Notes under the pieces: generated by a model
What the model was told of the DNA's origin: nothing
The model's database searches: none
What the model saw: the letters and a program-made list of their open reading frames with translations, nothing else
IMG/VR virus record: IMGVR_UViG_2718218131_000003
Span: 1-41,280 of that record
DNA: 41,280 nt
Source: a virus
Taxonomy: Duplodnaviria; Heunggongvirae; Uroviricota; Caudoviricetes
Direction: 5' to 3' (one strand)
Shown: in pieces, positions 1-41,280 of the stretch
How the letters are laid out: each line of letters opens with the position of its first letter
How positions within the stretch are numbered: position 1 is the stretch's first letter
Made by a program: the position numbers and the translations under genes

Positions 1-1131
1 TCAAATGACCAGTTTTTTCCACTCCTTACCGCGTGCATCGTTGTAAATATCGGTCATTTTTTGATTCGAATGACCCAGCAAAATTTTAGTATCAATTCCC
101 TGTTCTCTGAACAATCTTTCTGATAAAGATCTTTGCTCATGGAAAGAGGGGGGGGTGCCATTAGCACGCCAGTTGTAATCCACAGAATCCCGGGCTTTTT
201 TAAATGCAACTGTTAACGTTGCTGGTTTAACCATCCCGCCGCGCTTACCCATCCCCTTAGCGTGATGATGGTGCAATAACCACGGACTAAGGATGTAATC
301 ACGACAGGATGACACCACGTCACCCAGGGTCAGATTTAATTTGTCGCAACGCAGAGCCAGAGGAATGGCTATCCGGGCTCCTGTTTTTTGCTGTTCGACA
401 TGAAGATAACCATCCCGGATATCCGAAAATTGCATTTTGCAAATATCTGAAAGGCGCTGGCCTGTCATCAGTGCCAGCAGCATGCCGCGCTGTAAAAAGT
501 AACCATCCTTTTCCGCTGCGTTATAAATCATCGTCCACTCATCAAAAGTCAGTCGCTGTCTTGATATCCGCACCTGCGGTTTTTTTGCCGATTCTGCAGG
601 GTTAAAGCCTGGCGGGACATCGCCCGTTTGCTGAGCTTCCCGGAAAACATCGATCAGTACCTTCCTGAAAATTTGTCCCATTCTGTTATGTCCTCTGGCC
701 TTGTACTCTTCCAGCACCGATACCACATCTTTTACGGTTATGGTATCTAACGGTCTGGTGCCAAAACGTTCACCAAATACCTTGAGAGGGGCCGCTTTTT
801 GTTTCAGCGTGTTGAGTTTGATCTCTCCGTTCTCATATCTTTCCTGTTGAATTTTTCTGTAATTATTCAGAAAAATGGAAACGGTTGATGAACCTCCGGT
901 ATCACTAATAATCTTCTCCTGCAGACTGAGCATTTGCTCCATTTGTTGTCTGGCAAGACGGCTGTTCGCTTCTGCTGCAATGGTTTCCGCCAGTTTCTGG
1001 TCAATACTGCCGAGTCCATGATTTTTACCTGTGATGGGATGCCTGTAACGCCAGTAAACTTTGTTATTTCTTTTGTCAAAATACGGAGATAAACCCGGAA
1101 CATCGGTTTTATATTTTCGCGGGCGCGCCAT
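1..1131 (-). CDS. int: tyrosine integrase (lambda Int family)
   Basis: 376-aa ORF; C-terminal catalytic region with conserved His and Tyr (LLGHSNQKMTDIY); lies next to xis at the prophage end; stop codon at window positions 1-3. Confidence 0.9.
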   Translation of the reverse strand: MARPRKYKTDVPGLSPYFDKRNNKVYWRYRHPITGKNHGLGSIDQKLAETIAAEANSRLARQQMEQMLSLQEKIISDTGGSSTVSIFLNNYRKIQQERYENGEIKLNTLKQKAAPLKVFGERFGTRPLDTITVKDVVSVLEEYKARGHNRMGQIFRKVLIDVFREAQQTGDVPPGFNPAESAKKPQVRISRQRLTFDEWTMIYNAAEKDGYFLQRGMLLALMTGQRLSDICKMQFSDIRDGYLHVEQQKTGARIAIPLALRCDKLNLTLGDVVSSCRDYILSPWLLHHHHAKGMGKRGGMVKPATLTVAFKKARDSVDYNWRANGTPPSFHEQRSLSERLFREQGIDTKILLGHSNQKMTDIYNDARGKEWKKLVI

Positions 1132-1357
1132 CTTCCAGTATCCTCTTCAAAGCAGGGTGATCTGTGGCGATCACCTCCGGCTTGTTTACCATTCCTACAA
1201 AGCGAGCGTGTGGATCCACTCGCCAGTGTCTCCCAACTTTTTTGGGGAGAGGAAATATCATTCCGGCTTTAGCGTATTTACTTAACGTACCCGGAGTAGG
1301 GATCGGTTCACTGAATTCCTCTTTTGCCCACTCAGTGAGCAGAATAAGTCTTGCCAT
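1109..1357 (-). CDS. xis: excisionase-like protein
   Basis: 82-aa ORF immediately upstream of int and overlapping its start; Xis-like pattern of W/R/P residues (LTEWAKE...IFPLPKKVGRHWRV). Confidence 0.7.
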   Translation of the reverse strand: MARLILLTEWAKEEFSEPIPTPGTLSKYAKAGMIFPLPKKVGRHWRVDPHARFVGMVNKPEVIATDHPALKRILEDGAPAKI

Positions 1358-1421
1358 GAGCGTCGTTCGCTAATCATGGTCGCCGCCACTATAGCTGGTG
1401 GGCGACGACCGGGGTTGAACA

Positions 1422-3797
1422 TTAAAAATCAGCCTGACTCGGGATCAGTTTTTGTATCGTAGCTGTAACGTATTTTGCCTGGTGACGGGCGTCATCCAGT
1501 GCATTGTGGCGCACGCCTTCGAATGGAATAACGGTTCTGGCATCAAAGTCGATTGTTTTTCCCAGCTCAACGATTGTGCGTACATCGCGATCGTTGTGGT
1601 AGCGCCACGGGCAGGGGATGTCCAGACGTTCGTATGAGGTGCGCAAAATTGCGTTATCGAAAGTCGCACCATTACCCCATACCTGAACGAATTTTTCATC
1701 TGAATATTCGTTGATGAACTTCCGAAACTGCGAAAGGGCATCCTTCAGTTTTACCTGGTCTGTTAAAATGGCAGCTCTGGCTTCACTGGACTGCTTCAGC
1801 CACCATTCGATGGTTCCACCGTCAGGAACAGCCCCTGTATTCATTGCGTCAGTCAGACTGATAACGATATAAAATACTGGCCCGATTTCCCCTGTTTGTG
1901 GGTCGAAGAAAACCGCACCAATAACCACGATGGGCGCATTGGTGTTGGTTCCCATTGTTTCAAGGTCGATCATCAGGTGATACCACACTCTGCTGGTGGA
2001 TGTGATAACGTGATGACCGTTCACCGTAATTAAGGGATCCGCCGTCTCGCCAGTTTCACTATCGCTGGCGTGGTCCTGAGCGCTGCCAGCATTCTCCTTG
2101 TGTGGATGTTCAGCGCCTTCCATTTCCTTCGGATCATTTTCCTGAACTTCAACCTGATTCTCTTCATCGAATGTTTCCTGGTATGTTGCGTCGCCCATCA
2201 CCGCGCCACAATCAGGGCAGTTGCCGCCGCCCGTCTGACCGCAGGCGGTGCAGATTTTTTCCGCTTCCTGTTGCGCTACTGGCTCAGGCTGTTTCGTTTC
2301 TGGCTCGTTTTGTAACCCCTTCACCCATTTCGGATCATTCGGGTCGCTAATCCCCTCAACAAATTCTCCGCGAGAGGCAGCAAGCAACTTATCGGCGTCA
2401 GGCTGGCTGATATTGGCTGCCTGCATAATTTTGTTTACTTCGTCAGCGGTAACTTTTACCTGATAAACCGGATCTATCTGTGCTTGAGTATCCAGCGATT
2501 GCGTGCCCTGCCGATGTTCAGTTGTATCCGGTTCCATTGTTTCAGCCGTTGCCTGCTCACCTGCCATTGCGTCAGACGGTTGTGATTTTTCCTCATTATT
2601 TTTTTCTTCTTCTGTTTCGTGTTCAGCAGCCAGTTCGCGGTTAACTTCTTCCAGAATATCTTTTTCCGGTGTATGTCGTGCAGCAGCGAGAGTTTCCTCG
2701 GAAGGGTTCTCGTGATCAGTCTCTGTTAAATTGGCGTTGATATACCCCTGAAGACGTCCCGGGTAATGATAAAACTCAGGGTGTGCGCTCCGGATAAGTG
2801 CAAAAATAGCGGCGCGGGAATAATCCAGGATACCCGGGATTGCGCGAAGTGCTGCGGACCATTCTTTGAACGGACTTTCTTTCTTCCGGACGATTTCTTT
2901 TGCGCGACGATAAACGCTGCCCGGAATTTCATAAATATTAAAATCCATCGGAAGTGTGGCCGCTGCAATCTCCACATCCAGCGTATCGAAGGTGTGTACT
3001 AAATTCGGATTGCGATCGGTTTTGTTCCCTCCACCGGCATTAGCACCGGAAGCCGTGCGGGTGATGCGTGAAACACGATTCCCTTTCATCCACTCTTTTG
3101 TCAGCAGACCGCGATCGGTGTAGTCAGCGCCCAGGTATGCTTCGAAAAAAGCAGTCATTAGCCCCAGGTCTGAATTACCAGGATTAGGGAAAACTTTGTC
3201 AGTATCACGCACCAGTTTATGGAGATCGCGAATTTCCAGTGGTTCGAGTTGCGCTGCTTTATTTGAGATGGCCAGCGCGGTAACAGCGGGAAGTTTTTCA
3301 TCCTGTGCGTTATGTAATGCGCGCAGTTCGTCCCGCGAAACGTGCGTTACTGGTTTTTCGCTGTTGTGTTGCGCCAGCCATCGAACAGGCAGAATCTGAC
3401 CTGAAACTGGCAGGAGCATATTCTCCTCAATCTCAGTCATGTCTTCACCGTTGACGTTGGTATTGTCAGTGCTGGCTGGTTTGTCCTGAACAGAGGGCAC
3501 GATAAGTACCATTGTGATACCATCTTCCCCGCCTTTTTCGTATCGGTTGCAGAATTCGGTATCAAACACGCCTTCCGGAGGAAGGTCATTCACAACGGGT
3601 AAATGGACGCGAACAGGTTTTTTAAAATCCTCTTCGTCAAATCCTGCATCGTCCATTGCGACAACACCGCGTGATATTGCAACCGATAATTTTTTTGCTG
3701 TGCGCCAGTAAAAACCGCCTTTAATCCCAAGACGTTTTCTGACTTTGTCATTTTTGGCTTCGTAATATAGTGCAATTTCTTCTTTATCAGTGCTCAT
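1422..3797 (-). CDS. phage exonuclease with C-terminal DEDDh (DnaQ-like) 3'-5' exonuclease domain
   Basis: 791-aa ORF; C-terminal motifs IDLETMG (Exo I) and HNALDDA (Exo III); long acidic low-complexity linker; N-terminal domain of unknown function. Confidence 0.75.
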
Positions 3798-3874
3798 TGA
3801 TAAACCTCATTACAGATTTAAGGGTGAACAAATCCCTGCCATTGCTGGCATATAAAAATGAAACCGGATATTTA

Positions 3875-4078
3875 TTACGGTGCTGTTTTAAGTCCCGCCG
3901 GGATTTCGTTATTGTCCATGTGAATAACTTTATCAACCGGATAACAGTTACCGGGAATTTTCTGTTCTGCTGCGGCAGCCATGCATTCTTTCATGGAACC
4001 GTAAATGTCAATAACCAGGTCAACAGGCTCGCCCGTATTAAGAAAAACTGTCAGAGTGAGAGCAACAGCAGTATTCAT
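3875..4078 (-). CDS. ydfD: YdfD-like small protein
   Basis: 67-aa product (MNTAVALTLTVFLNTGEPVD...KIPGNCYPVDKVIH) matches my memory of Qin prophage YdfD; start chosen at the internal Met that forms an ATGA overlap with the dicB stop. Confidence 0.7.
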   Translation of the reverse strand: MNTAVALTLTVFLNTGEPVDLVIDIYGSMKECMAAAAEQKIPGNCYPVDKVIHMDNNEIPAGLKTAP

Positions 4079-4263
4079 TGCCAGTATCCTTTTTGCATCA
4101 GGCGTAAACGGGCCAGCATTGAAACAATGCATATTTGATTTAATAGCTCCCGTTCGTGTTTTCTCTTATTAATGGCATCTTCAGTAAATACAGGGTTGCT
4201 GATTTTGACACCAATTTCAAAACAACCTTCAGACGTATTAACGTTTGGTAATAACGTTTCCAT
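4075..4263 (-). CDS. dicB: cell division inhibitor DicB
   Basis: 62-aa product METLLPNVNTSEGCFEIGVKISNPVFTEDAINKRKHERELLNQICIVSMLARLRLMQKGYWQ, near-identical to DicB as recalled; start taken at internal Met of the longer ORF 4075..4368. Confidence 0.8.
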   Translation of the reverse strand: METLLPNVNTSEGCFEIGVKISNPVFTEDAINKRKHERELLNQICIVSMLARLRLMQKGYWQ

Positions 4264-4432
4264 TATCGCGTCCTCAACAATGAATTTTGTGATGCGGTGC
4301 CTGGTGCCTCCAGGTGACGTTAACCAGTTAACAATTAACGCCGGATACAGAGAATCCACCCATAACACTGTTTTTGGTTTTAACTGTTCCGCGTGCGCTT
4401 AGCCGCATTCACCGCATCACAAAATTCACTTT

Positions 4433-4490
4433 AAAAAGGGCGGCAGAGCAGTCACGGAGTAAAACTGATACCGCCAAACGTCACCAGAAA
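4433..4490 (-). ncRNA. dicF: DicF small RNA (ftsZ-targeting sRNA)
   Basis: Reverse complement of 4438..4490 reads TTTCTGGTGACGTTTGGCGGTATCAGTTTTACTCCGTGACTGCTCTGCCGCCC, followed by a T-tract (intrinsic terminator hairpin GGCGG...CCGCC); matches DicF as recalled; sits between the ydfA-side genes and dicB as in the dicB operon. Confidence 0.8.
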
Positions 4491-4794
4491 ATTGATAACA
4501 GAGGGCGTTGCAGTGGGGTTGTCACTTAAGCGTATGGTCAACCTGACAACCCGGTGTCCTCAACGGGGAAGGAATAACCCCGCCATACTTACCGCCGCGC
4601 CATTTCGCGGATTGCCACAACCGGAAGCGCACGATCGAATTAAATTTAACGACGACCTATACAGAGAGACTAACTTCGCCGGGCGCTTTCGTGTTATGCC
4701 CTGACTTTTCAGGGATATATCCTTTTCAGTAAACTGTCAGTGCCGGATTCTTATCCGTGTCCGGCGCACGCACTCTACCTCACCTGTGAATAAA

Positions 4795-5181
4795 TTAATG
4801 ATTAATTGATATTTTGTTGTTTGATTCAACTTTCCCATCGGATGTGTGATGCTTTAAATCACAGGAATTAATACTGCTCGCTGTAAAATGATTTTCAAGG
4901 GGAGCTATTCGAATCCCTTTCTTTTTCATTAACAAGCCAAATCCTTTATTAATGATGTCCATTAATTCCAGGAAGTATTTTTCATGTAAATCCTGGTTAT
5001 CAGAGAGCTGCTTCTCTTCGTACAGACCGATAAAGGCACGACGCACGTTACCGGATATAGTATCGATGGTTTCTTTTTCTACGGTACTCAGGTCAAGAGT
5101 CGCCAGTTGAGAGCGAACCACATTCGATGCCATTTCCTGGAATGGTACTGGTAAATCTTTAAATTCCATCGTCAACCTCAT
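4795..5181 (-). CDS. hypothetical protein of the dicB operon (YdfB/YdfC-like position)
   Basis: 128-aa ORF; start forms an ATGA overlap with the ydfA stop (translational coupling); no recognisable domain. Confidence 0.5.
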   Translation of the reverse strand: MRLTMEFKDLPVPFQEMASNVVRSQLATLDLSTVEKETIDTISGNVRRAFIGLYEEKQLSDNQDLHEKYFLELMDIINKGFGLLMKKKGIRIAPLENHFTASSINSCDLKHHTSDGKVESNNKISINH

Positions 5182-5333
5182 CAGTCAGTGTTTCTGGTTA
5201 ACCAGCGACGCGCGCCAGCTTCAGTTTTAAACGTTTTGCTTCTGGTATACGTCATCGCGGTAAACGTGCCGTCCTGGTTGGGAAACACGCCGTACACCAG
5301 AGATTCGTTGTTGCCAAGATCGATAGTATCCAT
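5181..5333 (-). CDS. ydfA: YdfA-like protein (DUF1391)
   Basis: 50-aa product MDTIDLGNNESLVYGVFPNQDGTFTAMTYTRSKTFKTEAGARRWLTRNTD matches my memory of YdfA; first gene downstream of the repressor on the leftward strand. Confidence 0.7.
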   Translation of the reverse strand: MDTIDLGNNESLVYGVFPNQDGTFTAMTYTRSKTFKTEAGARRWLTRNTD

Positions 5334-5415
5334 GCTGACCTCATTTCCCCTTAACGCTGGGGTAGCGGAACTGTTTGCTGAGAACACCGTGCGGTGTCTT
5401 GATGGGTGGTAATTT

Positions 5416-5461
5416 AGTTTTCTCATGAATGTTGGTCAAGTATTTTTAATGAGAAAACTCA
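5416..5461. promoter_or_regulatory. putative repressor operator repeats upstream of the leftward (dicB-type) operon
   Basis: Motif TGAGAAAACT occurs at 5450..5461 (palindromic TGAG-AAAA-CTCA) and as reverse complement AGTTTTCTCA at 5416..5425; the same palindrome recurs at 5982..5995. Confidence 0.4.
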
Positions 5462-5523
5462 ATATTTAATGCAAAATAAAGCCAATACATTGAAATGTAA
5501 GGCTTTAAAATTTGTGAAGGGGG

Positions 5524-5931
5524 TTACTGATGTTTGTTACGTTTGCGAGCTTCTAGTAGCTCGGTGAATAGGCGATTAAAATTCTCAACGCGGGCACGGA
5601 GTTCGCTGATTTGTGCTTGCTGCTCTGATTTTGGAAGTGCGCGATACAATCGCAACATCTCCAACTCATCTTCCGATAAGTCTAAGGCGCTGTTGAGTGC
5701 AACTGGTGGATCTGGTGTTTTATCCTCGTCACCAAACAGTATCCAAGTTGGTGAACATTGCAATACCTCAGCCAGGCGATGCAAATTTTGCCCGCGCGGG
5801 GCTGTATGGTCGCTTTCCCATAGTGAAATTGATGAGCCAGATACGCCAGCGGCTTTGCTTAAATCGTTTTGACTTAAACCAACCTGTTTGCGTCTTTCTC
5901 TAATTCGTTGACCTAAAGTTTTCTCGTTCAT
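5524..5931 (-). CDS. dicA: DicA-like HTH (XRE family) prophage repressor
   Basis: 135-aa ORF with N-terminal HTH (LSQNDLSKAAGVSGSSISLWE) and the block LQCSPTWILFGDEDK shared with DicA as recalled; divergent from a Cro-like gene. Confidence 0.85.
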   Translation of the reverse strand: MNEKTLGQRIRERRKQVGLSQNDLSKAAGVSGSSISLWESDHTAPRGQNLHRLAEVLQCSPTWILFGDEDKTPDPPVALNSALDLSEDELEMLRLYRALPKSEQQAQISELRARVENFNRLFTELLEARKRNKHQ

Positions 5932-5952
5932 ATTTAGATATCTTAATAACCC

Positions 5953-5995
5953 TTGACTTGAGATTCCTTGAGTGATTACTATTGAGAAAACTCAA
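5953..5995 (+). promoter_or_regulatory. putative rightward promoter and operator for dicC
   Basis: TTGACT (5953..5958), 18-nt spacer, TACTAT (5977..5982), then 14-bp palindrome TTGAGAAAACTCAA (5982..5995) just upstream of a GGAGG RBS and the dicC ATG at 6009. Confidence 0.45.
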
Positions 5996-6008
5996 CTTTG
6001 GAGGGGTG

Positions 6009-6236
6009 ATGTTTAAATCAGACGTAATTAATTTTTATGGGACGAAAGCCAAAGTAGCGAAAGCTGCTGGTGTTGATCCATCTGCTGTTTCTCAATGGGG
6101 GGAACTGGTTCCTGAAGGTCGCGCGATGCGCCTGCAAGAGGCATCCGGCGGGGAACTTCAGTACGACCCCAAAGTTTATGACGAATATCGTAAGGCAAAG
6201 CGGGCGGGGCGGTTGAACAATGAAAATCACCCCTGA
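6009..6236 (+). CDS. dicC: DicC-like (Cro-like) regulator
   Basis: 75-aa product from the ATG at 6009 with a GGAGG RBS 5 nt upstream; small basic HTH-type protein divergent from the repressor; resembles DicC as recalled. Confidence 0.7.
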   Translation: MFKSDVINFYGTKAKVAKAAGVDPSAVSQWGELVPEGRAMRLQEASGGELQYDPKVYDEYRKAKRAGRLNNENHP

Positions 6237-6771
6237 ACAGGTTTGTGAGGCTCTGGATGCCTGGGTATGTCGACCAGGAATGACACAGGAGCAGGCGACG
6301 ATATTAATCACGGAAGCATTCTGGGCTCTGAAAGAACGCCCGAACATCGATGTTCAACGCGTCACGTTTAATGATGGCGAGGTTGATCAACGGGCGCTGG
6401 GCGTTAACCGGGTGAAGATATTCGAACGCTGGAAAGCTATCGACACCAGGGATAAGCGGGAAAAATTCACGGCGCTGATTCCGGCAATTATGGAGGCTAT
6501 CCGGATCAGCGATTTCAGGTTGTATTGTGAAATTACTGACGGAAAAAGCATTACGTACATGATCGCCGGGTTAAACAAAGAATATGGCGATGTGGTGGAG
6601 TCCGGGCTGCTTTTTGCGGATCCATCTGTTGTGGAACGTGAGACTGACGAGCTTATAGAAAAAGCTATTGCTTTCAAGCATGCGTATCGTCAGCAATATC
6701 AATATTACTTTGCAGATAAACAAATGTCTGCCAGGGGTTCGTATGAGTATCGATGCACTACGATGGGCTAA
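6220..6771 (+). CDS. hypothetical regulatory protein (CII-like/YdaT-family, tentative)
   Basis: 183-aa ORF immediately after the Cro-like gene and overlapping it by 17 nt; position equivalent to cII/ydaT; no motif I can verify. Confidence 0.4.
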   Translation: MKITPEQVCEALDAWVCRPGMTQEQATILITEAFWALKERPNIDVQRVTFNDGEVDQRALGVNRVKIFERWKAIDTRDKREKFTALIPAIMEAIRISDFRLYCEITDGKSITYMIAGLNKEYGDVVESGLLFADPSVVERETDELIEKAIAFKHAYRQQYQYYFADKQMSARGSYEYRCTTMG

Positions 6772-7783
6772 AAAGGTGAAAACCGGCAGTTCATCCAGTA
6801 AGTCTGTATTGACCTGGCTTGCTGATATGTGCGGTGCCGATTTGTGTGCATACCCGTCTGTATCTGCACTGGCAGAAGTAACGGAACTGAACAAAAAGAC
6901 TGTGCAGGACAGCTTACGACACCTGATGGAGATTGGGTTAATTGTTGATACCGGTGAGAGAAAAGGCAGAACAAAGCAAATTGTGGTGTACCGACTTATC
7001 GGTGTAGAAGAAAGTGTTGCCGAGCCTGAATACACCCAAAAACGGGAGTCTTTAAAGGTGGGTAAAATTGGTGCTGTTAATAAAAACAGTACCGAAAATG
7101 GTTATGTTTCAGCACAAAACAGACCCAAAAACGGAACTCTTAGCTGCATGGAAAATAACCAAAGACACCCAAATTTTCCATCAAAGACACCCAAAAACGG
7201 ATCACGGAACCCAAAGGAACCCAAAGATCTAAACCCCACACATAACGCACGCGAGAGTGCTCCGACCAGTGAGCAGGAAGTTTTATCGTTACAGGCAGCA
7301 CCCCTTGTATTCCTGGATGGCCTGAGCGAACCCATCGGAAAATTTCCGATGACCGATAGCTGGTATCCGTCACGGGATTTTCGACGACGGGCTGCGTTGT
7401 GGGGGATGGCTTTGCCGGAGACAGAATTTACACCTGCTGAACTTGCCGCCTTCCGGGACTACTGGGCAGCGGAGGGGAAAGTGTTTACGCAGATTCAGTG
7501 GGAGCAGAAATTCGCCCGTCACGTAAATCACGTCAGGGCGCAGGTTAAACCAGTCAGCAAGGGGGGGAGCCATGCAGCAGCACCAGGTGGCACCGCATCA
7601 CGGGCAGTTCAGGAAATTCGGGCAGCACGTGAGCAGTGGGAACGTGAAAACGGATTTATCAGCGACGGAAACGGCGTGGAAGCTGTGGGAACTCATGGGG
7701 GATGTTTATTCGAACCGCTGGACCCAGAAGAACGGGGTCGCACCTTCGAAGCTCTGGATTGCACAGATTGGCGCGATGACTGA
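6743..7783 (+). CDS. replication initiation protein (O-like, N-terminal HTH); 3' end uncertain
   Basis: ATG at 6743 (MSIDALRWAKK...); N-terminal winged-helix region typical of phage replication initiators; C-terminal ~70 codons overlap the P-like ORF in another frame (see finding). Confidence 0.55.
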   Translation: MSIDALRWAKKVKTGSSSSKSVLTWLADMCGADLCAYPSVSALAEVTELNKKTVQDSLRHLMEIGLIVDTGERKGRTKQIVVYRLIGVEESVAEPEYTQKRESLKVGKIGAVNKNSTENGYVSAQNRPKNGTLSCMENNQRHPNFPSKTPKNGSRNPKEPKDLNPTHNARESAPTSEQEVLSLQAAPLVFLDGLSEPIGKFPMTDSWYPSRDFRRRAALWGMALPETEFTPAELAAFRDYWAAEGKVFTQIQWEQKFARHVNHVRAQVKPVSKGGSHAAAPGGTASRAVQEIRAAREQWERENGFISDGNGVEAVGTHGGCLFEPLDPEERGRTFEALDCTDWRDD

Positions 7784-8237
7784 GCAGCAAATCCGACAGG
7801 TCTGCCGCCAGTGCATGGACCGCTGCCGGGCGGGTGAAACATGGCCTCCTGACCTGGCTGAGTTTGTGGCGTTGATTTCAGAAAGTGGAGCCAATCCATT
7901 CGGTCTGACGGTAGATGCCGTGATGGAAGAGTACCGCCGCTGGCGCAACGAGTCCTGGCGATACGACGGGAGCGATAAATACCCGTGGTCTCAGCCTGTA
8001 CTGTATCACATTTGCCTCGAAATGCGGGCAAAAGGGATTGAGCGCCAGATGACCGATGGGGAGTTAAAACGGCTTGCAGAACGGCAACTGACGAAATGGA
8101 CAAAGCATGTTGGTATGGGCCTGAGTGTTCCGCCTGTCCGGCGACAACTGGTTGCACCTAAACGCCCGTCGGGACCAACGCCAATTGAGTTGCTGAAACA
8201 GGAATATGAACGCCGGAAAGCGGCTGGGTTTGTTTGA
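7572..8237 (+). CDS. replication protein P-like (helicase loader); 5' end uncertain
   Basis: C-terminal two thirds follow lambda P layout (PPDLAEFVALI...YPWSQPVLYHICLEMRAKG...TDGELKRLAERQL); alternative in-frame ATG at 7695. Confidence 0.65.
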   Translation: MQQHQVAPHHGQFRKFGQHVSSGNVKTDLSATETAWKLWELMGDVYSNRWTQKNGVAPSKLWIAQIGAMTEQQIRQVCRQCMDRCRAGETWPPDLAEFVALISESGANPFGLTVDAVMEEYRRWRNESWRYDGSDKYPWSQPVLYHICLEMRAKGIERQMTDGELKRLAERQLTKWTKHVGMGLSVPPVRRQLVAPKRPSGPTPIELLKQEYERRKAAGFV

Positions 8238-8269
8238 GTTGAGAAGTAATTTTTACCGGGAGGAAATTT

Positions 8270-9040
8270 ATGGAGACTGTTTTTGACGCACTGAAAGCGA
8301 TGGGAAAAGCCACGTCGGTAGAGCTGGCTGCGCGACTTGATATCAGTCGTGAAGAAGTGCTGAACGAGCTGTGGGAACTGAAAAAGGCTGGCTTTGTTGA
8401 TAAAAGCGTATACACCTGGCGTGTGGCTGGCGAAGGTGAATCCGGGGTAACCGAAGAGCAGTCAGCACAATCTGAAGCACAGGATGTGCTAACCAGGGAG
8501 GTCGAACAAAAAGTTACCGCTGACATGATGATTGAGTTTATCGGTCAGGAGGGGGCTAAAACGTGTGAGGAGCTGGCGGGTAAGTTCGGTGTCAGCACTC
8601 GCAAGGTTGCTTCCACGCTGGCGGTAGTAACCGCAACGGGGCGGCTGGCACGCGTAAACCTGAACGGTAAATTTCGCTACTGCATGCCGGGCGAGAATTT
8701 ACCAGTAAAGCCGAAAGTCGCATCGGTAACGGAAAATGATGGTAAAGCCTTTCCTCAGCCAGCAGGTGTTGCGTTACCAGTACAGGAAGTTGCAACACAG
8801 GAAGATATTAAAACAGAAACTGTGGCTGATATTGTGCAATCGTTGCCATCGTTTACTGAAGCGCGAGCGGATGACTTGGTTTTACCATCGCTGCATATGG
8901 CAAACCGCGAATTGCGGCGGGCGAAAAATCATGTTCAGAAGTGGGAGCGAGTCTGCGCCGCGCTGCGGGAGCTGAACAAGCACCGGGATATTGTTCGACA
9001 GATTACTGATTCTTCCCGCCGTATTGTATCGGAAAAGTGA
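8270..9040 (+). CDS. hypothetical protein with two winged-helix-like repeats
   Basis: 256-aa ORF; two similar N-terminal segments ([28 protein letters not shown] and [28 protein letters not shown]). Confidence 0.55.
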
Positions 9041-9055
9041 TTGTCGGAGGCGCTT

Positions 9056-9478
9056 ATGGCAAAAGTATTTACACAAGAAGAGCGGGAAAAAATTAAATGG
9101 CAGGTGGTGGAACTCGTGCGCCAGAGCGGCCGTGAGACGTTACGGCAACTGGAAGCTAAAACAGGTGCGACTAGATATCTGATGAGCGTTCTTGCCAGAG
9201 AGCTGGTAGCCAGTGGCGATGTATACAACTCCGGCTACGGGTTATTCCCCTCTGAACAGGCGCGTAAGGACTGGCAAAACGCCCGCAAAAAACTCTCGAG
9301 GGCAAAGGTGAAGAAACCTGCTGTGGTTGATCCGGACCTTATCTGGTCATCACCTGACGGAGAAATACGTCGCTACGACAGCCGCCTAAACATAATCTGT
9401 CGCGAGTGCCGGAAAAGCAAGGTTATGCAGCGTGTGCTGGCGTTTTATCAGGGTAATTTTCAGGAGGTGATGGCGTGA
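9056..9478 (+). CDS. hypothetical protein
   Basis: 140-aa ORF from the ATG at 9056 preceded by GGAGG (9046..9050); first gene of a chain of translationally coupled ORFs. Confidence 0.5.
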   Translation: MAKVFTQEEREKIKWQVVELVRQSGRETLRQLEAKTGATRYLMSVLARELVASGDVYNSGYGLFPSEQARKDWQNARKKLSRAKVKKPAVVDPDLIWSSPDGEIRRYDSRLNIICRECRKSKVMQRVLAFYQGNFQEVMA

Positions 9479-9780
9479 GGGTGAGGGTTTATATCGCTGG
9501 TCCGATGACCGGGTATAAAAATTTCAACCGTGAGGCGTTCCACAATGCGGAAGAGGAACTGAAACGGGAAGGGCATACAGTCTTAAACCCGGCAGTGCTT
9601 CCGGACGGGCTCACACAGCCACACTATATGGATATTTGCATGGCAATGATTCGTTGTGTGGATGCGATTTACATGCTGAAAGGCTGGCAGCGGTCAGCAG
9701 GTGCTAAGGCAGAACTGGCGCTGGCGGAGAAACTGGGGCATGCGGTTATTTTCCAGGAGACAACCAGTGAGCGAAATTAA
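9475..9780 (+). CDS. DUF4406-like protein (nucleoside 2-deoxyribosyltransferase-like fold)
   Basis: 101-aa product beginning MRVRVYIAGPMTGYKNFNREAF, the N-terminal signature I associate with DUF4406; start overlaps the upstream stop. Confidence 0.55.
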   Translation: MRVRVYIAGPMTGYKNFNREAFHNAEEELKREGHTVLNPAVLPDGLTQPHYMDICMAMIRCVDAIYMLKGWQRSAGAKAELALAEKLGHAVIFQETTSERN

Positions 9781-10096
9781 TTACCAGGCACTGCGTGAGG
9801 CAGCAGAAGCAATAAAAGTCGTGGCAACGCCGCAAAAATTGCTTGCGTTTCGTATGAAAGTCACACCGCAGGTTGTGCTGGTGCTGCTGGATGAACTAGA
9901 AGCTAAAAACAAACGCATTACAGAACTGGAAGCGAGGGAAGTTCAATTACCGACTCGCTACGACCTTCGATATGGGCACCCAATAAATGCTGATAAGCGA
10001 CATGTCATGATACCTAAAGAAAATGGCAGTTGGCTTTGCCTGATTGACTTAGAACACGCACTACGCGTCGCTGGCATTCGCATCAAAGGAGAGTGA
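9767..10096 (+). CDS. hypothetical protein
   Basis: GTG start at 9767 overlapping the upstream stop; ~109 aa; coiled-coil-like stretch KNKRITELEAREVQL. Confidence 0.45.
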   Translation: MSEINYQALREAAEAIKVVATPQKLLAFRMKVTPQVVLVLLDELEAKNKRITELEAREVQLPTRYDLRYGHPINADKRHVMIPKENGSWLCLIDLEHALRVAGIRIKGE

Positions 10097-10097
10097 T

Positions 10098-10613
10098 ATG
10101 GCGTTAACACACCGCGAACTCTGTCAGATTGCGTACAAGTTCCTTAAGCGCAACGGGTTCAAGGTTTGCTTTCATGACCGCTTTATAGCTGTAACCAGTA
10201 CCGGAGAACAGCCAGATGCTATGGGATTCAGAAATTCAGCATCATGCCTGATAGAGGTGAAGTGTTCTCGTGCTGATTTGTTGGCAGATAGAAAAAAGCG
10301 TTTCCGTAAAAATCCCTCTCTTGGCATGGGCGACTGGCGATTCTTTATTAGTGAGCCGGGAATTATTTCAGTTGAGGATTTACCTCCTGGCTGGGGATTA
10401 CTTCACGTTGTTAACGGAAGAGTACGGAAAGTACATGGATGGCCCAGGGGTAATTGCTGTTGGGGTAATCCTGACGATAAGCCATTTACCGGGAATAAGC
10501 AGGTTGAATGCGATTACATGTTATCTGCATTAAGGCGCATGGAGTTGAGAGGGCACCTTAATGAAATATATGACGGTGTGATTGTTAATAAGAAAGAAGG
10601 AAACGCGGCATGA
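10098..10613 (+). CDS. putative PD-(D/E)xK-fold nuclease-like protein
   Basis: 171-aa ORF with GEQPDAMGF ... CLIEVKCSRADL, i.e. a PD ... ExK arrangement at the spacing seen in restriction-endonuclease-like folds; inference only. Confidence 0.45.
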   Translation: MALTHRELCQIAYKFLKRNGFKVCFHDRFIAVTSTGEQPDAMGFRNSASCLIEVKCSRADLLADRKKRFRKNPSLGMGDWRFFISEPGIISVEDLPPGWGLLHVVNGRVRKVHGWPRGNCCWGNPDDKPFTGNKQVECDYMLSALRRMELRGHLNEIYDGVIVNKKEGNAA

Positions 10614-11347
10614 TCACTATTACCAAAGATCGACTGCTGACAATCAAGCAGTGGCGCGAAATATACGGACCTGGTAGCAACGTTGTACTGCCAGCAGAAG
10701 AAGCGGAAGAACTGGCACGAATTGCTCTGGCATCGCTGGAAGCAAAACCAATAGGTGCTTTCCACATTGCAGAACAGCGAGTTGACGGCACAAGTGACTA
10801 CCTCAAGGATGGAGAATGGCCTATTGATAATGGAATTATTGAGGTCTACGCCGCCTCACCGATGACGGTAGTGCTGAACGATGTATCTGGACCTCTTGCT
10901 CTTGCTTACAAAGAGCTTACACCTGCGATTATGCGCAACCATATCGCTGTATTCGAACGATACGGAATAACCCCAAACGATAGCATCACTACAATTCATG
11001 CGCTTCGAATTGCGCTGGATGGCATAGAGCGGAGCGACGCCATGCTTCATGCCGGAAACTTTAGGGAAAACGCGAATTCGTCAACCAATAATTTTCGGGA
11101 AATTACGGAAACGTCAACCAACTCTCTGGTAACTCCGGATGGTTGGATAAGCTGTAGTGAGCGAATGCCGGATGATGGTCAGCACGTAATTATTTTATGT
11201 GATGGCGCATTCGTTCTTTATGCGCAATATCGAGACGGTGAGTTTTTTGATGTAGTCCGTGATGGTGATGAATTTTTCGAAACACAGAGCCGCAATGTAA
11301 CCGACTGGATGCCGCTACCAGAACCGCCGCAGGAGGTGCGCCAATGA
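10610..11347 (+). CDS. hypothetical protein with C-terminal DUF551-like domain
   Basis: 245-aa ORF; C-terminal segment DGWISCSERMPDDGQHVIILCDG...WMPLPEPP resembles the DUF551 phage domain. Confidence 0.5.
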   Translation: MITITKDRLLTIKQWREIYGPGSNVVLPAEEAEELARIALASLEAKPIGAFHIAEQRVDGTSDYLKDGEWPIDNGIIEVYAASPMTVVLNDVSGPLALAYKELTPAIMRNHIAVFERYGITPNDSITTIHALRIALDGIERSDAMLHAGNFRENANSSTNNFREITETSTNSLVTPDGWISCSERMPDDGQHVIILCDGAFVLYAQYRDGEFFDVVRDGDEFFETQSRNVTDWMPLPEPPQEVRQ

Positions 11348-11427
11348 ACTGGCCTGAAGCATTTGCAATTACAGGCGTTGCTATGGCTATCGCTTTTTTA
11401 GTATATGTTATTTGTCGGTGGGGGTAA
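11344..11427 (+). CDS. small hydrophobic peptide (27 aa)
   Basis: ATG at 11344 overlaps the upstream stop (ATGA); product MNWPEAFAITGVAMAIAFLVYVICRWG has a single predicted TM helix; not in the ORF track (under 60 aa). Confidence 0.35.
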   Translation: MNWPEAFAITGVAMAIAFLVYVICRWG

Positions 11428-11462
11428 AAACGTTCGCCGGGATTAACACCAAAGGAGGGAAT

Positions 11463-11567
11463 ATGTCGGATGATATATCACTGGCAATGGAAGGTGCGCT
11501 GGCTGTTGTTGCTGTTGTGGGCGTTTACTGCCTGGTTGTGTTTTTGATGGATCGACTAGGGAACTGA
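11463..11567 (+). CDS. small hydrophobic peptide (34 aa)
   Basis: ATG at 11463 preceded by AAGGAGGG (11452..11459); product MSDDISLAMEGALAVVAVVGVYCLVVFLMDRLGN has one predicted TM helix. Confidence 0.4.
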   Translation: MSDDISLAMEGALAVVAVVGVYCLVVFLMDRLGN

Positions 11568-11813
11568 ATTCATTACGATATGGGAATTCCCATATCGGGT
11601 AAAAACGGTTTGCGGGAAAAGGAGAGTTAAGTAGAATTGCTGCGGGTGCTTGAGGCTATCTGTCTCAGGCATGAACACCAAAAGGCAGATAGAGAAAAGC
11701 CCCAGTTAACATTACGCGTCCTGCAAGACGCTTAACATTAATCTGAGGCCCAATCTATGTCTCACAAATGTAGGTTAGCCTCTTACGTGCCGAAAGGCAA
11801 GGAGAAGCAGGCT

Positions 11814-11969
11814 ATGAAGCAGCAAAAGGCGATGTTAATCGCCCTGATCGTCATCTGTTTAACCGTCATAGTGACGGCACTGGTAACGAGGAAAGACCTC
11901 TGCGAGGTACGAATCCGAACCGGCCAGACGGAGGTTGCTGTCTTCACAGCTTACGAACCTGAGGAGTAA
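11814..11969 (+). CDS. hokD: Hok/Gef-family type I toxin (HokD/RelF-like)
   Basis: 51-aa product MKQQKAMLIALIVICLTVIVTALVTRKDLCEVRIRTGQTEVAVFTAYEPEE matches HokD (RelF) as recalled; AAGGAGAAG RBS upstream; the in-frame upstream extension from 11757 may be a mok-like leader. Confidence 0.85.
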   Translation: MKQQKAMLIALIVICLTVIVTALVTRKDLCEVRIRTGQTEVAVFTAYEPEE

Positions 11970-12038
11970 GAGACCTGGCGGGGGAGAAATCCCTCGCCAC
12001 CTCTGATGTGTCAGGCATCCTCAACGCACCCGCACTTA

Positions 12039-12070
12039 ACCCGCTTCGGCGGGTTTTTGTTTTTATTTTC
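12039..12070 (+). terminator. intrinsic terminator downstream of hok
   Basis: Hairpin CCCGC-TTCG-GCGGG (12040..12053) followed by TTTTTGTTTTTATTTT. Confidence 0.65.
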
Positions 12071-12186
12071 AACGCGTTTGAAGTTTTAGATGGTGCCGGA
12101 ATAGAATCAAAAATACTTAAGTAGCGCGCAGGGAGAAGAGGGATGGACCCCGAACAGGGGAGTGCTATTTATCTGGAAGGATTCTG

Positions 12187-12450
12187 TTGATGAAAATCGA
12201 AGAATTACGTGAAATTTTTAGTGAAGATGGCCTCTATACTGTGCGCGTTGAGAATGGTGCTATTGTCAGCCACTGCCGTATTAAATGTTTACAGTCTCAA
12301 CAAAGGAAGAGTGGAGCTGCGTTAATTCATTTTGTGGATGGGCTTGTGACGGATGGTTTTATTTTGCGTGCAAATGAATTTGTCACATCGTTGCCGTCTC
12401 TGAAAGAAGCTGGGATTAAGGCTGGTTTTTCTGCTTTTGAAGATGAGTGA
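12187..12450 (+). CDS. hypothetical protein
   Basis: 87-aa ORF between hok and the DUF968 gene; no recognisable domain. Confidence 0.45.
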   Translation: MMKIEELREIFSEDGLYTVRVENGAIVSHCRIKCLQSQQRKSGAALIHFVDGLVTDGFILRANEFVTSLPSLKEAGIKAGFSAFEDE

Positions 12451-12516
12451 ATTCATCTACAATTCAGCGCAGGGCTGAACCCCTGTTGAGTAACGCTGTG
12501 CCACCGGAGAAAGCCG

Positions 12517-12795
12517 ATGGCGCAAAATTCCAGACTACACAATTCTGATAATTCAGCCGTCTTTGCCAGCGGGCACGGGCGGCGTTCTCACGCATTCAAA
12601 TATGACTGGTATCAGCACGATCCCTGCACTGAAGAACAGGCCGAATGGCTGATTCATAACTACCGCAGACGTGGATATGAGTTTAAGAAAGCCCTTAGCC
12701 TCGACTACCGTCACTGGATAATCTACGTCAGGCTCCCTTATTCCGAACGCCCGCCGCGTCCATCCCGCACATACCAGCAACGGATCTGGAGGTAA
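12517..12795 (+). CDS. hypothetical protein
   Basis: 92-aa ORF; basic C-terminus; stop directly precedes the DUF968 gene start. Confidence 0.45.
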   Translation: MAQNSRLHNSDNSAVFASGHGRRSHAFKYDWYQHDPCTEEQAEWLIHNYRRRGYEFKKALSLDYRHWIIYVRLPYSERPPRPSRTYQQRIWR

Positions 12796-12796
12796 C

Positions 12797-13855
12797 GTGC
12801 GGGTATTACTTCGACCTGTTCCGGTGCCGGAACTCGGGCTGGTGGTCCTTAAGCCGGGCCGTGAATCCATGCAGGTATTTCATAATCCCCGGGTACTGGT
12901 GGAGCCGGAACCGAAAAGCATGCGTAATCTGCCGTCCGGGGTCGTTCCTGCCGTTCGCCAGCCGCTGGCGGAGGATAAATCATTACTGCCATTTTTCAGC
13001 GACGAACGAGTGATTCGTGCTGCTGGTGGCGCTGGCGCACTGTCTGACTGGCTCCTGCGTCATGTCAAATCCTGCCAGTGGCCTCATGGTGACTACCATC
13101 ACAGTGAAACCGTCATACATCGTTATGGTACCGGCGCAATGGTGTTGTGCTGGCACTGCGACAACCAGCTGCGCGACCAGACCTCCGAATCACTCGGGCA
13201 ACTTGCTCACCAAAACCTGTCTGCATGGATGATTGACGTCATACGCCATGCAATGAATGGCTCGCAGGAACGGGAATTATCGCTGGCTGAATTATCCTGG
13301 TGGGCGGTCCGCAATCAGGTGGCGGACGCGCTACCGGAAGCGGTATTACGTCGTTCGCTGGGGTTGCGTGCGGAAAAAATCCGCTCAATGTACCGTGAAA
13401 GCGACATCGTACCGGGAGAGCAGACCGCCACCAGCATACTGAAGCAGCGCACAAAAAATATTGCTCCGTTGCCTCACGCCCACCAGCAACAGAATCCACC
13501 ACAGGAAAAGACGGTGGTCAGCATTGCCGTTGATCCGGAGTCACCGGCTCAGTATCTCCAGCGCCAGAAACCACAACGGGAAGATATGCCTGTATACACG
13601 CGTTGGGTAAAAACGCAGAAATGCATGACGTGTGGCAATCAGGCAGATGATCCGCATCACATCATTGGTCATGGACTGGGAGGGATGGGAACAAAGGCTG
13701 ATGATTTGTTTGTTATTCCGCTGTGCCGTAAATGCCATAGCGAACTACACGCCGGGGTAAAAGATTTTGAAGAAAAACACGGCAGCCAGCTGTTGTTGCT
13801 GATTCGTTTTTTAATGCACGCGAGAAATTCGGGTGTCCTGAAGTGGAAAGCATGA
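12797..13855 (+). CDS. DUF968-family protein (YdfU-like) with C-terminal HNH-like Cys/His motif
   Basis: GTG start at 12797 with GGAGG RBS (12787..12791); 352 aa; C-terminal CMTCGNQADDPHHIIGHG...CRKCHSELH motif; lies immediately upstream of rusA as ydfU-type genes do. Confidence 0.6.
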   Translation: MRVLLRPVPVPELGLVVLKPGRESMQVFHNPRVLVEPEPKSMRNLPSGVVPAVRQPLAEDKSLLPFFSDERVIRAAGGAGALSDWLLRHVKSCQWPHGDYHHSETVIHRYGTGAMVLCWHCDNQLRDQTSESLGQLAHQNLSAWMIDVIRHAMNGSQERELSLAELSWWAVRNQVADALPEAVLRRSLGLRAEKIRSMYRESDIVPGEQTATSILKQRTKNIAPLPHAHQQQNPPQEKTVVSIAVDPESPAQYLQRQKPQREDMPVYTRWVKTQKCMTCGNQADDPHHIIGHGLGGMGTKADDLFVIPLCRKCHSELHAGVKDFEEKHGSQLLLLIRFLMHARNSGVLKWKA

Positions 13856-14221
13856 ATGACTGAACGCATAGAATTTGTTTTGCCTTACCCGCCAACGGTG
13901 AACACTTACTGGCGACGTCGTGGCAGCACATATTTTGTATCAAAAGCCGGTGAGCGTTATCGCCGTGATGTGGCGCTTATTGTTCGCCAGCAGCGGCTGA
14001 AATTAAACCTGTCCGGAAGGCTGGCGATAAAGATTATTGCAGAGCCACCGGATAAGCGTCGTCGTGACCTGGACAATATCCTGAAAGCACCACTGGATGC
14101 GCTGACGCATGCCGGACTTCTCATAGACGACGAGCAGTTTGATGAAATCAATATTGTGCGCGGTCAGCTCGTTCCTGGGGGGCGGCTGGGCGTGAAGATT
14201 TACAAAATTGAGAGTGAGTGA
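13856..14221 (+). CDS. rusA: Holliday junction resolvase RusA
   Basis: 121-aa product with RusA blocks (LPYPPTVNTYWRRRG...PDKRRRDLDNILKAPLDALTHAGLLIDDEQ) aligning to RusA as recalled. Confidence 0.85.
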   Translation: MTERIEFVLPYPPTVNTYWRRRGSTYFVSKAGERYRRDVALIVRQQRLKLNLSGRLAIKIIAEPPDKRRRDLDNILKAPLDALTHAGLLIDDEQFDEINIVRGQLVPGGRLGVKIYKIESE

Positions 14222-14772
14222 TCGTAAATATGATATATCCGGAAATTACAGGCAAAAGCGGCGAGCATTTACGTCTAAAAACGCTGGAAGCCGTCTGGAT
14301 CCAGGGGAAATTACGGATGTGGGGGCGTTGGTCGTATATAGGTGGTGGCAAACCAGGAAATATGTTCAATCAGTTGCTGACATCCAAAAAACTGACAAAA
14401 ACCGCGATCAATGAAGCCCTGCGTAGAATCAGGGAGTCAGGGATTGATAAACCAGAGCTGGAAGCATTCTTGCGAGAGATGATCGCTGGCAGACAGAAGA
14501 GCTGGTTGTCTCACTGTACTGATGCAGAGGCGTTACGCATTGATGGGGTGATAAGTAAAGCGCTTGCACGTTATCCTGGATTGATTGATATCCTGCGGCA
14601 AAGGTACGAAGGGCGGGGGATGAGTAAACGCAAAATGGCTGAATTGTTGAATGAGGTTCACCCTGAGTGGTGCTATGCAACATGCCGCAATCGTATAGAT
14701 ATGTGGCTGAGAATAGCTGAGTTTATTCTGTATCCACTGATGCGAGATGCATTTTCTTTTACTGACGCTTAG
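14218..14772 (+). CDS. late-gene antiterminator (Q-like), assigned mainly by position
   Basis: 184-aa ORF overlapping the rusA stop; followed by an intrinsic terminator and then the late region, the classic Q / late promoter / tR-prime arrangement; sequence-level assignment not verified. Confidence 0.5.
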   Translation: MIVNMIYPEITGKSGEHLRLKTLEAVWIQGKLRMWGRWSYIGGGKPGNMFNQLLTSKKLTKTAINEALRRIRESGIDKPELEAFLREMIAGRQKSWLSHCTDAEALRIDGVISKALARYPGLIDILRQRYEGRGMSKRKMAELLNEVHPEWCYATCRNRIDMWLRIAEFILYPLMRDAFSFTDA

Positions 14773-14939
14773 AATCTGGAGGGCGTTTGTTGTTGCACGA
14801 AGAGGATTTTTGGCTGGTAGTAAGGTTTGTGCAGTTTTAGAAAAAAAGCTTGTATTTTTAGCCATAAACTGTTTCAATCCAGCTACGCTTCGCAAAGCTG
14901 TACCGCGAGGCGAATAGCAGACATGGACACCTGAAAGAA

Positions 14940-14961
14940 CCCGCTTTATGCGGGTTTTTTT
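14940..14961 (+). terminator. intrinsic terminator (tR-prime-like) downstream of the Q-like gene
   Basis: Hairpin CCCGC-TTTAT-GCGGG followed by TTTTTTT (14955..14961). Confidence 0.65.
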
Positions 14962-15102
14962 ATGCCTGAAAAACGGCACAGAACATTAAACGCGCTGGTT
15001 GTTGTGAATACTGGTCTTTCAGCTTGCTGGCTTTTTCGACAAGAGGTATTGGTATGTCACGTTAACCGGAAAAGGGAAAAAGGCATACTAAAACAGCAGG
15101 AT

Positions 15103-15282
15103 ATGACCGAAACCGCCAGAGTGGTGTTTAATGAATTAAGCGTCACCGAACCGGCGACCGTCGGGGAAATTGCGCAGAATACTGACCTTTCACGCGAACG
15201 CTGCCAGTTAATACTGACTCAGCTTGTTATGGCGGGTCTGGCAGATTATCAGTTCGGTTGTTACAGACGCCTTCCGCAGTGA
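15103..15282 (+). CDS. possible small HTH protein (weak)
   Basis: 59-aa product from the internal ATG at 15103 (MTETARVVFNELSVTEPATVGEIAQNTDLSRERCQLILTQLVMAGL...); RBS spacing is poor; the ORF-track start at 14962 lies inside the terminator T-tract. Confidence 0.25.
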   Translation: MTETARVVFNELSVTEPATVGEIAQNTDLSRERCQLILTQLVMAGLADYQFGCYRRLPQ

Positions 15283-15432
15283 AGGCTTTTTAATTTGTGG
15301 TAATGGGCGGCTGGTGGGTGTTAGCGGCACCTGCCAGCCATCTGCTCATGCGTTGGGGTCACAAGCAAACCTCAGGCCCATCTGCTTTGCGCAAAAGCGG
15401 TATGAGCCTATCAGAGAAGTGCTTATTGATCT

Positions 15433-16481
15433 ATGGCTAATACTGTAAAAATATCCAGTTGTGAGTTAATCAACGCTGATTGCCTGGAATTTATCCAGAC
15501 CTTACCGGAAAATTCTGTCGATCTGATAGTCACAGACCCGCCATACTTTAAAGTGAAGCCCGAGGGCTGGGATAACCAGTGGAAGGGCGACGATGATTAC
15601 CTGAAATGGCTGGATCAGTGTCTGGCGCAATTCTGGCGGGTACTGAAACCTGCCGGAAGTCTCTACCTGTTCTGTGGTCATCGCCTGGCATCTGACACCG
15701 AAATCATGATGCGTGAGCGCTTTAATGTGCTGAACCACATTATCTGGGCGAAGCCGTCCGGACGCTGGAACGGGTGCAATAAGGAAAGTCTGCGGGCGTA
15801 TTTTCCGGCAACAGAGCGCATTCTGTTTGCAGAACATTATCAGGGACCGTATCGCCCGAAAGATGATGGCTATGTGGAGCAGGGGCGCGAGCTAAAACAG
15901 CACGTCATGGCCCCGCTGATTTCTTACTTTCGTGATGCGCGTAAATCACTGGGAATAACGTCAAAACAGATAGCGGAAGCCACCGGAAAGAAAAACATGG
16001 CTTCGCACTGGTTTGGTATCAGTCAGTGGCAGTTACCGAACGAGGGTGATTACAACAAATTGCAGGCGTTGTTTGCGCGTGTTGCGGCAGAAAAACATCA
16101 GCGCGGGGAACTGGAAAAGCCACACCACCAGCTGGTCAGCACATACAGTGAGCTGAACCGGCAGTATACGGAACTGCTGAGTGAATATAAAAATTTGCGG
16201 CGGTATTTCGGTGTGACGGCGCAGGTTCCGTACACCGATGTCTGGACGCATAAACCGGTGCAGTACTATCCAGGGAAACATCCGTGCGAAAAACCGGCAG
16301 AAATGCTGCAGCAGATAATCAACGCGAGCAGTCGTCCGGGAGACCTGGTTGCAGATTTTTTATGGGTTCAGGTTCAACGGTAAAAGCGGCGATGGCACTG
16401 GGGCGTTGTGCGATTGGTGTTGAGCTGGAGACCGGACGCTTTGAACAGACAGTCAGGGAAGTTCAGGATTTAATCGTTTGA
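15433..16481 (+). pseudogene. DNA N6-adenine methyltransferase (DPPY motif), split by a frameshift at a T6 tract
   Basis: ORF 15433..16383 carries DPPY (motif IV) and ends ...DLVADFLWVQVQR; ORF 16284..16481 in another frame carries FFMGSGSTVKAAMALG (motif I, FxGxG). Frames meet at TTTTTT 16356..16361; one additional T would give a continuous ~349-aa enzyme. Confidence 0.75.
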
Positions 16482-16530
16482 AACGGATGAGATTGCAGAA
16501 TTAATTACGCACCATTATTATTCTGCTCCC

Positions 16531-16606
16531 GGCCCTTTAGCTCAGTGGTGAGAGCGAGCGACTCATAATCGCCAGGTCGCTGGTTCAAATCCAGCAAGGG
16601 CCACCA
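16531..16606 (+). tRNA. tRNA with CAU anticodon, ileX-like (tRNA-Ile2, lysidine type) or Met
   Basis: 76 nt, acceptor stem GGCCCTT/AAGGGCC, anticodon loop CTCATAA, GTTCAAATC T-loop, 3' CCA; closely resembles E. coli ileX as recalled. Confidence 0.8.
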
Positions 16607-16607
16607 A

Positions 16608-16684
16608 CCGCCACTAGCTCATCAGGAAAGAGCGTCAACCCTTTAAGTTGAGTGTGCGAGGTTCGAGTCCCCGGTGGCGGTCCA
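16608..16684 (+). tRNA. tRNA, atypical; anticodon loop CCTTTAA (UUU/Lys if canonical), isotype uncertain
   Basis: 77 nt; acceptor CCGCCAC/GTGGCGG, D-stem GCTC/GAGC, anticodon stem TCAAC/GTTGA, T-loop TTCGAGT, 3' CCA; position 33 is C rather than the near-universal U and C1-G72 starts the acceptor stem. Confidence 0.5.
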
Positions 16685-16686
16685 GT

Positions 16687-16762
<76 letters not shown>

Positions 16763-16765
16763 TAT

Positions 16766-16840
<75 letters not shown>

Positions 16841-17048
16841 GTTAGAGTCTTTCGGTCTGCGATGATGGGAAATCCCGGAGTGACTGAAAGACGTTTAGGT
16901 TATGAATGATCGCCTTTTTTTTGCAAAATTGCTGTGCAGAAATACCAACCTTCGGGCAGGCGATCATTCATAAGCACTCTGCTTTTATTCCGATTAACTG
17001 TGGGTGGTTTGTTGGATAGAGTGCTTTCCTGACTGTAGATCCAATTTC

Positions 17049-17073
17049 GCCCGCTTTTGCGGGCTTTTCTTTT
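17049..17073 (+). terminator. intrinsic terminator downstream of the tRNA array
   Basis: Hairpin GCCCGC-TTTT-GCGGGC followed by TTTTCTTTT. Confidence 0.6.
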
Positions 17074-17133
17074 CAAATCCCTTTCATCTCTCAGTGTAAA
17101 ACTACGCCATCCGTTATTTGCGGAGGTGAGGCT

Positions 17134-17349
17134 ATGAAATCCATGGACAAAATTTCAACGGGCATTGCCTACGGCACCTCCGCAGGCAGTGCTGGCTACT
17201 GGTTTTTACAGTGGCTTGATCAAGTCAGTCCGTCACAGTGGGCTGCGATTGGTGTACTGGGGAGTCTGATTCTGGGCTTCCTGACTTATCTGACAAATCT
17301 GTACTTCAAAATCAGAGAAGACAAGCGTAAGGCTGCACGGGGAGAGTAA
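17134..17349 (+). CDS. S: class II holin (phage 21 S-type pinholin) with dual-start motif
   Basis: 71-aa product [71 protein letters not shown]; Met1-Lys-Ser-Met4 dual start and two TM segments as in S21. Confidence 0.85.
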
Positions 17350-17353
17350 TTCA

Positions 17354-17668
17354 ATGACTCAAAACTATGAAGTGATTGTGAAAGGGATCCGCAATTTTGA
17401 GAATAAAGTTACGGTAACTTTAGCGTTACGGGACAAAAAACGCTTTGACGGTGAAATTTTTGACCTGGACATCTCGCTGGACCGTGTTGAAGGTGCCGCG
17501 CTGGAGTTTTATGAGGCAGCAGCCAGAAGGAGCATCAGACAGGTCTTCCTGGATGTTGCTGCCGGGTTATGTGAAGAGGACGAGCTGTTGCCAGAAACGC
17601 GCCCCTGTTCAGAGGCGCGGTATACTATAAAAATTAACAGTTCTGATAACTCGATTACAGGTTGTTAG
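17354..17668 (+). CDS. hypothetical protein inserted between holin and endolysin
   Basis: 104-aa ORF starting 5 nt after the holin stop; soluble, acidic, no TM segment; no family recognised. Confidence 0.5.
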   Translation: MTQNYEVIVKGIRNFENKVTVTLALRDKKRFDGEIFDLDISLDRVEGAALEFYEAAARRSIRQVFLDVAAGLCEEDELLPETRPCSEARYTIKINSSDNSITGC

Positions 17669-17723
17669 CTTTTTGCAGTTGGCTTTCCAGTATCTTTCAT
17701 TGGTAGCATCCTGATAAATATCC

Positions 17724-18257
17724 ATGAGCGCAAAAATCAAATACGGCCTGTCAGCTGCTGTTCTGGCGCTGATTGCTGCAGGCGCGTCTGCTCCTCAAAT
17801 ACTTGACCAGTTTCTGGATGAAAAAGAGGGTAACCACACTACGGCATACCGCGATGGTTCCGGTATATGGACCATCTGTCGTGGTGCCACAATGGTGGAT
17901 GGTAAGCCCGTCATACCGGGAATGAAGCTGTCGAAGGAAAAATGCGACCAGGTTAACGCTATTGAACGTGATAAGGCGCTGGCATGGGTGGAGCGCAATA
18001 TTAAAGTACCACTGACCGAACCACAGAAAGCGGGTATAGCGTCATTCTGTCCCTATAACATTGGCCCCGGTAAGTGTTTCCCGTCGACGTTTTATAAGCG
18101 GCTGAATGCCGGTGATCGTAAGGGCGCATGCGAGGCGATTCGCTGGTGGATAAAAGATGGTGGGCGCGATTGCCGCATACGTTCAAATAACTGCTATGGA
18201 CAGGTTATTCGTCGTGACCAGGAAAGCGCATTAGCCTGTTGGGGGATAGATCAGTGA
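17724..18257 (+). CDS. R: SAR endolysin (T4 lysozyme-like, GH24) of phage 21 R type
   Basis: 177 aa; N-terminal signal-anchor-release segment ([19 protein letters not shown]); catalytic E-x8-D-x5-T arrangement ([20 protein letters not shown]). Confidence 0.85.
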
Positions 18258-18721
18258 GCAGAGTCGCAGCGATTATTTATACTCTGGTTATCTGCACCAT
18301 CGTCTGCCTGTCGTGGGCGGTCAATCATTACCGTGATAACGCCATCACCTACAAAGAACAGCGTGATAAAAAAGTCAGTGAGCTGAAGCAGGTGACCGCC
18401 ACCATCGCTGACATGCAGCAGCGTCAGCGTGATGTTGCTGCGCTCGATGCAAAGTACTCGAGAGAATTAGCCAATGCGAAAGCTGAAAATGAAACTCTGC
18501 GCGCTGATGTTGCCGCTGGTCGTAAGCGCCTGCGGGTCAATGCCAGTTGCTCCGCAGCCGTGCGTGAAGCCACCGGACCCACCAGCGTGGATAATGCAAC
18601 CAGCCCCCGACTGGCAGACACCGCTGAACGGGATTATTTCATCCTCAGAGAACGGTTGATGACAATGCAGAAGCAGCTGGAAGGGGCACAGGACTATATC
18701 CGCACTCAGTGCCTGAACTAA
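18254..18721 (+). CDS. Rz: i-spanin Rz
   Basis: GTG start overlapping the endolysin stop (GTGA); N-terminal TM helix ([17 protein letters not shown]) followed by coiled-coil periplasmic domain. Confidence 0.75.
18474..18659 (+). CDS. Rz1: o-spanin Rz1 (lipoprotein) embedded in the +1 frame of Rz
   Basis: Signal peptide with lipobox LVVSAC, proline-rich mature part ([24 protein letters not shown]); entirely inside Rz in another frame. Confidence 0.7.
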
Positions 18722-19135
18722 GTTTTGCTGATGCGCCGTATCGTCACCGTATTCCTGCATTAACAGAGACCGCAGCCCGACAGGGAGACTCCTCTGCGAG
18801 AGTGTGCGGGGATAATCAAAAACGATACACACCGGGGTTTACCGCGTTAACGGAGCGCGGTGTTGTCCCCTCATAGTCGCCAGTCCGGTGCGATGGTGGA
18901 AGAAACTGGATTTTGTTGCAAATGATAACCATTATCATTTTTTGCGGGTCCTCCTGGTGGGGTGGGCCTGAACACGGGGCGGGCGGCGCGGAAAAAGGCG
19001 CATTTTTTGATTTTTATGGCACCATCACCACCAGTGTAAGTTATTGATATATAGAAAAATAAAAATTTTTAGTGTCGAATCTGGTTGTTTTTTGTTCATC
19101 ACTGGTGTGTGTTTACATAATTTTCAGGGGGAGTT

Positions 19136-19612
19136 ATGGATCGTGAATTAAAAAATCTGCATCTGAATATTTCCCAACTGGCCGCATTATCCGGTGCTCA
19201 TCGACAGACTGTTGCGGCTCGGGTAAAAAACATAAGCCCAGCCGGTGGTCATGAGAGCAATCTCAAACTGTACCGACTGACAGATATCCTTGCCGAGCTG
19301 ATGAAAGCTCCTCTGCCTGTAGATAACAAGGAAATGGATCCTCATGCGCGTAAAGCATGGTACCAGTCAGAACGTGACCGACTGAAATTTGAGCAGGAAA
19401 CTGGTCAGCTTGTGCCAGTCAGTGATGTCAGGCGGTCCTTTTCTGTCGTGGTGAAAGCGATAGTTCAGGTACTGGAAACCTGGCCTGACCGGCTGGAAAG
19501 GGACAGGGGGTGGACCGCATCACAACTGAATGAAGTACAGATTGTGGTTGATGAGATCCGCGATACACTGGAAAAGGCAGTCATTGACTGTTGTGATGAG
19601 GCCGATATGTGA
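19136..19612 (+). CDS. terminase small subunit (Nu1-like, N-terminal HTH)
   Basis: 158-aa ORF with N-terminal HTH (ISQLAALSGAHRQTVAARVKN), directly upstream of and overlapping the large terminase gene; preceded by a cos-like GC-rich segment. Confidence 0.7.
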   Translation: MDRELKNLHLNISQLAALSGAHRQTVAARVKNISPAGGHESNLKLYRLTDILAELMKAPLPVDNKEMDPHARKAWYQSERDRLKFEQETGQLVPVSDVRRSFSVVVKAIVQVLETWPDRLERDRGWTASQLNEVQIVVDEIRDTLEKAVIDCCDEADM

Positions 19613-21732
19613 ATCAGGTGAACGAGAGCCATAGCCGCGCATCCGATATCTGGCGCGAAGTGGCCTCGCTGTTTCGCCCACCCAGCCGGTTACCAGTAGC
19701 GGAAGCCATCAGGCGTTATATGCGGGTTCCACGGGGAGCCAATACTTCCGGTCCGTGGGAGTCATCGCTGACGCCCTATATGATTGACCCCATTAATACA
19801 TTATCAGCCCGTGAATATGACGCGGTGGTGTTTGTGGGACCTGCGCGAACCGGGAAAACCGAAGGGCTGATTGATGGCTGGATTGTGTACGGCATCATCT
19901 GTGATCCGGCGGATATGCTGGTGGTGCAGATGACTGAGACGAAGGCGCGTGAGCATTCCAGAACGCGTCTTTCCAGGACGTTTCGCCACAGTCCGGAGGT
20001 CAGCAAGCGCCTCAGTCCTTCCCGTAATGACAACAACGTCCACGATAAAATGTTTCTTGACGGCTCCTTCCTGAAGATTGGCTGGCCGTCGATCACCGTC
20101 TTTTCCTCTTCGGATTACCGTCGTGTGGCGCTGACGGATTATGACCGTTTCCCTGAAAATGTGGACGGGGAAGGGGATGCCTTCACGCTGGCCTCAAAGC
20201 GTACCACCACCTTTATGTCCTCGGGGATGACCCTGGTCGAGAGTTCACCGGGGCGGGATATCACCGATACCAAATGGCGTTGTGGTGGCGCACATGAGGC
20301 ACCGCCAACAACGGGGATCCTGTCACTGTATAACCGGGGAGACCGCCGCCGGTGGTACTGGCCGTGTCCGCACTGCGGGGAATATTTTCAGCCGGTGATG
20401 GATAACATGACCGGATACCGGAATAACCCGGATTTTGTGGCTGCCGGTCAGGCTGCCCGTCTGATGTGTCCGCATTGTCGCGGGCTGATTGCCCCTGAGC
20501 AGAAACGCGAACTGAATAACCAGGGGATCTGGCTTCGTGAAGGTGAACGGGCGGCGGCGGACGGCAGTATCACCGGAACGCCACGAAACTCCCGGATTGC
20601 GTCATTTTGGATGGAGGGGCCAGCTGCGGCGTTTCAGACCTGGGAACAACTGATTTTTAAACTGCTGGCGGCAGAAGAAGAGTATGAGCGAACCGGCAGT
20701 GAAGAGACCCTGAAAGCGGTGGTGAACACCGATATCGGACGACCCTATCTTCCCCGTTCAGCCACGGAACAGCGTAAAAGTGAACTGCTTGAACAGCGTG
20801 CCGAGCCGTTTCCCCGGCGATCTGTGCCGGATGGTGTGCGTTTTATTGAGGCAACGGTTGACGTACAGGGCGGTAAAAATCGCCGTTTTGTTGTGCAGAT
20901 CACCGGATACGGAGAGCAGGGGGAACGCTGGATTGTTGATCGCTACAACATCCGGCATTCACTGCGCTGCAGTCCCAACGGTGAAAGTCTGCCGGTTGAT
21001 CCGGCGGCATATCCGGAGGACTGGGATTTGTTGCTGACGGATGTGTTCCATAAAACATGGCCGCTGGCTTCTGATCCGGATGTGCGCATGCGTCTGATGG
21101 CCATGGCGGTGGATACGGGAGGGGAAGCCGGGGTGACAGATAACGCCTATCGTTTCTGGCGTCGTTGCCGGAGTGACGGACTGGGCAACAGGGTGTTTCT
21201 GTTCAAGGGGGATGGACTTCGCCGTGACAGGCTGATTAACCGAACCTTCCCGGATAATACCGGCAGAAGTGCCCGCCGTGCCAGAGCCAGTGGCGATGTC
21301 GCGCTGTGGCTGGTTCAGACGGATGCGTTTAAGGATCGTGTAAATAATGCCCTGTGGCGTGACACACCAGGGCCGAACTATATCCACTTTCCCGACTGGC
21401 TGGGGCGGTGGTTTTACGATGAGCTGACCTATGAAGAGCGCGGCAGTGACGGAAAATGGCGAAAACCGGGCAGGGGCGCTAACGAAGCGTTTGACCTGCT
21501 GGTTTATGCGGATGCGCTTGCCGTTCTGCATGGTTACGAAAAGATCCGCTGGCCCTCCGCACCGGACTGGGCACAGCGGGAAACGTGGCTCGTCTTCCCG
21601 CAGGAGCGTTCTGGTGAAACGGTATCCCCGGAACTGACGGCCGGGGCAGAAAAACGCCGTCGCCGGAAGAAAAAACTGCGGACGGAGCGTGCGGAAGATA
21701 ATCCATGGATAACATCAGGAGGCTGGTTGTGA
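19609..21732 (+). CDS. terminase large subunit (lambda gpA-like)
   Basis: 707-aa ORF; N-terminal layout like gpA (SLFRPPSRLPVAEAIRRY...), Walker-A-like GPARTGKTE, C-terminal nuclease region; GTG start overlapping the small-subunit stop. Confidence 0.85.
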   Translation: MNQVNESHSRASDIWREVASLFRPPSRLPVAEAIRRYMRVPRGANTSGPWESSLTPYMIDPINTLSAREYDAVVFVGPARTGKTEGLIDGWIVYGIICDPADMLVVQMTETKAREHSRTRLSRTFRHSPEVSKRLSPSRNDNNVHDKMFLDGSFLKIGWPSITVFSSSDYRRVALTDYDRFPENVDGEGDAFTLASKRTTTFMSSGMTLVESSPGRDITDTKWRCGGAHEAPPTTGILSLYNRGDRRRWYWPCPHCGEYFQPVMDNMTGYRNNPDFVAAGQAARLMCPHCRGLIAPEQKRELNNQGIWLREGERAAADGSITGTPRNSRIASFWMEGPAAAFQTWEQLIFKLLAAEEEYERTGSEETLKAVVNTDIGRPYLPRSATEQRKSELLEQRAEPFPRRSVPDGVRFIEATVDVQGGKNRRFVVQITGYGEQGERWIVDRYNIRHSLRCSPNGESLPVDPAAYPEDWDLLLTDVFHKTWPLASDPDVRMRLMAMAVDTGGEAGVTDNAYRFWRRCRSDGLGNRVFLFKGDGLRRDRLINRTFPDNTGRSARRARASGDVALWLVQTDAFKDRVNNALWRDTPGPNYIHFPDWLGRWFYDELTYEERGSDGKWRKPGRGANEAFDLLVYADALAVLHGYEKIRWPSAPDWAQRETWLVFPQERSGETVSPELTAGAEKRRRRKKKLRTERAEDNPWITSGGWL

Positions 21733-21941
21733 GCACAGAAGAAGCCAGAGAAATGATACAGCGGTACCGTGAAGCGGAAATGGCCGTACTGGAGGGAAAG
21801 TCTGTCACCTTCAACGGGCAGCAACTGACGCTGGAAAGCCTTTCTCAGATCCGCGCCGGACGTCAGGAGTGGGAACGCAGGCTTGCCGCGATGGTGAGCC
21901 GCAGGCGGGGAAAACCGGGATTTAAACTGGCGAGGTTTTAA
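21729..21941 (+). CDS. head-tail joining protein (lambda gpW-like)
   Basis: ~70 aa from a GTG overlapping the terminase stop; C-terminus RRGKPGFKLARF resembles the lambda W C-terminus; sits between terminase and portal. Confidence 0.65.
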   Translation: MSTEEAREMIQRYREAEMAVLEGKSVTFNGQQLTLESLSQIRAGRQEWERRLAAMVSRRRGKPGFKLARF

Positions 21942-23443
21942 TGGCAATTATTGATGATGTGATCGGCGTGTTTTCCCCCGGGTGGAAAGCAGCCAGACTG
22001 CGTTCAAGGGCGTTAATCATGGCCTATGAGGCGGTGAAACCGACCCGGACACATAAAGCCCGGCGGGAAAATCGCTCTGCTGATCAGCTCAGTAAATACG
22101 GTGCGGTTTCCCTGCGGGAGCAGGCCCGTTTTCTGGATATCAATCATGACCTGGTGATTGGTGTGTTTGACAAGCTGGAAGAGCGGGTGATTGGTGCCAG
22201 GGGAATTATTGTGGAGCCTCAGCCATTACGAAAAAACGGGGAAATGGCGGCTGAGCTGGCTGCGGATATCCGCCGTTTGTGGGCTGAATGGTCCGTGAGT
22301 CCGGATGTGACAGGGCAGTATACCCGTCCTGTGCTTGAACGTTTACTGCTGCGGACCTGGCTGCGGGATGGTGAAGTGTTTGCGCAGATGGTCAGTGGTG
22401 CGGGAAACGGTCTGGAACGGACGGCGGGAGTGCCATTCTGGCTTGAGGCGATGGAGCCGGATTTTGTTCCCATGCGCACTGATGAATCCGCCGGACTGAA
22501 TCAGGGGGTTTTTCTTGATGAGTGGGGAAGACCGAAAAAATATCTGGTTTATAAAAATTATCCGGTCAGCGGCCGGCAGAGTGATACGAAAGAAATCGCT
22601 GCCGGAAAAATGATCCACCTGAAGTTCACTCGTCGTCTGCATCAGACGCGAGGCTCATCCATGTTATCGGGGGTGCTGATGCGGATCAGTGCCCTTAAGG
22701 AGTATGAGGATGCGGAACTGACAGCGGCGCGTATTGCTGCGGCGCTGGGACTGTATATCCGTAAAGGTGACGGACAGGACTATGAAGATCCGGGGATCAA
22801 AGAGACTGAGCGGGAAGTCCATATCACCCCGGGTATTATTTATGACGATTTGCGCAAGGGCGAGGATATCGGCATGGTCAAATCTGACCGTCCCAATCCC
22901 AACCTTGAAACTTTCCGCAACGGCCAGTTGCGTGCAGTGGCAGCAGGCAGTCGTCTGAGTTTTTCCAGTGCGGCGCGTAACTATAACGGCACCTACAGCG
23001 CCCAGCGGCAGGAGCTGGTCGAGTCCACGGATGGTTACCTGATCCTGCAGGACTGTTTTATTGGCGCGGTAACCCGCCCGGTGTACCGGACATGGCTGAA
23101 TATGGTGGTTGCGGCAGGTCTGCTGAAAATTCCGGCGGATGTGGAGATGAAAACGCTATATAACGCGACGTATTCCGGTCCGGTGATGCCGTGGATCGAC
23201 CCGGTTAAGGAAGCTGAAGCCTGGAGAATTCAGATCCGGGGTGGTGCAGCGACAGAATCTGACTGGGTGCGTGCCGGTGGGCGCAATCCGGATGAGGTCA
23301 AACGTCGCCGCAAGGCTGAAATTGATGAAAACAGCAGACTGGGGCTGGTCTTTGATACTGACCCCGTCAACGACAAAGGAGGCAACAGTGCCGGAACTGA
23401 ACGACAGTATCAGCGCGACACCGAAAGCCAGCATGAAGAATAA
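21941..23443 (+). CDS. portal protein
   Basis: 500-aa ORF immediately after W and before the protease/capsid gene; size and position of the lambda-family portal. Confidence 0.7.
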   Translation: MAIIDDVIGVFSPGWKAARLRSRALIMAYEAVKPTRTHKARRENRSADQLSKYGAVSLREQARFLDINHDLVIGVFDKLEERVIGARGIIVEPQPLRKNGEMAAELAADIRRLWAEWSVSPDVTGQYTRPVLERLLLRTWLRDGEVFAQMVSGAGNGLERTAGVPFWLEAMEPDFVPMRTDESAGLNQGVFLDEWGRPKKYLVYKNYPVSGRQSDTKEIAAGKMIHLKFTRRLHQTRGSSMLSGVLMRISALKEYEDAELTAARIAAALGLYIRKGDGQDYEDPGIKETEREVHITPGIIYDDLRKGEDIGMVKSDRPNPNLETFRNGQLRAVAAGSRLSFSSAARNYNGTYSAQRQELVESTDGYLILQDCFIGAVTRPVYRTWLNMVVAAGLLKIPADVEMKTLYNATYSGPVMPWIDPVKEAEAWRIQIRGGAATESDWVRAGGRNPDEVKRRRKAEIDENSRLGLVFDTDPVNDKGGNSAGTERQYQRDTESQHEE

Positions 23444-25412
23444 ATCCTGGTTCAGGATGCAAGCTGGGGGGCCGGGTGACGCGGATATTTATATTTATGA
23501 CGAGATTGGTTTCTGGGGAGTTACCGCGAAGCAGTTTGTCAGCGAACTGAATGCACTGGGTGATATCACCCACATTAATCTCCATATCAATTCACCGGGT
23601 GGCGATGTCTTTGAAGGCATCGCCATTTTTAATGCCCTGAAAAATCAGGGGGCGACCATTACCGTGTATGTGGATGGCGTTGCCGCCTCGATGGCATCTG
23701 TGATTGCGATGGCCGGTGATACGGTCATTATGCCGGAAAATGCCTTCATGATGATCCATAAGCCATGGGGATTCAGTGGCGGGGATGCTGAGGATATGCG
23801 CAGTTATGCCGATTTGCTGGATAAAGTCGAATCGGTACTGTTGCCAGCCTATGCGCAGAAAACCGGAAAAACCACCGATGAAATTGCCGCCATGCTGGCG
23901 GATGAAACCTGGATGTCCGGTGCCGAATGTCTGGCACACGGATTTGCTGACCAGGTGACACCCGCTGTTGAGGCAATGGCATGTATTCAGTCAAAACGTA
24001 CAGAGGAATTTAAAAAGATGCCGGAATCCATCCGAAACATGATTACTCCGCCACGCAACAGTGCCCCGCGTGATACCACAGTGACAATCCCTGCACCGGC
24101 GGTAACAGAACCATCACCGGTACCGGCAGTGTCTGATGAGGCGACCATTCGCGCCCGCGTTATGGCAGAACAGAAAGCCCGCATGTCAGGCATTAACGAT
24201 CTGTTTGCCATGTTCGGCGGTCGCTATCAGACGCTTCAGGCACAGTGCGTGGCTGATCCTGACTGTTCGCTGGAAATGGCCCGTGAACGACTGCTGAATG
24301 AAATGGGCAAGGAGTCCTCGCCGACCAACAAAAATACACCGGCCCATATTTATGCCGGAAACGGCAATTTTGTGGGGGACGGGATCCGCCAGGCGATGCT
24401 GGCCCGTGCCGGATTTGAAAATGTCGAGAAGGATAACGCCTATAACGGGATGACCCTGCGTGAATGGGCTCGCATGTCACTGACGGAGCGCGGTATTGGG
24501 GTGGCCAGTTATAACCCCATGCAGATGGTCGGGCTGGCGCTGACGCACAGCACCTCTGATTTTGGCAATATTCTGCTGGATGTGTCGAACAAGGGGCTGA
24601 TCCAGGGCTGGGAGGAATCAGAAGAAACCTTCCAGAAGTGGACCCGTAAGGGACGCCTGTCAGACTTCAAAACAGCGTATCGCGTGGGGATGGGCGGTTT
24701 TGGTTCTCTGCGCCAGGTTCGTGAGGGGGCGGAGTATAAATACATCACCACCTCAGATCGCAAGGAGACCATTGCACTGGCCACTTACGGGGAGATTTTC
24801 TCCATCACCCGCCAGGCCATTATCAATGATGATCTGAATATGCTGGTGGACGTGCCGATGAAGATGGGGCGTGCGGCGAAGGCAACGATTGGTGACCTGG
24901 TCTACAAGGTGCTGACGGATAACCCGAAACTGTCCGACGGTAAGGCGCTGTTCCATGCCGATCACAAAAATATTGCCACCGGGGGGATCTCCGTTTCCGG
25001 ACTGGATGCGGCCCGTCAGATGATGCGCCTGCAGAAAGAAGGCGATCGTGCCCTGAATATCCGTCCGGCCTTTATGCTGGTACCGGTGGCACTGGAGACG
25101 GTGGCGAACCAGACCATCAAATCGGCCAGTGTGAAAGGGGCGGATGCAAACGCCGGTGTCATTAACCCTATCCAGAACTTTGCTGAGGTGATTGCAGAAG
25201 CGCGTCTTGATGCGGCAGACCCGAAAACCTGGTATCTGGCGGCGGCACAGGGCACTGACACCATTGAAGTGGCCTGGCTGGATGGTGTGGACACGCCATA
25301 CATTGATCAGCAGGAAGGTTTCACCACTGACGGCATTGCCACAAAAATCCGTATTGATGCCGGAGTGGCACCACTTGACTGGCGCGGGCTGGTGCGTTCG
25401 TCGGTGGCCTGA
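23433..25412 (+). CDS. prohead protease (ClpP/S49-like) fused to major capsid protein
   Basis: ATG at 23433 overlapping the portal stop; N-terminal ClpP-like domain (INSPGGDVFEGIAIFNAL...VDGVAASMASVIAMAGD...MMIHKP), central Pro/Ala-rich linker, C-terminal ~350 aa capsid-like region. Confidence 0.65.
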   Translation: MKNKSWFRMQAGGPGDADIYIYDEIGFWGVTAKQFVSELNALGDITHINLHINSPGGDVFEGIAIFNALKNQGATITVYVDGVAASMASVIAMAGDTVIMPENAFMMIHKPWGFSGGDAEDMRSYADLLDKVESVLLPAYAQKTGKTTDEIAAMLADETWMSGAECLAHGFADQVTPAVEAMACIQSKRTEEFKKMPESIRNMITPPRNSAPRDTTVTIPAPAVTEPSPVPAVSDEATIRARVMAEQKARMSGINDLFAMFGGRYQTLQAQCVADPDCSLEMARERLLNEMGKESSPTNKNTPAHIYAGNGNFVGDGIRQAMLARAGFENVEKDNAYNGMTLREWARMSLTERGIGVASYNPMQMVGLALTHSTSDFGNILLDVSNKGLIQGWEESEETFQKWTRKGRLSDFKTAYRVGMGGFGSLRQVREGAEYKYITTSDRKETIALATYGEIFSITRQAIINDDLNMLVDVPMKMGRAAKATIGDLVYKVLTDNPKLSDGKALFHADHKNIATGGISVSGLDAARQMMRLQKEGDRALNIRPAFMLVPVALETVANQTIKSASVKGADANAGVINPIQNFAEVIAEARLDAADPKTWYLAAAQGTDTIEVAWLDGVDTPYIDQQEGFTTDGIATKIRIDAGVAPLDWRGLVRSSVA

Positions 25413-25434
25413 TAACCGCGTTATCACAATCACT

Positions 25435-25453
25435 GCCCGAAAGGGCTTTTTTT
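25435..25453 (+). terminator. intrinsic terminator downstream of the capsid gene
   Basis: Hairpin GCCC-GAAA-GGGC followed by TTTTTTT; a second hairpin AGCCCC-ACAG-GGGCT at 25457..25471. Confidence 0.5.
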
Positions 25454-25499
25454 ATGCCTGAAAAACAGCCCCACAGGGGCTGTCCGGAGAAACAGCATT

Positions 25500-25826
25500 A
25501 TGGCGAAAAATTTTGTACAGGACGGTACCACCATTGAACTGGTGAATGCCGGAGATCAGACCATCCTGAGCGGTGCTGCGGTGGTGGTCGGCAGTATGGT
25601 GGCCGTGGCCATTACCGATATTCCTGCCGGTGAGGCCGGTGACGGTTTTGCCGAAGGCGTGTTCCTGCTGCCCAAACAGTCTGCTGACGACATTCAGTCC
25701 GGCGCGGTGGTTTATCTGAAGGACGGGGTTGTGCAGTTGGCTGCCGACGGTGCGGTGGCCGCGGGGGTAGCCTGGGAAAATGCTCCTGCAAACAGCGCCA
25801 CTGTGGCGGTAAAAATCAATGTCTGA
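25500..25826 (+). CDS. head-associated protein (DUF2190-like, possible decoration/stabilisation protein)
   Basis: 108-aa Gly/Ala/Val-rich ORF directly after the capsid gene; assignment by position and composition. Confidence 0.45.
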   Translation: MAKNFVQDGTTIELVNAGDQTILSGAAVVVGSMVAVAITDIPAGEAGDGFAEGVFLLPKQSADDIQSGAVVYLKDGVVQLAADGAVAAGVAWENAPANSATVAVKINV

Positions 25827-26100
25827 TCTGTTTACGCGAATGTGTTGCCGGATGGACGTGGCGACCGTTCGGATGATGGGCAAACAGGCGGAGATTAACG
25901 GCGTCGTGTACGACGTGATGCCGGAGGAAGAGTCCGCGGAGATGGGGGCGCTTTCGGGCAGCCAGTTGTCACTGGTGGTGTTTTCAGCCCGGTACCGTCC
26001 GGCCCGTCATGATGTTGTTGTGTTTGAGGGCCGCACACTGACGGTGACCCGTTATGACACGTACAACGGTAAACCCCGGATTTTTGTCGAACAGGAATGA
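25819..26100 (+). CDS. head completion / head-tail connector protein (FII-like position)
   Basis: 93-aa ORF between the head and gpZ-like genes, overlapping its neighbours. Confidence 0.45.
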   Translation: MSDLFTRMCCRMDVATVRMMGKQAEINGVVYDVMPEEESAEMGALSGSQLSLVVFSARYRPARHDVVVFEGRTLTVTRYDTYNGKPRIFVEQE

Positions 26101-26726
26101 GTATGGCAATAAAAGGTCTGGCGCAGGCCATGAAAAATCTGGATGCAATTGACCGCCGTGCCGTTCCCCGGGCTGCCGCCACGACACTTAACCGTGTGGC
26201 GGAGTCCATCATCGCGAAAACGGCCTCTTCGGTTGCCAGGGAGCTGGCGGTTCCGCGCCGTCTCATCCGTGAGCGTATCCGCCTGCAACGGGCCAGTGCA
26301 GACAGGGTTTATGCGAAGGTCATCATCAACACCGGTAATCTGCCCGCCATAAAACTGGGGACGGCCAGCGTGCGGCTTTCCCGCAGAAAGCGACGAAAGA
26401 AAGGCGAGCGTTCGGTCACGAAAGGCGGTGGCAGTGTGCTGATTGTGGGGAAAAGACGGATCCCGGATGCCTTTATCACCCGGCTGGCTAACGGACGCTG
26501 GCATGTGATGCAGCGTATGCCGTGGGCATCATCGTCCACCGGCGCTGACAGCAAAGGGAGGCCGAAACGCCACCGTCTGCCGACTGAAGTGGTGAAGATT
26601 CCGACTGCCGGACCGCTGGCAGAAACCTTTGAACGTGAACGGGACCGGATGTACCGGGAAAAATTACCGGCGCAGATGATGAAAGCCATGACGCATCAGT
26701 TACGTCTGGTGCTGAAAAGAAAATGA
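26097..26726 (+). CDS. Z: tail completion protein (lambda gpZ-like)
   Basis: 209 aa; aligns to lambda Z as recalled (MAIKGL..., RRKRRKKG, GGGSVL, NGRWHVMQR, VVKIP). Confidence 0.8.
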   Translation: MSMAIKGLAQAMKNLDAIDRRAVPRAAATTLNRVAESIIAKTASSVARELAVPRRLIRERIRLQRASADRVYAKVIINTGNLPAIKLGTASVRLSRRKRRKKGERSVTKGGGSVLIVGKRRIPDAFITRLANGRWHVMQRMPWASSSTGADSKGRPKRHRLPTEVVKIPTAGPLAETFERERDRMYREKLPAQMMKAMTHQLRLVLKRK

Positions 26727-26738
26727 CTGGGAGGGTGT

Positions 26739-27137
26739 ATGAAACACCGTGAAATACGGGCGGCAGTTCTGTCTGCCCTGAAAGAAAATATTTCTGAGAG
26801 GGTGAGCTGGTTTGACGGTCGCCCGGTTTTTATTGATGAACAGGAACTGCCTGCTGTTGCTGTTTACCTGACAGATGCGTCTGCTGCTGACGAGTTCGTT
26901 GATGAGGGAACCTGGGAGGCGACACTGCATATTGAGGTTTTTCTCAGGGCAAAAGAACCGGACTCGGCACTGGATATGTGGATGGAAGAAAAAATTCTTC
27001 CTGCGCTGGAGGCAGTTCCCGGGCTCAGTGCATTACTGCTGAAGATGAATCTTCAGGGGTATGACTACCGCCGGGATGATGAGTTTATGATGTGGGGATC
27101 GGCAGATCTCCTGTGGAAAATTACATACGAGATGTGA
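26739..27137 (+). CDS. U: tail terminator protein (lambda gpU-like)
   Basis: 132 aa; [14 protein letters not shown]...PAVAVYLT...HIEVFL...GYDYRRDD...ITYEM closely parallels lambda U. Confidence 0.85.
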
Positions 27138-27144
27138 GGACGAT

Positions 27145-27897
27145 ATGGCAACACCAAATCCCCTTGAGCCGGTAAAAGGTGCCGGTACCACTCTGTGGGT
27201 TTACAACGGCAAGGGTGATGCTTATGCAAACCCGTTGTCAGACGATGACTGGCAGCGACTGGCTAAGGTGAAGGATCTGACGCCGGGCGAGATGACGGCA
27301 GAACCCTACGATGATAACTACCTGGATGATGAAGACGCGGACTGGACCGCGACCGGGCAGGGGCAGAAGTCTGCAGGAGATACCAGTTTTACGCTGGCCT
27401 GGAAACCGGGAGAAGAAGGTCAGAAAGGGCTTATAGGCTGGTTTGAAAGCGGGGATGTGCGGGCCTATAAAATCCGTTTCCCAAATGGCACGGTGGATGT
27501 GTTCCGTGGCTGGGTCAGCAGTATCGGTAAGGCCGTGACGGCGAAAGAAGTGATCACCCGCACGGTGAAAGTCACTAACGTGGGCAAACCTTCCGTGGCG
27601 GAAGAACGCAGCGAAATTACGCCGGCCACTGCAATTAAGGTGACACCGACATCCGGTACGGTGGCAAAAGGGAAAACAACCACCCTGACTGTTTCTTTTG
27701 AGCCGGAAAGTGCAACCGACAAGACGTTCAGAGCGGTTTCCGCCGATCCGTCGAAAGCCACCATTAGTGTGAAAGATATGACAATTACGGTAAACGGCGT
27801 GGCGACAGGTAAGGTGCAGATCCCTGTGGTGAGCGGAAATGGTCAGTTCGCCGCAGTGGCTGAAGTCACCGTTACTGAAGCGGGCGCTGCAGGGTAA
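27145..27897 (+). CDS. V: major tail protein (lambda gpV-like, C-terminal Ig-like domain)
   Basis: 250 aa; long identical blocks to lambda V as recalled ([76 protein letters not shown]). Confidence 0.9.
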
Positions 27898-27910
27898 ACG
27901 GAGGTAATAC

Positions 27911-28333
27911 ATGTTTCTGAAAACAGAACAATTTGAATATAACGGTGTGTCCGTCACGCTTTCCGAATTGTCTGCGCTGCAGCGGTTTGATTATATAAAG
28001 TTTGTTTCAGACGCAGAACAACAGGAGACAACGAAGCATGATGTCGTGCACATTAACCAGCGATATCTGGAAACGGCATCCCTGCTTGTGGCGATGTCGC
28101 TATGGCATTCCCATTCCCTCAAAGGCACTCTGGCCTCTCCGGAGACAGAGATGCAGCAGATCCGCCGTGAAGTGATGCTGGGATGGCCTGCTGATGCACT
28201 GAATCAGGCAACGAACCGGGTGCTTTATCTTTCAGGTATGCTGGATAACCGGCACGATGCCGATCCTGAACAAACCGGGAAAGCAGAAGCGACTGAGCCG
28301 GTAACATCAAAAAAGCATTCGAAGGCGAGCTGA
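27911..28333 (+). CDS. G: tail assembly chaperone (lambda gpG-like)
   Basis: 140 aa; MFLKTEQFEYNGVSVTLSELSALQR...LVAMSLWH parallels lambda G. Confidence 0.85.
   Translation: MFLKTEQFEYNGVSVTLSELSALQRFDYIKFVSDAEQQETTKHDVVHINQRYLETASLLVAMSLWHSHSLKGTLASPETEMQQIRREVMLGWPADALNQATNRVLYLSGMLDNRHDADPEQTGKAEATEPVTSKKHSKAS
28309..28315 (+). promoter_or_regulatory. programmed -1 ribosomal frameshift site A_AAA_AAG (G to G-T)
   Basis: Heptamer A AAA AAG sits in X_XXY_YYZ phase in the G frame, 18 nt before the G stop; the -1 frame is open from 28297 and continues as the T-like sequence (KKAFEGELNFVLKLAREMGRPDWR...). Confidence 0.7.
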
Positions 28334-28668
28334 ACTTTGTCCTGAAACTGGCGCGAGAGATGGGGAGACCCGACTGGCGCGCCATGCTTGCCGGGATGAC
28401 ATCCACCGAATATGCCGACTGGCGACGTTTTTACTGCACGCATTATTTTCAGGATACCCAGCTGGATATGCATTTTTCCGGGCTGACGTACGCCGTACTC
28501 AGCCTGTTTTTTTGCGATCCGGATATGCATCCGGCGGATTTCAGCCTGTTCGCTCCGGAGGCAGAGGAAGGGCAGGCGGAGACGCCGGACGAAAATGATG
28601 TACTGATGCAGAAGGCGGCGGGCCTCGCCGGTGGAGTCCGTTTCGGGGAGGAGGGAAGGAGGTTGTGA
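28315..28668 (+). CDS. T: tail assembly protein T segment (translated as G-T fusion by -1 frameshift)
   Basis: -1 frame relative to G; product region FEGELNFVLKLAREMGRPDWRAMLAGMTSTEYADWRRFY...VLMQKAAGLAGGVRFG parallels the lambda gpT portion of G-T. Confidence 0.8.
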   Translation, partial: AFEGELNFVLKLAREMGRPDWRAMLAGMTSTEYADWRRFYCTHYFQDTQLDMHFSGLTYAVLSLFFCDPDMHPADFSLFAPEAEEGQAETPDENDVLMQKAAGLAGGVRFGEEGRRL

Positions 28669-28702
28669 CAGTTATTGATGGTATCAGAGGACATTTCAGG
28701 AG

Positions 28703-31357
28703 GTGACCACGATGGCAGGTAATTTTGCCGATCTGACAGCCGTGCTGACACTGGATTCTGCCCGTTTTTCTGAAGAGGCAGCGCGGGTAAAAAAAGAGCT
28801 GGGTGAAACCAGTGCGCTTGCTGATTTGATGTCCGGGAAAGTCAGTCAGTCTTTCAGAAAACAGGCTGATGCTGCTGAGCAGAGTCTGAGCCGACAGGCG
28901 CTGGCTGCACAAAAAGCCGGGATATCAGTCGGACAGTATAAGGCTGCCATGCGCACACTGCCCGCACAGTTCACGGATATTGTCACTCAGCTTGCCGGTG
29001 GTCAGAATCCCTTCCTTATCATGCTGCAGCAGGGGGGGCAGATCAGCGATTCATTCGGTGGACCGCTCAGCCTGCTTACCCTGCTGAAGGAGGAACTTCT
29101 CGGGATCAGGGATGCCTCTGAATCATCAGAGGAGTCGCTGTCAGATACGGCAAATGCACTGGCTGAAAATGCCCGGAATGCCGGTGAGCTGGGACGATTT
29201 ATGTCGGTGGCCCGTGTGGCGGCAGGTGGCGGGGTTGCCGTACTGGCCGCGCTTGCTGCCGCCGCCTGGCAGGCAGAGCAGGCTGACCGGGCCTTATTGC
29301 GTTCACTGACCCTGACCGGAGGGGCTGCTGCCACCACAACGGCAGAATTGTGGAAAATGGCCGGGGTGATCAGCGATGAAGCCGGTGGTGGTATCAGACA
29401 GGCGGCAGAAAATCTGGCCCGTCTGGCAGAAAGCGGGAAATATACCGCCGGGCAGCTACGGATCATGGGGGAAACCTCTCAGAGATGGCTGCAGACGGTG
29501 GGGGACGATGCCGGGAAGGTGGAAAAAGCCTTTGAAGGGATTGCAGCAGATCCGGTGAAGGCGCTGGCCTCCCTGAATCAGCAGTATAACTTCCTGAGCG
29601 TTTCCCAGTTACGCCATATTGATGAGCTTGAGCGCACGAAAGGTAAACAGGCTGCGGTGACGGAGGCGATGTCCCTGTTTGCGGATGTCATGAATGCACG
29701 TCTGGAGCAACTTGATAAAGCGGCCACGCCGGTGGAAAAAATCTGGGACGATGTTAAAACCTGGACTTCTGACGCATGGGCATGGATAGGTGATCATACA
29801 CTGGGGGCACTCAGTCTGATCACTGACGTGGTGGCCGGAACCGTTGAACAAGTGAAGCTGCTGCTTGTGCAGGGGGATCTGGCGCTGGCTGAATTTATTC
29901 AGTCAGCCTGGGAAACGACAAAGAATGTGCCCGGCGTTGGTGCGTTGTTTGGTGAACTGGCAGAAGAGAACCGCGTATTTATTGAGAAAACAAAACGTGA
30001 TGAACTGGCGCTGAGAAAATCCATTGCGGAACGGGATGCGCGTATACGCCAGGGGGAAATGGGGTACATCAACCGCTCGCGTGCAACAGGCGTCAGCAAA
30101 GGTCCTGGGCAGCAGGAAGCCGTCAGCCGTCTGGCTGAAGAGCTGACAGGTAAAAAGCATACATCACCGAAAACGCGCTCTGCCGGGGAGAGGGAAGAGG
30201 AGCAGGCAAGAGAGGCTCTGCTTGCCCTTGAAGCTGAGCTCAGGACGCTGGAAAAACACAGCGGTGCGAATGAGAAAATCAGTCTGCAGCGCCGGGATTT
30301 ATGGAAGGCGGAAAGTCAGTATGCGGTCCTGAAAGAGGCTGCCACGAAACGACAGTTATCTGAGCAGGAAAAATCCCTGCTGGCGCATAAAGACGAGACG
30401 CTGGAGTACAAACGCCAGCTGGCTGAGCTGGGCGACAAGGTTGAACACCAGAAACGCCTGAATGAGCTGGCACAGCAGGCGGTGCGGTTTGAAGAGCAGC
30501 AGAGCGCGAAGCAGGCCGCCATCAGCGCAAAAGCCCGCGGTCTCACTGACCGTCAGGCGCAGCGGGAGTCTGAAGCGCAGCGTCTTCGGGACGTGTACGG
30601 TGATAATCCGGCTGCGCTGGCGAAGGCCACATCGGCACTGAAGAACACCTGGTCTGCGGAGGAGCAGCTTCGTGGAAGCTGGATGGCCGGGCTGAAGTCC
30701 GGCTGGGGCGAGTGGGCGGAAAGTGCGACGGACAGTTTTTCGCAGGTTAAAAGTGCTGCCACGCAGACCTTTGACGGTATTGCACAGAATATGGCGGCGA
30801 TGCTGACCGGTGCAGAGGCAGACTGGCGGGGATTCACCCGTTCCGTGCTGTCCATGATGACAGAAATTCTGCTTAAGCAGGCAATGGTGGGAATTGTCGG
30901 GAGTATCGGCAGCGCCATTGGCGGTGCTTTCGGTGGTGGTGCGTCTGCCTCCACGGGGACGGCCATTCAGGCTGCGGCGGCGAACTTCCATTTCGCGACC
31001 GGGGGATTTACGGGAACCGGCGGCAAATATGAGCCAGCGGGGATTGTTCACCGTGGTGAATTTGTCTTCACGAAGGAGGCAACCAGCCGGATTGGTGTCG
31101 GCAACCTGTACCGCCTGATGCGGGGCTATGCGGAAGGTGGTTATGTGGGCGGTGCCGGAAGTCCGGCGCAGATGCGGCGGGCTGAAGGCATTAATTTTAA
31201 TCAGAACAATCACGTGGTGATTCAGAACGACGGTACGAATGGTCTGCCAGGTCCACAGATGATGAAGGCAGTGTATGACATGGCCCGCAAGGGTGCCCGT
31301 GATGAAATTCAGACACAGATGCGCGATGGTGGTCTGTTCTCCGGAGGTGGACGATGA
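28703..31357 (+). CDS. H: tail tape measure protein (lambda gpH-like)
   Basis: 884 aa; C-terminal half near-collinear with lambda H as recalled (LQAELRTLEKHSGANEKISLQRRDLWKAESQYAVL..., GGFTGTGGKYEPAGIVHRGEFVFTKEATSRIGVGNLYRLMRGY, final MRDGGLFSGGGR). Confidence 0.9.
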   Translation: MTTMAGNFADLTAVLTLDSARFSEEAARVKKELGETSALADLMSGKVSQSFRKQADAAEQSLSRQALAAQKAGISVGQYKAAMRTLPAQFTDIVTQLAGGQNPFLIMLQQGGQISDSFGGPLSLLTLLKEELLGIRDASESSEESLSDTANALAENARNAGELGRFMSVARVAAGGGVAVLAALAAAAWQAEQADRALLRSLTLTGGAAATTTAELWKMAGVISDEAGGGIRQAAENLARLAESGKYTAGQLRIMGETSQRWLQTVGDDAGKVEKAFEGIAADPVKALASLNQQYNFLSVSQLRHIDELERTKGKQAAVTEAMSLFADVMNARLEQLDKAATPVEKIWDDVKTWTSDAWAWIGDHTLGALSLITDVVAGTVEQVKLLLVQGDLALAEFIQSAWETTKNVPGVGALFGELAEENRVFIEKTKRDELALRKSIAERDARIRQGEMGYINRSRATGVSKGPGQQEAVSRLAEELTGKKHTSPKTRSAGEREEEQAREALLALEAELRTLEKHSGANEKISLQRRDLWKAESQYAVLKEAATKRQLSEQEKSLLAHKDETLEYKRQLAELGDKVEHQKRLNELAQQAVRFEEQQSAKQAAISAKARGLTDRQAQRESEAQRLRDVYGDNPAALAKATSALKNTWSAEEQLRGSWMAGLKSGWGEWAESATDSFSQVKSAATQTFDGIAQNMAAMLTGAEADWRGFTRSVLSMMTEILLKQAMVGIVGSIGSAIGGAFGGGASASTGTAIQAAAANFHFATGGFTGTGGKYEPAGIVHRGEFVFTKEATSRIGVGNLYRLMRGYAEGGYVGGAGSPAQMRRAEGINFNQNNHVVIQNDGTNGLPGPQMMKAVYDMARKGARDEIQTQMRDGGLFSGGGR

Positions 31358-31683
31358 AGACCTTCCGCTGGAAAGTGAAACCCGGTATGGATGTGGCTTC
31401 GGCCCCTTCCGTCAGGAAAGTGCGCTTTGGTGATGGCTATTCCCAGCGAGCGCCTGCCGGGCTGAATGCCGACCTGAAAACGTACAGCGTGACGCTGTCT
31501 GTCTCCCGTGAAGAGGCCACGGCGCTGGAGTCGTTTCTGGCTGAGCACGGGGGCTGGAAGGCCTTTCTGTGGACGCCGCCTTATGGTTACAGGCAGATAA
31601 AGGTGACCTGCGCAAAATGGTCGTCGCAGGTCCGTATGTTGCGTGTTGAGTTCAGCGCAGAGTTTGAACAGGTGGTGAACTGA
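31354..31683 (+). CDS. M: tail tip protein (lambda gpM-like)
   Basis: 109 aa; MKTFRWKVKPGMDVAS...VTCAKWSS...VEFSAEFEQVVN matches lambda M; ATGA overlap with the H stop. Confidence 0.85.
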   Translation: MKTFRWKVKPGMDVASAPSVRKVRFGDGYSQRAPAGLNADLKTYSVTLSVSREEATALESFLAEHGGWKAFLWTPPYGYRQIKVTCAKWSSQVRMLRVEFSAEFEQVVN

Positions 31684-32381
31684 TGCAGGATATCCGGCAG
31701 GAAACACTGAATGAATGCACCCGTGCGGAGCAGTCGGCCAGCGTGGTGCTCTGGGAAATCGATCTGACAGAGGTCGGTGGAGAACGTTATTTTTTCTGTA
31801 ATGAGCAGAACGAAAAAGGTGAGCCGGTCACCTGGCAGGGGCGACAGTATCAGCCGTATCCCATTCAGGGGAGTGGTTTTGAACTGAATGGCAAAGGCAC
31901 CAGTACGCGCCCCACGCTGACGGTTTCTAACCTGTACGGTATGGTCACCGGGATGGCGGAAGATATGCAGAGTCTGGTCGGCGGAACGGTGGTCCGGCGT
32001 AAGGTTTACGCCCGTTTTCTGGATGCGGTGAACTTCGTCAACGGAAACAGTTACGCCGATCCGGAGCAGGAGGTGATCAGCCGCTGGCGCATTGAGCAGT
32101 GCAGCGAACTGAGCGCGGTGAGTGCCTCCTTTGTACTGTCCACGCCGACGGAAACGGATGGCGCTGTTTTTCCGGGACGTATCATGCTGGCCAACACCTG
32201 CACCTGGACCTATCGCGGTGACGAGTGCGGTTATAGCGGTCCGGCTGTCGCGGATGAATATGACCAGCCAACGTCCGATATAACGAAGGATAAATGCAGC
32301 AAATGCCTGAGCGGCTGTAAGTTCCGCAATAACGTCGGCAACTTTGGCGGTTTCCTTTCCATTAACAAACTTTCGCAGTAA
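31683..32381 (+). CDS. L: tail tip protein (lambda gpL-like)
   Basis: 232 aa; conserved Cys cluster (CTWTYRGDECGY, CSKCLSGC) as in lambda L. Confidence 0.85.
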   Translation: MQDIRQETLNECTRAEQSASVVLWEIDLTEVGGERYFFCNEQNEKGEPVTWQGRQYQPYPIQGSGFELNGKGTSTRPTLTVSNLYGMVTGMAEDMQSLVGGTVVRRKVYARFLDAVNFVNGNSYADPEQEVISRWRIEQCSELSAVSASFVLSTPTETDGAVFPGRIMLANTCTWTYRGDECGYSGPAVADEYDQPTSDITKDKCSKCLSGCKFRNNVGNFGGFLSINKLSQ

Positions 32382-32385
32382 TCCC

Positions 32386-33129
32386 ATGACAGAGACAGAA
32401 TCAGCGATTCTGGCGCACGCCCGGCGATGTGCGCCAGCGGAGTCGTGCGGCTTCGTGGTGAGAACGCCGGAGGGGGAAAGCTATTTTCCCTGCGTGAATA
32501 TTTCCGGTGAGCCGGAGGATTATTTCCGGATGGCTCCGGAGGACTGGCTGCAGGCAGAAATGCAGGGTGAGATTGTGGCGCTGGTCCACAGCCACCCCGG
32601 TGGTCTGCCCTGGCTGAGTGAGGCCGACCGGCGGCTGCAGGTGCAGAGTGATTTGCCGTGGTGGCTGGTCTGCCGGGGGGCGATTCATAAATTCCGCTGT
32701 GTGCCGCATCTCACCGGGCGGCGCTTTGAGCACGGGGTGACGGACTGTTACACGCTGTTCCGGGATGCTTATCATCTGGCGGGGATTGAGATGCCGGATT
32801 TTCATCGCGAGGATGACTGGTGGCGTAACGGTCAGAATCTCTATCTTGACAATATGGAGGCGACGGGTTTTTACCGTGTCGCACTGACAGAGGCGCAGCC
32901 TGGCGATGTGCTGCTGTGCTGTTTTGGTTCATCGGTGCCGAATCATGCCGCCATTTACTGTGGTGACGGCGAGCTGCTGCACCATATTCCTGAACAACTG
33001 AGCAAACGAGAGAGGTATACCGACAAATGGCAGCGACGCACACACTCCCTCTGGCGTCACCGGGCATGGCGCGCATCTGCCTTTACGGGGATTTGCAACG
33101 ATTTGGCCGCCGCATCGACCTTCGTGTGA
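32386..33129 (+). CDS. K: tail tip assembly protein (lambda gpK-like, NlpC/P60 / JAB-type domains)
   Basis: ATG at 32386, 5 nt after the L stop; HSHPGG metal-binding motif and Cys-His segment (CYTLFRDAYHL) as in lambda K. Confidence 0.8.
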   Translation: MTETESAILAHARRCAPAESCGFVVRTPEGESYFPCVNISGEPEDYFRMAPEDWLQAEMQGEIVALVHSHPGGLPWLSEADRRLQVQSDLPWWLVCRGAIHKFRCVPHLTGRRFEHGVTDCYTLFRDAYHLAGIEMPDFHREDDWWRNGQNLYLDNMEATGFYRVALTEAQPGDVLLCCFGSSVPNHAAIYCGDGELLHHIPEQLSKRERYTDKWQRRTHSLWRHRAWRASAFTGICNDLAAASTFV

Positions 33130-33698
33130 AAACGGGGGCTGAAGCCATCCGCGCACTGGCCACACAGCTCCCGGTGTTTCGTCAGAAACTGAGCGACGGC
33201 TGGTATCAGGTACGGATTGCCGGGCGGGACGTCAGCACGTCCGGGTTAACGGCGCAGTTACATGAGACTCTGCCTGACGGCGCTGTGATTCATATTGTTC
33301 CCAGAGTCGCCGGGGCCAAGCCAGGGGGCGTATTCCAGATTGTTCTGGGGGCTGCCGCCATTGCCGGATCATTCTTTACTGCCGGAGCCACCCTTGCAGC
33401 ATGGGGGGCAGCCATTGGGGCCGGTGGTATGACCGGTATCCTGTTTTCTCTCGGTGCCAGTATGGTGCTCGGTGGTGTGGCGCAGATGCTGGCACCGAAA
33501 GCCAGGACGCCCACGGCAGCAAGTACAGATAACGGCAAACAGAACACCTATTTCTCCTCACTGGATAACATGGTTGCCCAGGGCAATGTTCTGCCGGTTC
33601 TGTACGGTGAAATGCGCGTGGGGTCACGCGTGGTTTCTCAGGAGATCAGCACGGCAGACGAAGGGGATGGTGGTCAGGTTGTGGTGATTGGTCGCTGA
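33027..33698 (+). CDS. I: tail tip assembly protein (lambda gpI-like)
   Basis: 223 aa; N-terminus MAATHTLPLASPGMARICLYGDLQRFGRRIDLRVKTGAEAIRALATQLP matches lambda I as recalled; overlaps the K 3' end in another frame. Confidence 0.85.
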   Translation: MAATHTLPLASPGMARICLYGDLQRFGRRIDLRVKTGAEAIRALATQLPVFRQKLSDGWYQVRIAGRDVSTSGLTAQLHETLPDGAVIHIVPRVAGAKPGGVFQIVLGAAAIAGSFFTAGATLAAWGAAIGAGGMTGILFSLGASMVLGGVAQMLAPKARTPTAASTDNGKQNTYFSSLDNMVAQGNVLPVLYGEMRVGSRVVSQEISTADEGDGGQVVVIGR

Positions 33699-33758
33699 TG
33701 AAAAACGTTTTATGTGAAACCGCCTGCGGGCGGTTTTGTCGTATATGGAGCATGACGA

Positions 33759-36700
33759 ATGGGTAAAGGCAGCAGTAAGGGGCATACCCCGCGTGAAGCG
33801 AAGGACAACCTGAAATCAACGCAGTTGCTGAGTGTGATTGATGCCATTAGTGAAGGCCCGATTGAAGGTCCGGTGGATGGGTTAAAAAGCGTGCTGCTGA
33901 ACAGTACGCCGGTGCTGGACAGTGAGGGGAATACCAACATCTCCGGCGTCACGGTGGTGTTCCGGGCAGGTGAGCAGGAGCAGACACCGCCGGAAGGTTT
34001 TGAATCCTCCGGCTCCGAGACGGTGCTGGGTACGGAAGTGAAATATGACACGCCGATCACCCGCACCATCACGTCGGCAAACATCGACCGTCTGCGCTTT
34101 ACCTTCGGTGTGCAGGCACTGGTGGAAACCACCTCAAAGGGGGACCGGAATCCGTCGGAAGTTCGCCTGCTGGTTCAGATACAGCGTAATGGTGGCTGGG
34201 TGACGGAAAAAGACATCACCATTAAGGGCAAAACCACCTCGCAGTATCTGGCCTCGGTGGTGGTGGATAACCTGCCGCCGCGCCCGTTTAATATCCGGAT
34301 GCGCAGGATGACGCCGGACAGCACCACAGACCAGCTGCAGAACAAAACGCTCTGGTCGTCATACACCGAAATCATCGATGTGAAACAGTGCTACCCGAAC
34401 ACGGCACTGGTCGGCGTACAGGTGGACTCGGAGCAGTTCGGCAGCCAGCAGGTGAGTCGTAATTATCATCTTCGCGGGCGCATTCTGCAGGTGCCGTCGA
34501 ACTATAACCCGCAGACGCGACAATACAGCGGTATCTGGGACGGAACGTTTAAGCCAGCATACAGCAACAACATGGTCTGGTGTCTGTGGGATATGCTGAC
34601 CCATCCGCGCTACGGCATGGGGAAACGTCTTGGTGCGGCGGATGTGGATAAATGGGCGCTGTATGTCATCGGCCAGTACTGCGACCAGTCAGTGCCGGAC
34701 GGCTTTGGCGGCACGGAGCCGCGCATCACCTGTAATGCGTACCTGACCACACAGCGCAAGGCGTGGGATGTGCTCAGTGATTTCTGCTCGGCGATGCGCT
34801 GTATGCCGGTATGGAACGGGCAGACGCTGACGTTCGTGCAGGACCGACCATCAGATAAGGTGTGGACCTATAACCGCAGTAATGTGGTGATGCCGGATGA
34901 TGGCGCGCCGTTCCGCTACAGCTTCAGCGCCCTGAAGGACCGCCATAATGCCGTTGAGGTGAACTGGATTGACCCGAACAACGGCTGGGAGACGGCGACA
35001 GAGCTTGTTGAAGATACGCAGGCCATTGCCCGTTACGGTCGTAATGTCACGAAGATGGATGCCTTTGGCTGTACCAGCCGGGGGCAGGCACACCGCGCCG
35101 GGCTGTGGCTGATTAAAACGGAGCTGCTGGAGACGCAGACCGTGGATTTCAGCGTGGGTGCCGAAGGGCTTCGCCATGTGCCGGGTGATGTTATTGAAAT
35201 CTGCGATGATGACTATGCGGGGATCAGCATCGGCGGGCGTGTGCTGGCGGTGAACAGCCAGACCCGGACACTGACGCTCGACCGTGAAATCACGCTGCCA
35301 TCTTCCGGCACCACGCTGATAAGCCTGGTTGACGGACAGGGGAATCCGGTCAGCGTGGAGGTCCAGTCCGTCACCGACGGCGTGAAGGTGAAAGTGAGCC
35401 GGGTTCCTGACGGCGTTGCCGAGTACAGCGTGTGGGGGCTGAAGCTGCCGACGCTGCGCCAGCGCCTGTTCCGCTGCGTGAGTATCCGTGAGAACGACGA
35501 CGGCACGTATGCCATCACCGCCGTGCAGCATGTACCGGAAAAAGAGGCCATCGTGGATAACGGGGCGTACTTTGACGGCGACCAGAGCGGCACGGTGAAT
35601 GGTGTCACGCCGCCAGCGGTGCAGCACCTGACCGCCGAAGTCACCGCAGACAGCGGGGAATATCAGGTGCTGGCGCGCTGGGACACGCCGAAGGTGGTGA
35701 AGGGCGTGAACTTCCTGCTTCGCCTGACCGTGGCTGCGGATGATGGCAGTGAACGGCTGGTCAGCACGGCCCGGACGACGGAAACCACATACCGCTTCAG
35801 GCAACTGGCGCTGGGAAATTACAGGCTGACAGTCCGGGCGGCAAATGCCTGGGGGCAGCAGGGCGATCCGGCATCGGTATCGTTCCGGATTGCCGCACCG
35901 GCAGCGCCGTCGCGGATTGAGCTGACGCCGGGCTATTTTCAGATAACCGCCACGCCGCATCTTGCCGTTTATGACCCGACGGTACAGTTTGAGTTCTGGT
36001 TCTCGGAAAAGCGGATTACCGATATCAGGCAGGTTGAAACCACAGCCCGCTATCTTGGTACGGCGCTGTACTGGATAGCCGCCAGTATCAATATCAAACC
36101 GGGCCATGATTATTACTTTTATATCCGCAGTGTGAACACCGTTGGCAAATCGGCATTCGTGGAGGCTGTCGGTCGGGCGAGCGATGATGCGGAAGGTTAT
36201 CTGGATTTTTTCAAAGGCAAGATAACCGAATCTCATCTCGGCAAGGAGCTGCTGGAAAAAGTCGATCTGACGGAGGATAACGCCAGCAGACTGGATGAGT
36301 TTTCGAAAGAGTGGAAGGACGCTAACGATAAATGGAATGCCATGTGGGGCGTCAAAATTGAGCAGACCGAAGACGGCAGGCATTATGTCGCGGGGCTTGG
36401 CCTTAGCATGGAGGATACAGAGGAAGGCAAACTGAGCCAGTTCCTGGTTGCCGCTAACCGTATCGCGTTTATTGACCCGGCAAACGGGAATGAAACGCCG
36501 ATGTTTGTGGCGCAGGGCAATCAGATATTCATGAACGAAGTATTCCTGAAGTATCTGACGGCTCCTACCATTACCAGTGGCGGTAATCCTCCGGTATTTT
36601 CGCTGACACCGGACGGAAAGCTGACCGCTAAAAATGCGGATATCAGTGGCAGTGTGAATGCGAACGCCGGGACGCTCAACAACGTCACGATTAATGAGAG

Positions 36701-37151
36701 CTGTACTATTAAGGGGATGCTTGATGCTAACCAGGTGCGTGGTGATTTTGTAAAAACGACAGGGCATCGATTTCCGCACCCCGGGGAATACCCACAGGGT
36801 TCACTTACCGTTCATATTAAGGACGATCATGCCTTTGACAGGCAGATTATAATTCAACCAATCATGTACGGTGCACCACCATATTTTAGTAAAAAAGATG
36901 ACGCTAATATCTACGATACCTGCAGATTAATTGTGCGCAAAAATGGCAATGTAATCTATGACAAATCCACTAGTGGTTCGAAAAGGACAACAGTCGTGTA
37001 CAGCAATATCATTGATATGCCAGTGGGGGACGGAGATGTAATATTAACATTTGAAGTTCAGTCGAGCGGCAGTGGAGAGCCCAGAACATGGATCAGTGAT
37101 TTAATGGTCTCGGTAACGAAAAAAGCCGCATCCGGTATCAGTATCAGTTGA
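33759..37151 (+). CDS. J: central tail fibre / host specificity protein (lambda gpJ-like)
   Basis: 1130-aa ORF at the J position after I; size and fibronectin-type repeats typical of gpJ; C-terminal ~150 aa (receptor-binding region) not recognisably lambda-like. Confidence 0.9.
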
Positions 37152-37171
37152 AATTTTTATAACCCCAATAC

Positions 37172-37197
37172 GGGCGCCAGAAATGGCGCCTTTTTTA
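37172..37197 (+). terminator. intrinsic terminator downstream of J
   Basis: Hairpin GGCGCC-AGAAAT-GGCGCC followed by TTTTTT. Confidence 0.65.
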
Positions 37198-37220
37198 TTG
37201 CAGAAAAGCGAGAGGTAATT

Positions 37221-37820
37221 ATGCGTAAATTATGTGCTGTTATTCTGTCCGCAGTAGTCTGGCTGGTTGCCGCTGGTACGCCAGCGAGCGCAGCAGAGCA
37301 TCAGTCCACACTAAGCGCCGGGTATCTTCAGACCCATACTGATATGCCAGGCAGCGATGACCTGAAGGGCATTAACGTGAAATACCGTTATGAATTTACG
37401 GACACGCTGGGGCTGGTGACGTCATTCAGCTATGCAGGAGACAAGAATCGCCAGCTTACCCGTTACAGCGATACCCGCTGGCATGAAGATTCCGTGCGTA
37501 ACCGCTGGTTCAGCGTAATGGCGGGGCCGTCTGTGCGCGTGAATGAATGGTTCAGCGCGTATGCGATGGCGGGTGTGGCTTACAGCCGTGTGTCGACTTT
37601 CTCCGGGGATTATCTTCGCGTAACTGACAACAAGGGGAAAACGCACGATGTGCTGACCGGAAGTGATGACGGTCGCCACAGCGACACCTCTCTGGCGTGG
37701 GGAGCTGGCGTGCAGTTTAACCCGACCGAATCCGTGGCCATTGATGTCGCTTATGAAGGCTCCGGCAGTGGCGACTGGCGCACTGACGGTTTCATCGTGG
37801 GTGTCGGTTATAAGTTCTGA
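37221..37820 (+). CDS. lom: outer membrane protein Lom (Ail/Lom family beta-barrel)
   Basis: 199 aa with signal peptide ([14 protein letters not shown]) and C-terminal beta-strand ending GVGYKF; at the lambda lom position after J. Confidence 0.85.
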
Positions 37821-37847
37821 TTAGCCAGGTAACACAGTGTTATGACA

Positions 37848-37873
37848 GCCCGCCGGTTCAGGCGGGCTTTTTT
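37848..37873 (+). terminator. intrinsic terminator downstream of lom
   Basis: Hairpin GCCCGCC-GGTTCA-GGCGGGC followed by TTTTTT. Confidence 0.65.
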
Positions 37874-37878
37874 GTGGG

Positions 37879-41280: not shown

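Follow-up and report, generated by a model that had tools for sequence, protein, structure and literature searches.

A RecE-type N-terminal region joined to a DEDDh exonuclease domain in a Chi-rich prophage

The window analysed here is a stretch of 41,280 nucleotides of prophage DNA. Its leftward operon encodes a 791-aa protein that is, by sequence, a RecE chimera in which the nuclease domain alone has been exchanged. The N-terminal 590 aa, including an acidic linker and a CxxC...CxxC motif, are homologous to RecE (exodeoxyribonuclease VIII) of the K-12 Rac prophage. RecE ends in a PD-(D/E)XK 5'-3' dsDNA exonuclease (PF12684, aa ~600-866), whereas the window protein ends in a DEDDh 3'-5' domain instead. 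The PF12684 (DUF3799) model detected K-12 RecE at 4.1e-28 and gave no match in the window protein.

It is important to realize that the DEDDh-type fusion is a widespread variant and already annotated. An identical 791-aa entry is present in the protein collection searched, and the close, near-identical E. coli matches there are labelled "3'-5' exoribonuclease" or "exonuclease". What we derive in the present analysis is a strict split. In the Enterobacteriaceae loci examined, the PD-(D/E)XK versions come with RecT and the DEDDh versions come without it.

Anatomy of the 791-aa protein

The starting point was an earlier note made from the letters of this DNA. It claimed a single reading frame of 791 aa here, and the frame is exactly as described, with an ATG start and its stop codon at 1422-1424. 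The protein has three parts: an N-module of ~375 aa, an acidic tether of ~225 aa and a C-terminal DEDDh domain.

1422..3797, minus strand: coding sequence of 791 aa, RecE-type N-module fused to a DEDDh exonuclease (reading frame listing; Pfam, PHROG and NCBIfam matches)
2673..3797, minus strand: N-module, the folded RecE-type N-terminal region, aa 1-375 (PF06630, RecE identity, AlphaFold2)
1995..2672, minus strand: acidic linker, predicted disordered, aa 376-601 (charge, pLDDT, RecE homology)
2208..2252, minus strand: CxxC...CxxC zinc-ribbon-like motif, C516, C519, C527 and C530, within the linker (sequence)
1425..1994, minus strand: DEDDh (DnaQ-H, Rv2179c/DexA-like) 3'-5' exonuclease domain, aa 602-791 (PF16473, DexA alignment, Foldseek)

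The N-terminal domain had been taken for an uncharacterised orphan, and this part of the earlier description has to be given up, since the domain is the RecE N-terminal region. PF06630 (Exonuc_VIII) matches aa 56-187 at E 1.5e-26. BLASTP aligns aa 58-590 with residues 50-591 of K-12 RecE at 57% identity, and the alignment ends at aa 590. The NCBIfam RecE model NF007259 aligns over aa 1-591 (model positions 1-603 of 877) and scores 870.5 bits, below its equivalog cut-off of 1269. A homologue search with this region gave at least 8000 matches, and the 120 listed are 91-100% identical and nearly all from E. coli; sequence diversity was taken from a representative-set search and not from these near-identical matches.

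The same note had named one result that would overturn its view, namely that this region is a known annealase or ssDNA-binding fold fused to the nuclease. AlphaFold2 models the N-terminal 400 aa with a mean pLDDT of 92.9 and a pTM of 0.66. Foldseek found no fold match for this model in the PDB (best E 1.8) and no match among the viral predicted structures of BFVD (best E 0.45), and a sequence-profile search of the region against the PDB found no match. Because the confident model resembles no solved or viral predicted structure, we believe the N-module as modelled is no known annealase or ssDNA-binding fold. Rad52/RecT/Erf, RecA-like and OB folds were each rejected, having neither a structural nor a profile match. 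We also rejected a Walker-A reading of a conserved Gly-rich loop, where the lysine is replaced by leucine in K-12 RecE. The N-terminal two thirds of RecE have had no function assigned to them since the 1980s (review, PMC11611040).

The linker is long and acidic, as had been noticed. Over aa 361-600 there are 55 D+E against 16 K+R, a net charge of -39, and in the full-length AlphaFold2 model pLDDT is below 50 over most of aa 376-601. As far as aa 590 it shares homology with the linker of K-12 RecE, it carries a conserved VQMEE/EEMEG motif, and between genera it differs in both length and sequence. The CxxC...CxxC motif is kept in K-12 RecE and missing from the other-genus homologues. It may bind a metal.

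The DnaQ-like call for the C-terminus was correct. PF16473 (Rv2179c-like) matches aa 607-779 at E 4.9e-68, with 228.7 bits against a cut-off of 27, over model positions 2-175 of 177. The catalytic five are complete: D611, E613, D714, H764 and D769 correspond to D7, E9, D119, H186 and D191 of T4 DexA (exonuclease A; 8KEL/8KEN), which has the same DEDDh fold at 28% identity. Across 33 fusion homologues each of these positions is either invariant or kept in at least 90%, and the pentad is retained across genera at ~40% identity. The domain is modelled at pLDDT ~80-90 over aa 602-785. Its best Foldseek match is 8KEL (E 1e-8, TM 0.67-0.73), followed by REXO2/Orn and RNase T, and a PDB sequence search matched 8KEL as well. 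By sequence and predicted fold the domain appears to be an intact 3'-5' exonuclease, although its substrate could be RNA, the Pfam family being named after an exoribonuclease. Free-standing Rv2179c-like phage exonucleases (g341c gp29 and 1720a-02; P22-like/lambdoid) are 55-62% identical to it. Those enzymes and DexA consist of 180-230 aa alone, while the window domain is tethered to a RecE N-module. In the literature on Rv2179c/PF16473 we found nothing on prophages.

The gene appears to be real and under selection, judging from its intact orthologues and from dN/dS against the O157 orthologue, which is 0.28 in the N-module, 0.40 in the linker and 0.17 in the DEDDh domain.

The operon and its missing partners

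The leftward operon is Qin-like (dicA-dicF-dicB-ydfD), and the exonuclease gene is its last gene ahead of xis-int; the main features are these.

1..1131, minus strand: lambda-type integrase (PF09003, PF00589)
1109..1357, minus strand: excisionase (xis), next gene downstream of the exonuclease gene (PF07825, phrog_629)
3875..4132, minus strand: YdfD-like DUF1482 gene, likely start 4078, directly upstream of the exonuclease gene (PF07358)
4075..4263, minus strand: dicB, cell-division inhibitor (PF05358, NF049927)
4438..4489, minus strand: DicF sRNA (Rfam RF00039, 76.7 bits against a gathering score of 48)
5524..5931, minus strand: DicA-like HTH repressor, head of the leftward operon (PF01381)

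Between DicF and the repressor lie an uncharacterised 128-aa reading frame and a DUF1391 gene, and the gene order matches dicA-ydfABC-dicF-dicB-ydfD-ydfE of K-12 Qin. The statement that only one protein lies between xis and the dicB-type genes needs a small amendment: the exonuclease gene is there, but so is the small ydfD-like gene. A promoter scan gave a sole minus-strand promoter-like site at 5439-5411, just downstream of the DicA-like repressor, and nothing above chance closer to the exonuclease gene. Lying distally in a repressor-controlled operon, with no above-chance promoter-like site to itself, the gene is probably silent in lysogens.

YdfE of K-12 Qin has the same operon place (dicB-ydfD-ydfE-int). 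It is a pseudogene, cut short by IS2E, and matches residues 1-256 of the 823-aa protein P0132 at 99% identity; P0132 itself has the same linker and DEDDh domain at its C-terminus. The first ~260 aa of YdfE belong to a different N-terminal variant. We rejected ydfE as a direct homologue of aa 1-260 of the window protein, the two having no BLASTP similarity.

The exonuclease gene sits where lambda has exo-bet-gam and Rac has recE-recT, and it is the sole nuclease there. RecE of Rac occupies the same place in its leftward early operon, near xis-int, but has recT downstream; the window gene has no recT, and xis begins 64 nt past its stop codon, which leaves no space for one. As had been claimed, the leftward operon holds no Bet, Gam or RecT gene detectable by Pfam, and the same is true of 15 of 15 DEDDh loci. 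In the Pfam-scanned early regions of the window there was no match to RecT, Bet, Erf, Rad52-like, AAA_24/Sak4 or SSB families, and neither Pfam nor phmmer matched a RecBCD inhibitor (Gam, Abc2) in the early regions scanned. The rightward early reading frames at 5982-8237 are cro, YdaT, DnaT-like and P-like, named from their translations after the annotation of the O157 homologue. Those at 8270-16383 gave Pfam matches to DUF1627, DUF977, DUF4406, Ead/Ea22, DUF551, DUF968/HNH, RusA, Q and a methylase.

The arrangement is common. The DNA of the DEDDh domain turns up in 4164 of 5426 complete E. coli genomes (77%), in up to 8 copies each, and multiple lambdoid prophages of O157:H7 are among those with a DEDDh-type gene. 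Intact orthologues of 700-848 aa occur in Citrobacter, Enterobacter, Kosakonia, Phytobacter, Dryocola and Buttiauxella, and the complete genome of phage Tritos has the gene too. We left out "Escherichia phage vB_EcoS-813R8" as evidence from a free phage, the record being a prophage region with host flanks.

The split between the two nuclease types emerges when the loci are laid side by side. In the 15 DEDDh-type loci, from other Enterobacteriaceae genomes, int is next, mostly ~300 bp on, and they are without annealase or RecBCD inhibitor; among their 142 same-strand reading frames no annealase appears in the matches listed, which cover the 25 most frequent of 27 families. For the PD-(D/E)XK versions a RecT-family gene is directly next in 9 of the 9 loci tested and in 5 Rac-like loci. 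Nuclease-free versions of the N-module stand beside Gam-Bet-Exo in phage POCJ13 and beside Gam and AAA_24 (Sak4-like) in locus L009. The N-module therefore keeps company with recombination genes in three contexts: as RecE with RecT, upstream of Gam-Bet-Exo, and upstream of Gam-Sak4-like genes. This gene neighbourhood suggests a role at DNA ends. In Salmonella phage g341c, a homologue of the DEDDh domain stands alone within the erf-ssb-exo-abc2 module.

Both building blocks have been described. Zheng, Casjens, Davidson, Amundsen and Smith (Genome Res 2025; PMC12315714) present a nuclease-free RecE-like "RecE-2" and DnaQ-like 3'-5' nucleases, some near int, in lambdoid early-left operons. They count certain DnaQ-type nucleases in the Rec module and do not count those near int. 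The main text of that paper does not describe a fusion of RecE-like and DnaQ-like blocks, and both were omitted from its Rec-module analysis.

Chi sites and the proposed role

The 41-kb window contains 12 Chi sites against 1.84+-1.25 expected (~6x), 8 of them on the strand of the structural genes and 4 on the opposite strand. Most of them face the way that RecBCD recognises when it enters at the cos end on the lysis side. The complete related phage Tritos has 9 + 2 by strand. Active-strand Chi density is 4.26 per 10 kb in the 15 DEDDh loci versus 1.55 in 27 PD-(D/E)XK/RecT loci, a comparison in which loci of shared ancestry are counted as independent and some flanks may hold host DNA. Two of the window's sites lie in or next to the exonuclease gene.

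1992..1999, plus strand: Chi site GCTGGTGG at the linker/DEDDh junction, ~codons 600-602 (Chi scan)
1394..1401, plus strand: Chi site ~20 nt downstream of the stop codon, in the interval that separates the exonuclease gene from xis, within a stretch that can form a hairpin (Chi scan)

The junction site is kept in O157 TW14359, strain tcmA_3 and phage Tritos (27079), and the downstream site in loci L001 and L002.

The lambdoid class "no Rec module, high Chi" is defined by 8 or more Chi sites in the active orientation and no more than 6 in the inactive one, and RecBCD aids its growth (PMC12315714). This prophage falls within that class, with no Rec genes in the regions scanned and 8 + 4 Chi sites. 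The Chi richness points to reliance on host RecBCD/RecA, and such reliance would make the exonuclease at most an accessory. This bears on the main claim of the earlier note, that the gene stands in place of an Exo/Bet/Gam module. In position it does so, as the sole nuclease and without an annealase; as a functional replacement it probably does not.

We favour, tentatively and with somewhat less than even confidence, the idea that the 791-aa protein is a 3'-end-trimming accessory to host RecBCD-Chi-RecA recombination-dependent replication, and not a self-sufficient Red/RecET-type system. Expression would follow derepression of the leftward operon. The N-module would then bring the exonuclease, on its tether, to the ends of phage DNA or to recombination intermediates, where the nuclease would strip 3' single-stranded tails or non-homologous 3' ends. 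RecBCD requires ends that are blunt or close to it and could accept the trimmed ones; alternatively, their 3' ends would prime DNA synthesis after strand invasion. In T4 the 3'-5' activity of DexA helps double-strand-break repair in intron homing, according to the introduction of PMC12153337. Some points count against an accessory role. Citing Lovett (2011), PMC12315714 states that ssDNA exonucleases of 3'-5' polarity usually hinder homologous recombination, because they destroy the 3' end that invades. In the same paper, DnaQ-type genes close to int are not treated as part of the Rec module. The RecBCD/Chi strategy does not require this gene.

A bolder version is possible, though we think it unlikely. 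The RecE N-region would be a portable docking module, of a fold unseen before, that can deliver a nuclease of either polarity, or no nuclease at all, to the ends of phage DNA. The DEDDh form would be a third, unrecognised strategy without annealase or RecBCD inhibitor, a tethered 3'-end trimmer feeding Chi-studded DNA to host RecBCD-RecA. Were this true, the majority of E. coli genomes would carry a recombination factor that has escaped study, missed by K-12 genetics because the Qin copy, ydfE, was destroyed by IS2.

The RecE N-terminal region appears in any case as an independent, selected module, reused with an opposite-polarity nuclease in 77% of complete E. coli genomes. [quoted passage not shown] It also bears on why full-length RecE improves linear-linear recombineering; this enhancement is seen with full-length RecE and not with the RecE nuclease domain alone (review, PMC11611040). 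The PD-(D/E)XK/RecT versus DEDDh split offers a simple experimental handle.

Other readings of the exonuclease

The protein could instead be a prophage defence nuclease whose DEDDh domain destroys superinfecting phage DNA (e.g. 5hmC T-even) while sparing that of the host. The model for this is EcD (HAK9828821.1), a free-standing E. coli DexA homologue reported in 2025 to degrade T4 DNA in vitro and to protect cells from T4 (PMC12153337). DexA is the closest solved structure to our domain and the gene is highly prevalent in prophages, but the residues singled out in that paper point the other way. The window protein has H734 and T748 in place of W152 and D169, which the paper identifies in DexA for 5hmC recognition, and the tryptophan is kept solely in free-standing phage homologues. 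The tetramer-forming D90, an alanine in EcD, whose loss reportedly makes EcD host-safe (PMC12153337), is retained as D686, and S87 corresponds to K683, in a 28%-identity alignment that is moderately reliable. We rejected membership of the HREX/EcD type on the 5hmC-recognition residues. The gene is also fused to a RecE module and is probably silent in lysogens, being distal under a repressor with no above-chance promoter-like site of its own. PADLOC gave no match on the window, and the standalone homologue of g341c lies in a recombination module, not a defence island. We consider a defence role quite unlikely.

We are just as doubtful of a counter-defence or host-takeover nuclease, which would degrade retron msDNA, reverse-transcriptase cDNA, nanoRNAs/oligonucleotides or specific RNAs in lytic growth. 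The family name comes from a mycobacterial 3'-5' exoribonuclease and the structural neighbours after DexA are oligoribonucleases (REXO2, Orn) and RNase T, yet sequence and structure alike place a DNA exonuclease nearest to the domain. The operon is shared with an sRNA and host-manipulating genes (dicF, dicB), and the title of a 2020 preprint, [quoted passage not shown], suggests that nucleases at such an operon position can meet host defence nucleic acids. Such a role leaves unexplained the steady partnership of the N-module with recombination genes.

A self-sufficient recombination system of reversed polarity seems to us very unlikely. On this view resection by the DEDDh domain would run 3'-5', annealing or ssDNA binding would come from the N-module or the linker, and the protein would take the place of Exo/Bet or RecE/RecT. 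The gene is at the Rec-module position, the only DNA-transaction gene there, and the boost that full-length RecE gives to linear-linear recombination indicates that its N-region adds something (PMC11611040). The same review reports that the RecE N-region is dispensable while RecT is still needed, and the N-module has no similarity to Rad52/RecT/Erf, RecA-like or OB folds. PD-(D/E)XK-fused N-modules always keep RecT, and nuclease-free ones adjoin complete Red or Sak4 modules, which argues that the N-module does not replace the annealase. Resection of this polarity would leave 5' tails, which are poor substrates for RecA-type invasion.

Finally, many such prophages are cryptic, with the K-12 Qin copy cut by IS2 and the tcmA_3 copy split, but a decaying RecE remnant of no present function is scarcely credible for a gene whose frame is intact, whose catalytic pentad is kept across genera, whose dN/dS is 0.17-0.40 and which is carried by a complete phage genome.

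Domain anatomy and operon setting of the exonuclease

The exonuclease of the leftward operon is much as the earlier note read it. A C-terminal DnaQ-like 3'-5' exonuclease had been claimed, and an Rv2179c-like DEDDh domain covers aa 607-779 (Pfam, E 4.9e-68) with its catalytic pentad complete (D611, E613, D714, H764, D769). The long acidic linker is there too (aa 376-601, pLDDT mostly below 50; net charge -39 over aa 361-600).

1422..3797, minus strand: exonuclease gene, a 791-aa ORF
2208-2252 (aa 516-530), linker: CxxC...CxxC zinc-ribbon-like motif
2118-2132 (aa 556-560), linker: 'PKEME' site, around columns 1040-1050 of the homologue alignment

The N-terminal domain, however, is not without relatives, as "uncharacterised" had implied; BLASTP and NCBIfam identify it as the N-terminal region of RecE. 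K-12 RecE is 57% identical over aa 58-590 (RecE 50-591), and BLASTP finds no similarity to it beyond aa 590. Pfam places an Exonuc_VIII segment at aa 56-187. Against the NCBIfam RecE equivalog, aa 1-591 match model positions 1-603 of 877 with 870 bits, short of the cut-off of 1269. Since the match ends at aa 590 and K-12 RecE consists of PF06630 plus a PD-(D/E)XK domain, PF12684, from aa 615, the protein is a RecE chimera. RecE's N-terminal region has been retained together with its acidic linker and CxxC...CxxC motif, but its 5'-3' nuclease has been swapped for the DEDDh domain just upstream of where PF12684 starts.

The predicted fold is unlike known ones. An AlphaFold2 model of aa 1-400, with 69 diverse homologues as input, is confident (mean pLDDT 92.9, pTM 0.66). 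Foldseek matches it significantly to nothing in the PDB (best E 1.8, TM no higher than 0.19) and to none of the predicted viral structures of BFVD (best E 0.45), and a PDB search with its sequence profile found nothing. The N-module, the RecE-type region of aa 1-375, thus folds as a unit that resembles no annealase or ssDNA-binding protein known so far, and the result that would have refuted the earlier reading did not turn up. The full-length model has three parts, the N-module and the DEDDh domain (aa 602-785) being confident and the linker (aa 376-601) low, with domain orientation not fixed (pTM 0.32). By sequence, the protein has a single relative of solved structure, T4 DexA (PDB 8KEL/8KEN), which also leads the Foldseek ranking for the DEDDh domain (E 1e-8, TM 0.67-0.73), followed by REXO2/Orn and RNase T.

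Two linker motifs deserve mention. CxxC...CxxC occurs only in Escherichia-type proteins, K-12 RecE included; it is missing in Citrobacter, Enterobacter, Kosakonia and other homologues, so it is non-essential to the family. The second motif is short: (D/N)VQMEE, with EEMEG as its Escherichia form. It lies some 45 aa ahead of the DEDDh domain and is near-invariant in a disordered linker that otherwise varies. It is present in 12 of 15 DEDDh representatives versus 3 of 21 PD-(D/E)XK ones, and looks like a candidate short linear binding motif.

The leftward operon is Qin-like: DicA-like repressor, DUF1391 (ydfA-like), an ORF without assignment, DicF sRNA, dicB, a ydfD-like gene, the exonuclease, xis and int. 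The exonuclease does lie between xis and dicB, but not as the sole gene there, since the ydfD-like gene shares that interval. A promoter scan found no site above chance near the exonuclease gene; the lone promoter-like site on its strand directly follows the repressor gene, so expression of the exonuclease probably depends on derepression. No Bet, Gam or RecT, and no other annealase, SSB or RecBCD inhibitor, was found among the scanned early ORFs of either operon. The rightward operon includes RusA and a DUF968/HNH protein (ORFs 5982-8237 are named after the annotation of the O157 homologue), and a strong sok match in its early region points to a toxin-antitoxin locus of the hok/sok type. A tRNA cluster separates a DNA methylase gene (15433-16383) from the lysis genes.

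4438-4489, minus strand: DicF sRNA (Rfam, 76.7 bits), flanked by dicB and by the small ORFs upstream, the arrangement also seen in Qin
11644-11819, plus strand: sok antitoxin RNA (120 bits versus a gathering score of 59)
16531-16840, plus strand: four tRNA genes, Met-CAT, Lys-TTT, Thr-TGT and Gly-TCC

Distribution of the family and its partner genes

Databases already list the sequence family (as a Pfam architecture, as PHROGs 607/2082/20376 and under NCBI names), a search of the available literature found no functional study of it, and the RecE N-region was still called "of unknown function" in 2023 (PMC11611040). We add the recognition, from sequence, of a RecE N-module joined to a nuclease of opposite polarity; a confident predicted N-module structure without a match among solved or predicted viral ones; a strict tie, in the loci examined, between nuclease type and RecT presence; and an association with Chi-rich prophages that have no Rec module.

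The N-module family is small: a set of 1.84 billion proteins yielded 268 clusters of it at 50% identity. In a species-level genome scan it occurs only in Enterobacteriaceae, bar two probably mislabelled MAGs. The one labelled Veillonella parvula (L008) carries an E. coli-type prophage region with an 88%-identical DEDDh fusion and dicB, the one labelled "Proteobacteria bacterium" (L011) an E. coli-type region with a Rac-like kilR-racC-recE-recT; both contigs are probably binning contaminants. When the best 150 are limited to representatives 450 aa or longer, 21 have a RecE-type PD-(D/E)XK domain at the C-terminus and 15 the DEDDh domain; 2 are RecT fusions, and in about 42 Pfam recognises no nuclease.

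Nuclease type and partner gene follow a strict rule within 52 loci from species-representative genomes (GTDB). A RecT-family gene directly follows the PD-(D/E)XK fusions in 9 of 9 tested loci and in 5 Rac-like loci. For the 15 full-length DEDDh loci, no annealase, Gam, Abc2 or SSB appears in the 142 same-strand ORFs within 7 kb upstream (Pfam; 25 most frequent of 27 matched families). The int gene lies about 300 bp downstream in the 9 of these 15 loci where it was detected, and 2 have an excisionase-type Pfam match. Nuclease-free RecE-N proteins of 682 and 474 aa stand directly upstream of complete but unrelated recombination modules, respectively Gam-Bet-Exo in the Shigella Stx phage POCJ13 (L004, 4001-7810) and Gam plus an AAA_24 (Sak4-like) gene in two further loci (L009/L010, 7001-11088). 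Salmonella phage g341c has a free-standing DEDDh-domain homologue inside erf-ssb-exo-abc2.

The fusion is common. PF06630+PF16473 tops the protein search, in which at least 8000 clusters were scored, and almost all of its best 120 matches come from E. coli, under the names "exonuclease" or "3'-5' exoribonuclease". Of 5426 complete E. coli genomes, 4164 contain DEDDh-domain DNA, with as many as 8 copies in one genome, and 1742 contain RecE-type nuclease DNA. The O157:H7 copy, 68% identical, has the same int-xis-exo-ydfD-dicB surroundings and lies next to ompW; phage Tritos, a complete genome on record, has a DEDDh-type copy. The K-12 Qin copy is the pseudogene ydfE (L060, 4079-4999), cut by IS2E after codon 256, and this destruction may be why the class went unstudied. 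It matches, at 99% identity, the beginning of an 823-aa protein with a DEDDh end (P0132); its first ~260 aa are a different variant from the window protein's, so mosaicism extends to the very front of the N-module.

Chi sites and candidate functions

The window holds 12 Chi sites versus 1.84+-1.25 expected, and none of 100 shuffles reached that count.

1394, 1992, 12838, 13022, 15310, 18142, 19917, 24842, plus strand: Chi sites
13428, 13480, 16125, 18579, minus strand: Chi sites

Eight of the 12 share a strand with the structural genes (terminase, head, tail); the Tritos split is 9 and 2. We count six in the last ~6 kb ahead of the terminase genes (12838-18579). Around the gene, the active strand carries 4.26 Chi per 10 kb in DEDDh loci versus 1.55 in PD-(D/E)XK/RecT loci, both figures being uncorrected for shared ancestry. 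The prophage matches the high-Chi lambdoid class without a Rec module of Zheng et al. (Genome Res 2025, PMC12315714), whose tested member, phage LLS, is helped in growth by RecBCD. These authors mention "RecE-2" proteins, which lack a nuclease, as well as DnaQ-type nucleases close to int, and set both aside; their main text does not describe a fusion of the two.

We propose a mechanism for what was directly observed (domain anatomy, intact active site, missing partner genes, operon position, Chi richness, neighbourhood rule). RecBCD requires blunt or nearly blunt ends. After induction the N-module would deliver its tethered 3'-5' exonuclease to the ends of phage DNA or to recombination intermediates, where the enzyme would remove 3' tails or non-homologous 3' ends and so make the ends usable by RecBCD. 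Trimming might also let an invading 3' end prime synthesis, as DexA does in T4 intron homing (PMC12153337). Against this, 3' exonucleases generally work against recombination (Lovett 2011, cited in PMC12315714), and the gene is not found in every Rec-less phage (PMC12315714). We hold the mechanism as a whole tentatively, with rather more doubt than belief.

A counter-defence or RNA-directed nuclease is possible, given the family name (exoribonuclease) and the Orn/RNase T structural neighbours, though nothing specific supports it. The idea of a defence nuclease like EcD/HREX, the DexA-like anti-phage exonuclease of 2025 (PMC12153337), is weakened: specificity residues of DexA differ (W152 is H734, D169 is T748), D90 is retained where EcD has lost it, the operon position is a repressed one and PADLOC gives no match. 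A self-sufficient recombinase of reversed polarity is disfavoured because elsewhere the N-module never replaces an annealase and its model has no annealase-like fold. A decaying relic is disfavoured by conservation in the homologue alignment and by dN/dS against the O157 copy (0.28 N-module, 0.40 linker, 0.17 DEDDh domain), which indicates purifying selection on all three parts.

Two plus-strand Chi sites bracket the DEDDh cassette, at 1992-1999 (the domain junction) and 1394-1401 (just past the stop codon). They are conserved in homologous loci (L001, 4983 and 4394; L002, 3992 and 3394; Tritos, L062, 27079) where the protein identity of the DEDDh domains is only ~72%; Rac recE contains none. 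These sites might have promoted the exchange of the cassette, or may simply be part of the general Chi enrichment.

Follow-up and report, generated by a model that had tools for sequence, protein, structure and literature searches.

Does the DicF–dicB–ydfD cassette for inhibition of cell division, best known from the defective Qin prophage of Escherichia coli K-12, occur undisrupted in a prophage that still carries its lysis and morphogenesis genes, and how might it act there? We addressed this question in a single stretch of viral DNA, analysed over its full 41,280 nt (the window). The window is, very probably, a mosaic, gene-complete lambdoid Escherichia prophage of the PPompW/VT1-Sakai kind, with an undisrupted Qin-type dicBF cassette in its PL-equivalent operon.

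DicF, DicB and YdfD in the window

The components of the cassette all lie on the minus strand and are as follows.

4491–4770 (−): non-coding leader 5′ of DicF, covering the precursor and its processing region, conserved relative to K-12
4438–4490 (−): DicF small RNA, 53 nt, single-stranded in its 5′ region and with a hairpin terminator; a U5 tract follows at 4433–4437
4264–4432 (−): structured spacer between DicF and dicB, with a perfect 19-bp outer stem (4410–4428 paired with 4281–4299) around smaller hairpins
4075–4263 (−): dicB, cell-division inhibitor, 62 aa (Pfam PF05358, K-12 alignment, phrog_1251)
3875–4078 (−): ydfD homologue, 67 aa, DUF1482 (Pfam PF07358, K-12 alignment)
3837–3850 (−): weak terminator-like hairpin downstream of ydfD, from a consensus scan only

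A preliminary description had placed DicF, a 62-aa DicB and a YdfD-like gene together on this strand, and Rfam, Pfam and direct alignment to the Qin prophage of K-12 agree with that placement. The Rfam DicF covariance model (RF00039) matches positions 4438–4489(−) over its full length (model positions 1–52) with a score of 76.7 bits and, for the whole window, an E-value of 2.3e-15; the curated gathering score of the family is 48 bits. When the additional 5′ U at 4490 is included, the RNA matches K-12 dicF without exception (53/53 bases), and the flanking sequences are nearly identical. Its pairing regions, in the 3′ part for ftsZ and in the 5′ part for xylR and pykA, have been defined experimentally (PMC5069750) and are unchanged relative to K-12. 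The intrinsic-terminator hairpin, GGCGGUAUCAG...CUGCUCUGCCGCC, is present in both the minimum free energy (MFE) and the centroid folds, directly ahead of the U5 tract.

An RNAduplex comparison of whole DicF with the K-12 ftsZ initiation region gave −38.5 kcal/mol, a non-discriminating result (z = −1.6) that was equalled by 7% of shuffled sequences. In the same comparison with alternative small RNA alleles, the canonical DicF energy was the best, at a z-score of only −1.6. Because this test is not discriminating, the case for DicF–ftsZ pairing rests on compensatory mutations published for the identical sequence (PMC5069750). Related loci have at least three types of RNA in this position: canonical DicF, as in the window, and two others that are sub-threshold or unscored by the Rfam DicF model. 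A 2026 preprint on a 'Pas sRNA' was considered as an earlier description of this small RNA slot and set aside, as it mentions neither DicF nor dicB.

DicB matches its Pfam family at 130.9 bits (cut-off 27) across profile positions 1–62 of 62 in an uninterrupted frame. The alignment to K-12 DicB is gapless, with 55 of 62 residues identical (89%) and the seven substitutions clustered at the C-terminus. The ATG has a GAGGA Shine-Dalgarno sequence 7 nt upstream. A longer, mechanically called reading frame from a GTG at 4368 was rejected in favour of this 62-aa start, which has the Shine-Dalgarno sequence and gives the same product as in K-12. Alignment to K-12 was also the check by which the preliminary description could have been overturned; the DicF seed regions and the DicB reading frame are both undisrupted, and its account of the cassette therefore stands.

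The start codon of ydfD overlaps the dicB stop codon (ATGA), an arrangement shared with K-12. An extended 85-aa version starting at ATG 4132 was discarded, since its Pfam match begins at residue 24 and both K-12 and related loci use the overlapping start. The 67-aa product scores 72.8 bits against PF07358 (cut-off 25) and is identical to K-12 YdfD at 44 of 63 positions (70%), with 19 differences and both conserved cysteines retained. Its C-terminus is four residues (KTAP) longer than that of K-12 owing to a 1-bp indel near the stop codon. In K-12 YdfD, deletion of one C-terminal residue or the substitution L63A abolishes killing (PMC8835842). Given this sensitivity, the KTAP extension makes the lysis activity of the window's allele uncertain, yet most loci (68 of 89) have the 67-aa form. 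Ratios of pN/pS are 0.31 for dicB (38 alleles) and 0.32 for ydfD; such values, close to 0.3 over dozens of alleles, indicate that both genes are under purifying selection. The longest transcript detected in K-12 ends past ydfD (PMC10448788).

The leader and the structured spacer

Approximately 280 nt of leader are conserved between the window and K-12, with a handful of mismatches in its final ~150 nt and scattered ones farther upstream. The sites at which RNase III and RNase E process DicF are established for K-12 (PMC10448788). By analogy, the RNase III-made 5′ end of a 190-nt precursor would map near position 4627, and the RNase E cut would form the 5′ end of DicF. A fold of the 370-nt leader plus DicF, calculated in search of an RNase III stem, was uninformative (z = −1.8), with an MFE structure that disrupts the DicF terminator.

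The spacer between DicF and dicB folds with a z-score of −5.1, and its structure stops immediately before the Shine-Dalgarno sequence of dicB. The outer stem is an inverted repeat of 19 nt with 100% complementarity (I1). The stem persists in 38 distinct spacer variants; of the 8 kinds of substitution, 7 are wobble-compatible. We found no compensatory covariation in this 19-bp stem among the spacer variants, in which the only changes are from G-C to G·U, so the support for the structure comes from conservation and wobble compatibility rather than covariation. With STnc100 (RF02076), a prophage-associated small RNA family, the spacer shares its long closing stem and its inner hairpins. The alignment to that model spans positions 1–206 and scores 39.1 bits against a gathering score of 47, so that the spacer is sub-threshold and not a member by the Rfam criterion; here the element serves as the dicB 5′ leader rather than as an established independent small RNA. 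Four reading frames antisense to the module (3770–4138, 4172–4402, 4374–4529 and 4492–4704, all +) have no PHROG match and were for that reason treated as spurious.

The early operon and its immunity region

The cassette belongs to a leftward operon with the order repressor, promoter and operators, ydfA, a 128-aa open reading frame, leader, DicF, spacer, dicB, ydfD, exonuclease, xis and int. The features at its head, together with the divergent rightward genes, are listed below.

5181–5333 (−): ydfA homologue of 50 aa (DUF1391), heading the leftward operon (Pfam PF07151, 95.3 bits; phrog_751)
4795–5181 (−): 128-aa open reading frame (phrog_6937, 1.5e-76), with no Pfam match
5524–5931 (−): DicA-like repressor, 135 aa (Pfam HTH_3, 60.9 bits; no peptidase match)
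5411–5462 (−): predicted leftward early promoter, analogue of dicBp/PL, sigma-70-like, from a promoter scan; −35 TTGACC at 5439–5434 and −10 TAAATT at 5416–5411
5917–5994 (+): predicted rightward early promoter; TTGACT at 5953–5958, an 18-nt spacer and TACTAT at 5977–5982
5982–6236 (+): DicC/P22-Cro-like regulator (Pfam P22_Cro, 63.6 bits), with a likely start at ATG 6009 giving 75 aa
12187–12450 (+): Rem homologue, identical to K-12 Rem at 63 of 87 residues (72%) and adjoining hok/sok as in Qin

Starting shortly past the −10 element, the ydfA DNA is nearly identical to K-12. The alignment then breaks down at the 128-aa reading frame, which sits where Qin has ydfB and ydfC and is unrelated to both. 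The repressor has the same length as K-12 DicA and is identical to it at 72 of 128 positions (56%), with a diverged helix-turn-helix (HTH) region and a conserved C-terminal half. It contains the HTH domain without an S24 peptidase domain and is accordingly classed as a non-cleavable type. A public collection contains the exact 135-aa protein in 12,954 blocks.

The leftward promoter is located between the repressor gene and ydfA. Operator-like sites of the form TGAG-AAAA-CTCA, detected by a pattern scan and as an inverted repeat (I2), flank or overlap it: one copy lies at 5450–5461 and a second, with one mismatch, at 5414–5425. At the rightward promoter there is a perfect TGAG-AAAA-CTCA site at 5983–5994 and a further copy of the 9-mer GAGAAAACT at 5917–5925. 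This 9-mer occurs four times in the window, where 0.27 occurrences would be expected, and only at the two divergent early promoters. From this arrangement we infer that the predicted early promoters and their TGAG-N4-CTCA operators are functional and that the repressor binds them. The proposal that the cassette lies in a leftward operon under a DicA-like repressor was well founded: synteny with Qin, the HTH_3 repressor, the promoter and the GAGAAAACT copies all point the same way, with operator binding as the putative element.

The DicC-like protein is identical to K-12 DicC at 53 of 75 positions (71%), and the syntenic neighbours of the Rem homologue in related loci match the Pfam family 'Rem' (PF27490). 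Rem is the antirepressor of DicA in K-12, where DicA repression has likewise been described, as has processing by RNases III and E (PMC10448788). A LexA box, sought ahead of the rem homologue (near 12,000–12,190) as a route to SOS induction, was not found. At the sequence level the region has each hallmark of a DicA/DicC-type (Gifsy-like) immunity region: a short, HTH-only repressor, a divergent Cro-like gene, operator-like sites at both promoters and a Rem homologue.

A gene-complete prophage and its relatives

Outside the cassette and its control region, the window contains the following principal genes.

1–1131 (−): tyrosine integrase (PHROG)
1109–1357 (−): excisionase (PHROG)
1422–3797 (−): exonuclease-like protein, 791 aa (Pfam Exonuc_VIII and Rv2179c-like)
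14218–14772 (+): Q (PHROG)
17134–17349 (+): S21-type holin (PHROG)
17724–18257 (+): SAR endolysin, followed by Rz/Rz1 (PHROG)
33759–37151 (+): tail gene J (PHROG)
37879–39198 (+): side tail fibre, Stf (PHROG)

The integrase, excisionase and large exonuclease genes are intact and make up the distal leftward arm (1–3797, −); the same int and xis genes adjoin ompW in related genomes. The late region (14218–39198, +) comprises Q, four tRNA genes, the lysis genes, the small and large terminase subunits, the portal, a ClpP-protease/major-capsid fusion, the decoration protein, a lambda-type tail set (Z to J), Lom and Stf. All of the lysis, head and tail genes that we checked are open frames of normal length with PHROG assignments, and the O-like and P-like genes are likewise open and matched. 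Relative to phages ASU11 and VT1-Sakai, the late region is ~92% identical over ~90% of its length. At the level of genes, this bears out the earlier statement that lysis, head and tail functions are apparently complete. The window runs from the int stop codon to a point inside the cargo genes, so that the att sites fall outside it, and a non-essential DNA methyltransferase gene looks frameshifted. For both reasons, the prophage is described as complete in gene content only.

The preliminary description also implied some novelty for the module in such a prophage, a point on which it was mistaken. The functional phage mEp460_ev081, with dicB, dicF, dicAC and rem, was published in 2023 (PMC10448788). 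Its genome (LR597641.1) has a matching early-left arm in the same order: a Cro-like gene, a 135-aa repressor, ydfA, one open reading frame, DicF (the exact 53 nt), dicB, ydfD, a large exonuclease, xis and int. The module in a gene-complete phage context is therefore already known. Among phages it gives the best match to the 2.2-kb module (80% cover, 91.6% identity). Over the module the identity is only ~92%; in its late region the window more closely resembles ASU11 and VT1-Sakai, and at its int end PPompW prophages. An IMG/VR contig (L003) that encodes a 100% identical DicB was rejected as the same element, as it matches the window only piecewise at 90–98% identity and has a different small RNA allele.

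The window and Qin (dicA/dicC, ydfABC, dicF, dicB, ydfD, ydfE) have gene order and orientation in common. DicF is identical in the two, and the leader, spacer and ydfA are nearly so, whereas DicB (89%), Rem (72%), DicC (71%), YdfD (70%) and DicA (56%) have diverged to varying degrees. Since the operators and the repressor HTH region also differ, the window's element is probably heteroimmune to Qin. The unrelated 128-aa gene takes the place of ydfB and ydfC, and YdfD is four residues longer. The exonuclease, xis and int genes are IS2-disrupted pseudogenes in Qin but intact in the window, and the window has a full set of lysis and morphogenesis genes, most of which Qin has lost.

These comparisons bear on a competing explanation, which we consider doubtful: that an intact cassette sits in a prophage which, for all its genes, no longer functions, and that the module is a domesticated host asset as in Qin, expressed sporadically or under stress and outside any lytic programme. 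The external att sites and the apparent methyltransferase frameshift fit such a reading. So does the absence of an identical element from phage records, which cover at best 51% of the early half and 91% of the late stretch that was searched. Canonical DicF is also found on large lambdoid prophages of enterohaemorrhagic E. coli (EHEC; O157:H7 Sakai and EDL933), often with dicB (PMC5069750, PMC7873438), and many full-sized dicBF-bearing prophages of E. coli O157 are considered defective (PMC5069750). Against it stand the open, normal-length frames of every lysis, head and tail gene checked, the intact int, xis and exonuclease genes that Qin has lost, and the early-left arm shared with the isolated phage mEp460_ev081. 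The EHEC parallel also has its own differences: dicF prophages of that group are usually described as defective, and EHEC DicF additionally activates pchA, which the host of the window may or may not have. We retain the reading of the window as a gene-complete prophage with an undisrupted cassette.

How the cassette would act

By extension from K-12, the operon would be kept off in the lysogen by the DicA-like repressor acting on the TGAG-N4-CTCA sites. Derepression by the Rem-like antirepressor, or a switch to a DicC/Cro-like state, would yield a polycistronic RNA from which RNase III and RNase E would excise DicF, with the DicF terminator setting its 3′ end. Read-through transcripts would give DicB and then, by translational coupling, YdfD. 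DicF would repress translation of ftsZ and of further targets (xylR, pykA and manX). DicB would bring MinC to ZipA, dismantling Z rings, and would also block the ManYZ-dependent DNA entry of lambda-like phages; in K-12, DicB blocks Z-ring formation in a MinC- and ZipA-dependent manner and inhibits ManYZ, leading to exclusion of ManYZ-dependent phages (PMC6832061). YdfD would inhibit IspG, with which the K-12 protein interacts (PMC8835842), and promote lysis unless division is blocked.

Given these K-12 activities of its parts, the cassette would serve as an early host-takeover and exclusion module in a lytically competent prophage, analogous to lambda Kil and Rac KilR. Kil and KilR are PL-operon division inhibitors of lambdoid phages. 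Like the products of the window's cassette, they are small early-left proteins directed against FtsZ-ring assembly once the immunity repressor is lifted. They differ in that the cassette adds a small RNA arm (DicF) and a lysis protein (YdfD), and no sequence relationship is expected. Lambda Kil is reported to depend on ZipA (PMC3961180), in parallel with DicB. The earlier suggestion that the cassette acts during induction or in superinfection exclusion is consistent with the K-12 work (PMC6832061, PMC10448788).

The balance between these roles could lie elsewhere, although we rate this as rather unlikely: the main role may be protection of the lysogen, through DicB/ManYZ exclusion and metabolic or virulence tuning by DicF, with low-level or bistable expression while repressed and with lytic takeover secondary. 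The K-12 promoter dicBp is spontaneously on in ~1% of cells, and stationary-phase accumulation of DicF is independent of Rem (PMC10448788). Brief dicBF expression protects against lambda (PMC6832061). Canonical DicF is kept in 3,968 of 5,426 complete E. coli genomes (73%), with up to seven copies per genome, and in 22 phage records. The cassette precedes exo, xis and int in a PL-type operon controlled by the immunity repressor, a position that argues instead for an early lytic function like that of lambda kil; protection is in any case compatible with a part in lytic takeover, and the two are not mutually exclusive.

It is improbable that DicF is functional while DicB, YdfD or both have drifted and no longer inhibit division or cause lysis, as the C-terminal cluster of seven DicB substitutions, the 19 YdfD differences and C-terminal extension, the marked sensitivity of K-12 YdfD to terminal changes and the 21 related loci in which DicB ends two codons early are set against two intact frames under constraint, HMM scores far above cut-off, both YdfD cysteines and the commonest YdfD allele.

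Our preferred reading remains that of an undisrupted cassette in the PL-equivalent operon of a gene-complete prophage. The cassette itself is ordinary, being very common and already reported in a functional phage, and it carries little weight as a discovery: DicF is identical to that of K-12, most E. coli genomes hold the cassette, and the functional-phage case is in print. The window is of modest value as a clean natural example of dicBF that has the Rem antirepressor and also what Qin has lost, namely intact exonuclease, xis and int and the genes for lysis and morphogenesis. The source strain, if available, could show the use of the cassette to the phage, in terms of burst size, lysis timing and exclusion of ManYZ-dependent phages, whereas K-12 shows the benefit to the host only.

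A broader interpretation, which we offer tentatively and think less likely than its alternatives taken together, is that small RNA, STnc100-like leader, dicB and ydfD form a modular cassette in which the small RNA is swappable. The slot would have three or more allelic types, distinguished by their single-stranded seeds and loops, between an upstream processing leader and a downstream leader hairpin that do not vary. The non-canonical alleles would then be prophage small RNAs that retarget host regulation, and in gene-complete prophages the cassette as a whole would be an early programme of takeover and exclusion that benefits the phage, not a remnant retained by the host.

Conservation of the DicF-dicB-ydfD cassette

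We scanned the whole window with Rfam at gathering thresholds and aligned the cassette with the Qin locus of E. coli K-12 MG1655. The scan returned a full-length match to DicF (RF00039) at 4438..4489 on the minus strand, scoring 76.7 bits against a threshold of 48 (E = 2.3e-15), and window positions 4490..4438 reproduce the annotated 53-nt dicF of K-12 base for base. The 70 nt upstream of DicF contain one difference from K-12, and the non-coding leader of approximately 300 nt is near-identical to its K-12 counterpart, including the stretch that holds the RNase III and RNase E sites. By alignment, the mapped RNase III site would fall at about 4627, where the 190-nt precursor begins.

The dicB gene (4075..4263, minus strand) encodes 62 residues, matches the Pfam DicB family end-to-end at 130.9 bits, and is identical to K-12 DicB at 55 of 62 positions without gaps. 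A GAGGA sequence lies 7 nt upstream of its ATG. The ydfD homologue (3875..4078, minus strand) encodes 67 residues, with a DUF1482 match of 72.8 bits and identity to K-12 YdfD at 44 of 63 positions; its ATG overlaps the dicB stop codon (ATGA), as in K-12. In the alignment, a 1-bp indel just before the K-12 stop codon adds four residues (KTAP) to the C-terminus of YdfD. The coordinates, lengths and identities given for these three elements in the preliminary description are all correct, and neither the DicF seed nor the DicB product is disrupted.

Variation was surveyed across 80 DicB-encoding viral contigs, seven species-representative genome loci (E. coli, E. ruysiae, E. albertii, Shigella flexneri, and one MAG labelled Veillonella), the window, K-12, and the Escherichia temperate phage mEp460_ev081 (LR597641.1). 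Ratios of pN/pS are 0.31 for dicB (38 distinct alleles) and 0.32 for ydfD (51 distinct alleles), indicating that both genes are under purifying selection. Most loci (68 of 89) have the 67-residue KTAP form of YdfD and a minority (19 of 89) the 63-residue K-12 form; window YdfD retains both conserved cysteines. DicB, YdfD and YdfA each belong to an existing PHROG family; none of the four antisense ORFs overlapping the module matches a PHROG. One DicB allele group, represented at 21 of the 89 surveyed loci, stops two codons short (...MQKGR*); either the C-terminus tolerates truncation or these copies are decaying.

A variable sRNA slot and a structured dicB leader

The sRNA position upstream of dicB is allelic among the sampled DicB loci (L003-L089; about 2760-2830 in most). 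Canonical DicF occupies it in 26 loci, with one or two changes in 2 more, while a type B RNA (CCAUGUUGAUUACCUUUUGGCGGGUAUCC...GAUACCCGCC) is found in 34 and a type C RNA (GGCGGCAUCAG...CUGAUGUCCGCC) in 18, an abundance of variants that arises because the sample was chosen by similarity to the window's DicB allele. A few recombinant forms are also present. Types B and C are both hairpin-plus-seed RNAs, and the upstream leader and downstream spacer are conserved around the slot. Type C scores 39 bits with the Rfam DicF model, below the gathering score of 48, and type B is not reported by that model at E <= 0.01. An IMG/VR contig (L003) encodes a DicB identical to that of the window yet carries a type C sRNA, which shows that recombination has taken place inside the cassette.

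The 174-nt spacer from DicF to dicB differs from K-12 at three positions. Between 4264 and 4432 (minus strand) it folds into a long hairpin (fold z = -5.1) closed by a perfect 19-bp stem, pairing 4410..4428 with 4281..4299, and its match to Rfam STnc100 spans the full model but stays below threshold (39.1 versus 47 bits). In a comparison of 38 distinct spacers, the centre proved to be a hypervariable insert, and the outer stem and three inner hairpins proved invariant. Seven of the eight kinds of stem substitution are G-C to G.U changes. True double-sided covariation was found in none of the 38 variants, so conservation is the sole evidence for spacer function. Since the stem ends just before the dicB Shine-Dalgarno sequence, the modelled structure may have a part in controlling the translation or processing of dicB. 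Both the swappable sRNA slot and the structured leader are traits of the cassette family rather than of the window.

Operon organization and control

The features surrounding the cassette are as follows.

1422..3797, minus strand: 791-aa exonuclease; N-terminal region Exonuc_VIII/YdfE-like, C-terminal domain of the Rv2179c-like 3'-5' exoribonuclease type
4795..5181, minus strand: unassigned 128-aa ORF (phrog_6937, no Pfam match) in place of Qin ydfB/ydfC
5181..5333, minus strand: ydfA homologue (DUF1391)
5439..5434 (-35, TTGACC) and 5416..5411 (-10, TAAATT), minus strand: sigma-70-like leftward promoter sequence
5524..5931, minus strand: DicA-like repressor, 135 aa (the length of DicA), HTH_3, 56% identity to DicA
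11644..11969, plus strand: hok/sok-type toxin-antisense locus (Rfam sok, 120.1 bits; Hok-like ORF 11757..11969)

The leftward order is repressor, promoter, ydfA, 128-aa ORF, leader, DicF, structured spacer, dicB, ydfD, exonuclease, xis and int. The 128-aa ORF between ydfA and the DicF leader is a mosaic joint within the operon. The K-12 counterpart of the exonuclease gene, ydfE, is a pseudogene disrupted by IS2, whereas the window's is intact. In two prophages with a repressor identical to the window's (L092 and L096), a gene for a 284-aa Rha/ASH-family regulator (9863..10717) lies directly upstream of dicB, where the window has the DicF leader.

The C-terminal half of the repressor is conserved with DicA and the HTH region has diverged. 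A divergent P22-Cro/DicC-like gene, 71% identical to DicC, reads from another promoter-like sequence at 5953..5982. Four copies of the 9-mer GAGAAAACT are present in the 41 kb (5416, 5451, 5917 and 5984) against 0.27 expected by chance, and all of them lie at the leftward and rightward early promoters. Two of these sites are perfect TGAG-N4-CTCA dyads and one is a dyad with a single mismatch. Of the two sites at the leftward promoter, one is immediately adjacent to the -35 element and one covers part of the -10, a layout expected for OL/OR-type operators to which the repressor would bind. These features support the proposal that the operon lies under a DicA-like repressor. In the alignment with K-12 the operators are unalignable and the repressors share approximately 56% protein identity, but just past the -10 the match becomes near-perfect. 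Hence the element is probably heteroimmune to Qin, yet drives the same transcript.

In K-12, DicA belongs to the short, non-cleavable, Gifsy-type repressors (PMC10448788); the window repressor has no peptidase domain. The DicA antirepressor Rem is encoded 3.6 kb away in K-12, adjoining hokD, and dicBp switches on spontaneously in approximately 1% of cells in a DicC-dependent manner, with no induction by mitomycin C (PMC10448788). A Rem homologue with 72% identity is present in the window at 12187..12450 (plus strand), in the syntenic position right after hok/sok. A search for a LexA box upstream of this gene found none.

Predicted activities of the cassette

As DicF is identical and its leader is conserved over the RNase III and RNase E sites, published results on K-12 DicF apply directly. 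[quoted passage not shown] Compensatory mutations established pairing between the 3' portion of DicF and the ribosome-binding site of ftsZ; xylR and pykA are bound by the 5' portion (PMC5069750). The window's sRNA should share these targets. In RNAduplex predictions against the K-12 ftsZ leader, the canonical allele has the best energy, but this is not significant against shuffles.

K-12 DicB brings MinC to the septum via ZipA and, as a separate activity, keeps lambda DNA from entering the cell by the ManYZ-dependent route (PMC6832061); window DicB is predicted to do both. YdfD binds IspG and lyses cells, an effect that DicB or SulA can prevent (PMC8835842); the same may be expected of the window's YdfD. 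K-12 YdfD is inactivated by a one-residue C-terminal deletion or by L63A (PMC8835842). Since such small C-terminal changes abolish activity, the four-residue extension could matter; against this concern, KTAP is the majority allele and both cysteines are kept. In function, the module would correspond to the PL-operon products lambda Kil and Rac KilR.

Gene content of the prophage

The late functions that we checked are each encoded by an open frame with a strong PHROG assignment, in agreement with the initial view of a prophage with lysis, head and tail genes. These and neighbouring features are as follows.

14218..14772, plus strand: Q-like antiterminator
15433..16383, plus strand: DNA methyltransferase of frameshifted appearance (316-aa ORF; C-terminal motif in another frame, 16284..16481)
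16531..16840, plus strand: four tandem tRNA genes (anticodons CAT, TTT, TGT, TCC), between methyltransferase and holin
17134..17349, plus strand: S21-type holin
17724..18257, plus strand: SAR-type endolysin
Lysis, continued: Rz with embedded Rz1
Head: TerS, TerL, portal, ClpP-protease/major-capsid fusion, decoration protein
Tail: tail completion protein, terminator, major tail protein, G/T chaperones, tape measure; M, L, K, I and J (1130 aa)
Lom and side tail fibre
39583..41280, minus strand: two ORFs past the tail fibre (91 aa, phrog_5398; 453 aa, phrog_2028; neither with a Pfam match or a functional assignment)

The window further contains replication genes of the O-like and P-like kinds, RusA and an HNH/DUF968 gene. 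By gene content, the element is a mosaic lambdoid prophage that is gene-complete inside the window; the window begins at the int stop codon, and the att sites therefore lie out of view. The late stretch (17000..40000, 23 kb) is approximately 92-93% identical over approximately 90% to ASU11, VT1-Sakai and several Stx-converting phages. PPompW prophage records cover 51% of the early half; among complete E. coli genomes, the best match extends over 76% of the first 25 kb at 96.3%. On these matches, the element is a new mosaic assembled from familiar parts. The methyltransferase split may reflect either a pseudogene or an error in sequencing. In Stx phages, tRNAs and stx occupy the corresponding place; no stx is present between the tRNA genes and the holin in the window. 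The two ORFs at 39583..41280 are probably prophage cargo.

Distribution of the cassette

The canonical 58-nt DicF with its U tail is present in 22 phage records and in 3968 of 5426 complete E. coli genomes, some of which have as many as 7 copies; types B and C are rare in the same genomes (153 and 91, respectively). Some part of the 2.2-kb module is matched by 4756 genomes. The window cassette is the same cassette as the Qin dicBF operon: an ordinary and well-preserved example of a prophage cassette that is very common and has been studied in depth. A 2016 study found neither DicB nor DicF in approximately 2,000 phage genomes and suggested that defective prophages are the only place where the operon persists (PMC5069750). 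The laboratory itself reported in 2023 that the functional phage mEp460_ev081 carries dicB, dicF, dicAC and rem (PMC10448788), so the novelty implied for a module within a prophage with full morphogenesis genes had been anticipated. This phage is the best phage match to the module and contains the exact DicF, in the same order as the window: Cro-like gene, repressor, ydfA, ORF, DicF, dicB, ydfD, exonuclease, xis and int.

Near-identical E. coli-type DicF/dicB DNA also occurs in a Veillonella parvula MAG bin (L084, JAGZPX010000007.1) and in a 254-kb Aeromonas phage record (MT713136.1), where it likely reflects binning or assembly contamination rather than true host range.

Follow-up and report, generated by a model that had tools for sequence, protein, structure and literature searches.

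The DNA analysed here, a stretch of 41,280 nucleotides that we call the window, carries six closely packed open reading frames (ORFs) on its + strand between positions 9056 and 11427. Gene 1 (9056..9478) encodes a DUF977 or Ren-like winged-helix protein of 140 amino acids, or of 145 if a TTG at 9041 is used as the start codon, and gene 2 (9475..9780) encodes a DUF4406 protein of 101 amino acids with a minimal nucleoside 2-deoxyribosyltransferase (NDT)-like fold. The product of gene 3 (9767..10096) is a short Ead/Ea22-like protein of 109 amino acids, made up of an N-terminal segment, a coiled-coil piece, and a tail that reads AGIRIKGE. Gene 4 (10098..10613) encodes a 171-amino-acid, MmcB-like PD-(D/E)xK protein of the phrog_631 family with D40, E53, and K55 as its predicted catalytic residues, and gene 5 (10610..11347) encodes a 245-amino-acid protein with a DUF551 domain at its C terminus (residues 178 to 241) and a mosaic N-terminal part. 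The last, ORF 6 (11344..11427), specifies a hydrophobic peptide of 27 amino acids, MNWPEAFAITGVAMAIAFLVYVICRWG.

The sequence-only reading had described six ORFs joined by five stop/start junctions, and all of these lie where it placed them. Genes 1 and 2 share a GTGA at 9475-9478, as read in the sequence, genes 2 and 3 overlap by 14 nt (GTG start at 9767, TAA stop at 9778-9780), and the TGA of gene 3 (10094-10096) is separated by a single A from the ATG of gene 4 at 10098. The DUF551 gene is joined to its neighbors on both sides in the ATGA manner, at 10610-10613 to gene 4 and at 11344-11347 to ORF 6. A Shine-Dalgarno sequence is present 4 to 8 nt 5' of all six starts (GGAGG at 9045, AGGAGG at 9462, and GGAG at 9756 for genes 1 to 3; AAGGAGAG at 10087, GAAGGAA at 10597, and AGGAGG at 11331 for genes 4 to 6), and the RefSeq (PGAP) annotation of a 99.5%-identical prophage calls the same five larger genes.

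The six ORFs had been taken to form a single unit. Within 9056-11427, the + strand has no promoter-like site, nor is there a convincing terminator; the closest + strand promoter-like sites lie at 5953-5982 and 12078-12107, and 3' of hok there is a good to strong terminator (12038-12055). Given the lack of an inner promoter or convincing terminator, the six ORFs are only one part of a rightward early operon that is longer than the chain itself. The gene immediately upstream, in the same operon (8270..9040, + strand), encodes a DUF1627 protein with an N-terminal helix-turn-helix (HTH; Pfam DUF1627, 3.7e-96) and stops 15 nt short of the DUF977 start; the packed chain thus extends 5' of its reported start. 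Replication genes precede the chain (an O-like gene with a DnaT domain and a lambda-P-like gene, followed by the DUF1627 gene), hok/sok, DUF968, RusA, and Q follow it, and the composition profile gave no island-like signal. The overlaps themselves are not distinctive, because 9 of the 10 junctions between P and Q of lambda overlap in the same manner. The six genes would be cotranscribed and translated by coupling or reinitiation, as is usual for lambdoid early genes.

The segment resembles the nin region of lambda (ren and ninB to ninI) in its position between the replication genes and Q and in its short overlapping ORFs, and RusA in the window stands where NinG does in lambda. However, none of the six ORFs matches a Nin family in Pfam, and a lack of relation to the NinB-NinH set had already been noted from the sequence. 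The sole lambda counterpart is gene 1. Its product matches Pfam DUF977 over its full length (5.5e-29) and phrog_142, annotated as "Ren-like exclusion protein" (4.3e-48), which lambda Ren itself also matches (1.6e-41). BLASTP aligned the two proteins over their C-terminal 20 amino acids with 55% identity, and both carry the C-terminal motif (C/K)(R/E)ECR.S..M.RVLA.Y. Both genes lie 3' of a P-like helicase-loader gene, although in the window the DUF1627 gene is inserted between P and gene 1. Lambda Ren also differs from the gene 1 product in being shorter (96 versus 140 amino acids) and in having no match to Pfam DUF977. Judged from these matches, gene 1 is a member of the lambda Ren family that occupies the position of Ren, a relationship that was previously overlooked. 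Lambda Ren reportedly counteracts Rex exclusion, as Toothman and Herskowitz are said to have found in 1980.

The assignment of gene 2 to the DUF4406 nucleoside-2-deoxyribosyltransferase-like proteins was right: its product matches Pfam DUF4406 (1.2e-37), and both its NDT-type fold and a family profile match agree with it. The fold is of the N-glycosidase type, common to MilB, Rcl, and TIR domains. E80 is invariant and sits in an S74-x-G76-A-x-x-E80 motif, which we take to resemble the NDT/Rcl motif. Whereas members of the NDT-like superfamily (NDT, Rcl/DNPH1, MilB, and DUF1937) have 135 to 165 amino acids, DUF4406 proteins have about 100 and so are without the elements that complete the NDT active site and the dimer interface. 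PDB sequence and profile searches with DUF4406 gave no sequence-level match to a solved structure; the single hit for the DUF4406 and DUF551 proteins, a sulfhydrylase at 0.013, was rejected as spurious. DUF4406 is a stripped-down version of the nucleoside-2-deoxyribosyltransferase/MilB/Rcl fold with an invariant E80, and the gene 2 product probably acts as a nucleotide N-glycosidase or else binds nucleotides. In Edwardsiella and Enterobacter, DUF4406 occurs in the exo-xis region, with the nuclease gene absent, and in Salmonella it occurs in the pR region after DUF977. This DUF977-DUF4406 pair, with its 4-nt overlap, recurs in Salmonella prophages that have two different replication modules.

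The sequence-only reading had pointed to a PD...ExK arrangement in the 171-amino-acid protein, and its motif (QPD40AMGF ... LIE53VK55) is present as described. D40, E53, and K55 are invariant in 27 homologues and across lambdoid and virulent-phage members alike, and they are conserved in 45 distant relatives. The AlphaFold model (pLDDT 84) has the core alpha-beta-beta-beta-alpha-beta fold of the PD-(D/E)xK superfamily, with D40 just before element E41-45 and E53-V-K55 at the end of element E48-54, and the closest solved fold is that of an MmcB-like protein, with the active-site motifs aligned. Searches with the single protein gave no usable match in Pfam, NCBIfam, or PDB sequences, and even at E<=10 it did not match the Pfam MmcB-like model (PF06319). 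A profile built from close homologues reached the MmcB-like structure 3dnx only at E=0.47, but the family profile from distant members matched it at E=9e-5. PF06319 was weakly matched by 6 of the 45 relatives (best, 2.9e-4), and the Foldseek matches include viral proteins named MmcB-like. The protein matched phrog_9263 (3e-122) and phrog_631 (1.7e-94); the latter family has no Pfam model of its own, comprises 3,181 cluster representatives, and occurs in 642 phage records, Stx phages and Ackermannviridae among them.

The identification of the gene 4 product as a PD-(D/E)xK enzyme distantly related to MmcB-like proteins is therefore well supported. By analogy with the superfamily, D40, E53, and K55 would serve in Mg2+ binding and in the cleavage of a DNA phosphodiester bond. 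The D...ExK motif and an S-R-x-D-F-x-x-D stretch that comes after it align with those of MmcB-like proteins (PF06319, formerly DUF1052; 3dnx, SPO1766; Caulobacter MmcB), whereas the G76-x-G78-D-W-R81 motif and a conserved C-terminal helix region (N133, E137, R146, and R147) are peculiar to gene 4. MmcB has been described as a PD-(D/E)XK endonuclease with a protective role against mitomycin C (PMC9578287). Its gene is chromosomal and SOS regulated, whereas gene 4 is phage borne and lies in early operons, and a role in the repair of DNA cross-links or SOS regulation is known for Caulobacter MmcB only (PMC9578287).

Gene 3 matches Pfam Ead_Ea22 (PF13935) at 8.8e-12, with 46.2 bits against a cutoff of 27. 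Its product begins MSEINYQALRE, as does Ea22 of phi24B, with 13 of the first 14 residues (93%) identical, and the final 27 nt of the gene match the 3' end of lambda ea22 exactly, K-G-E stop included. The 109-amino-acid ORF stops at this KGE tail, directly after the coiled-coil piece, and so, unlike other Ea22 proteins, lacks a folded C-terminal domain; in the window, separate genes encode the domains with which other Ea22 proteins terminate. The earlier recognition of a DUF551 protein was correct (Pfam, 1.8e-20): the C-terminal domain of gene 5 is shared with phi24B Ea22, to whose DUF551 end it is 46% identical, and with the EaA-like protein of 933W, and pieces of the protein match phrog_60, 6847, 924, and 3323. 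The short gene 3 product and the DUF551 protein would thus correspond to the two ends of phi24B Ea22, split by a self-contained nuclease gene.

The same arrangement is found in Stx1 phage AU5Stx1, in which Ea22, the 171-amino-acid gene, and DUF551 lie in that order between exo and xis, with the same 1-nt gap and ATGA overlap. A block at 10070..10744 (+ strand), which runs from the end of ea22 through the complete nuclease gene into the beginning of the DUF551 gene, is 96.6% identical by blastn to the AU5Stx1 exo-xis region, and the three genes recur jointly in the exo-xis (pL) region of Stx phages. Genes 3 to 5 are thus, as far as their sequences tell, an ea22 locus that has moved into the nin region, which had also been overlooked; in lambda and Stx phages this locus lies between exo and xis, whereas the copy in the window is in the rightward operon after the replication genes.

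The DUF551 gene is followed by ORF 6, which has an AGGAGG 7 nt 5' of its start and is absent from the PGAP annotation. Counterparts of equal length with conservative changes follow the DUF551 genes of Stx2a_1447 (MTWPDAFAIVGVAMSIALIVFAICRWG) and PPyecE_EH1910 (MNWPEAFTAVGVAIAVAFILYSLFRWG), even though these DUF551 genes have nucleotide identities of only 83% and 74%, respectively, and the ORF is disrupted in Shigella phage 75/02. A 32-amino-acid ORF after DUF551 in AU5Stx1 was rejected as a counterpart because it is unrelated. By its sequence, ORF 6 is a conserved small membrane peptide.

The recurrence of these neighbors raises the question of whether Ead/Ea22, the nuclease, and DUF551 alone form a functional unit, in which the coiled coil of Ea22 would be a scaffold that recruits or regulates the nuclease and which, in keeping with what has been reported for Ea22, would operate in the lysis-lysogeny decision or during prophage induction. 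The identical order and junctions in AU5Stx1 are consistent with this idea, as is the occurrence of the nuclease gene in 642 phage records, many of them from Stx phages. Directly upstream of the nuclease gene in other genera, at least 5 of 30 neighbors are Ead_Ea22 proteins by Pfam, and about 10 of the 30 carry an ...AAGI.V.GE tail as judged by eye; NinB accounts for 2 of the 30. Natural fusions of an Ead N terminus to a nuclease domain occur in Salmonella, although one apparent fusion (P0009) is a single metagenomic sequence. In published work, Ea22 favors lysogeny (PMC7093339, PMC10834534). On the other hand, most nuclease homologues have neither Ead nor DUF551 neighbors, ea22 is present but the nuclease gene absent in the model phages lambda, phi24B, and 933W, and the adjacency may reflect mere insertion at the conserved 3' junction of ea22, which is identical in lambda. 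We regard a three-gene unit as doubtful. Nevertheless, adjacency is more frequent for the Ead and nuclease genes than for other pairs, and the two are sometimes fused, implying that they may be functionally linked, which partly argues against their being independent genes.

A broader proposal made for the locus was that all six coupled genes form one nucleic-acid-modifying or defense/antidefense module. Under such a division of labor, the DUF4406 protein would modify a base or nucleotide, cleavage of unmodified or foreign DNA would fall to the PD-(D/E)xK protein, and the remaining products would have accessory roles. Tight gene coupling, the N-glycosidase-type fold that DUF4406 has in common with MilB, Rcl, and TIR domains, the intact nuclease active site, the kinship of gene 1 with lambda Ren (which counters Rex exclusion), and the recurrent DUF977-DUF4406 pair with its 4-nt overlap in Salmonella prophages with two replication modules would all fit. 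However, coupling is generic in lambdoid early operons, and a search of PADLOC-DB with the five larger chain proteins matched no family at E<=0.1. Within 6 kb of the nuclease gene at 39 loci in other genera, tblastn found DUF4406 and DUF977 at none, Ead at 2, and DUF551 at 5, by an analysis (simple ORF picking plus tblastn) that misses divergent relatives. DUF4406 is found in exo-xis regions that have no nuclease gene, and the nuclease family is found beside a primase gene in virulent phages. Nor is the exact arrangement common when gene content is compared across genomes: of 5,426 E. coli genomes, only 4 contain at least 80% of the window segment 8200-12000, whereas pieces of it are present in 5,192. 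These results speak against the module, which we now consider very unlikely.

The six genes would instead come from a collection of small accessory genes of the early regions, each recombining on its own and shifting between the exo-xis (pL) and nin (pR) regions. Taken together, the data make it probable that 9056-11427 represents part of the rightward early (pR-type) operon in a lambdoid prophage of E. coli, a part made up of independently recombining accessory genes rather than one module, and that its nuclease acts on phage DNA intermediates.

The surroundings of the nuclease gene could also indicate a different biology. Immediately beside the nuclease homologues, DNA methylase genes of various types are frequent, at about a quarter of the surveyed loci; by Pfam, the immediate downstream neighbors include methylases at 2 or 3 of 28 loci, NinG at 2, and DUF551 at 2. 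The window itself has a methylase gene at 15433-16383, and truncations or frameshifts of the nuclease gene are common in prophages, as would be expected of a toxic gene. These features would suit a nuclease of attack or exclusion, serving as the restriction-modification-like partner of a phage methylase or degrading the DNA of the host or of superinfecting phages. However, the neighboring methylases are of mixed classes (Dam-like, N6_N4, and C5) and the nuclease is highly conserved, a poor fit to cognate specificity, and most loci have no adjacent methylase gene. No cognate methyltransferase gene adjoins the nuclease gene in the window, where hok, DUF968, RusA, and Q lie between it and the methylase gene at 15433-16383. 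The protein is small and without a recognizable DNA recognition domain, it matched nothing in PADLOC, and its closest structure is a repair-type MmcB-like protein and not a restriction enzyme. We consider an attack nuclease improbable.

Replication genes are a recurring context for the nuclease in unrelated phages. Its gene overlaps a T4 gp61-type primase gene in Kuttervirus Sa157lw, lies 6 nt before a primase gene in Vibrio phage D493, and is flanked by two helicase genes and a primase gene in Vibrio phage vB_VpS_C2. In Dickeya phage phiDP23.1, just a NUMOD3-motif ORF, which we read as a homing-endonuclease insertion, separates the nuclease and primase genes. These virulent-phage primases have no Pfam matches and were confirmed via PDB (T4 primase) and PHROG, although that of vB_VpS_C2 has no PDB match. 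Among 80 IMG/VR nuclease loci, a primase gene lies just 3' of the nuclease gene in 15, on large Ackermannviridae-like and Mardecavirus-like contigs, and is absent by tblastn from the other 65; the association with primase is limited to a small number of virulent lineages. We also observed, 3' of the nuclease gene at 14 IMG/VR loci, a family of 383-amino-acid proteins that looks like a replication initiator.

In temperate phages, the homologues are surrounded by genes for replication, recombination, and methylases. The position of the nuclease gene varies between genera: it falls between NinB and NinG in Lonsdalea, precedes RusA in Providencia, and follows P in Serratia. NinB and NinG flank it in other genera only. 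We rejected the idea that the nuclease is a Holliday junction resolvase that replaces RusA or NinG, because it co-occurs with RusA in the window and in Providencia and with NinG in Lonsdalea. The presence of homologues beside primase genes in unrelated virulent phages and among replication, recombination, and methylase genes in temperate ones suggests a role in replication, recombination, or repair. Most likely, to judge from this genomic context, the nuclease acts on intermediates of phage DNA replication, recombination, or repair, such as branched or damaged DNA, and is not an immunity nuclease.

We suggest more tentatively, as a reading that is itself rather unlikely, that phrog_631 constitutes an undescribed, widespread family of replication-associated phage PD-(D/E)xK nucleases that partner the primase or replisome in virulent phages and a translationally coupled Ea22 in lambdoid phages. 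Such enzymes would, for example, process primers, flaps, or stalled forks or start recombination-dependent replication. If this is true, some of the phenotypes ascribed to the ea22 locus of Stx phages would be effects of the nuclease on replication or SOS induction.

What appeared to be a special module is thus a normal mosaic of early accessory genes, and in this respect the analysis is mainly a clean-up. At the same time, phrog_631, which is very common and "hypothetical" everywhere, can now be labeled an MmcB-like PD-(D/E)xK nuclease whose primase and replication context recurs, and this annotation supplies a concrete biochemical hypothesis. The ea22 locus, which is studied for its part in Stx prophage induction, is able to occupy either early operon, and in many Stx phages, but not in the model phages, it carries the nuclease gene.

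The window is an E. coli lambdoid prophage. Its leftward arm carries the integrase gene (1-1131, minus strand), a large exonuclease gene and the DicF antisense RNA (4438-4489, minus strand). The rightward chain runs from a cII/YdaT-like gene and an O-like, DnaT-domain initiator through a lambda-P-like loader, DUF1627, the six ORFs (genes 1 to 6), a 34-aa ORF and hok/sok to DUF968, RusA, a Q-type antiterminator and, last, a DNA methylase. The sequence-only reading had treated the six ORFs as one translationally coupled unit, and all of its coordinates proved correct when we read the junctions in the sequence: GTGA at 9475 (genes 1 and 2), a 14-nt overlap at 9767/9780 (genes 2 and 3), TGA-A-ATG at 10094-10100 (genes 3 and 4) and ATGA at both 10610 (genes 4 and 5) and 11344 (genes 5 and 6). 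A Shine-Dalgarno sequence lies 4 to 8 nt upstream of all six starts, and five of the six products have strong family matches (Pfam, PHROG). Since DUF1627 ends 15 nt upstream of gene 1, however, the chain does not start at 9056. We found no plus-strand promoter-like sites between those at 5953-5982 and 12078-12107, and the first good terminator, a strong intrinsic one at 12038-12055, lies past hok. The packed gene chain is closed by a hok/sok TA locus (sok, 11644-11819, Rfam; Hok, 11814-11969, Pfam 1.2e-23) and terminator spanning 11644-12055. Because 9 of the 10 lambda junctions from P to Q also overlap, overlapping junctions are no mark of a special unit.

Upstream, the mechanical O-like and P-like ORFs share 212 nt (7572-7783), and the P-like gene probably begins further into its ORF than called; comparable overlaps are produced by gene callers in relatives from Serratia and Salmonella. 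A mosaic boundary lies at ~8239, from where a near-identical E. coli prophage matches the window; upstream of it that prophage carries a different replication module, in which genes for a hypothetical protein and a DnaC-like ATPase take the place of the DnaT-domain O-like gene and the lambda-P-like gene. Four tRNA genes cluster at 16531-16837, downstream of the methylase gene.

Gene 1 matches Pfam DUF977 (5.5e-29) and shares phrog_142 with lambda Ren (4.3e-48 and 1.6e-41, respectively). As it also shares a C-terminal motif with Ren and occupies the ren position downstream of the P-like gene, its product is a Ren-family protein. The earlier statement that the block holds no NinB-NinH member was therefore literally correct but overlooked this identity. 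The DUF4406 protein (gene 2) has invariant residues Y6, A8-G9-P10, D53, S74, G76 and E80, but at 101 aa it is far smaller than active nucleoside 2-deoxyribosyltransferases, so that an enzymatic role is no more than plausible. DUF4406 genes also occur in the exo-xis region of Edwardsiella, with Ead, Eai and a 3'-5' exonuclease close by; in Enterobacter, flanked by a methylase and orf63/orf73 homologues; and in Salmonella, where they follow DUF977 in pR operons that contain either of two replication modules.

Gene 6, for a 27-aa hydrophobic peptide, has no PGAP annotation. Its length is kept and its changes are conservative behind DUF551 genes with only 83% and 74% DNA identity, whereas a third copy is disrupted; we accept it as a probable gene for a small membrane protein. 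It is followed by a second small hydrophobic ORF of 34 aa (MSDDISLAMEGALAVVAVVGVYCLVVFLMDRLGN, 11463-11567; PGAP hypothetical WP_001278454.1 in the near-identical genome), and these two and Hok form three consecutive small membrane peptides.

The 171-aa gene 4 product has no match in Pfam, NCBIfam or PADLOC, and all its records are labelled "hypothetical"; its family comprises 343 clusters at 90% identity, 3,181 representatives at 50% and 642 phage records. At all sampled depths D40, E53 and K55 show no or almost no variation, and the same holds for E37, D60, D64, K67, R70, G76, G78 and R81. The predicted structure (pLDDT 84, pTM 0.79) has PD-(D/E)xK topology, with D40 ahead of strand 2 and E53-x-K55 within strand 3. 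A 45-member diverse profile matched the MmcB-like structure 3dnx (E=9.4e-5), aligning the catalytic motifs and the S-R-x-D-F-x-x-D stretch that comes after them; Foldseek against viral models returned phage proteins named MmcB-like, and a few family members have weak Pfam Hjc or MmcB-like matches. MmcB has been described as a PD-(D/E)XK endonuclease that protects Caulobacter from mitomycin C (PMC9578287). Motif conservation, model and 3dnx profile thus support the PD-(D/E)xK assignment well, and together with the Foldseek matches they place the protein in a distinct family of that superfamily, distantly related to MmcB-like proteins. Membership of PF06319 itself was rejected, as that model gave no match. 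Distant family members of 428 and 258 aa have extra N-terminal domains, one such domain being a TniB-like AAA+ (Pfam 3.2e-6 in one member of the diverse alignment), which hints at other functional partnerships for the nuclease domain.

Genes 3 and 5, on either side of this nuclease gene, are the two ends of an Ea22-type locus. Ea22 has been described as a mosaic in which an N-terminal segment and a coiled coil combine with exchangeable C-terminal domains, DUF551 being a portable domain (PMC10834534), and its reported role is pro-lysogenic (PMC7093339). The 109-aa Ead protein begins MSEINYQALRE, as in phi24B Ea22; the final 27 nt of its gene are identical to the lambda ea22 end; and the gene 5 DUF551 domain is 46% identical to the phi24B Ea22 C-terminal domain. 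Between exo and xis, the leftward operon of Stx1 phage AU5Stx1 encodes Ea22 (315 aa), the 171-aa protein and a DUF551 protein in this order, with the same 1-nt gap and 96.6% identity to window positions 10070-10744. The nuclease gene is absent from lambda, phi24B and 933W. In some Salmonella proteins the nuclease domain is fused to an N-terminus of Ead type. Such fusions and the adjacency of the genes lend some support to a functional link between Ead/Ea22 and the nuclease, the sole linkage so supported, which we keep as a rival reading but consider unlikely.

The C-terminal end of Ea22 has been reported as a K/R-G-E motif (PMC7093339). The last Ead codons, AAA GGA GAG TGA, hold the AAGGAG Shine-Dalgarno sequence of the gene that starts 1 nt past the stop (ea22 3' ends: window, 10070-10100; AU5Stx1 locus, 5973-6003; lambda locus, 1048-1075), and lambda has the same terminal 27 nt with no coupled gene behind. 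It is therefore possible that the motif is no protein feature but a relic of ribosome binding and of a recombination junction.

The nuclease gene sits among varying neighbors in the prophage early regions of 39 loci from other genera: after P (Serratia), before RusA (Providencia) or between NinB and NinG (Lonsdalea). By tblastn within 6 kb, DUF4406 and DUF977 were each found in 0 of these 39 loci, Ead in 2 and DUF551 in 5. By Pfam, immediate upstream neighbors included Ead_Ea22 (5/30) and NinB (2/30), and downstream ones NinG (2/28), methylases (2-3/28), DUF551 (2/28) and DUF968 (1/28). DNA methylases of several classes (Dam-like, N6_N4, C5, small class-I-like) are immediate neighbors, on either side, in about a quarter of loci (L003, L006, L013, L015, L017, L034, L035, L039 and ~18 of IMG/VR L062-L132). 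In 14 IMG/VR contigs (L074-L089), the gene downstream encodes a ~380-aa protein (MPTRLIREGILTSERV...) that by eye resembles phage replication-initiator (DUF1376-like) proteins.

In virulent phages, a gene of the same nuclease family (phrog_631) directly precedes or overlaps one for a primase of the DnaG/T4 gp61 type (L047, 3980-5661; L048, 3863-5607; L051, 2980-4739; L050, 2980-5305), an arrangement present in 15 of 80 loci of the IMG/VR sample. The Kuttervirus Sa157lw primase matches T4 gp61 at 2.7e-43; Vibrio Mardecavirus vB_VpS_C2 has Pol I and two helicases, then the nuclease and primase genes; Vibrio phage D493 has the phrog_631 gene directly upstream of the primase gene; and in Dickeya phiDP23.1 a NUMOD3-motif ORF, which we read as a homing endonuclease, separates the two. 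These primase-linked phages (Kuttervirus, Limestonevirus-like, Mardecavirus, a 157-kb Vibrio phage) are unrelated.

The proposal that the six genes form a nucleic-acid-modifying or defense/anti-defense module was thus unsupported, as coupling is generic in lambda and the nuclease-gene neighbors vary among loci. Overall the block is ordinary, and its DUF-level annotation already existed; what this analysis adds is an annotation for phrog_631, together with the primase and ea22 contexts in which the family occurs. Genomic context and presence in strictly lytic phages argue against a lysogen-protecting defense gene and for a role of the nuclease in phage DNA replication, recombination or repair.

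Follow-up and report, generated by a model that had tools for sequence, protein, structure and literature searches.

Two candidate genes for single-helix membrane micro-proteins upstream of hok/sok in a lambdoid Escherichia coli prophage

The region upstream of the hok/sok locus in the window (the whole 41,280-nucleotide stretch of a Caudoviricetes virus record that was analysed) contains two short open reading frames, ORF1 and ORF2, which are probably independent protein-coding micro-genes for single-pass inner-membrane peptides, each in a separate mosaic module of a lambdoid E. coli prophage. Both appear to be genuine conserved genes of single-transmembrane (TM) micro-proteins, and the test by which such genes could fail, loss of the reading frame in relatives or lack of translation, came out in their favour. 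Their features suggest that both peptides may act as small inner-membrane modulators.

Table 1: Features of the region upstream of hok (positions in the window).
Feature	Position	Strand	Description	Source
DUF551 gene	10610-11347	+	245 aa, directly 5' of ORF1	ORF list
Shine-Dalgarno of ORF1, AGGAGGTG	11331-11338	+	within DUF551 coding sequence	read from sequence
ORF1	11344-11427	+	ATG 11344-11346, TAA ending 11427; 27 aa	read from sequence and ORF list
Direct repeat, left copy, GGGTAAAAACGTTCGCCGGGA	11422-11442	+	imperfect, 21 nt, 81% identity, 175-nt spacing	repeat search
Shine-Dalgarno of ORF2, AAGGAGGG	11452-11459	+	3 nt 5' of ATG	read from sequence
ORF2	11463-11567	+	ATG 11463, TGA ending 11567; 34 aa	read from sequence
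Perfect 22-nt palindrome, CGATATGGGAATTCCCATATCG	11576-11597	.	between ORF2 and hok promoter	repeat search
Direct repeat, right copy	11597-11617	+	holds inferred hok -35	repeat search
hok promoter, inferred	11610-11615 (-35), 11632-11637 (-10)	+	-35 TTGCGG, -10 TAGAAT	read from sequence
hok/sok module	11644-11969	+	hok leader with sok target 11644-11819, mok 11757-11969, hok 11814-11969	

Organization of the Region

The product of ORF1 is the peptide MNWPEAFAITGVAMAIAFLVYVICRWG, in which a single membrane-competent hydrophobic stretch (residues 7-24) is flanked by charges of -1/+1, and the 27-aa frame with one hydrophobic helix proposed in the initial annotation was thus confirmed. The start codon shares bases with the TGA (11345-11347) of the preceding gene in an ATGA overlap, and 5 nt before it lies a strong Shine-Dalgarno sequence of its own, AGGAGGTG, located in the last codons (P-Q-E-V-R-Q) of the DUF551 gene and overlooked in the initial annotation. 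ORF1 is therefore arranged for translational coupling, as had been suggested, and its translation would proceed by this stop/start overlap together with the Shine-Dalgarno in the end codons of the upstream frame. The 245-aa upstream protein carries a C-terminal DUF551 domain (PF04448, E = 1.8e-20, residues 178-241) according to Pfam and is named "DUF551 domain-containing protein" by PGAP. ORF1 would represent the last gene of an Ea22-like/DUF551 accessory block of early genes.

The second peptide, MSDDISLAMEGALAVVAVVGVYCLVVFLMDRLGN, has one membrane-competent hydrophobic stretch at residues 13-29, and its helix and the strong ribosome-binding site AAGGAGGG were likewise found as initially described. 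Further downstream the hok mRNA leader is recognized by Rfam (RF01794, 120 bits) and the hok protein, which PGAP names hokD, by Pfam (PF01848 HOK_GEF, E = 1.2e-23). The inferred hok promoter has a 16-nt spacer and ends approximately 7 nt before the start of the Rfam hok leader at 11644; its hexamers were not flagged by the consensus scan. The palindrome CGATATGGGAATTCCCATATCG is unique in the window, with 0 such palindromes expected by chance, and in the RNA fold it pairs into a hairpin of 9 bp; since no T-run follows it on either strand, it is not a canonical terminator. PPompW phages possess the palindrome and hok and lack ORF2.

ORF1 as a Member of a Conserved Family

ORF1 is taken to be a real gene and is a member of the conserved family MxWP(E/D)AF-TM-Y..CRWG, which is defined here by 27 codons, an ATGA overlap with an Ea22-like/DUF551 gene, conserved termini, and residues G11/A15/Y21/C24/R25/W26; the copy of the window possesses every one of these features. 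Homologues were collected by tblastn on phages and plasmids, by using DUF551 as bait, by degenerate DNA patterns, and by exact-sequence look-up, and full-length homologues with 52-70% amino acid identity were found in 99 phage records. When 120 loci were chosen by the first seven codons only, 107 of them continued into hydrophobic ORFs of 20-34 aa, 94 of which were exactly 27 aa long and ended in [CF]R[WC][GRW]. The gene located 5' of the family copies is of DUF551 type or an Ea22-like coiled-coil gene, and nearly all copies keep the ATGA overlap and the GGAGG-type motif, the spacing of the latter being retained in nearly all relatives even with a different upstream gene.

Sequence variation points in the same frame. 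Among 51 distinct variants (pooled NG86) the ORF1 frame gave pS 0.364, pN 0.120, and dN/dS 0.26, against dN/dS of 0.89 and 1.99 in the other two frames, and codons 8-27 alone gave 0.33; these pooled pairwise values are not independent, and the sampled loci are phylogenetically redundant. The lower dN/dS in the frame than outside it argues for a coding role and indicates that the ORF1 frame is under purifying selection. The nhmmer census counted 66 distinct copies, of which 63 were intact, two had a stop at codon 3, and one was frameshifted, so some phages can do without the gene. Two length variants in the core family are exact in-frame 6-nt deletions. The near-invariant positions are G11, A13, A15, A17, Y21, C24, R25, and W26, while the O157:H7 allele carries A17D, which puts an Asp midway along the helix.

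Flank charges of -1/+1 would place the helix N-out/C-in, with Trp at both membrane interfaces (W3, W26) and a near-invariant small-residue face of G11, A13, A15, and A17 complemented by Y21 and C24. Such a peptide could pack its helix against a copy of itself or against a target protein in the membrane, and it would be a modulator of the small-protein type and not a toxin that forms pores.

Distribution of ORF1 and Its Relation to hok

At least 727 of 5426 complete E. coli genomes (at least 13%) contain ORF1, often in several copies, and it is also found in phage 933W, in a Vequintavirinae phage, and in plasmids of approximately 95 kb, which are probably P1-like phage-plasmids; 181 plasmids carry it, 174 of them non-mobilizable. 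A scan with the strict ORF1 pattern in one genome per species gave matches in E. coli, Shigella, and one metagenome-assembled genome only, which says little about the spread of the gene because prophage content is strain-specific.

In the initial annotation a functional tie to the neighbouring toxin was proposed from clustering. For ORF1 this proposal fails: hok is missing within 1.5 kb in 36 of 81 distinct contexts, and the gene accompanies Ea22-like/DUF551 genes instead. These hok-free contexts include phages with ORF1 near xis/int, the ~95-kb plasmids, and the Vequintavirinae phage, and ORF1 also occurs without hok in Av-05, in a Punavirus, and on the 181 plasmids. As a protein it is conserved across lambdoid and Stx prophages, plasmids, and the Vequintavirinae phage irrespective of hok; of the two ORFs, ORF2 alone is linked to hok. 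Next to DUF551 it is not an obligate partner either, as it follows 19 of 80 sampled DUF551 genes.

Three further candidate occurrences were considered and rejected. Clusters at 90% containing 121-aa and 185-aa DUF551 proteins suggested an ORF1-DUF551 fusion in Shigella, but these proteins end in ...PPQEVNQ and contain no ORF1 sequence, so the fusion is a clustering artefact. A K-12 copy behind yfdS (DUF551) was not confirmed, since the next gene there is yfdT and the CPS-53 prophage, to which this search was limited, has no MxWPEA ORF. Weak matches to PHROGs 38566 and 4493 were considered as N-terminally extended calls of ORF1 and dismissed, because other family members match different PHROGs equally weakly.

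The description of both ORFs as unannotated stands for ORF1, which has no PGAP call in the RefSeq records examined, and not for ORF2, which PGAP lists as a hypothetical protein. A correct annotation of ORF1 was also absent from every phage record examined. Common gene callers usually apply a minimum gene length above the 84 nt of ORF1. The motif gave no match in the literature and is absent from the supplements of two EHEC translatome papers; in the Sakai translatome study the 30-aa cut-off put the 27-aa ORF1 outside the range (PMC5597208). ORF1 therefore represents an annotation gap, a conserved gene under selection that annotation pipelines mostly overlook and that is present in reference Stx phages such as 933W. 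Ea22-like/DUF551 genes are currently studied for lysogeny control in Stx phages, and their deletions or clones may unintentionally remove, truncate, or uncouple ORF1.

Translation and Conservation of ORF2

ORF2 corresponds to RefSeq WP_001278454.1 (WP_001278450.1 and WP_001278459.1 also appear in the records examined) and, except for V16I in Sakai, to XECs145 of Hucker et al. 2017 from O157:H7 Sakai. In that study XECs145 was reported as a translated intergenic small gene for a predicted inner-membrane protein with one TM segment (PMC5597208). Its RIBOseq values in Sakai grown in LB were a translatome RPKM of 346, RCV 4.35, and coverage 0.99, scored on a 54-aa ORF called from an upstream start (PMC5597208). 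The signal could reflect spontaneously induced cells or multi-copy read mapping. The Shine-Dalgarno-proximal ATG, which gives 34 aa as in PGAP, is a better start than that of the 54-aa call. Function, hok linkage, and allele structure are not described for XECs145 in the same publication (PMC5597208). ORF2 is therefore already annotated and known to be translated: the published ribosome profiling bears out the translation proposed for it and places transcription and translation in uninduced Sakai cultures, where spontaneous induction is possible (PMC5597208).

Two alleles of ORF2, a and b, were found, whose homology is confined to the ORF and whose flanks are unrelated. Between them pS is 0.49-0.61 and pN 0.27-0.32 in frame, while out of frame pS and pN are about equal; inside allele a 10 synonymous changes are set against 5 conservative ones (P = 9e-4). 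Conservation of the reading frame with synonymous-site bias, which had been named as a check, was observed as an excess of synonymous change in the frames of both ORF1 and ORF2. Allele a has an acidic N-terminal flank and allele b a basic one, so the topology may not be conserved. The distribution of ORF2 is narrow: only 7 near-identical matches were found among 1.84 billion cluster representatives, tblastn against phage genomes gave nothing (the low-complexity filter may contribute), a distant DNA search of the same phage collection revealed no ORF2 either, and ORF2 is lineage-restricted to Escherichia.

These data also bear on the view that both ORFs are fortuitous and that their conservation comes from a non-coding function, such as regulation upstream of hok, transcription signals, or recombination joints. 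The 185-nt ORF2 region does fold better than shuffled controls (z = -2.8), the perfect palindrome lies in this region and direct repeats flank it, and ORF1 is very short; yet the synonymous excess is frame-specific in both ORFs, all indels of the core ORF1 family are in-frame, and the homology of the ORF2 alleles stops at the limits of the ORF. With ORF1 conserved in hok-free contexts and ORF2 supplied with a RIBOseq signal, a purely non-coding origin of this conservation is hardly credible.

The ORF2 Cassette and Its Linkage to hok

In comparison with 933W, L092, and L120, ORF2 lies on an insert of 175 nt that separates the ORF1 stop from the hok promoter; alignment with 933W-type loci defines its boundaries, and the two copies of the imperfect 21-nt direct repeat enclose it. 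The insert is present or absent among collinear relatives and sits precisely between two genes, as is expected of a moron, and ORF2 would be a micro-gene on a moron-like insert translated in the lysogen. The consensus scan gave no convincing plus-strand promoter-like site upstream of ORF2 and no terminator beyond a sole terminator-like site (11518-11534) that falls inside the ORF. A direct repeat between the ORF2 leader and the hok leader (D2) was also noted, with 80% identity over 20 nt; it hints that the cassette might come from a hok-leader duplication, a two-copy match of such short length being compatible with chance.

All ORF2 copies in the sample lie immediately 5' of the hok promoter, and hok follows wherever the flank allows. 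This holds across two alleles, unrelated flanks, and three different 5' ends; at an ETEC locus the adjacency persists although ORF1 and DUF551 are missing, and in allele b the ORF2 stop codon is placed just 5' of the inferred hok -35. According to these facts ORF2 could be a third component of hok/sok, a membrane peptide that tunes Hok by neutralising or potentiating it or insulates the hok promoter from read-through, or else the peptides could serve superinfection exclusion or phage defence at the membrane, for which expression of ORF2 in the lysogen would be suited as a lysogenic-conversion or exclusion trait. This possibility is rather unlikely, because many prophage hok/sok loci, such as those of 933W and PPompW, function without ORF2, the linkage could stem from one or two insertions in an ancestor, carried along as the hok module spread, and PADLOC gave no match. 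The link of ORF2 with hok may be functional, by modulation of Hok or of the membrane, or merely positional, and the ORF2 product is most likely a non-lethal accessory membrane peptide.

Toxin and Holin Functions

Small size and hydrophobicity (both products are small hydrophobic membrane peptides) recall the type I toxins of 18-50 aa, which include the Ibs, Ldr, TisB, ShoB, and DinQ families. The initial annotation accordingly listed additional toxins and holin-like modulators among the possible functions, and ORF1 and/or ORF2 could in this case be membrane-damaging proteins, type I-like or holin-like, that aid Hok in post-segregational killing, abortive infection, or lysis timing. The constant position of ORF2 beside hok/sok in the sample agrees with this, and antisense RNAs could in principle be driven from minus-strand promoter-like sites opposite the ORF2 start (11487->11460) and the ORF1 end (11428->11400); these minus-strand sites are weak, with only 9/12 matches, and 4 sites were found against 1.5 +/- 1.2 expected.

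The toxin proposal is not supported by comparison with known families. Neither ORF matched HOK_GEF (Pfam, E <= 10), and searches of Pfam, NCBIfam, PHROGs, and PADLOC returned only inconsistent weak matches of TM type with E >= 0.0015, under the curated cut-offs in libraries that provide such values. The sole antitoxin RNA found by Rfam at the gathering threshold and at E <= 1 is the sok/hok-leader at 11644-11819, and no mok-like leader ORF overlapping ORF1 or ORF2 is present in the ORF list. The architecture also departs from that of Hok, in which a basic N-terminus and a TM helix are followed by a periplasmic C-terminal domain: lengths are 27 and 34 aa, N-flank charges -1 and -3, and C-terminal tails 3-5 residues.

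The mRNAs of type I toxins are as a rule prevented from being translated. The strong Shine-Dalgarno of ORF2 is exposed, the ORF has an RCV of 4.35 in healthy LB cultures, and such strong translation during exponential growth of Sakai speaks against a potent toxin; ORF1 has a strong Shine-Dalgarno and predicted coupling to an ordinary early gene, besides its hok-free contexts. The holin-like function is not supported by position, as the phage lysozyme (PF00959, 17724-18257) lies approximately 6 kb downstream, past a DNA methylase gene and tRNA genes, and both ORFs are outside this lysis cassette. In summary, neither ORF1 nor ORF2 looks like an extra Hok-type toxin, and a membrane-damaging role of either peptide is improbable.

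Significance and Comparison with Known Systems

That phages encode small membrane proteins is to be expected, and no change of paradigm follows from either ORF. ORF2 deserves attention as a translated micro-protein whose sole constant neighbour is hok/sok, which bears on the question of a protein-level accessory factor of prophage hok loci. Two bolder proposals, both with a small chance of being right, are that the ORF2 product serves Hok as a dedicated protein partner, or that ORF1 is the membrane-embedded partner by which Ea22/DUF551-type proteins influence the lysis-lysogeny decision. Under the former, prophage hok/sok would be a three-component system of toxin, antisense RNA, and a membrane micro-protein gating or neutralising Hok; under the latter, published exo-xis/ea22 phenotypes would be partly due to the overlooked 27-aa ORF1.

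A first comparison is with Hok/Gef and Sok, which likewise consists of a small single-TM peptide in the same prophage region and is physically linked to ORF2. Hok has about 50 aa and a basic N-flank, whereas the ORFs of the window are shorter, give no profile match, and have acidic N-flanks, from which the opposite orientation is predicted. In contrast to Hok/Sok, no mok-like leader ORF and no sok-like RNA was found for either, and ORF2 is freely translated in growth.

The small inner-membrane regulators of enterobacteria, among them AcrZ, MgrB, MgtS, PmrR, KdpF, and CydX, provide a second comparison. AcrZ/MgrB-type proteins, like the two peptides, are shorter than 50 aa, have one TM helix with conserved small-residue or aromatic positions that suggest helix-helix contacts, and are often left out of annotation. 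They are not known to be homologous in sequence to the two peptides and are chromosomal rather than phage-borne; the analogy is a functional one only. Phage morons, a concept of Hendrix and Juhala, are exemplified by bor and lom of lambda and by gp15 of HK97. The ORF2 cassette resembles them as a discrete extra insert between two genes in comparison with 933W-type loci and as a gene expressed in the lysogen; its 175 nt are well below the size of typical morons, and the consensus scan gave no convincing promoter or terminator of its own.

Finally, DUF551 is the C-terminal domain of variant V2 of Ea22 from Stx phages (PMC10834534). In that publication the proteins of the Ea22 region are not indicated as membrane-associated (the word "transmembrane" is absent) and a 27-aa gene is not mentioned (PMC10834534). 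ORF1, located directly 3' of Ea22-like/DUF551 genes, belongs to the same early non-essential block as the Ea22/exo-xis region.

Locus organization

Downstream of the DUF551 gene of this lambdoid E. coli prophage the initial annotation had described two micro-ORFs encoding single-TM peptides, the first of them overlapping the preceding stop codon as ATGA, and both the sequence and the one membrane-competent hydrophobic segment found in each peptide bear this description out. The strong Shine-Dalgarno (SD) sequence of ORF1 was absent from that account. The stretch searched (11300-11620) is 100% identical to E. coli strain PK8241.

Features of the micro-ORF locus and other elements of the prophage
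Feature	Position	Strand	Remark
DicF sRNA gene	4438-4489	-	
Ead/Ea22-like gene	9701-10096	+	
Gene between the Ead/Ea22-like and DUF551 genes	10098-10613	+	
DUF551 gene, 245 aa	10610-11347	+	DUF551 domain C-terminal
Conserved DUF551 3' end, CCGCAGGAGGTGA...	11326-11347	+	codes P-Q-E-V
ORF1 SD, AGGAGGTG	11331-11338	+	strong
ORF1, 27 aa, MNWPEAFAITGVAMAIAFLVYVICRWG	11344-11427	+	ATG overlaps DUF551 TGA
Imperfect 21-nt direct repeat	11422-11442 and 11597-11617		bounds ORF2 insert
20-nt direct repeat, ...AACACCAAA...	11434-11453 and 11663-11682		80% identity; ORF2 5' leader and hok mRNA leader
ORF2 SD, AAGGAGGG	11452-11459	+	
ORF2, 34 aa, MSDDISLAMEGALAVVAVVGVYCLVVFLMDRLGN	11463-11567	+	
Perfect 22-nt palindrome, CGATATGGGAATTCCCATATCG	11576-11597		upstream of hok promoter; unique in window; no T-run on either side
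sok (Rfam)	11644-11819	+	
hok (HOK_GEF)	11814-11969	+	
isrK match (Rfam), weak	11978-12059		sub-threshold: 24.9 bits, gathering score 50, E = 0.004; over hok 3' end/terminator region
DUF968 gene	after hok/sok	+	
Four tRNA genes	16531-16837	+	cluster

Conservation of ORF1

ORF1 is a conserved protein-coding gene. Full-length homologues with 52-70% identity were detected by tblastn in 99 phage records, and a DNA pattern fixing codons 1-7 only matched at least 120 viral contigs; a hydrophobic ORF of 20-34 aa continues in 107 of the 120 matches listed, and 94 of these have [CF]R[WC][GRW] as their C-terminus, with codon 27 always the last. Pooled Nei-Gojobori estimates for 51 distinct intact nucleotide variants gave pS 0.364, pN 0.120, and dN/dS 0.26 in the ORF1 frame, against 0.89 and 1.99 in the two alternative frames, the pooled pairwise values being non-independent and the out-of-frame values serving as the control. 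When the pattern-fixed codons were dropped (codons 8-27 only), dN/dS was 0.33. An nhmmer homology census, independent of ORF calls, yielded 66 distinct copies, the sampled loci being redundant and related by phylogeny. In 56 of these the frame is intact with 27 codons; another 7 keep it at a different length (exact 6-nt deletions in two, a stop at codon 26 in one, and four that belong to more distant subfamilies), and 3 are disrupted, two by nonsense at codon 3 and one by frameshift. Thus 63 of the 66 copies keep the frame, and its conservation with synonymous bias, which the initial annotation had named as a check, is present in the relatives.

W3, P4, A6, and W26 are invariant and G11, A13, A15, A17, Y21, C24, and R25 nearly so; elsewhere in the core one hydrophobic residue is exchanged for another. 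The O157:H7 allele carries A17D within the helix, and a small number of copies have been inactivated, so that ORF1 is dispensable in some phages. In two loci, L003 (Shigella phage POCJ13, 1545-1628) and L040 (1413-1496), codon 3 of ORF1 has changed from TGG to a stop (TGA/TAG) with the rest of the gene intact, which suggests recent inactivation. In a Pseudobdellovibrionaceae MAG (L217, ~7655, minus strand) a longer ORF opens with the same motif, MTWPEAFAIVGVAF..., and has a TM segment next to it; this may reflect distant kinship or coincidence.

Genomic partners of ORF1

In every ORF1 copy the start codon overlaps the stop of the upstream gene as ATGA, and nearly all copies are preceded, at 5-9 nt, by a GGAGG motif. 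The preceding gene is either of DUF551 type (product ending in ...WMPLPEPPQEV[NR]Q) or an Ea22-like coiled-coil gene (...GLISVEDVLR or ...NIEQEVNR); in Ea22 variant V2 of Stx phages the C-terminal domain is DUF551 (PMC10834534). The conserved 3' end of the DUF551 gene doubles as an extended, near-perfect SD for the next gene, with equivalents in loci L009-L088.

The initial annotation had taken proximity to hok as a functional clue. For ORF1 this does not hold, since hok lies at most 1.5 kb downstream in 45 of 81 distinct contexts with adequate flank and is absent from the other 36, while the Ea22-like/DUF551 partner is constant; ORF1 travels with these genes, not with hok. The contexts lacking hok include phages with xis/int near ORF1, Vequintavirinae phage Av-05, a Punavirus, and 181 plasmids, mostly of ~95 kb and non-mobilizable, the ~95-kb ones being probably P1-like phage-plasmids. 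ORF1-like DNA is present, at a median of two copies, in no fewer than 727 of the 5426 complete E. coli genomes.

DUF551 is not obligately tied to ORF1, which follows 19 of 80 genes sampled with a DUF551 bait; four others of the 80 have unrelated micro-TM ORFs in the stop-overlapping slot. These lie just past the DUF551 stop in L053 (~1399-1510), L056, L063, and L068 and encode 35 aa (MDSFAKYTIIDWIAFLQVLLIWFIWLTGVDSGLSV) and 40 aa (MNKCNALLYAMVIGFGLVAGIRVYITWESLINLAWSAIRG). Pairing of a DUF551 gene with a coupled small membrane peptide may be a recurring architecture.

ORF2 cassette and its translation

In the alignment with 933W-type loci, where the ORF1 stop (TAAAAA) leads straight into the hok promoter region (CGGTTTGCGGG..., hexamers predicted by reading the sequence), the window carries 175 nt extra at this joint. 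The insert contains the SD, ORF2, and the palindrome, a possible protein-binding site that does not qualify as a canonical terminator; in PPompW phages palindrome and hok occur without ORF2, downstream of paa/adfO (L215, ~922-943). The 20-nt repeat shared by the two leaders could be due to chance or be a trace of a cassette that arose by duplication of the hok leader. Insertions recur at the ORF1-hok junction, a hot spot where three or more different inserts separate the ORF1 stop from the hok leader (L130, L032/L116/L138/L192): the cassette of ORF2 allele a (the window type), that of the diverged allele b after a CCCCGCA...TGCGGGG hairpin, and, in L130, a third one in which TTTTT comes directly after a terminator-like hairpin, CCCCGGATTGATGGTCCGGGG.

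The allele b protein is ~50% identical to allele a and probably starts at an upstream TTG, giving 42 aa; databases list this form as "putative membrane protein". The flanks of allele b are unrelated, and in the alignment homology does not extend beyond the ORF. Comparison of the two alleles in the ORF2 frame gives pS 0.49-0.61 and pN 0.27-0.32, with pS close to pN in the other frames. Within allele a there are 10 synonymous changes versus 5 conservative replacements (binomial P = 9e-4), and in the N-terminal extension of allele b (8 codons) 4 of 4 substitutions, read by eye from the alignment, are synonymous. The substitution pattern thus indicates that the ORF2 frame, too, is conserved with synonymous bias and under selection.

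ORF2 was detected in 673 of the 5426 E. coli genomes and in none of the deposited phage genomes searched; the family is very narrow (7 near-identical matches among 1.84 billion cluster representatives). Hok/sok follows it in all 16 contexts with enough flank. The ETEC4088 chromosome (L216, 885-977) has a third kind of 5' end, namely a 30-aa allele b with GTG start and new AGGAGG SD, with hok/sok and an adjoining zeta-toxin family gene and no ORF1/DUF551 gene nearby.

Ribosome profiling, proposed in the initial annotation, was already available, as ORF2 is XECs145, which Hucker et al. 2017 (PMC5597208) list among the novel genes of O157:H7 Sakai with a length of 54 aa, counted from a start codon further upstream. 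Transcriptome RPKM, translatome RPKM, RCV, and coverage were 79, 346, 4.35, and 0.99 in LB; 121, 150, 1.14, and 0.84 in the BHI control; and 73, 1.1, 0.01, and 0.37 under BHI cold/osmotic stress, and the product was predicted to be an inner-membrane protein with one TM (PMC5597208). The 27-aa ORF1 fell outside that study because only ORFs of at least 30 aa were considered (PMC5597208). The 54-aa call covers the last ~25 nt of ORF1, so the near-complete coverage is compatible with ribosomes on ORF1 and is not proof of them.

Toxin and holin interpretations

Both peptides had been proposed as possible additional toxins or holin-like modulators. HOK_GEF, Pfam, NCBIfam, PHROG, and PADLOC gave no family match for either, with inconsistent weak TM-type matches, and no antitoxin RNA other than sok was detected with Rfam. 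In a consensus scan ORF2 had neither a plus-strand promoter nor a canonical terminator, and the promoter-like sites on the minus strand were weak. Flank charges (-1/+1 for ORF1, -3/0 for ORF2 allele a) predict, as far as topology can be read from sequence, an N-out orientation, opposite to that of Hok with its basic N-terminus; the N-flank charge is itself opposite between ORF2 alleles a and b. A potent toxin would not be expected to be translated as highly as ORF2 is in growing cultures, and the reading of an additional toxin beside hok is not supported. The holin-like reading is disfavoured by the lysis cassette, located elsewhere, with phage lysozyme ~6 kb further downstream.

Annotation status

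The peptides had been called unannotated, which is correct for ORF1, lacking PGAP annotation in the RefSeq records examined, and incorrect for ORF2, a previously known, annotated and translated hypothetical protein (PGAP WP_001278454.1 in the window, WP_001278450.1 in O157:H7). GenBank ORF1 peptides are sporadic and named "hypothetical protein" or "bacteriophage protein"; RefSeq WP_250221393.1 is an N-terminally extended 45-aa form, the 933W record is blank at this position, and no correct annotation was found among the phage records inspected. In the phage record of L214 (ON470583.1, URC08898.1; 699-809) the annotated 36-aa "hypothetical protein" comes from an ORF1 copy that lacks 1 nt after ATGAC and is read in the wrong frame; the copy is a pseudogene or contains a sequencing error. 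In 90%-identity clusters of a large protein collection the 27-aa ORF1 peptides are lumped with full-length DUF551 proteins, to which they are unrelated, and ORF2 shares a cluster with fragments of xanthine dehydrogenase, an artefact of very short sequences. The ORF1 family is widespread, largely unannotated and, as far as could be found, undescribed.

Possible roles

ORF1 would be made together with the upstream Ea22-like/DUF551 protein, via termination-reinitiation or SD-driven coupling, as part of an early accessory gene block. Its terminal tryptophans W3 and W26, 23 residues apart, may lie at the two membrane interfaces, and the small-residue faces G11/A15 and A13/A17, plus Y21 and C24, may provide specific helix-helix packing with itself or with a membrane-protein target. 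ORF2 would represent a miniature moron expressed in the lysogen. Its constant place before the hok promoter may be functional or a historical accident, and a genuine functional tie to Hok or to exclusion seems rather unlikely.

In summary, both frames are confirmed as real genes. Known bacterial small membrane proteins act through helix-helix packing, and because the packing features of ORF1 match this mode, a modulator is favoured for it over a pore or toxin with moderate confidence. Both peptides belong to a known class, the small phage membrane proteins.

Follow-up and report, generated by a model that had tools for sequence, protein, structure and literature searches.

A complete hok/sok module, a toxin-antitoxin system of type I, is very probably encoded in the nin-like early region of the Qin-like lambdoid prophage that makes up the window, i.e., the whole 41,280-nt stretch of DNA analyzed here. 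The initial annotation had proposed a hok-family type I locus in the early region of a prophage, and all of its expected parts were found: the toxin gene, the mok leader open reading frame (ORF), a Sok-like antisense gene, and every folding element of the hok mRNA. When the entire window was scanned for Rfam families, RF01794 (“sok antitoxin (CssrC)”) matched positions 11644-11819 of the plus strand from end to end (model positions 1-157 of 157), scoring 120.1 bits (gathering score, 59; E = 5.6e-27). The regulatory RNA elements of the plasmid R1 paradigm, namely, tac, the metastable hairpin, ucb, the mok Shine-Dalgarno (SD) sequence, the sokT hairpin, dcb, fbi, and the terminator, are all present, and these R1-type elements of the module are kept across genera. 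The module is an ordinary copy, with nothing missing, of hok/sok, a well-known membrane-toxin system under RNA control, and is of the hokD/hokW type; it is real, complete, and apparently functional, and its subtype is known and very common.

The window is a complete prophage whose gene order starts with the integrase-side end, an exonuclease gene, the DicF RNA (4438-4489, minus strand), and a repressor and Cro-like pair. These are followed by the replication initiator gene, a DUF551 gene, the hok module, a rem homolog, a DUF968/HNH gene, RusA, and a Q-like antiterminator, and then by four tRNAs and the genes for lysis, head, and tail. The hok module thus sits in the nin-like part of the rightward early operon, flanked by the replication genes on one side and the Q-like antiterminator on the other, and points the same way as that operon. 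Upstream of hok come the DUF551 gene, two small ORFs, and the full hok leader. Those two hydrophobic ORFs (27 and 34 codons) were considered as parts of the module and rejected, both being outside the boundary that is shared with the related prophage Sp5 (see below); the 34-aa product had no match in Pfam, PHROGs, or NCBIfam, and the 27-aa one had only a subthreshold, chance-level match in Pfam and nothing in NCBIfam.

The toxin gene hok (11814-11969, plus strand) codes for a 51-aa protein that had been described as near-exactly HokD/RelF-like and is in fact identical to K-12 HokD at 51/51 positions. It matched the Pfam HOK_GEF domain with 82.9 bits (cutoff, 22), and the NCBIfam Hok subfamily model with 48.5, below the cutoff of 73; the identical protein is named HokD by RefSeq. 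The SD sequence of hok, AGGAG, is found at 11800-11804 (plus strand), which is where the similarity to the hokD gene of the K-12 Qin prophage starts. The larger in-frame upstream ORF, recognized in the initial annotation as mok-like, starts with the ATG at 11757 and extends to the end of hok (11757-11969, plus strand; 70 aa), so that its product is an N-terminally extended Hok, as is the case with K-12 mokC. Its SD sequence, GAGG (11745-11748, plus strand), is invariant in 22/22 homologs; in the full-length fold, it is hidden by ucb, and in the Rfam consensus structure it pairs with dcb. RefSeq annotation of this stretch includes only the toxin coding sequence (CDS), with neither mok nor Sok.

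The mok start codon is kept in 21 of the 22 homologs, but the frame of mok relative to hok is not. With the 57-nt spacing seen here and in the hokC-type loci, mok is in frame and specifies an extended Hok of 69 or 70 aa; the 58-nt spacing of other homologs results in an ORF of 56 to 69 aa in the +1 frame, and the 56-nt spacing of a few homologs results in a 19-codon ORF. Conservation of the start codon and the SD sequence, but not of the frame, agrees with a leader that matters through being translated and not through the protein it yields.

The putative hok promoter (11610-11637, plus strand) consists of a −35 hexamer TTGCGG (11610-11615), a 16-nt spacer, and a −10 hexamer TAGAAT (11632-11637). 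The −10 pattern TAnnAT is nearly invariant in 22 homologs, with variable flanks, and the whole promoter stretch is identical in hokW of Sp5. A consensus promoter scan picked up neither this promoter nor that of the Sok gene because their −35 or −10 hexamers are weak (the −35 hexamer of hok has only 3 of 6 matches); both promoters were placed by homology, spacing, and mutagenesis data from Sp5. The predicted full-length hok mRNA of ∼420 nt (11644-12063, plus strand) runs from GGGUGCUU to the T-run of the terminator; its 5′ end, 7 nt past the −10 box, was set by position 1 of the Rfam model. The minimum free energy (MFE) of this RNA is −170.3 kcal/mol (z = −6.93 relative to shuffled sequences). 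The alignment with homologs from Escherichia, Shigella, Kluyvera, Pseudocitrobacter, and Erwinia extends from ∼11630 to exactly 12031 and stops there, so the cross-genus similarity delimits a unit that extends from the −10 box to the end of the 3′ element. As noted before, a terminator follows hok: the intrinsic terminator of the mRNA (12038-12063, plus strand) is formed by a hairpin at 12038-12055 with 7 pairs, 5 of them G-C, and the subsequent T-run. It is common to K-12 Qin and absent from Sp5.

The 5′ end of the mRNA is the translational activator element tac (11644-11655, plus strand), which has three mutually exclusive partners: the fold-back inhibitory element fbi, ucb, and a metastable partner at 11663-11672. 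In the 22-sequence alignment, tac/fbi pairs were found in 95.8% of the cells, tac/ucb pairs in 97.4%, and pairs of tac with 11663-11672 in 98.2%, compared to 25 to 54% in the slid controls of these three pairings. The fbi element (12019-12031, plus strand), the 3′ partner of tac in the full-length MFE structure, comprises repeats I6 and I3 and shows a perfect 9-nt complementarity to the 5′ end plus an imperfect 18-nt one; its GCACCC is invariant, and cross-species similarity stops right after it. One compensatory pair supports tac/fbi: in the Kluyvera clade (four sequences), G11655 is replaced by A and its fbi partner C by U, turning a G-C pair into A-U. Just upstream of fbi, a G+C-rich hairpin at 11976-11999 (plus strand; helix 16, 86% paired) probably forms, by analogy with the R1 model, the 3′ terminus that protects the mRNA once it has been processed to its truncated form. 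The imperfect inverted repeat that had been pointed out near 11655-11690 consists of CTATCTGTCT (11656-11665) and AGGCAGATAG (11683-11692) and is part of repeat I1 (11645-11665/11683-11703). It forms a 5′ hairpin (11656-11692, plus strand) within the tac/ucb stem that is ∼92% (92.3%) paired in 22 homologs from several genera, with two compensatory pairs.

The ucb element, or anti-SD, AAGCCCCAG (11697-11705, plus strand) is the partner of the mok SD sequence in the closed form and of tac in the open form. In the full-length MFE structure, positions 11699-11704, within the ucb sequence GCCCCAG (11699-11705), pair with 11744-11749, and these pairs are 100% conserved wherever letters are present in the alignment. 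In the open or truncated form, the partner of the mok SD sequence is the dcb core GCCUC (11778-11782, plus strand); all five pairs of this stem (11745-11749/11778-11782) are likewise 100% conserved where letters are present, and GCCTCTT at dcb is invariant in the homolog alignment. Between the two arms lies the sokT target hairpin (11752-11776, plus strand) of the Rfam consensus; its 5′ arm contains the mok AUG (11757-11759), and its loop (11761-11767) includes CUCA, a YUNR-type motif. In the cross-genus MAFFT alignment, no more than 62% of the inner sokT hairpin is paired. The probable cause is misalignment of a hypervariable patch, as the hairpin forms in most variants when they are folded individually: 16 of 18 variants folded singly keep the outer GAGGC/GCCUC stem together with the inner hairpin over the mok AUG.

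These pairings define three conformations of the mRNA. The closed form, with tac (11644-11655) paired to fbi (12019-12031) and ucb to the mok SD sequence, is the MFE structure of the full-length RNA. The metastable form, in which the 5′ segment pairs with 11663-11672, is the MFE structure of 3′-truncated RNAs, and the open form, in which this segment pairs with 11697-11703 (tac/ucb), is both the MFE structure of the nascent 67-mer and the one in the Rfam consensus. The entire full-length structure is 86.6% paired in the 22-sequence alignment versus 39 to 45% when slid, a comparison that, like that of the three tac pairings, favors the tested structures since they were taken from the window sequence itself. 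Double-sided pair changes in this structure number 33 against a mean of 23.9 after shuffling. Here as in the other pairings described above, many of the supporting pairs are invariant and hence uninformative for or against a structure.

In constrained folding of the full-length RNA, adopting the open conformer (tac/ucb plus SD/dcb) takes +13.8 kcal/mol; with the 3′ end past ∼12006-12016 removed, the penalty is only +0.8 to +1.5 kcal/mol. The energy model thus predicts a switch that agrees with activation by 3′ processing in the R1 model (PMC9841398). The textbook open tac/ucb form was also considered as the unconstrained MFE structure of the 3′-truncated mRNA, and was rejected: folding returned the metastable 5′ hairpin, with the open form ∼1 kcal/mol above it. 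This slight preference of the truncated RNA for the closed/metastable structure does not exceed the error of the energy model.

A Sok-like antisense RNA had been anticipated on the minus strand around 11740-11830. Its gene was indeed detected in silico on that strand, with the RNA located some 50 to 60 nt to the left of the expected position: the predicted Sok RNA of ∼77 nt extends from 11765 to 11689 (minus strand), based on alignment to the curated K-12 sokC and sokB sequences and on folding, and the interval guessed earlier takes in the Sok promoter and 5′ end while leaving out the greater part of the RNA. Placing Sok on the plus strand, as the Rfam “sok” match would suggest at face value, was rejected after a K-12 control, in which RF01794 hit the strand of hokC and hokB, opposite sokC and sokB. 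The model is therefore built in the hok-sense orientation, so that a plus-strand match puts Sok on the minus strand.

The predicted Sok starts with a single-stranded 5′ tail that is complementary to the mok start, followed by a long terminator hairpin (11751 to 11695) and then by UUUUCUCU. The 77-nt RNA folds with −32.2 kcal/mol (z = −6.25), compared to −21.2 for the plus strand. In 24/24 homologs, the Sok-sense strand is more stable than its complement, by 3.7 to 15.7 kcal/mol, and this gap arises from G-U pairs, pointing to an RNA that is encoded on that strand. Across the 24 sequences, the pairing of the hairpin amounts to 92.8%, with 3 covarying pairs. In the hokD/hokW clade, the hairpin carries a 16- to 18-nt extension relative to the hokC-type loci and to the Rfam consensus; this extension is a lineage feature that is common to Escherichia and Kluyvera copies and is not peculiar to the window.

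The predicted Sok promoter (11800 to 11772, minus strand) has a −35 hexamer TTGCCT (11800 to 11795), a 17-nt spacer, and a −10 hexamer TAACCT (11777 to 11772). Both hexamers are weak matches to the consensus, and the entire stretch is identical to that of Sp5, where sokW, a homolog of the Sok predicted here, has been experimentally detected. Changing TAGGTTA of sokW to CCGGCTC, which produced a promoter-less mutant, abolished protection against HokW (PMC8621323); the mutated TAGGTTA is the complement of the Sok −10 box predicted here.

Taken with the R1 model, these elements suggest the following mechanism. The constitutive promoter with the −10 box at 11632-11637 would produce a stable mRNA of ∼420 nt, whose 5′ end (tac, 11644-11655) would be clamped onto its 3′ end (fbi, 12019-12031). 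With the RNA thus closed, ucb (11697-11705) would mask the mok SD sequence, and both ribosomes and Sok would be excluded; during transcription, the metastable 5′ hairpin could serve the same masking function. Slow 3′ trimming would then take off fbi, allowing tac/ucb and mok SD/dcb pairing and exposing the mok start and the sokT hairpin. As long as short-lived Sok is present, its 5′ tail would pair with the mok start, blocking translation of mok and, through coupling, of hok, and the duplex would be degraded. Once the Sok supply ends, mok and hok would be translated and the 51-aa Hok would damage the inner membrane. The sequence elements, pairings, conservation, and energetic switch are observed properties of this locus; its transcription, 3′ processing, RNase III cleavage, and toxicity would be expected to follow those of R1 hok/sok and Sp5 hokW-sokW.

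The closest of the named systems is hokW-sokW of Sakai prophage 5 (Sp5; Stx2 phage VT2-Sakai), which shares ∼94% nucleotide identity with positions 11600-12034 of the window, with clean edges, and also belongs to a lambdoid prophage. The Mok/Hok proteins are identical at 63 of 70 aa, and the hok promoter, tac, ucb, dcb, the Sok promoter, and fbi are all identical. Both systems have a long-hairpin Sok, with 71 nt of complementarity reported for sokW (PMC8621323) and ∼77 nt predicted here. They differ in the Sok recognition patch just past the mok AUG (GTCTCACAAATG in the window versus GCTGAACACATG in Sp5), in four C-terminal residues of Hok, in the terminator 3′ of fbi, and in the flanks: in Sp5, a small ORF directly abuts the module, whereas in the window a 175-bp insert lies between them.

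The hokD (relF) gene of the cryptic K-12 Qin prophage shares with the window the toxin (51/51 identical residues), the 3′ untranslated region, fbi, the terminator, and the downstream genes rem and ydfU, which are collinear (hokD-rem-ydfU); the two prophages are of the same type, and both have DicF on the opposite strand. However, K-12 hokD lacks the hok promoter, tac, ucb, mok, sokT, and the entire Sok gene, with relBE found there instead. The similarity to K-12 Qin stops upstream at ∼11801, i.e., at the hok SD sequence, beyond which K-12 has the 3′ end of relE. The relBE-hokD operon arrangement of Qin was not encountered, and no relBE pair is found upstream of hok in the window, which agrees with the earlier remark that the locus departs from Qin in this respect.

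The K-12 gene illustrates an alternative reading, according to which the locus would be a decayed, nonfunctional hok relic, like the chromosomal hok genes of K-12 that suffered rearrangement, insertion of IS elements, or point mutations, and would simply hitchhike in the prophage. Such relics do exist: K-12 hokD, with its leader replaced by relE, is one of them, degenerate copies have been noted in a review (PMC4147584), and chromosomal hokA, hokB, and hokC gave no killing (cited in bioRxiv 10.1101/2025.08.07.668861). For the locus studied here, this reading is highly improbable and was rejected since no element is damaged: the locus has its hok and Sok promoters, tac, ucb, mok, sokT, dcb, fbi, and terminator, with no IS and no frameshift. 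Compared in silico with functional hok loci, tac, ucb, fbi, and the other leader elements are not degraded, degraded leader elements being the observation that the initial annotation had named as counting against the proposal. The 94%-identical hokW-sokW is functional (PMC8621323), and the full leader is retained in 78/81 copies with this exact toxin (the window plus 80 viral contigs encoding the identical protein), the exceptions being two copies with the K-12-type relE junction and one with another truncation. The intact-leader form is thus the usual one, and the present locus could serve as a clean reference for intact hokD, the name-giving K-12 copy being a truncated exception.

More distant systems have the same plan. 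The hok/sok (parB) locus of R1 shares with the window its gene layout, tac, fbi, ucb, dcb, the metastable hairpin, and mok coupling, and its Sok likewise combines a 5′ tail with a terminator hairpin (PMC9841398). The two differ in replicon (plasmid in the case of R1, prophage in the window), and in the window mok is in frame with hok. The toxin itself is distant, as HokW is 44% identical to R1 Hok (PMC8621323), and in a plasmid search most records were alignable only over short leader patches. The hokC/mokC/sokC (gef) locus of the E. coli chromosome is ∼75% identical to the window at the nucleotide level from end to end and also has mok in frame; in K-12, it is followed by IS186. The curated SokC aligns with the predicted Sok but, at 59 nt, lacks the 16- to 18-nt hairpin extension; relative to the aligned hokC-type loci, the hairpin in the window is ∼18 nt longer.

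The module is widespread. With positions 11560-12100 as the megablast query, matches were found in 4,942 of 5,426 complete E. coli genomes, or about nine in ten, at a median of 2 and a maximum of 10 places per genome; the CDSs under these matches are annotated as “type I toxin-antitoxin system toxin HokD,” and the best partial matches are 99.8% identical. The same query matched 102 phage records, including Stx-converting phages, with labels such as “gef,” “MokW protein,” and “HokD toxin,” as well as P1-like and other plasmids. A recent survey reported Hok in almost 80% of Enterobacteriaceae genomes, with an approximately 4-fold enrichment in prophages (bioRxiv 10.1101/2025.08.07.668861). Given its wide occurrence in genomes, in phages, and in that survey, the element is to be seen as known and very common. 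The discovery value of this copy is small: hok/sok is textbook material, annotating hokD-type copies in lambdoid prophages is routine, and the relative hokW-sokW has been characterized.

As for the physiological role, the most likely one, proposed tentatively and by analogy with the 94%-identical hokW-sokW, is that Sok would be lost after prophage induction, allowing Hok to hasten growth arrest, lysis, and phage release. The analogy draws on one relative examined in one study (Takada et al. 2021, PMC8621323). In that study, HokW was toxic, and sokW expressed from its own promoter protected against it, partly via RNase III and Hfq; both RNAs were present in uninduced lysogens; mitomycin C treatment led to the RecA-dependent disappearance of sokW; HokW was then found in the inner membrane ∼1 hour ahead of the endolysin; and deletion of hokW-sokW delayed growth arrest and halved phage release.

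The same mechanism could instead serve mainly for addiction: upon loss of the prophage, unstable Sok would vanish and Hok made from the stable mRNA would kill the cell, thereby stabilizing the prophage. On plasmids, this role is established for R1 hok/sok (PMC9841398, PMC4147584), the combination of a stable mRNA with an unstable antisense RNA that is seen here is what such a role needs, and the ∼4-fold enrichment of hok genes in prophages (bioRxiv 10.1101/2025.08.07.668861) is in line with it. Addiction as the main role nevertheless appears rather unlikely: Sp5 without hokW-sokW grew normally when uninduced, the phenotype observed being one of lysis and release (PMC8621323), and the chromosomal hok loci that were tested gave no postsegregational killing (cited in bioRxiv 10.1101/2025.08.07.668861).

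Still less probable is a primary role in defense of the lysogen, in which a lytic phage would shut down host transcription, Sok would decay, and Hok would kill the cell first (abortive infection). On a high-copy-number plasmid, R1 hok/sok did reduce T4 plating and plaque size (cited in PMC8621323), and prophages often carry defense genes (bioRxiv 10.1101/2025.08.07.668861). However, that effect was modest and came from a multicopy plasmid with the R1 locus rather than one of the hokD/hokW type, and hok genes are not enriched near defense systems (bioRxiv 10.1101/2025.08.07.668861).

Sequence variation within the transcript is concentrated in one place. Among 69 unique variants that all encode the identical Hok, column entropy peaks at 11750-11769 (0.6 to 0.9 bits), a stretch that includes the mok start, the sokT loop, and the region matching the Sok 5′ tail; in the same variants, it is near zero in tac, ucb, dcb, the hok SD sequence, and the coding sequence. 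There are 18 variants of this patch, all of which have the outer GAGGC/GCCUC stem and 16 of which have the inner hairpin over the mok AUG. In 5 of the 6 genomes checked, coresident copies of the module differ in the patch. In a nonexhaustive search, no description of this variability was found in the literature.

Such a pattern resembles the diversification of specificity determinants in other antisense systems, a parallel that is offered as a lead and not as a finding, and it would fit the reported absence of cross talk between R1 Sok and chromosomal hok loci. In a speculative reading, positions 11750-11769 would be under diversifying selection and would act as an address code against cross-protection among the hok/sok copies of polylysogens, so that each prophage would control its own toxin only. 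A linked idea, equally conjectural and part of the same reading, is that rightward early transcription after induction could silence the convergent Sok promoter, making Hok an induction-coupled helper of lysis. The contrast between a variable patch and an otherwise near-invariant regulatory RNA provides a small but testable lead on how coresident copies could avoid cross talk.

An additional feature of the toxin gene is the UACG sequence at Tyr47 (11952-11955, plus strand), a candidate site for TadA-mediated A-to-I recoding of Tyr to Cys. Editing of hokD at this cysteine position has been stated in a recent preprint, which also used the identical HokD peptide as a toxic control (bioRxiv 10.1101/2025.08.07.668861). 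The sequence TACGAA at Tyr47 is invariant in 22/22 homologs, whereas the neighboring codons vary.

The most variable stretch inside the hok transcript is a short patch at 11750-11769 that covers the mok start, the sokT loop, and the 5' tail of Sok. This emerged from the column entropy of 69 unique variants found among the window and the 80 viral contigs that encode an identical Hok toxin (L059 to L138), so that the protein itself is the same throughout the set. Entropy in the patch reaches 0.6 to 0.9 bits, whereas the leader elements tac, ucb, and dcb and the hok Shine-Dalgarno (SD) sequence stay at ∼0 to 0.2 bits. Among the 18 variants of the patch, the outer stem is always kept (18 of 18) and the inner hairpin is kept in all but two (16 of 18), and in five of the six genomes checked the patch differs between co-resident copies. 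This variability may mean that the site recognized by the antisense RNA is diversifying in specificity.

The relatives aligned over window positions 11757-11816 (alignment A2 of hok-locus homologs) keep the mok start but differ in the frame it takes with respect to hok. A mok-to-hok spacing of 57 nt places the two in frame, a spacing of 58 nt shifts mok to the +1 frame, and one of 56 nt yields a 19-codon open reading frame (ORF); therefore, the sequence of the Mok peptide is not what is being conserved. The Rfam model RF01794, named “sok antitoxin,” matches the window at 11644-11819 on the plus strand. Taking the strand of this match as that of Sok would be wrong: the model is built on the hok-sense strand and spans the hok leader (157 nt), and in the K-12 control loci (L056 and L057) its matches fall opposite the strand that carries the curated sokC and sokB genes.

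Within the toxin itself, the hexamer TACGAA at Tyr47 (11952-11957) is invariant in all 22 homologs compared across genera, whereas the flanking codons vary, and this codon context fits the UACG motif of A-to-I editing by TadA. In hokD, the Tyr47 position is recoded to Cys by such editing, according to a preprint (bioRxiv 10.1101/2025.08.07.668861). Full activity of the Hok toxin may need editing.

Upstream of the hok module, a 175-bp insert missing in Sakai prophage 5 (Sp5) is flanked by the two copies (81% identical) of a direct repeat of 21 nt, one at 11422-11442 and the other at 11597-11617. The segment at 11434-11453, past the first repeat copy, is similar to the hok leader loop at 11663-11682, and the repeat and insert together may be a recombination scar between two hok leaders. 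Inside the insert, just upstream of the module, lies a perfect 22-bp palindrome, CGATATGGGAATTCCCATATCG (11576-11597), with no T-run downstream of it. Two small hydrophobic ORFs are also found just upstream of hok. One, of 27 aa (MNWPEAFAITGVAMAIAFLVYVICRWG; 11344-11427), overlaps the stop codon of the DUF551 gene, and its homolog in Sp5 abuts hokW; the 27-aa ORF had no significant family match in Pfam or NCBIfam. The other, of 34 aa (MSDDISLAMEGALAVVAVVGVYCLVVFLMDRLGN; 11463-11567), has a strong SD sequence, is annotated as hypothetical in RefSeq, and gave no significant match in Pfam, NCBIfam, or PHROGs.

Very short contigs labeled Acinetobacter idrijaensis and Xanthomonas pisi, as well as a record named Actinobacillus phage vB_Apl-pPE4, also carry near-identical hokD loci, at 90 to 99% nucleotide identity (L017, L022, and H37). 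These most likely reflect E. coli contamination or mislabeling rather than a real host range.

Downstream of hok, the ORF at 12187-12450 is a homolog of K-12 rem (locus L002), relative to which it has a 12-nt (4-codon) insertion, and matches PHROG 340, a family without an assigned function. A full-length gene for the antisense RNA DicF (Rfam RF00039, 76.7 bits) occupies 4438-4489 on the minus strand, opposite to that of hok, an arrangement shared with the K-12 prophage Qin. Four tRNA genes, Met(CAT), Lys(TTT), Thr(TGT), and Gly(TCC) in that order, are clustered on the plus strand at 16531-16840, between a methyltransferase-like ORF and the lysis genes; the Met(CAT) tRNA is called Ile by RefSeq in a related prophage.

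Follow-up and report, generated by a model that had tools for sequence, protein, structure and literature searches.

The terminator tR' of phage lambda, a strong hairpin followed by a T-run, lies shortly past gene Q in front of the late genes and ends the pR' leader (6S) RNA; terminators within the Q-dependent late operon of lambda are read through. In phages mEp043 and mEp460, the site after the capsid gene is annotated as a rho-independent terminator and has the order GCCC-loop-GGGC, T7, tail, second hairpin, Shine-Dalgarno sequence and decoration gene. The rpsT, rplQ, rpsI and rpoC terminators of Escherichia coli also combine a hairpin and T7 with AT[AG] plus G/C, and short linker sequences mark the mosaic boundaries of lambdoid phages. 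To our knowledge, no terminator-distal consensus of the type considered below has been described as a component of intrinsic terminators.

The window analyzed here, a stretch of 41,280 nucleotides, is a lambdoid E. coli prophage in which four tRNA genes and the RNAs sok and DicF are encoded. It holds two exact copies of the 20-mer TTTTTTTATGCCTGAAAAAC, at 14955-14974 (locus 1) and 25447-25466 (locus 2), both on the + strand, and a search of the whole window, on either strand and with up to three mismatches, gave no further copies. Each copy (14955..14974 and 25447..25466, +) consists of the T7 tract of a Rho-independent terminator and the next 13 nt, the tail ATGCCTGAAAAAC. The 3 nt flanking the 20-mer on each side are also mostly identical, such that at two mismatches the repeat reaches 26 nt (GGGTTTTTTTATGCCTGAAAAACGGC versus GGCTTTTTTTATGCCTGAAAAACAGC, 24/26 identical), the longest near-exact dispersed repeat of the window. 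The initial annotation had reported an identical 20-mer at two terminator tails, differing hairpins upstream of it, and a match unlikely to arise by chance; we located both copies exactly, the hairpins are CCCGC-TTTAT-GCGGG at locus 1 and GCCC-GAAA-GGGC at locus 2, and two matches arose in none of 100 shuffles that preserved dinucleotide composition (mean 0.02). This test overstates the surprise, because T7 and A5 make part of the motif low in complexity and because terminator tails depart from random sequence; the match between the two loci is nonetheless not a chance event.

Several other readings of the motif were discarded. As coding sequence, the ATG within the motif at locus 1 opens an ORF at 14962-15282, yet 15103 is the true start of the gene there, and the ATG is absent from phiP27; at locus 2 the ORF is only 27 aa long, and relatives show ATA, GTA or ACG at this position. 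A minus-strand reading that ends in ...VFQA and a stop codon is not a conserved ORF end, and neither scan nor inspection revealed a sigma-70-like promoter across either copy. Rfam returned nothing at gathering threshold for either locus, the top scores being AgrB (27.1 bits, threshold 40) and isrK (21.6 bits, threshold 50), and a literature search with the motif as a string gave nothing relevant.

Terminator 1 is the equivalent of lambda tR' by position. It lies 167 nt past the stop codon of a Q-family late antiterminator gene (14218..14772, +, 184 aa; Pfam DUF1133, E = 3e-101; Phage_antitermQ, 27.6 bits with a cutoff of 26), which has a RusA gene (13856-14221) just on its 5' side. The hairpin (14932..14962, +) has a core of CCCGC (14940-14944), a TTTAT loop and GCGGG (14950-14954), is abutted by T7, and can be extended to 13 bp through pairing of the flanking A-tract and U-tract; it folds with -17.5 kcal/mol (z = -6.5), and 0/200 shuffles were equally stable. 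The likeness to lambda reaches into the tail, since T6-ATATCTGCACAAC of tR' matches the motif tail at 9/13 positions, whereas the DUF1133-type Q of the window is unrelated in sequence to lambda Q and the two hairpins differ. A search of 14773-14939 for a pR' promoter and pause element gave no sigma-70-like site by scan or by inspection; relatives with a different Q module do show a lambda-like pR' (TAAATT...AACGAT). On the 3' side of the terminator, the alignment reveals a degenerate Chi, GCTGGTTG (14994..15001, +), where most relatives have the canonical GCTGGTGG, followed by the first gene of the downstream module, which encodes a small TrmB-like protein (15103..15282, +; a weak Pfam TrmB hit of 20.4 bits), and by a DNA methylase gene (15433-16383; Pfam N6_N4_Mtase). 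These two genes are annotated alike and stand in the same order between Q and stx in phiP27 and the Stx2 phages, whose Q-to-stx region is homologous to the module 3' of locus 1.

Locus 1 may have a further, small stem-loop, UGCC-(UGAAAAAC)-GGCA (14963..14978, +), which is part of the minimum-free-energy fold and takes its 5' arm and loop from the tail. In a per-sequence test, a stem of at least 4 bp was found in 28/37 distinct relatives, compared with 14.6 expected when the 3' half was shuffled, which lends the stem-loop modest support. In a covariation test on a MAFFT alignment even the genuine terminator helix was only 56% paired, and the pair count for the second hairpin is uninformative because non-homologous terminator hairpins misalign. 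The stem-loop cannot form at locus 2.

Terminator 2 begins 23 nt past the stop codon of a gene encoding a fusion of ClpP protease, scaffold and major capsid protein (23241..25412, +; Pfam CLP_protease and Phage_capsid_4). Its hairpin, GCCC-GAAA-GGGC (25435..25446, +), has a 4-bp all-GC stem, folds with -7.9 kcal/mol and is abutted by T7. A second, 8-bp hairpin predicted by folding, ACAGCCCC-ACA-GGGGCTGT (25465..25483, +), lies between the tail and the Shine-Dalgarno sequence GGAG (25486-25489), which it abuts, and the cement/decoration gene (25500-25826; Pfam Phage_cement_2) is separated from locus 2 by 33 nt. This layout is that of mEp043 and mEp460; their tails after T7 are ATACCTGAAACC and GTACCTGAAATC, respectively, whereas the lineage of the window, which includes VT1-Sakai and CP-1639, has ATGCCTGAAAAAC, one base longer. 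Both sites in the window thus combine a GC-rich hairpin, an abutting U-tract and a same-strand gene upstream, the sequence-level tests for an intrinsic terminator.

To follow the two tails through their relatives, we compared related loci. At locus 1, 80 loci fetched via the TrmB-like protein, blind to the motif, gave 41 distinct sequences, nearly all with T6-9 followed by RTG[CTA]C[CT][GA]AAA; the exact tail of the window is among the commoner alleles, and that of phiP27 (GCGCCCAAAAAGC) deviates. At locus 2, the close relatives VT1-Sakai, CP-1639 and several Stx2 phages are 98-100% identical to the window across the region. We also compared 14 head-module lineages with decoration proteins 47-63% identical to that of the window; the distant ones are ~70% identical in neighboring DNA. 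The enterobacterial lineages keep GCCC-N4-GGGC-T7-AT[GAC][CT]CT[GA]AA[AT].C, and the GCCC/GGGC stem is invariant in all examined enterobacterial relatives of this head module. The tails after T7 are ACGTCTGAAATC in Fels-1, ATACCTGAAATC in both Gifsy-2 and Klebsiella Kp4865-4, ATATCTAAAATC in Providencia PSTCR8lys and ATCCCTGAA in Citrobacter Chris1, while the head module of the Pseudomonas phage LESphi2 lacks the tail. A second set of 80 loci, likewise collected blind to the motif but via the decoration protein, yielded 39 distinct intergenic sequences with the same layout and tail pattern. The spacer from stop codon to hairpin is unalignable among lineages, the hairpin loops vary, and the arms of the second hairpin show compensatory changes; because the GCCC/GGGC stem, T7 and tail barely change while spacer and loops diverge, the locus 2 tail is under constraint. 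The initial annotation had named lack of conservation of the motif at either position in relatives, with no transcript ends there, as the observation that would speak against its reading; in the relatives compared, the motif or close variants are kept at both.

The exact 20-mer is not confined to these two positions. At least 118 contigs of a viral collection carry it, in at least 10 contexts that are unrelated to one another and have different hairpins, including P4-like elements near the integrase gene (with an unrelated hairpin upstream), the gap that separates portal from scaffold in another type of phage, a position behind a repressor gene, and several others. Two composition-matched permutations of the central heptamer, both with T7 and A5C kept, gave 0 matches each in the same collection. 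Species-representative bacterial genomes contain 119 exact matches in 96 independent contexts, ~60% of them in Gammaproteobacteria, and nearly all lie directly 3' of differing G+C-rich hairpins. The upstream ORF is on the same strand in 75/88 contexts in which one could be identified, and the upstream genes include rpsI (Yersinia, Colwellia), rpsT (Reinekea, Pseudoalteromonas), efp, trpS and porin genes; 30/119 matches face a convergent gene. About 12/119 are true starts of genes beginning MPEK.., unrelated chance cases. Across contexts there is no conservation of the flanks past position 20, hairpins and downstream flanks being unrelated. An all-against-all BLASTP of the flanking ORFs for a shared neighboring gene returned only orthologous contexts, and a REP- or MITE-like element was rejected on the absence of shared flanks and of any shared unit longer than the tail. 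Because the tail recurs after so many unrelated phage and bacterial terminators, it appears to be part of the stop signal and not a special phage switch; nor is the motif a shared regulator peculiar to phages, since it also trails housekeeping-gene terminators in many Gammaproteobacteria.

How much of this recurrence follows from composition can be estimated in several ways. Markov and position-specific models of post-T7 sequence predict 6-21 exact matches in the bacterial genome collection. T7 followed by AT[AG] plus G/C is far commoner in terminator tails than base composition predicts: in 240 kb of E. coli K-12, 6/8 sites with a hairpin and T7 continue with AT, among them the terminators of rpsT (ATGCCTGCTG after T7, starting ATGCCTG), rplQ (ATACCCGTAG, starting ATACCCG), rpsI (ATAGCTAAAATC) and rpoC (ATGGGGGGAG, starting ATGGGGG), while most K-12 terminators with T5-6 bear other tails. 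The rpsI tail is identical to the phage consensus ATACCTGAAATC at 10/12 positions. These ribosomal-protein and rpoC terminators differ from the phage sites in being chromosomal, in having no read-through by Q-modified polymerase, and in diverging from the motif after 5-7 nt. Among unselected hairpin and T-run sites in the same loci, 7/~80 tails start RTGCC, of which 4/7 go on TGAA, and the top hexamer of unselected tails is CCTGAA at offset 3 (11 observed vs ~0.4 expected). Among the metagenome matches listed for T7-A.GC.T.-A5C, the four ATGCCT. variants, each after a different hairpin, make up 30% (6% expected), and once the E. coli prophage copies are set aside the exact motif forms no sharper peak than its neighbors. 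With a rough estimate of ~8% for the probability of ATGCC per T7 terminator, ~46 hairpin-associated matches would be expected, and ~75-80 were observed. As this expectation, corrected for tail preference, comes within ~2-fold of the observation, the wide exact recurrence is mostly due to convergence, the tail type in common being T7-AT-R-(G/C)(G/C) and then A-rich sequence. A residual preference for ..CTGAA stays unexplained by such convergence.

Based on these comparisons of sequence, we tentatively propose, with somewhat less than even confidence, that the two copies are the 3' parts of intrinsic terminators that share a common allele of a conserved tail class; they would be identical because both sites carry that allele. 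A tail of this class, roughly T6-9-[AG]T[GA][CT]C[TC][GA]AAA, is kept by enterobacterial lambdoid phages both behind Q, at the tR' position, and behind the capsid gene, and is seen again at strong housekeeping-gene terminators of Gammaproteobacteria. In such a terminator, U7-A-U would give a 9-nt RNA:DNA hybrid of A/U pairs only, directly past the hairpin, and the bases that follow (G/A, then C/G-rich) would supply both a pyrimidine(-1)/purine(+1) step and, downstream of it, a stiff fork. Step and fork would fall at the usual release position, 8-9 nt past the stem. The consensus of the elemental pause is G-10, Y-1, G+1, and with a G-rich stem end at -10/-11 the predicted layout resembles this multipartite signal, which could keep RNA polymerase at the point of release long enough for the hairpin to form. 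Elemental pause strength falls ~5-fold upon substitution of the downstream fork junction or of the downstream DNA, each taken separately (PMC6336406), and by analogy we infer that the tail may affect pausing or termination. In read-through transcripts of Q-modified polymerase, the same bases would be an unpaired, A/U-rich stretch that links two hairpins.

This rationale covers T7-AT-R-S-S and leaves the strong conservation of CTGAAA and of the GCCC/GGGC stem in phages unexplained. The stem is kept in sequence and without covariation, which could instead indicate a sequence-specific binding partner. It is conceivable, if doubtful, that the tail is a distinct, sequence-specific, terminator-distal box, T7-AT[GA][CT]CTGAAA, joined in the capsid context to an invariant GCCC/GGGC stem. 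The same doubtful proposal holds that this box is common to terminators in the late operons of enterobacterial lambdoid phages, to lambda tR', to P4-like elements and to strong terminators behind gammaproteobacterial housekeeping genes, and that it is read either by RNA polymerase, as a downstream-duplex enhancer of pausing and release, or by a conserved host factor such as RNase E. The tail is in any case not universal, as locus 1 of phiP27, the head module of LESphi2 and most T5-6 terminators of K-12 differ from it.

An alternative explanation attributes the identity to history and not to function, the motif being a recombination linker, a short conserved boundary for the exchange of lambdoid modules, or one site having been converted onto the other by short-patch conversion. 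Locus 1 is, as judged from alignments with relatives, a mosaic junction. In all 23 related phage records, phiP27 and the Stx2 phages included, similarity to the window starts only at 14950, inside the 3' arm of the hairpin; of 24 matches in all, the last covers ~14814-14914 of the window alone. At least seven unrelated upstream modules of Q and hairpin, each with a hairpin of its own, are fused to a single conserved downstream module. Three tail alleles are found with the hairpin type of the window, and two different upstream modules are joined to the tail GTGCCCGAAAAGC, so that hairpin and tail have been reassorted by crossovers that fall at the boundary of hairpin and T-run. A canonical Chi lies 33-40 nt 3' of the tail in most relatives, oriented to stimulate exchange toward the terminator, and the 24/26 identity of the extended copies would also fit a transfer between the sites. 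In its terminator at a junction with reassorted hairpins and tails, locus 1 resembles the lambdoid linker sequences. Locus 2, however, shows no reassortment and is not a mosaic joint, since its two hairpins and the tail have diverged in step with the genes on either side; the suggestion in the initial annotation that the motif marks a mosaic joint is thus borne out at locus 1 and contradicted at locus 2. Moreover, even between deeply diverged relatives each context retains a consensus of its own (ATACCTGAAATC after the capsid gene; ATGCCYGAAAA after Q), which argues for long-term maintenance at each site and not for one recent transfer. No hybrid post-Q/capsid joint is present among the at least 118 viral and 10 metagenome exact matches listed, and recombination between phage loci cannot account for the same tail in distant bacteria, outside phages altogether, at the terminators of rpsI, rpsT and efp. 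We consider this explanation of the shared identity unlikely, although not implausible.

A second alternative, in line with the processing site suggested in the initial annotation, places the function of the motif in the RNA. On the basis of sequence and fold, the tail might be an element of the read-through late transcript, either an entry or cleavage site for RNase E or a site for S1 or another protein, that would part hairpin-protected upstream mRNA (capsid or post-Q leader) from downstream mRNA with a protective 5' hairpin. Both copies lie inside the Q-dependent late operon. At locus 2 the tail is predicted to be an unpaired linker of 12-13 nt from the conserved hairpin to the covarying hairpin that abuts the Shine-Dalgarno sequence, and at locus 1 it is followed by the small second stem-loop; an A/U-rich single strand between stem-loops, as used to recognize RNase E sites, is thus present in sequence and fold. 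RNase E prefers to cleave at RN↓WUU, which GGC↓UUU and GAA↓AUC resemble, and an RNA role could also accommodate the conservation of CTGAAA, which termination alone does not explain. Conversely, a processing site has no obvious use at the ends of housekeeping operons that face convergent genes (30/119), the window allele AUGCCUGAAAAAC has no U past the U7 tract, and no Rfam family matched. We consider an RNA element improbable as the reason for the shared sequence, and the tail of an intrinsic terminator remains the reading that we prefer, at the tentative level given above.

The proposal that the motif is an antitermination site common to both terminators was raised in the initial annotation; such a site, of the nut/boxB type or related to Q, is highly improbable. 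In its favor is a resemblance to lambda nutR boxB (GCCCUGAAAAAGGGC): the 9-mer CCUGAAAAA within the motif is also the 3' portion of the stem together with the loop of that element, and the locus 1 tail can form UGCCU-GAAAA-A(C)GGCA. This hairpin needs a bulge at locus 1 and is impossible at locus 2, so that no stem-loop is common to the two sites; relatives vary the loop freely, neither site has a boxA, no Rfam family was matched, and the operon is the wrong one for nut. A search of the early region of the window found no boxB-type hairpin with a GNRA-like pentaloop. Furthermore, Q acts at a promoter-proximal pause and not at terminators, and the motif is also found at housekeeping terminators; the likeness to boxB is therefore a resemblance only. 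Coincidence of two A/T-rich terminator tails, with neither constraint nor history in common, could appeal to the partly low-complexity motif and to the frequency of T7 in terminators, but has a negligible probability in view of the shuffles (0/100), the two permuted controls (0 vs at least 118 viral matches) and, decisively, the conservation of the tail at both positions across deep divergence.

These results mark two ordinary intrinsic terminators of a lambdoid prophage, the first of them at a module junction as well, and this aids annotation. The bases past the U-tract are usually regarded as irrelevant; in the phage head module examined, however, they are conserved across deep divergence, and they recur at the terminators of ribosomal-protein genes and at other strong terminators. 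Should they tune pausing or release, they ought to be taken into account when terminators are predicted or synthetic ones designed. Should they instead be a site of RNA processing, they would help to account for differential expression inside Q-antiterminated late operons.

Directly 3' of the T-run of terminator 1, which follows the Q-like gene, lies a small stem-loop, UGCC-UGAAAAAC-GGCA (window 14963-14978), the top of which (CCU-GAAAA-A) is similar to lambda boxB. At the equivalent position in relatives the stem takes forms such as GUGCC...GGCAC, GUGCC...GGUAC and GUACC...GGUGC, and these variants suggest that the stem-loop is maintained. Terminator 1 and the region just before it are also spanned by an Rfam match (window 14887-14960, + strand) to isrK, an RNA that binds Hfq and comes from the Gifsy-1 prophage of Salmonella; scoring 21.6 bits where the threshold is 50, this match is sub-threshold and may be just the signal of the terminator itself. 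A mechanical ORF of 106 aa (14962-15282) starts at an ATG within the motif, but its N-terminal extension is spurious, the real TrmB-like gene beginning at 15103.

The tail of the motif has counterparts outside this prophage. The E. coli K-12 terminators (NC_000913.3) of rpsT (~20770, - strand), rplQ (~3439581, -), rpsI (~3377762, -) and rpoC (~4189614, +) each run from T7 into AT[AG] and G/C-rich bases, and the tail of rpsT has ATGCCTG in common with the motif. The exact 20-mer also occurs in four P4-like elements (L057, L163, L437 and L454) after an unrelated hairpin, GCGGCTCC-ATTTC-GGGGCCGC. The site adjoins a primase-like gene cluster, and a P4-type integrase gene has its 3' end ~700 nt away. 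On the reverse strand of a Pseudoalteromonas shioyasakiensis locus (L166, ~6100-6470), three units of ~119 nt are arranged in tandem after a tRNA-Leu gene. Each unit repeats the 3' end of the tRNA and also contains a hairpin and T7-ATGCCTGAAAA...; together they resemble a stack of attachment sites for integrative elements.

The window encodes a sok antitoxin RNA (11644-11819, + strand, 120 bits), a DicF RNA (4438-4489, - strand, 77 bits) and four tRNA genes (16531-16837, + strand), cargo typical of Stx-type lambdoid prophages. Among the locus-1 relatives, L594 and similar loci contain the -10 and pause element of a lambda-type pR' (TAAATT...AACGAT), with a further TTTTATGCCTGA within ~10 nt after it; this extra copy lies inside the initially transcribed region, ~45 nt upstream of the post-Q hairpin of the same locus. 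Most relatives in the locus-1 alignment, A2 (e.g., L594, L001 and L002), carry the canonical Chi octamer GCTGGTGG 33-40 nt 3' of the T-run, within conserved non-coding DNA, and the window has a degenerate Chi, GCTGGTTG, with one mismatch to GCTGGTGG (14994-15001). Oriented as it is in these relatives, Chi would promote RecBCD-mediated exchange in the direction of the junction between terminator and Q.

Follow-up and report, generated by a model that had tools for sequence, protein, structure and literature searches.

The window analysed here, a stretch of 41,280 nt (positions 1 to 41,280 of an IMG/VR virus record), contains a methyltransferase gene that is broken by a frameshift towards its 3' end; the features of the locus are collected in Table 1. 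The sequence at 16351-16383 reads GCA GAT TTT TTA TGG GTT CAG GTT CAA CGG TAA, so that the 316 amino acid product of the upstream ORF ends in ...DLVADFLWVQVQR before the stop codon, whilst the adjoining frame, which frame arithmetic gives as -1 relative to the upstream one, reads on as FFMGSGSTVKAAMALGRCAIGVELETGRFEQTVREVQDLIV to a stop at 16481. Intact relatives carry seven T residues (T7) where the window has six (T6) and read GAT TTT TTT ATG, or D F F M, at this point; T7 is present in L003 (the ETEC allele), L004 and L013-L015.

Table 1. Features of the methyltransferase locus and its immediate surroundings (positions in the window)
Feature	Position	Strand	Remarks
DUF1133 / Q-like antiterminator gene, upstream	14218..14772	+	PF06576 E=3e-101; weak PF06530 Phage_antitermQ
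Methyltransferase gene, whole, broken	15433-16481	+	beta-class N6-adenine DNA methyltransferase
Upstream ORF, 316 aa	15433..16383	+	DPPY (motif IV) and central target-recognition region; PF01555 positions 1-188 of 221, E=1.8e-29
Catalytic motif IV, DPPY	15535-15546	+	residues 35-38
GGGAG, Shine-Dalgarno-like, in codons of P-G-D	16338..16342	+	13 nt upstream of the heptamer
T6 homopolymer, site of the one-base deletion	16356..16361	+	seen in the sequence; T7 in intact relatives
T_TTT_TTA heptamer created by the deletion	16356..16362	+	zero frame; formal -1 slippery site
C-terminal part, -1 frame, to the natural stop	16359..16481	+	PF01555 positions 188-219
AdoMet-binding motif I, F-M-G-S-G	16359-16373	+	-1 frame; aligned to motif I of solved beta-class methyltransferases
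Predicted hairpin just downstream of the heptamer	16364..16433	+	MFE -32.6 kcal/mol
Premature stop TAA	16381-16383	+	closes the 316-aa upstream ORF
Four-tRNA array, directly downstream	16531..16840	+	CAU-anticodon tRNA, Lys-UUU, Thr-UGU, Gly-UCC

Profile searches with the Pfam model PF01555 (N6_N4_Mtase, length 221, gathering score 26.7 bits) recognise both parts of the gene, with scores of 103.7 bits for the N-terminal ORF and 31.2 bits for the C-terminal one. When a single T is added, the two matches (1-188 and 188-219) join in a 349 amino acid protein that covers model positions 1-219 at 152.4 bits, and for this reason the break is a genuine single-base frameshift within one gene rather than a chance juxtaposition. 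No continuous ORF with both DPPY and FxGxG exists here, the premature TAA following the T6 tract. An earlier note on this DNA, made from the letters alone, had described a methyltransferase split by one base at this tract, with T7 restoring an enzyme of ~349 amino acids and with DPPY preceding FxGxG, and that description is borne out on each of these points by the sequence, the two ORFs, the joining of the Pfam halves and the motifs themselves. The tract is the sole homopolymer of six or more bases inside the methyltransferase gene, and yet there is nothing special about it in itself, given that the window as a whole contains 63 such runs.

The order of genes around the methyltransferase (the DUF1133/Q-like gene, a small TrmB-like ORF, the methyltransferase, the tRNA array, holin, endolysin and Rz) marks its location as the late region of a lambdoid prophage, between Q and the lysis cassette. 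A scan for promoters revealed no sigma-70-like site in the interval from the Q-like gene to the methyltransferase; gene order taken together with published work on the family (PMC5778455) suggests expression as part of the late operon. Of two terminator-like hairpins with T tails, one (15269-15286) sits where the small TrmB-like ORF ends, and the other (17049-17064), which is GC-rich, separates the tRNA region from the holin gene; these may be late terminators of the kind overcome by Q antitermination. The stretch from the tRNA array to the holin gene also contains an inverted repeat, perfect over 15 bp (TTATGAATGATCGCC ... GGCGATCATTCATAA, 16900-16973), which encloses a run of eight T residues (16915-16922). 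The first tRNA of the array is called as Met (CAT) by ARAGORN and, for an identical gene, as tRNA-Ile by PGAP, the latter presumably reflecting a lysidine-modified CAU anticodon. The composition of the array varies among close relatives of the methyltransferase, being Ile-Lys-Thr-Gly in the window, Ile-Thr-Gly in E24377A and either Ile-Arg-Arg or Ile-Arg in ETEC, O26 and Stx phages.

Among the closest known relatives of the methyltransferase are M.EcoGI and M.EcoGII (Murray et al. 2018, PMC5778455), non-specific adenine DNA methyltransferases that come from prophages of E. coli O104:H4 C227-11. M.EcoGII is a beta-class enzyme of 349 amino acids that acts on adenine whatever the context; in the lysogen it is silent, constitutive expression is deleterious, and it belongs to a very large family found in E. 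coli prophages, in its own case in what seems to be a 'well-defined prophage' (PMC5778455). The repaired window protein is identical to M.EcoGII at 317 of 350 positions, or ~91%, although the true identity may be slightly higher, as the reference sequence (from the supplement of PMC11551740) was available as machine-read text with a few OCR errors. Identity to the L24 protein of phiP27 is 92.5% and to the methyltransferase of phage 1720a-02, itself described as a close relative of M.EcoGII (PMC5778455), 89.7%. Searches of PHROGs and the PDB are both consistent with a beta-class methyltransferase, the latter matching the structures of M.RsrI, CcrM, M1.MboII and DpnA. Judged by these likenesses, the window gene is a member of the M.EcoGI/M.EcoGII family of promiscuous prophage adenine methyltransferases.

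Homopolymer indels are a classic error of long-read and of 454/Ion Torrent sequencing, and the missing T might accordingly be an artefact of this one record, with a true tract of T7. A gene identical to that of the window, T6 included, is nevertheless found in four complete E. coli genomes of chicken origin, that of the Pakistani isolate PK8241 and those of three Z1323CEC strains (Z1323CEC0009 being recorded as South Korean), the Pakistani and South Korean genomes having been produced independently, and an allele that differs by five SNPs and is likewise T6 is present in two Vietnamese chicken-meat isolates. An 80-nt probe detects T6 in exactly six complete genomes; some 200 genomes have the probe context one base longer, and every one of the matches listed spans 81 nt and is thus T7. 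The 316 amino acid product is deposited in exactly this form in GenBank (APT02517.1 and others) and is encoded on eight contigs, all of them T6, that were assembled independently from the short reads of separate metagenome or SRA samples and that have names in both MEGAHIT and SPAdes style. Moreover, no T7 version is on record of the window haplotype, with its patch of 5' SNPs (gene positions 151-231), and an error in this record would need to reproduce by chance an allele already known from nature. An error of this kind is thus exceedingly unlikely. PGAP flags the T6 gene as 'frameshifted' in PK8241, TB4019 and Z1323CEC0009. On this evidence T6 is a real, heritable allele, already annotated as a pseudogene in RefSeq. 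Among the readings put forward in the earlier note, that of a homopolymer sequencing error is refuted as a general explanation by the six complete genomes and eight contigs, whilst that of a decaying pseudogene is supported by the reality and heritability of the frameshift and from its RefSeq annotation.

How the allele arose can be read from the SNPs that surround the tract. The T6 alleles lie on the haplotype of the in-frame (T7) gene of O26:H11 strain 11368, from which they differ by three 5' SNPs, the missing T and, in some copies, a patch of five SNPs (151-231), making 3-8 SNPs and one T in all; T6 therefore arose by deletion from T7. Further damage has not accumulated in the window lineage, for which reason the allele is judged to be young; being free of secondary damage, it does not itself display decay. 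In the meantime it has spread over different prophage backbones and at least three countries; it must, at a minimum, be tolerated, and its spread could be a sign of some benefit, whether kept or newly gained.

The related prophage of PK8241 is inserted between yccA and tRNA-Ser, and its early, late-regulation/lysis and distal tail regions are 91-99% identical to those of the window, whereas the packaging, head and tail-shaft module of the window (18700-31680) finds no megablast match in it; the window prophage is a mosaic relative of the PK8241 prophage, displaying typical lambdoid mosaicism. In three ENA metagenome contigs (L005-L007, ~230-1090), the identical T6 allele follows a 273 amino acid PF03589 antiterminator rather than DUF1133, and homology to the window begins at window position 14950, an exchange of modules just upstream of the pseudogene. 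Elsewhere in the sister prophages, the ydfR-family gene of TB4019 is flagged by PGAP as frameshifted (L002 4920-5269) and only Rz1, with no Rz, is annotated by PGAP in PK8241 (L001 ~5870-6330); these are signs of scattered decay of the lysis cassette in related prophages.

Set against the family as a whole, frameshifted copies are rare. The methyltransferase family is carried by ~2,600 complete genomes, at 3,726 places, and the T-tract frameshift is found in 14 of those ~2,600, so that frameshifted copies make up at most about 1% of family members. In IMG/VR, a relative is encoded on at least 597 contigs. For the best 80 of these, taken from a protein-seeded search for loci, the state of the tract was counted: T7 in 55, T6C in 20, TTCTTC in three, TTCTTT in one and T6 in one. 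Seventy-nine of these 80 best relatives are in frame and full length, at 348-358 amino acids, and in 24 the run of T residues is interrupted by a synonymous C, as it also is in both phiP27 and 1720a-02.

A pattern scan of IMG/VR identified four T6 contigs (L021-L024) and a single T8 contig (L025). One of the T6 contigs, L022, has an ETEC-like haplotype, sharing with the ETEC allele L003 markers on either side of the tract (gene positions 587 and 1008), and its T6 is probably an independent deletion. The T6 alleles of L023 and L024 have an identity of just 85% with the window gene. The remaining T6 contig (L021 1-436, IMGVR_UViG_2636416163_000009) lacks the 5' two-thirds of the gene in addition to having T6 and is a doubly damaged relic. 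In the T8 contig (L025 4480-4506, IMGVR_UViG_2879742664_000003), an M.EcoGII-like allele is frameshifted by +1; this is the only T8 in the IMG/VR scan, with none in complete E. coli genomes, and it could be an error of draft assembly. Taken together, these alleles show the T run to be a recurrent break point of the gene, with independent hits in a minimum of two lineages and probably in three or more. That the hits are concentrated on one long homopolymer is what replication slippage predicts, and selection is therefore not needed as an explanation, although selection against a harmful enzyme may help T6 alleles to persist.

The more diverged of these lineages offers a view of a T6 allele at a later stage. 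The L024-type allele is found, as T6, in eight complete genomes from the USA, Canada, Japan and Korea (L026, NZ_CP027219.1 1928077-1929134; L028, NZ_AP038810.1 4703540-4704597; and six others), among which are STEC and O103:H2, cattle and chicken isolates, and PGAP flags it as 'frameshifted' in both of the annotations that were retrieved, those of 2015C-3163 (USA) and 22-245 (Japan). No in-frame allele closer to this lineage than 93.9% was found in the 5,426 genomes. It carries six unique replacements (Y123H, Y147C, K229W, T316M, T334A and L347F) at residues that are otherwise invariant as judged against seven other sampled alleles; three of the six fall within the 33 codons that follow the shift, with T316M directly after motif I. 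Pairwise pN/pS against the nearest in-frame alleles is 0.21-0.22, which does not differ decisively from the 0.1-0.2 of the family. The replacements are the signature of relaxed constraint, or decay, following inactivation, and the lineage serves as a preview of the future of the window allele. Downstream of the pseudogene in NZ_CP027219.1, an 82-nt element between tRNA-Ile and tRNA-Arg is annotated by PGAP as 'tRNA-OTHER' (L026 2791-2872; NZ_CP027219.1 1929258-1929339).

A tract that is hit repeatedly (T6 on the O26-like, the ETEC-like L022 and the 85% identical lineages, T8 in one IMG/VR contig), and that is the only run of its length in the gene, is what might be expected of a contingency switch in which slipped-strand changes in the length of the T run turn phage methylation on and off, one of the possibilities named in the earlier note. 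The distribution of the alleles argues otherwise. Each T6 allele is fixed in all the isolates that carry it (six genomes and eight contigs for the window allele, eight of eight for the second lineage). The repaired 349 amino acid sequence of the window allele is absent from 15 billion proteins, amongst which the truncated 316 amino acid form is present, and no T7 revertant is therefore on record in that collection. Nor does T8 occur in the 5,426 complete genomes, either with the flanks of the window or with a second type of flank, whilst a third type of flank, which matches more than 800 genomes at 95-99% identity, yielded no T6. Otherwise identical alleles do not occur in both phases, and the tract is not kept across homologues: since 24 of the 80 best relatives break the run with a synonymous C, the run itself is not under selection. 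The rarity of frameshifted copies across the family also counts against a switch. Six to seven T residues are, furthermore, well below the length and mutability of known homopolymeric contingency tracts, and mismatch repair is intact in the E. coli host. Between them, the missing revertant, the missing T8 with these flanks, the lack of conservation of the run and the scarcity of frameshifts leave a phase-variable switch very improbable.

A different way of retaining activity would be -1 ribosomal frameshifting, whether adventitious or exploited, by which a few ribosomes would make active enzyme and expression would be attenuated. The heptamer created by the deletion occupies the zero frame, and the shift needed to restore the enzyme is precisely -1, slippage in the P site giving the wild-type D-F-F-M; GGGAG lies 13 nt upstream and a hairpin follows directly; and, M.EcoGII being harmful when constitutively expressed (PMC5778455), attenuation could be tolerated or even favoured. 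T6 also persists in several prophage backgrounds. In E. coli, UUUUUUA has been found to give 0.094% frameshifting without a stimulator, over a background of ~0.055%, rising to 0.27% when the stimulators of IS911 are present and to 1.27% when the strong pseudoknot of IS3 is (Sharma et al., PMC4066793 and its supplement), an efficiency, therefore, of only 0.09-1.3%. The stability of the hairpin is only marginally above that of shuffled sequence (z = -1.88, with 10 of 200 shuffles folding equally well), and the same sequence is found in T7 alleles, so that the hairpin did not evolve for frameshifting. GGGAG was likewise inherited unchanged from in-frame T7 alleles and is not conserved in phage 1720a-02 or mEp460, although it is possible that it acts as a fortuitous stimulator. 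The phase and direction of the heptamer are those of a programmed site, whereas neither shift site nor stimulator is conserved among homologues; 79 of the 80 best IMG/VR relatives have no need of a frameshift; and the three unique replacements in the 33 post-shift codons of the older T6 lineage argue that this frame is no longer read. The heptamer is most likely adventitious, and ribosomal frameshifting as the explanation for the allele is improbable.

A bolder version, in which the T7 run is a recurrent target of selection and the -1 deletion leaves a 'dimmer' that allows ~0.1-1% of ribosomes to rebuild the enzyme, we consider a long shot; were it true, the lysogen would be spared a harmful methyltransferase whilst phage DNA could still be methylated during the burst. 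Two further routes to an active product were set aside. A split enzyme made of two polypeptides was rejected, the relatives being single-chain and the only starts for a second polypeptide being a GTG (16284) that lies deep inside the upstream ORF and an ATG (16362) from which just 39 amino acids would follow. Transcriptional slippage was discounted because E. coli RNA polymerase slips to an appreciable extent only on runs longer than six.

Very probably, then, the gene is a null pseudogene, produced by an inherited one-base slippage deletion in a late-region orphan methyltransferase of the M.EcoGI/M.EcoGII family. One T has been lost from T7, replication slippage being the likely mechanism, in the codons for Asp-Phe-Phe just before the AdoMet-binding motif, and translation stops seven codons after the deletion. 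The 316 amino acid product keeps DPPY and lacks motif I and everything beyond it and, because these are missing, is predicted to be unable to bind the methyl donor AdoMet. The intact family member is thought to methylate phage DNA at induction (PMC5778455). Progeny of the T6 phage would be expected to lack this blanket adenine methylation, and with it protection against restriction in new hosts, whilst the lysogen may be freed of a potentially harmful enzyme. That the phage is otherwise viable is consistent with the spread of the allele.

What lies in the window is, in short, an ordinary and fairly young pseudogene in a mosaic lambdoid prophage, already annotated as such and derived from an enzyme family that is known. 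A modest addition is that the T7 run before the AdoMet-binding motif is the preferred break point of the M.EcoGI/GII prophage methyltransferases. For annotators, the frameshift is best treated as a genuine allele to be kept as a pseudogene and not 'corrected'. Phages with T6 should be less well shielded from Type I and Type III restriction in new hosts, which could hold back these poultry-associated prophages a little in their spread.

Comparison with better known systems helps to place the gene. It resembles the phasevarions (the mod genes of Haemophilus, Neisseria and Helicobacter) in that a simple repeat, through its length, sets the frame of a methyltransferase. Known phasevarions have far longer tracts, however, and both phases are found among near-clonal isolates, whereas the window gene has a run of 6-7 nt that is not conserved and whose state is fixed in each lineage. 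With programmed frameshift sites the likeness is one of parts: the heptamer is identical to the U_UUU_UUA of HIV-1 gag-pol, correct in phase and direction, and the window shares an SD-like element upstream and a hairpin downstream with such sites as dnaX (A_AAA_AAG), IS911/IS3 and HIV-1. It is unlike them in that it stems from a recent deletion, is not conserved, uses a motif that is weak in E. coli and has no evidence of selected stimulators.

Nearer relatives are L24 of phiP27 and the 'DNA methylase' of Stx phages, in which, as in the window, a small TrmB-like ORF is followed by the methyltransferase and then by a tRNA array. The Stx-phage gene has Q on one side and the ileZ/arg tRNAs and stx genes on the other, whereas the window has the Ile-Lys-Thr-Gly set and then lysis genes rather than stx; and the phiP27 and Stx-phage copies differ from that of the window in being in frame, the run in phiP27 even being interrupted (GATTTTTTCATG). 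M.EcoGII is again a close match. Although the window copy is frameshifted before motif I and predicted to be inactive, and non-specificity is for this copy a prediction from sequence likeness, it matches M.EcoGII in its repaired length of 349 amino acids, in the order of DPPY, target-recognition region and FxGxG, and in its prophage setting.
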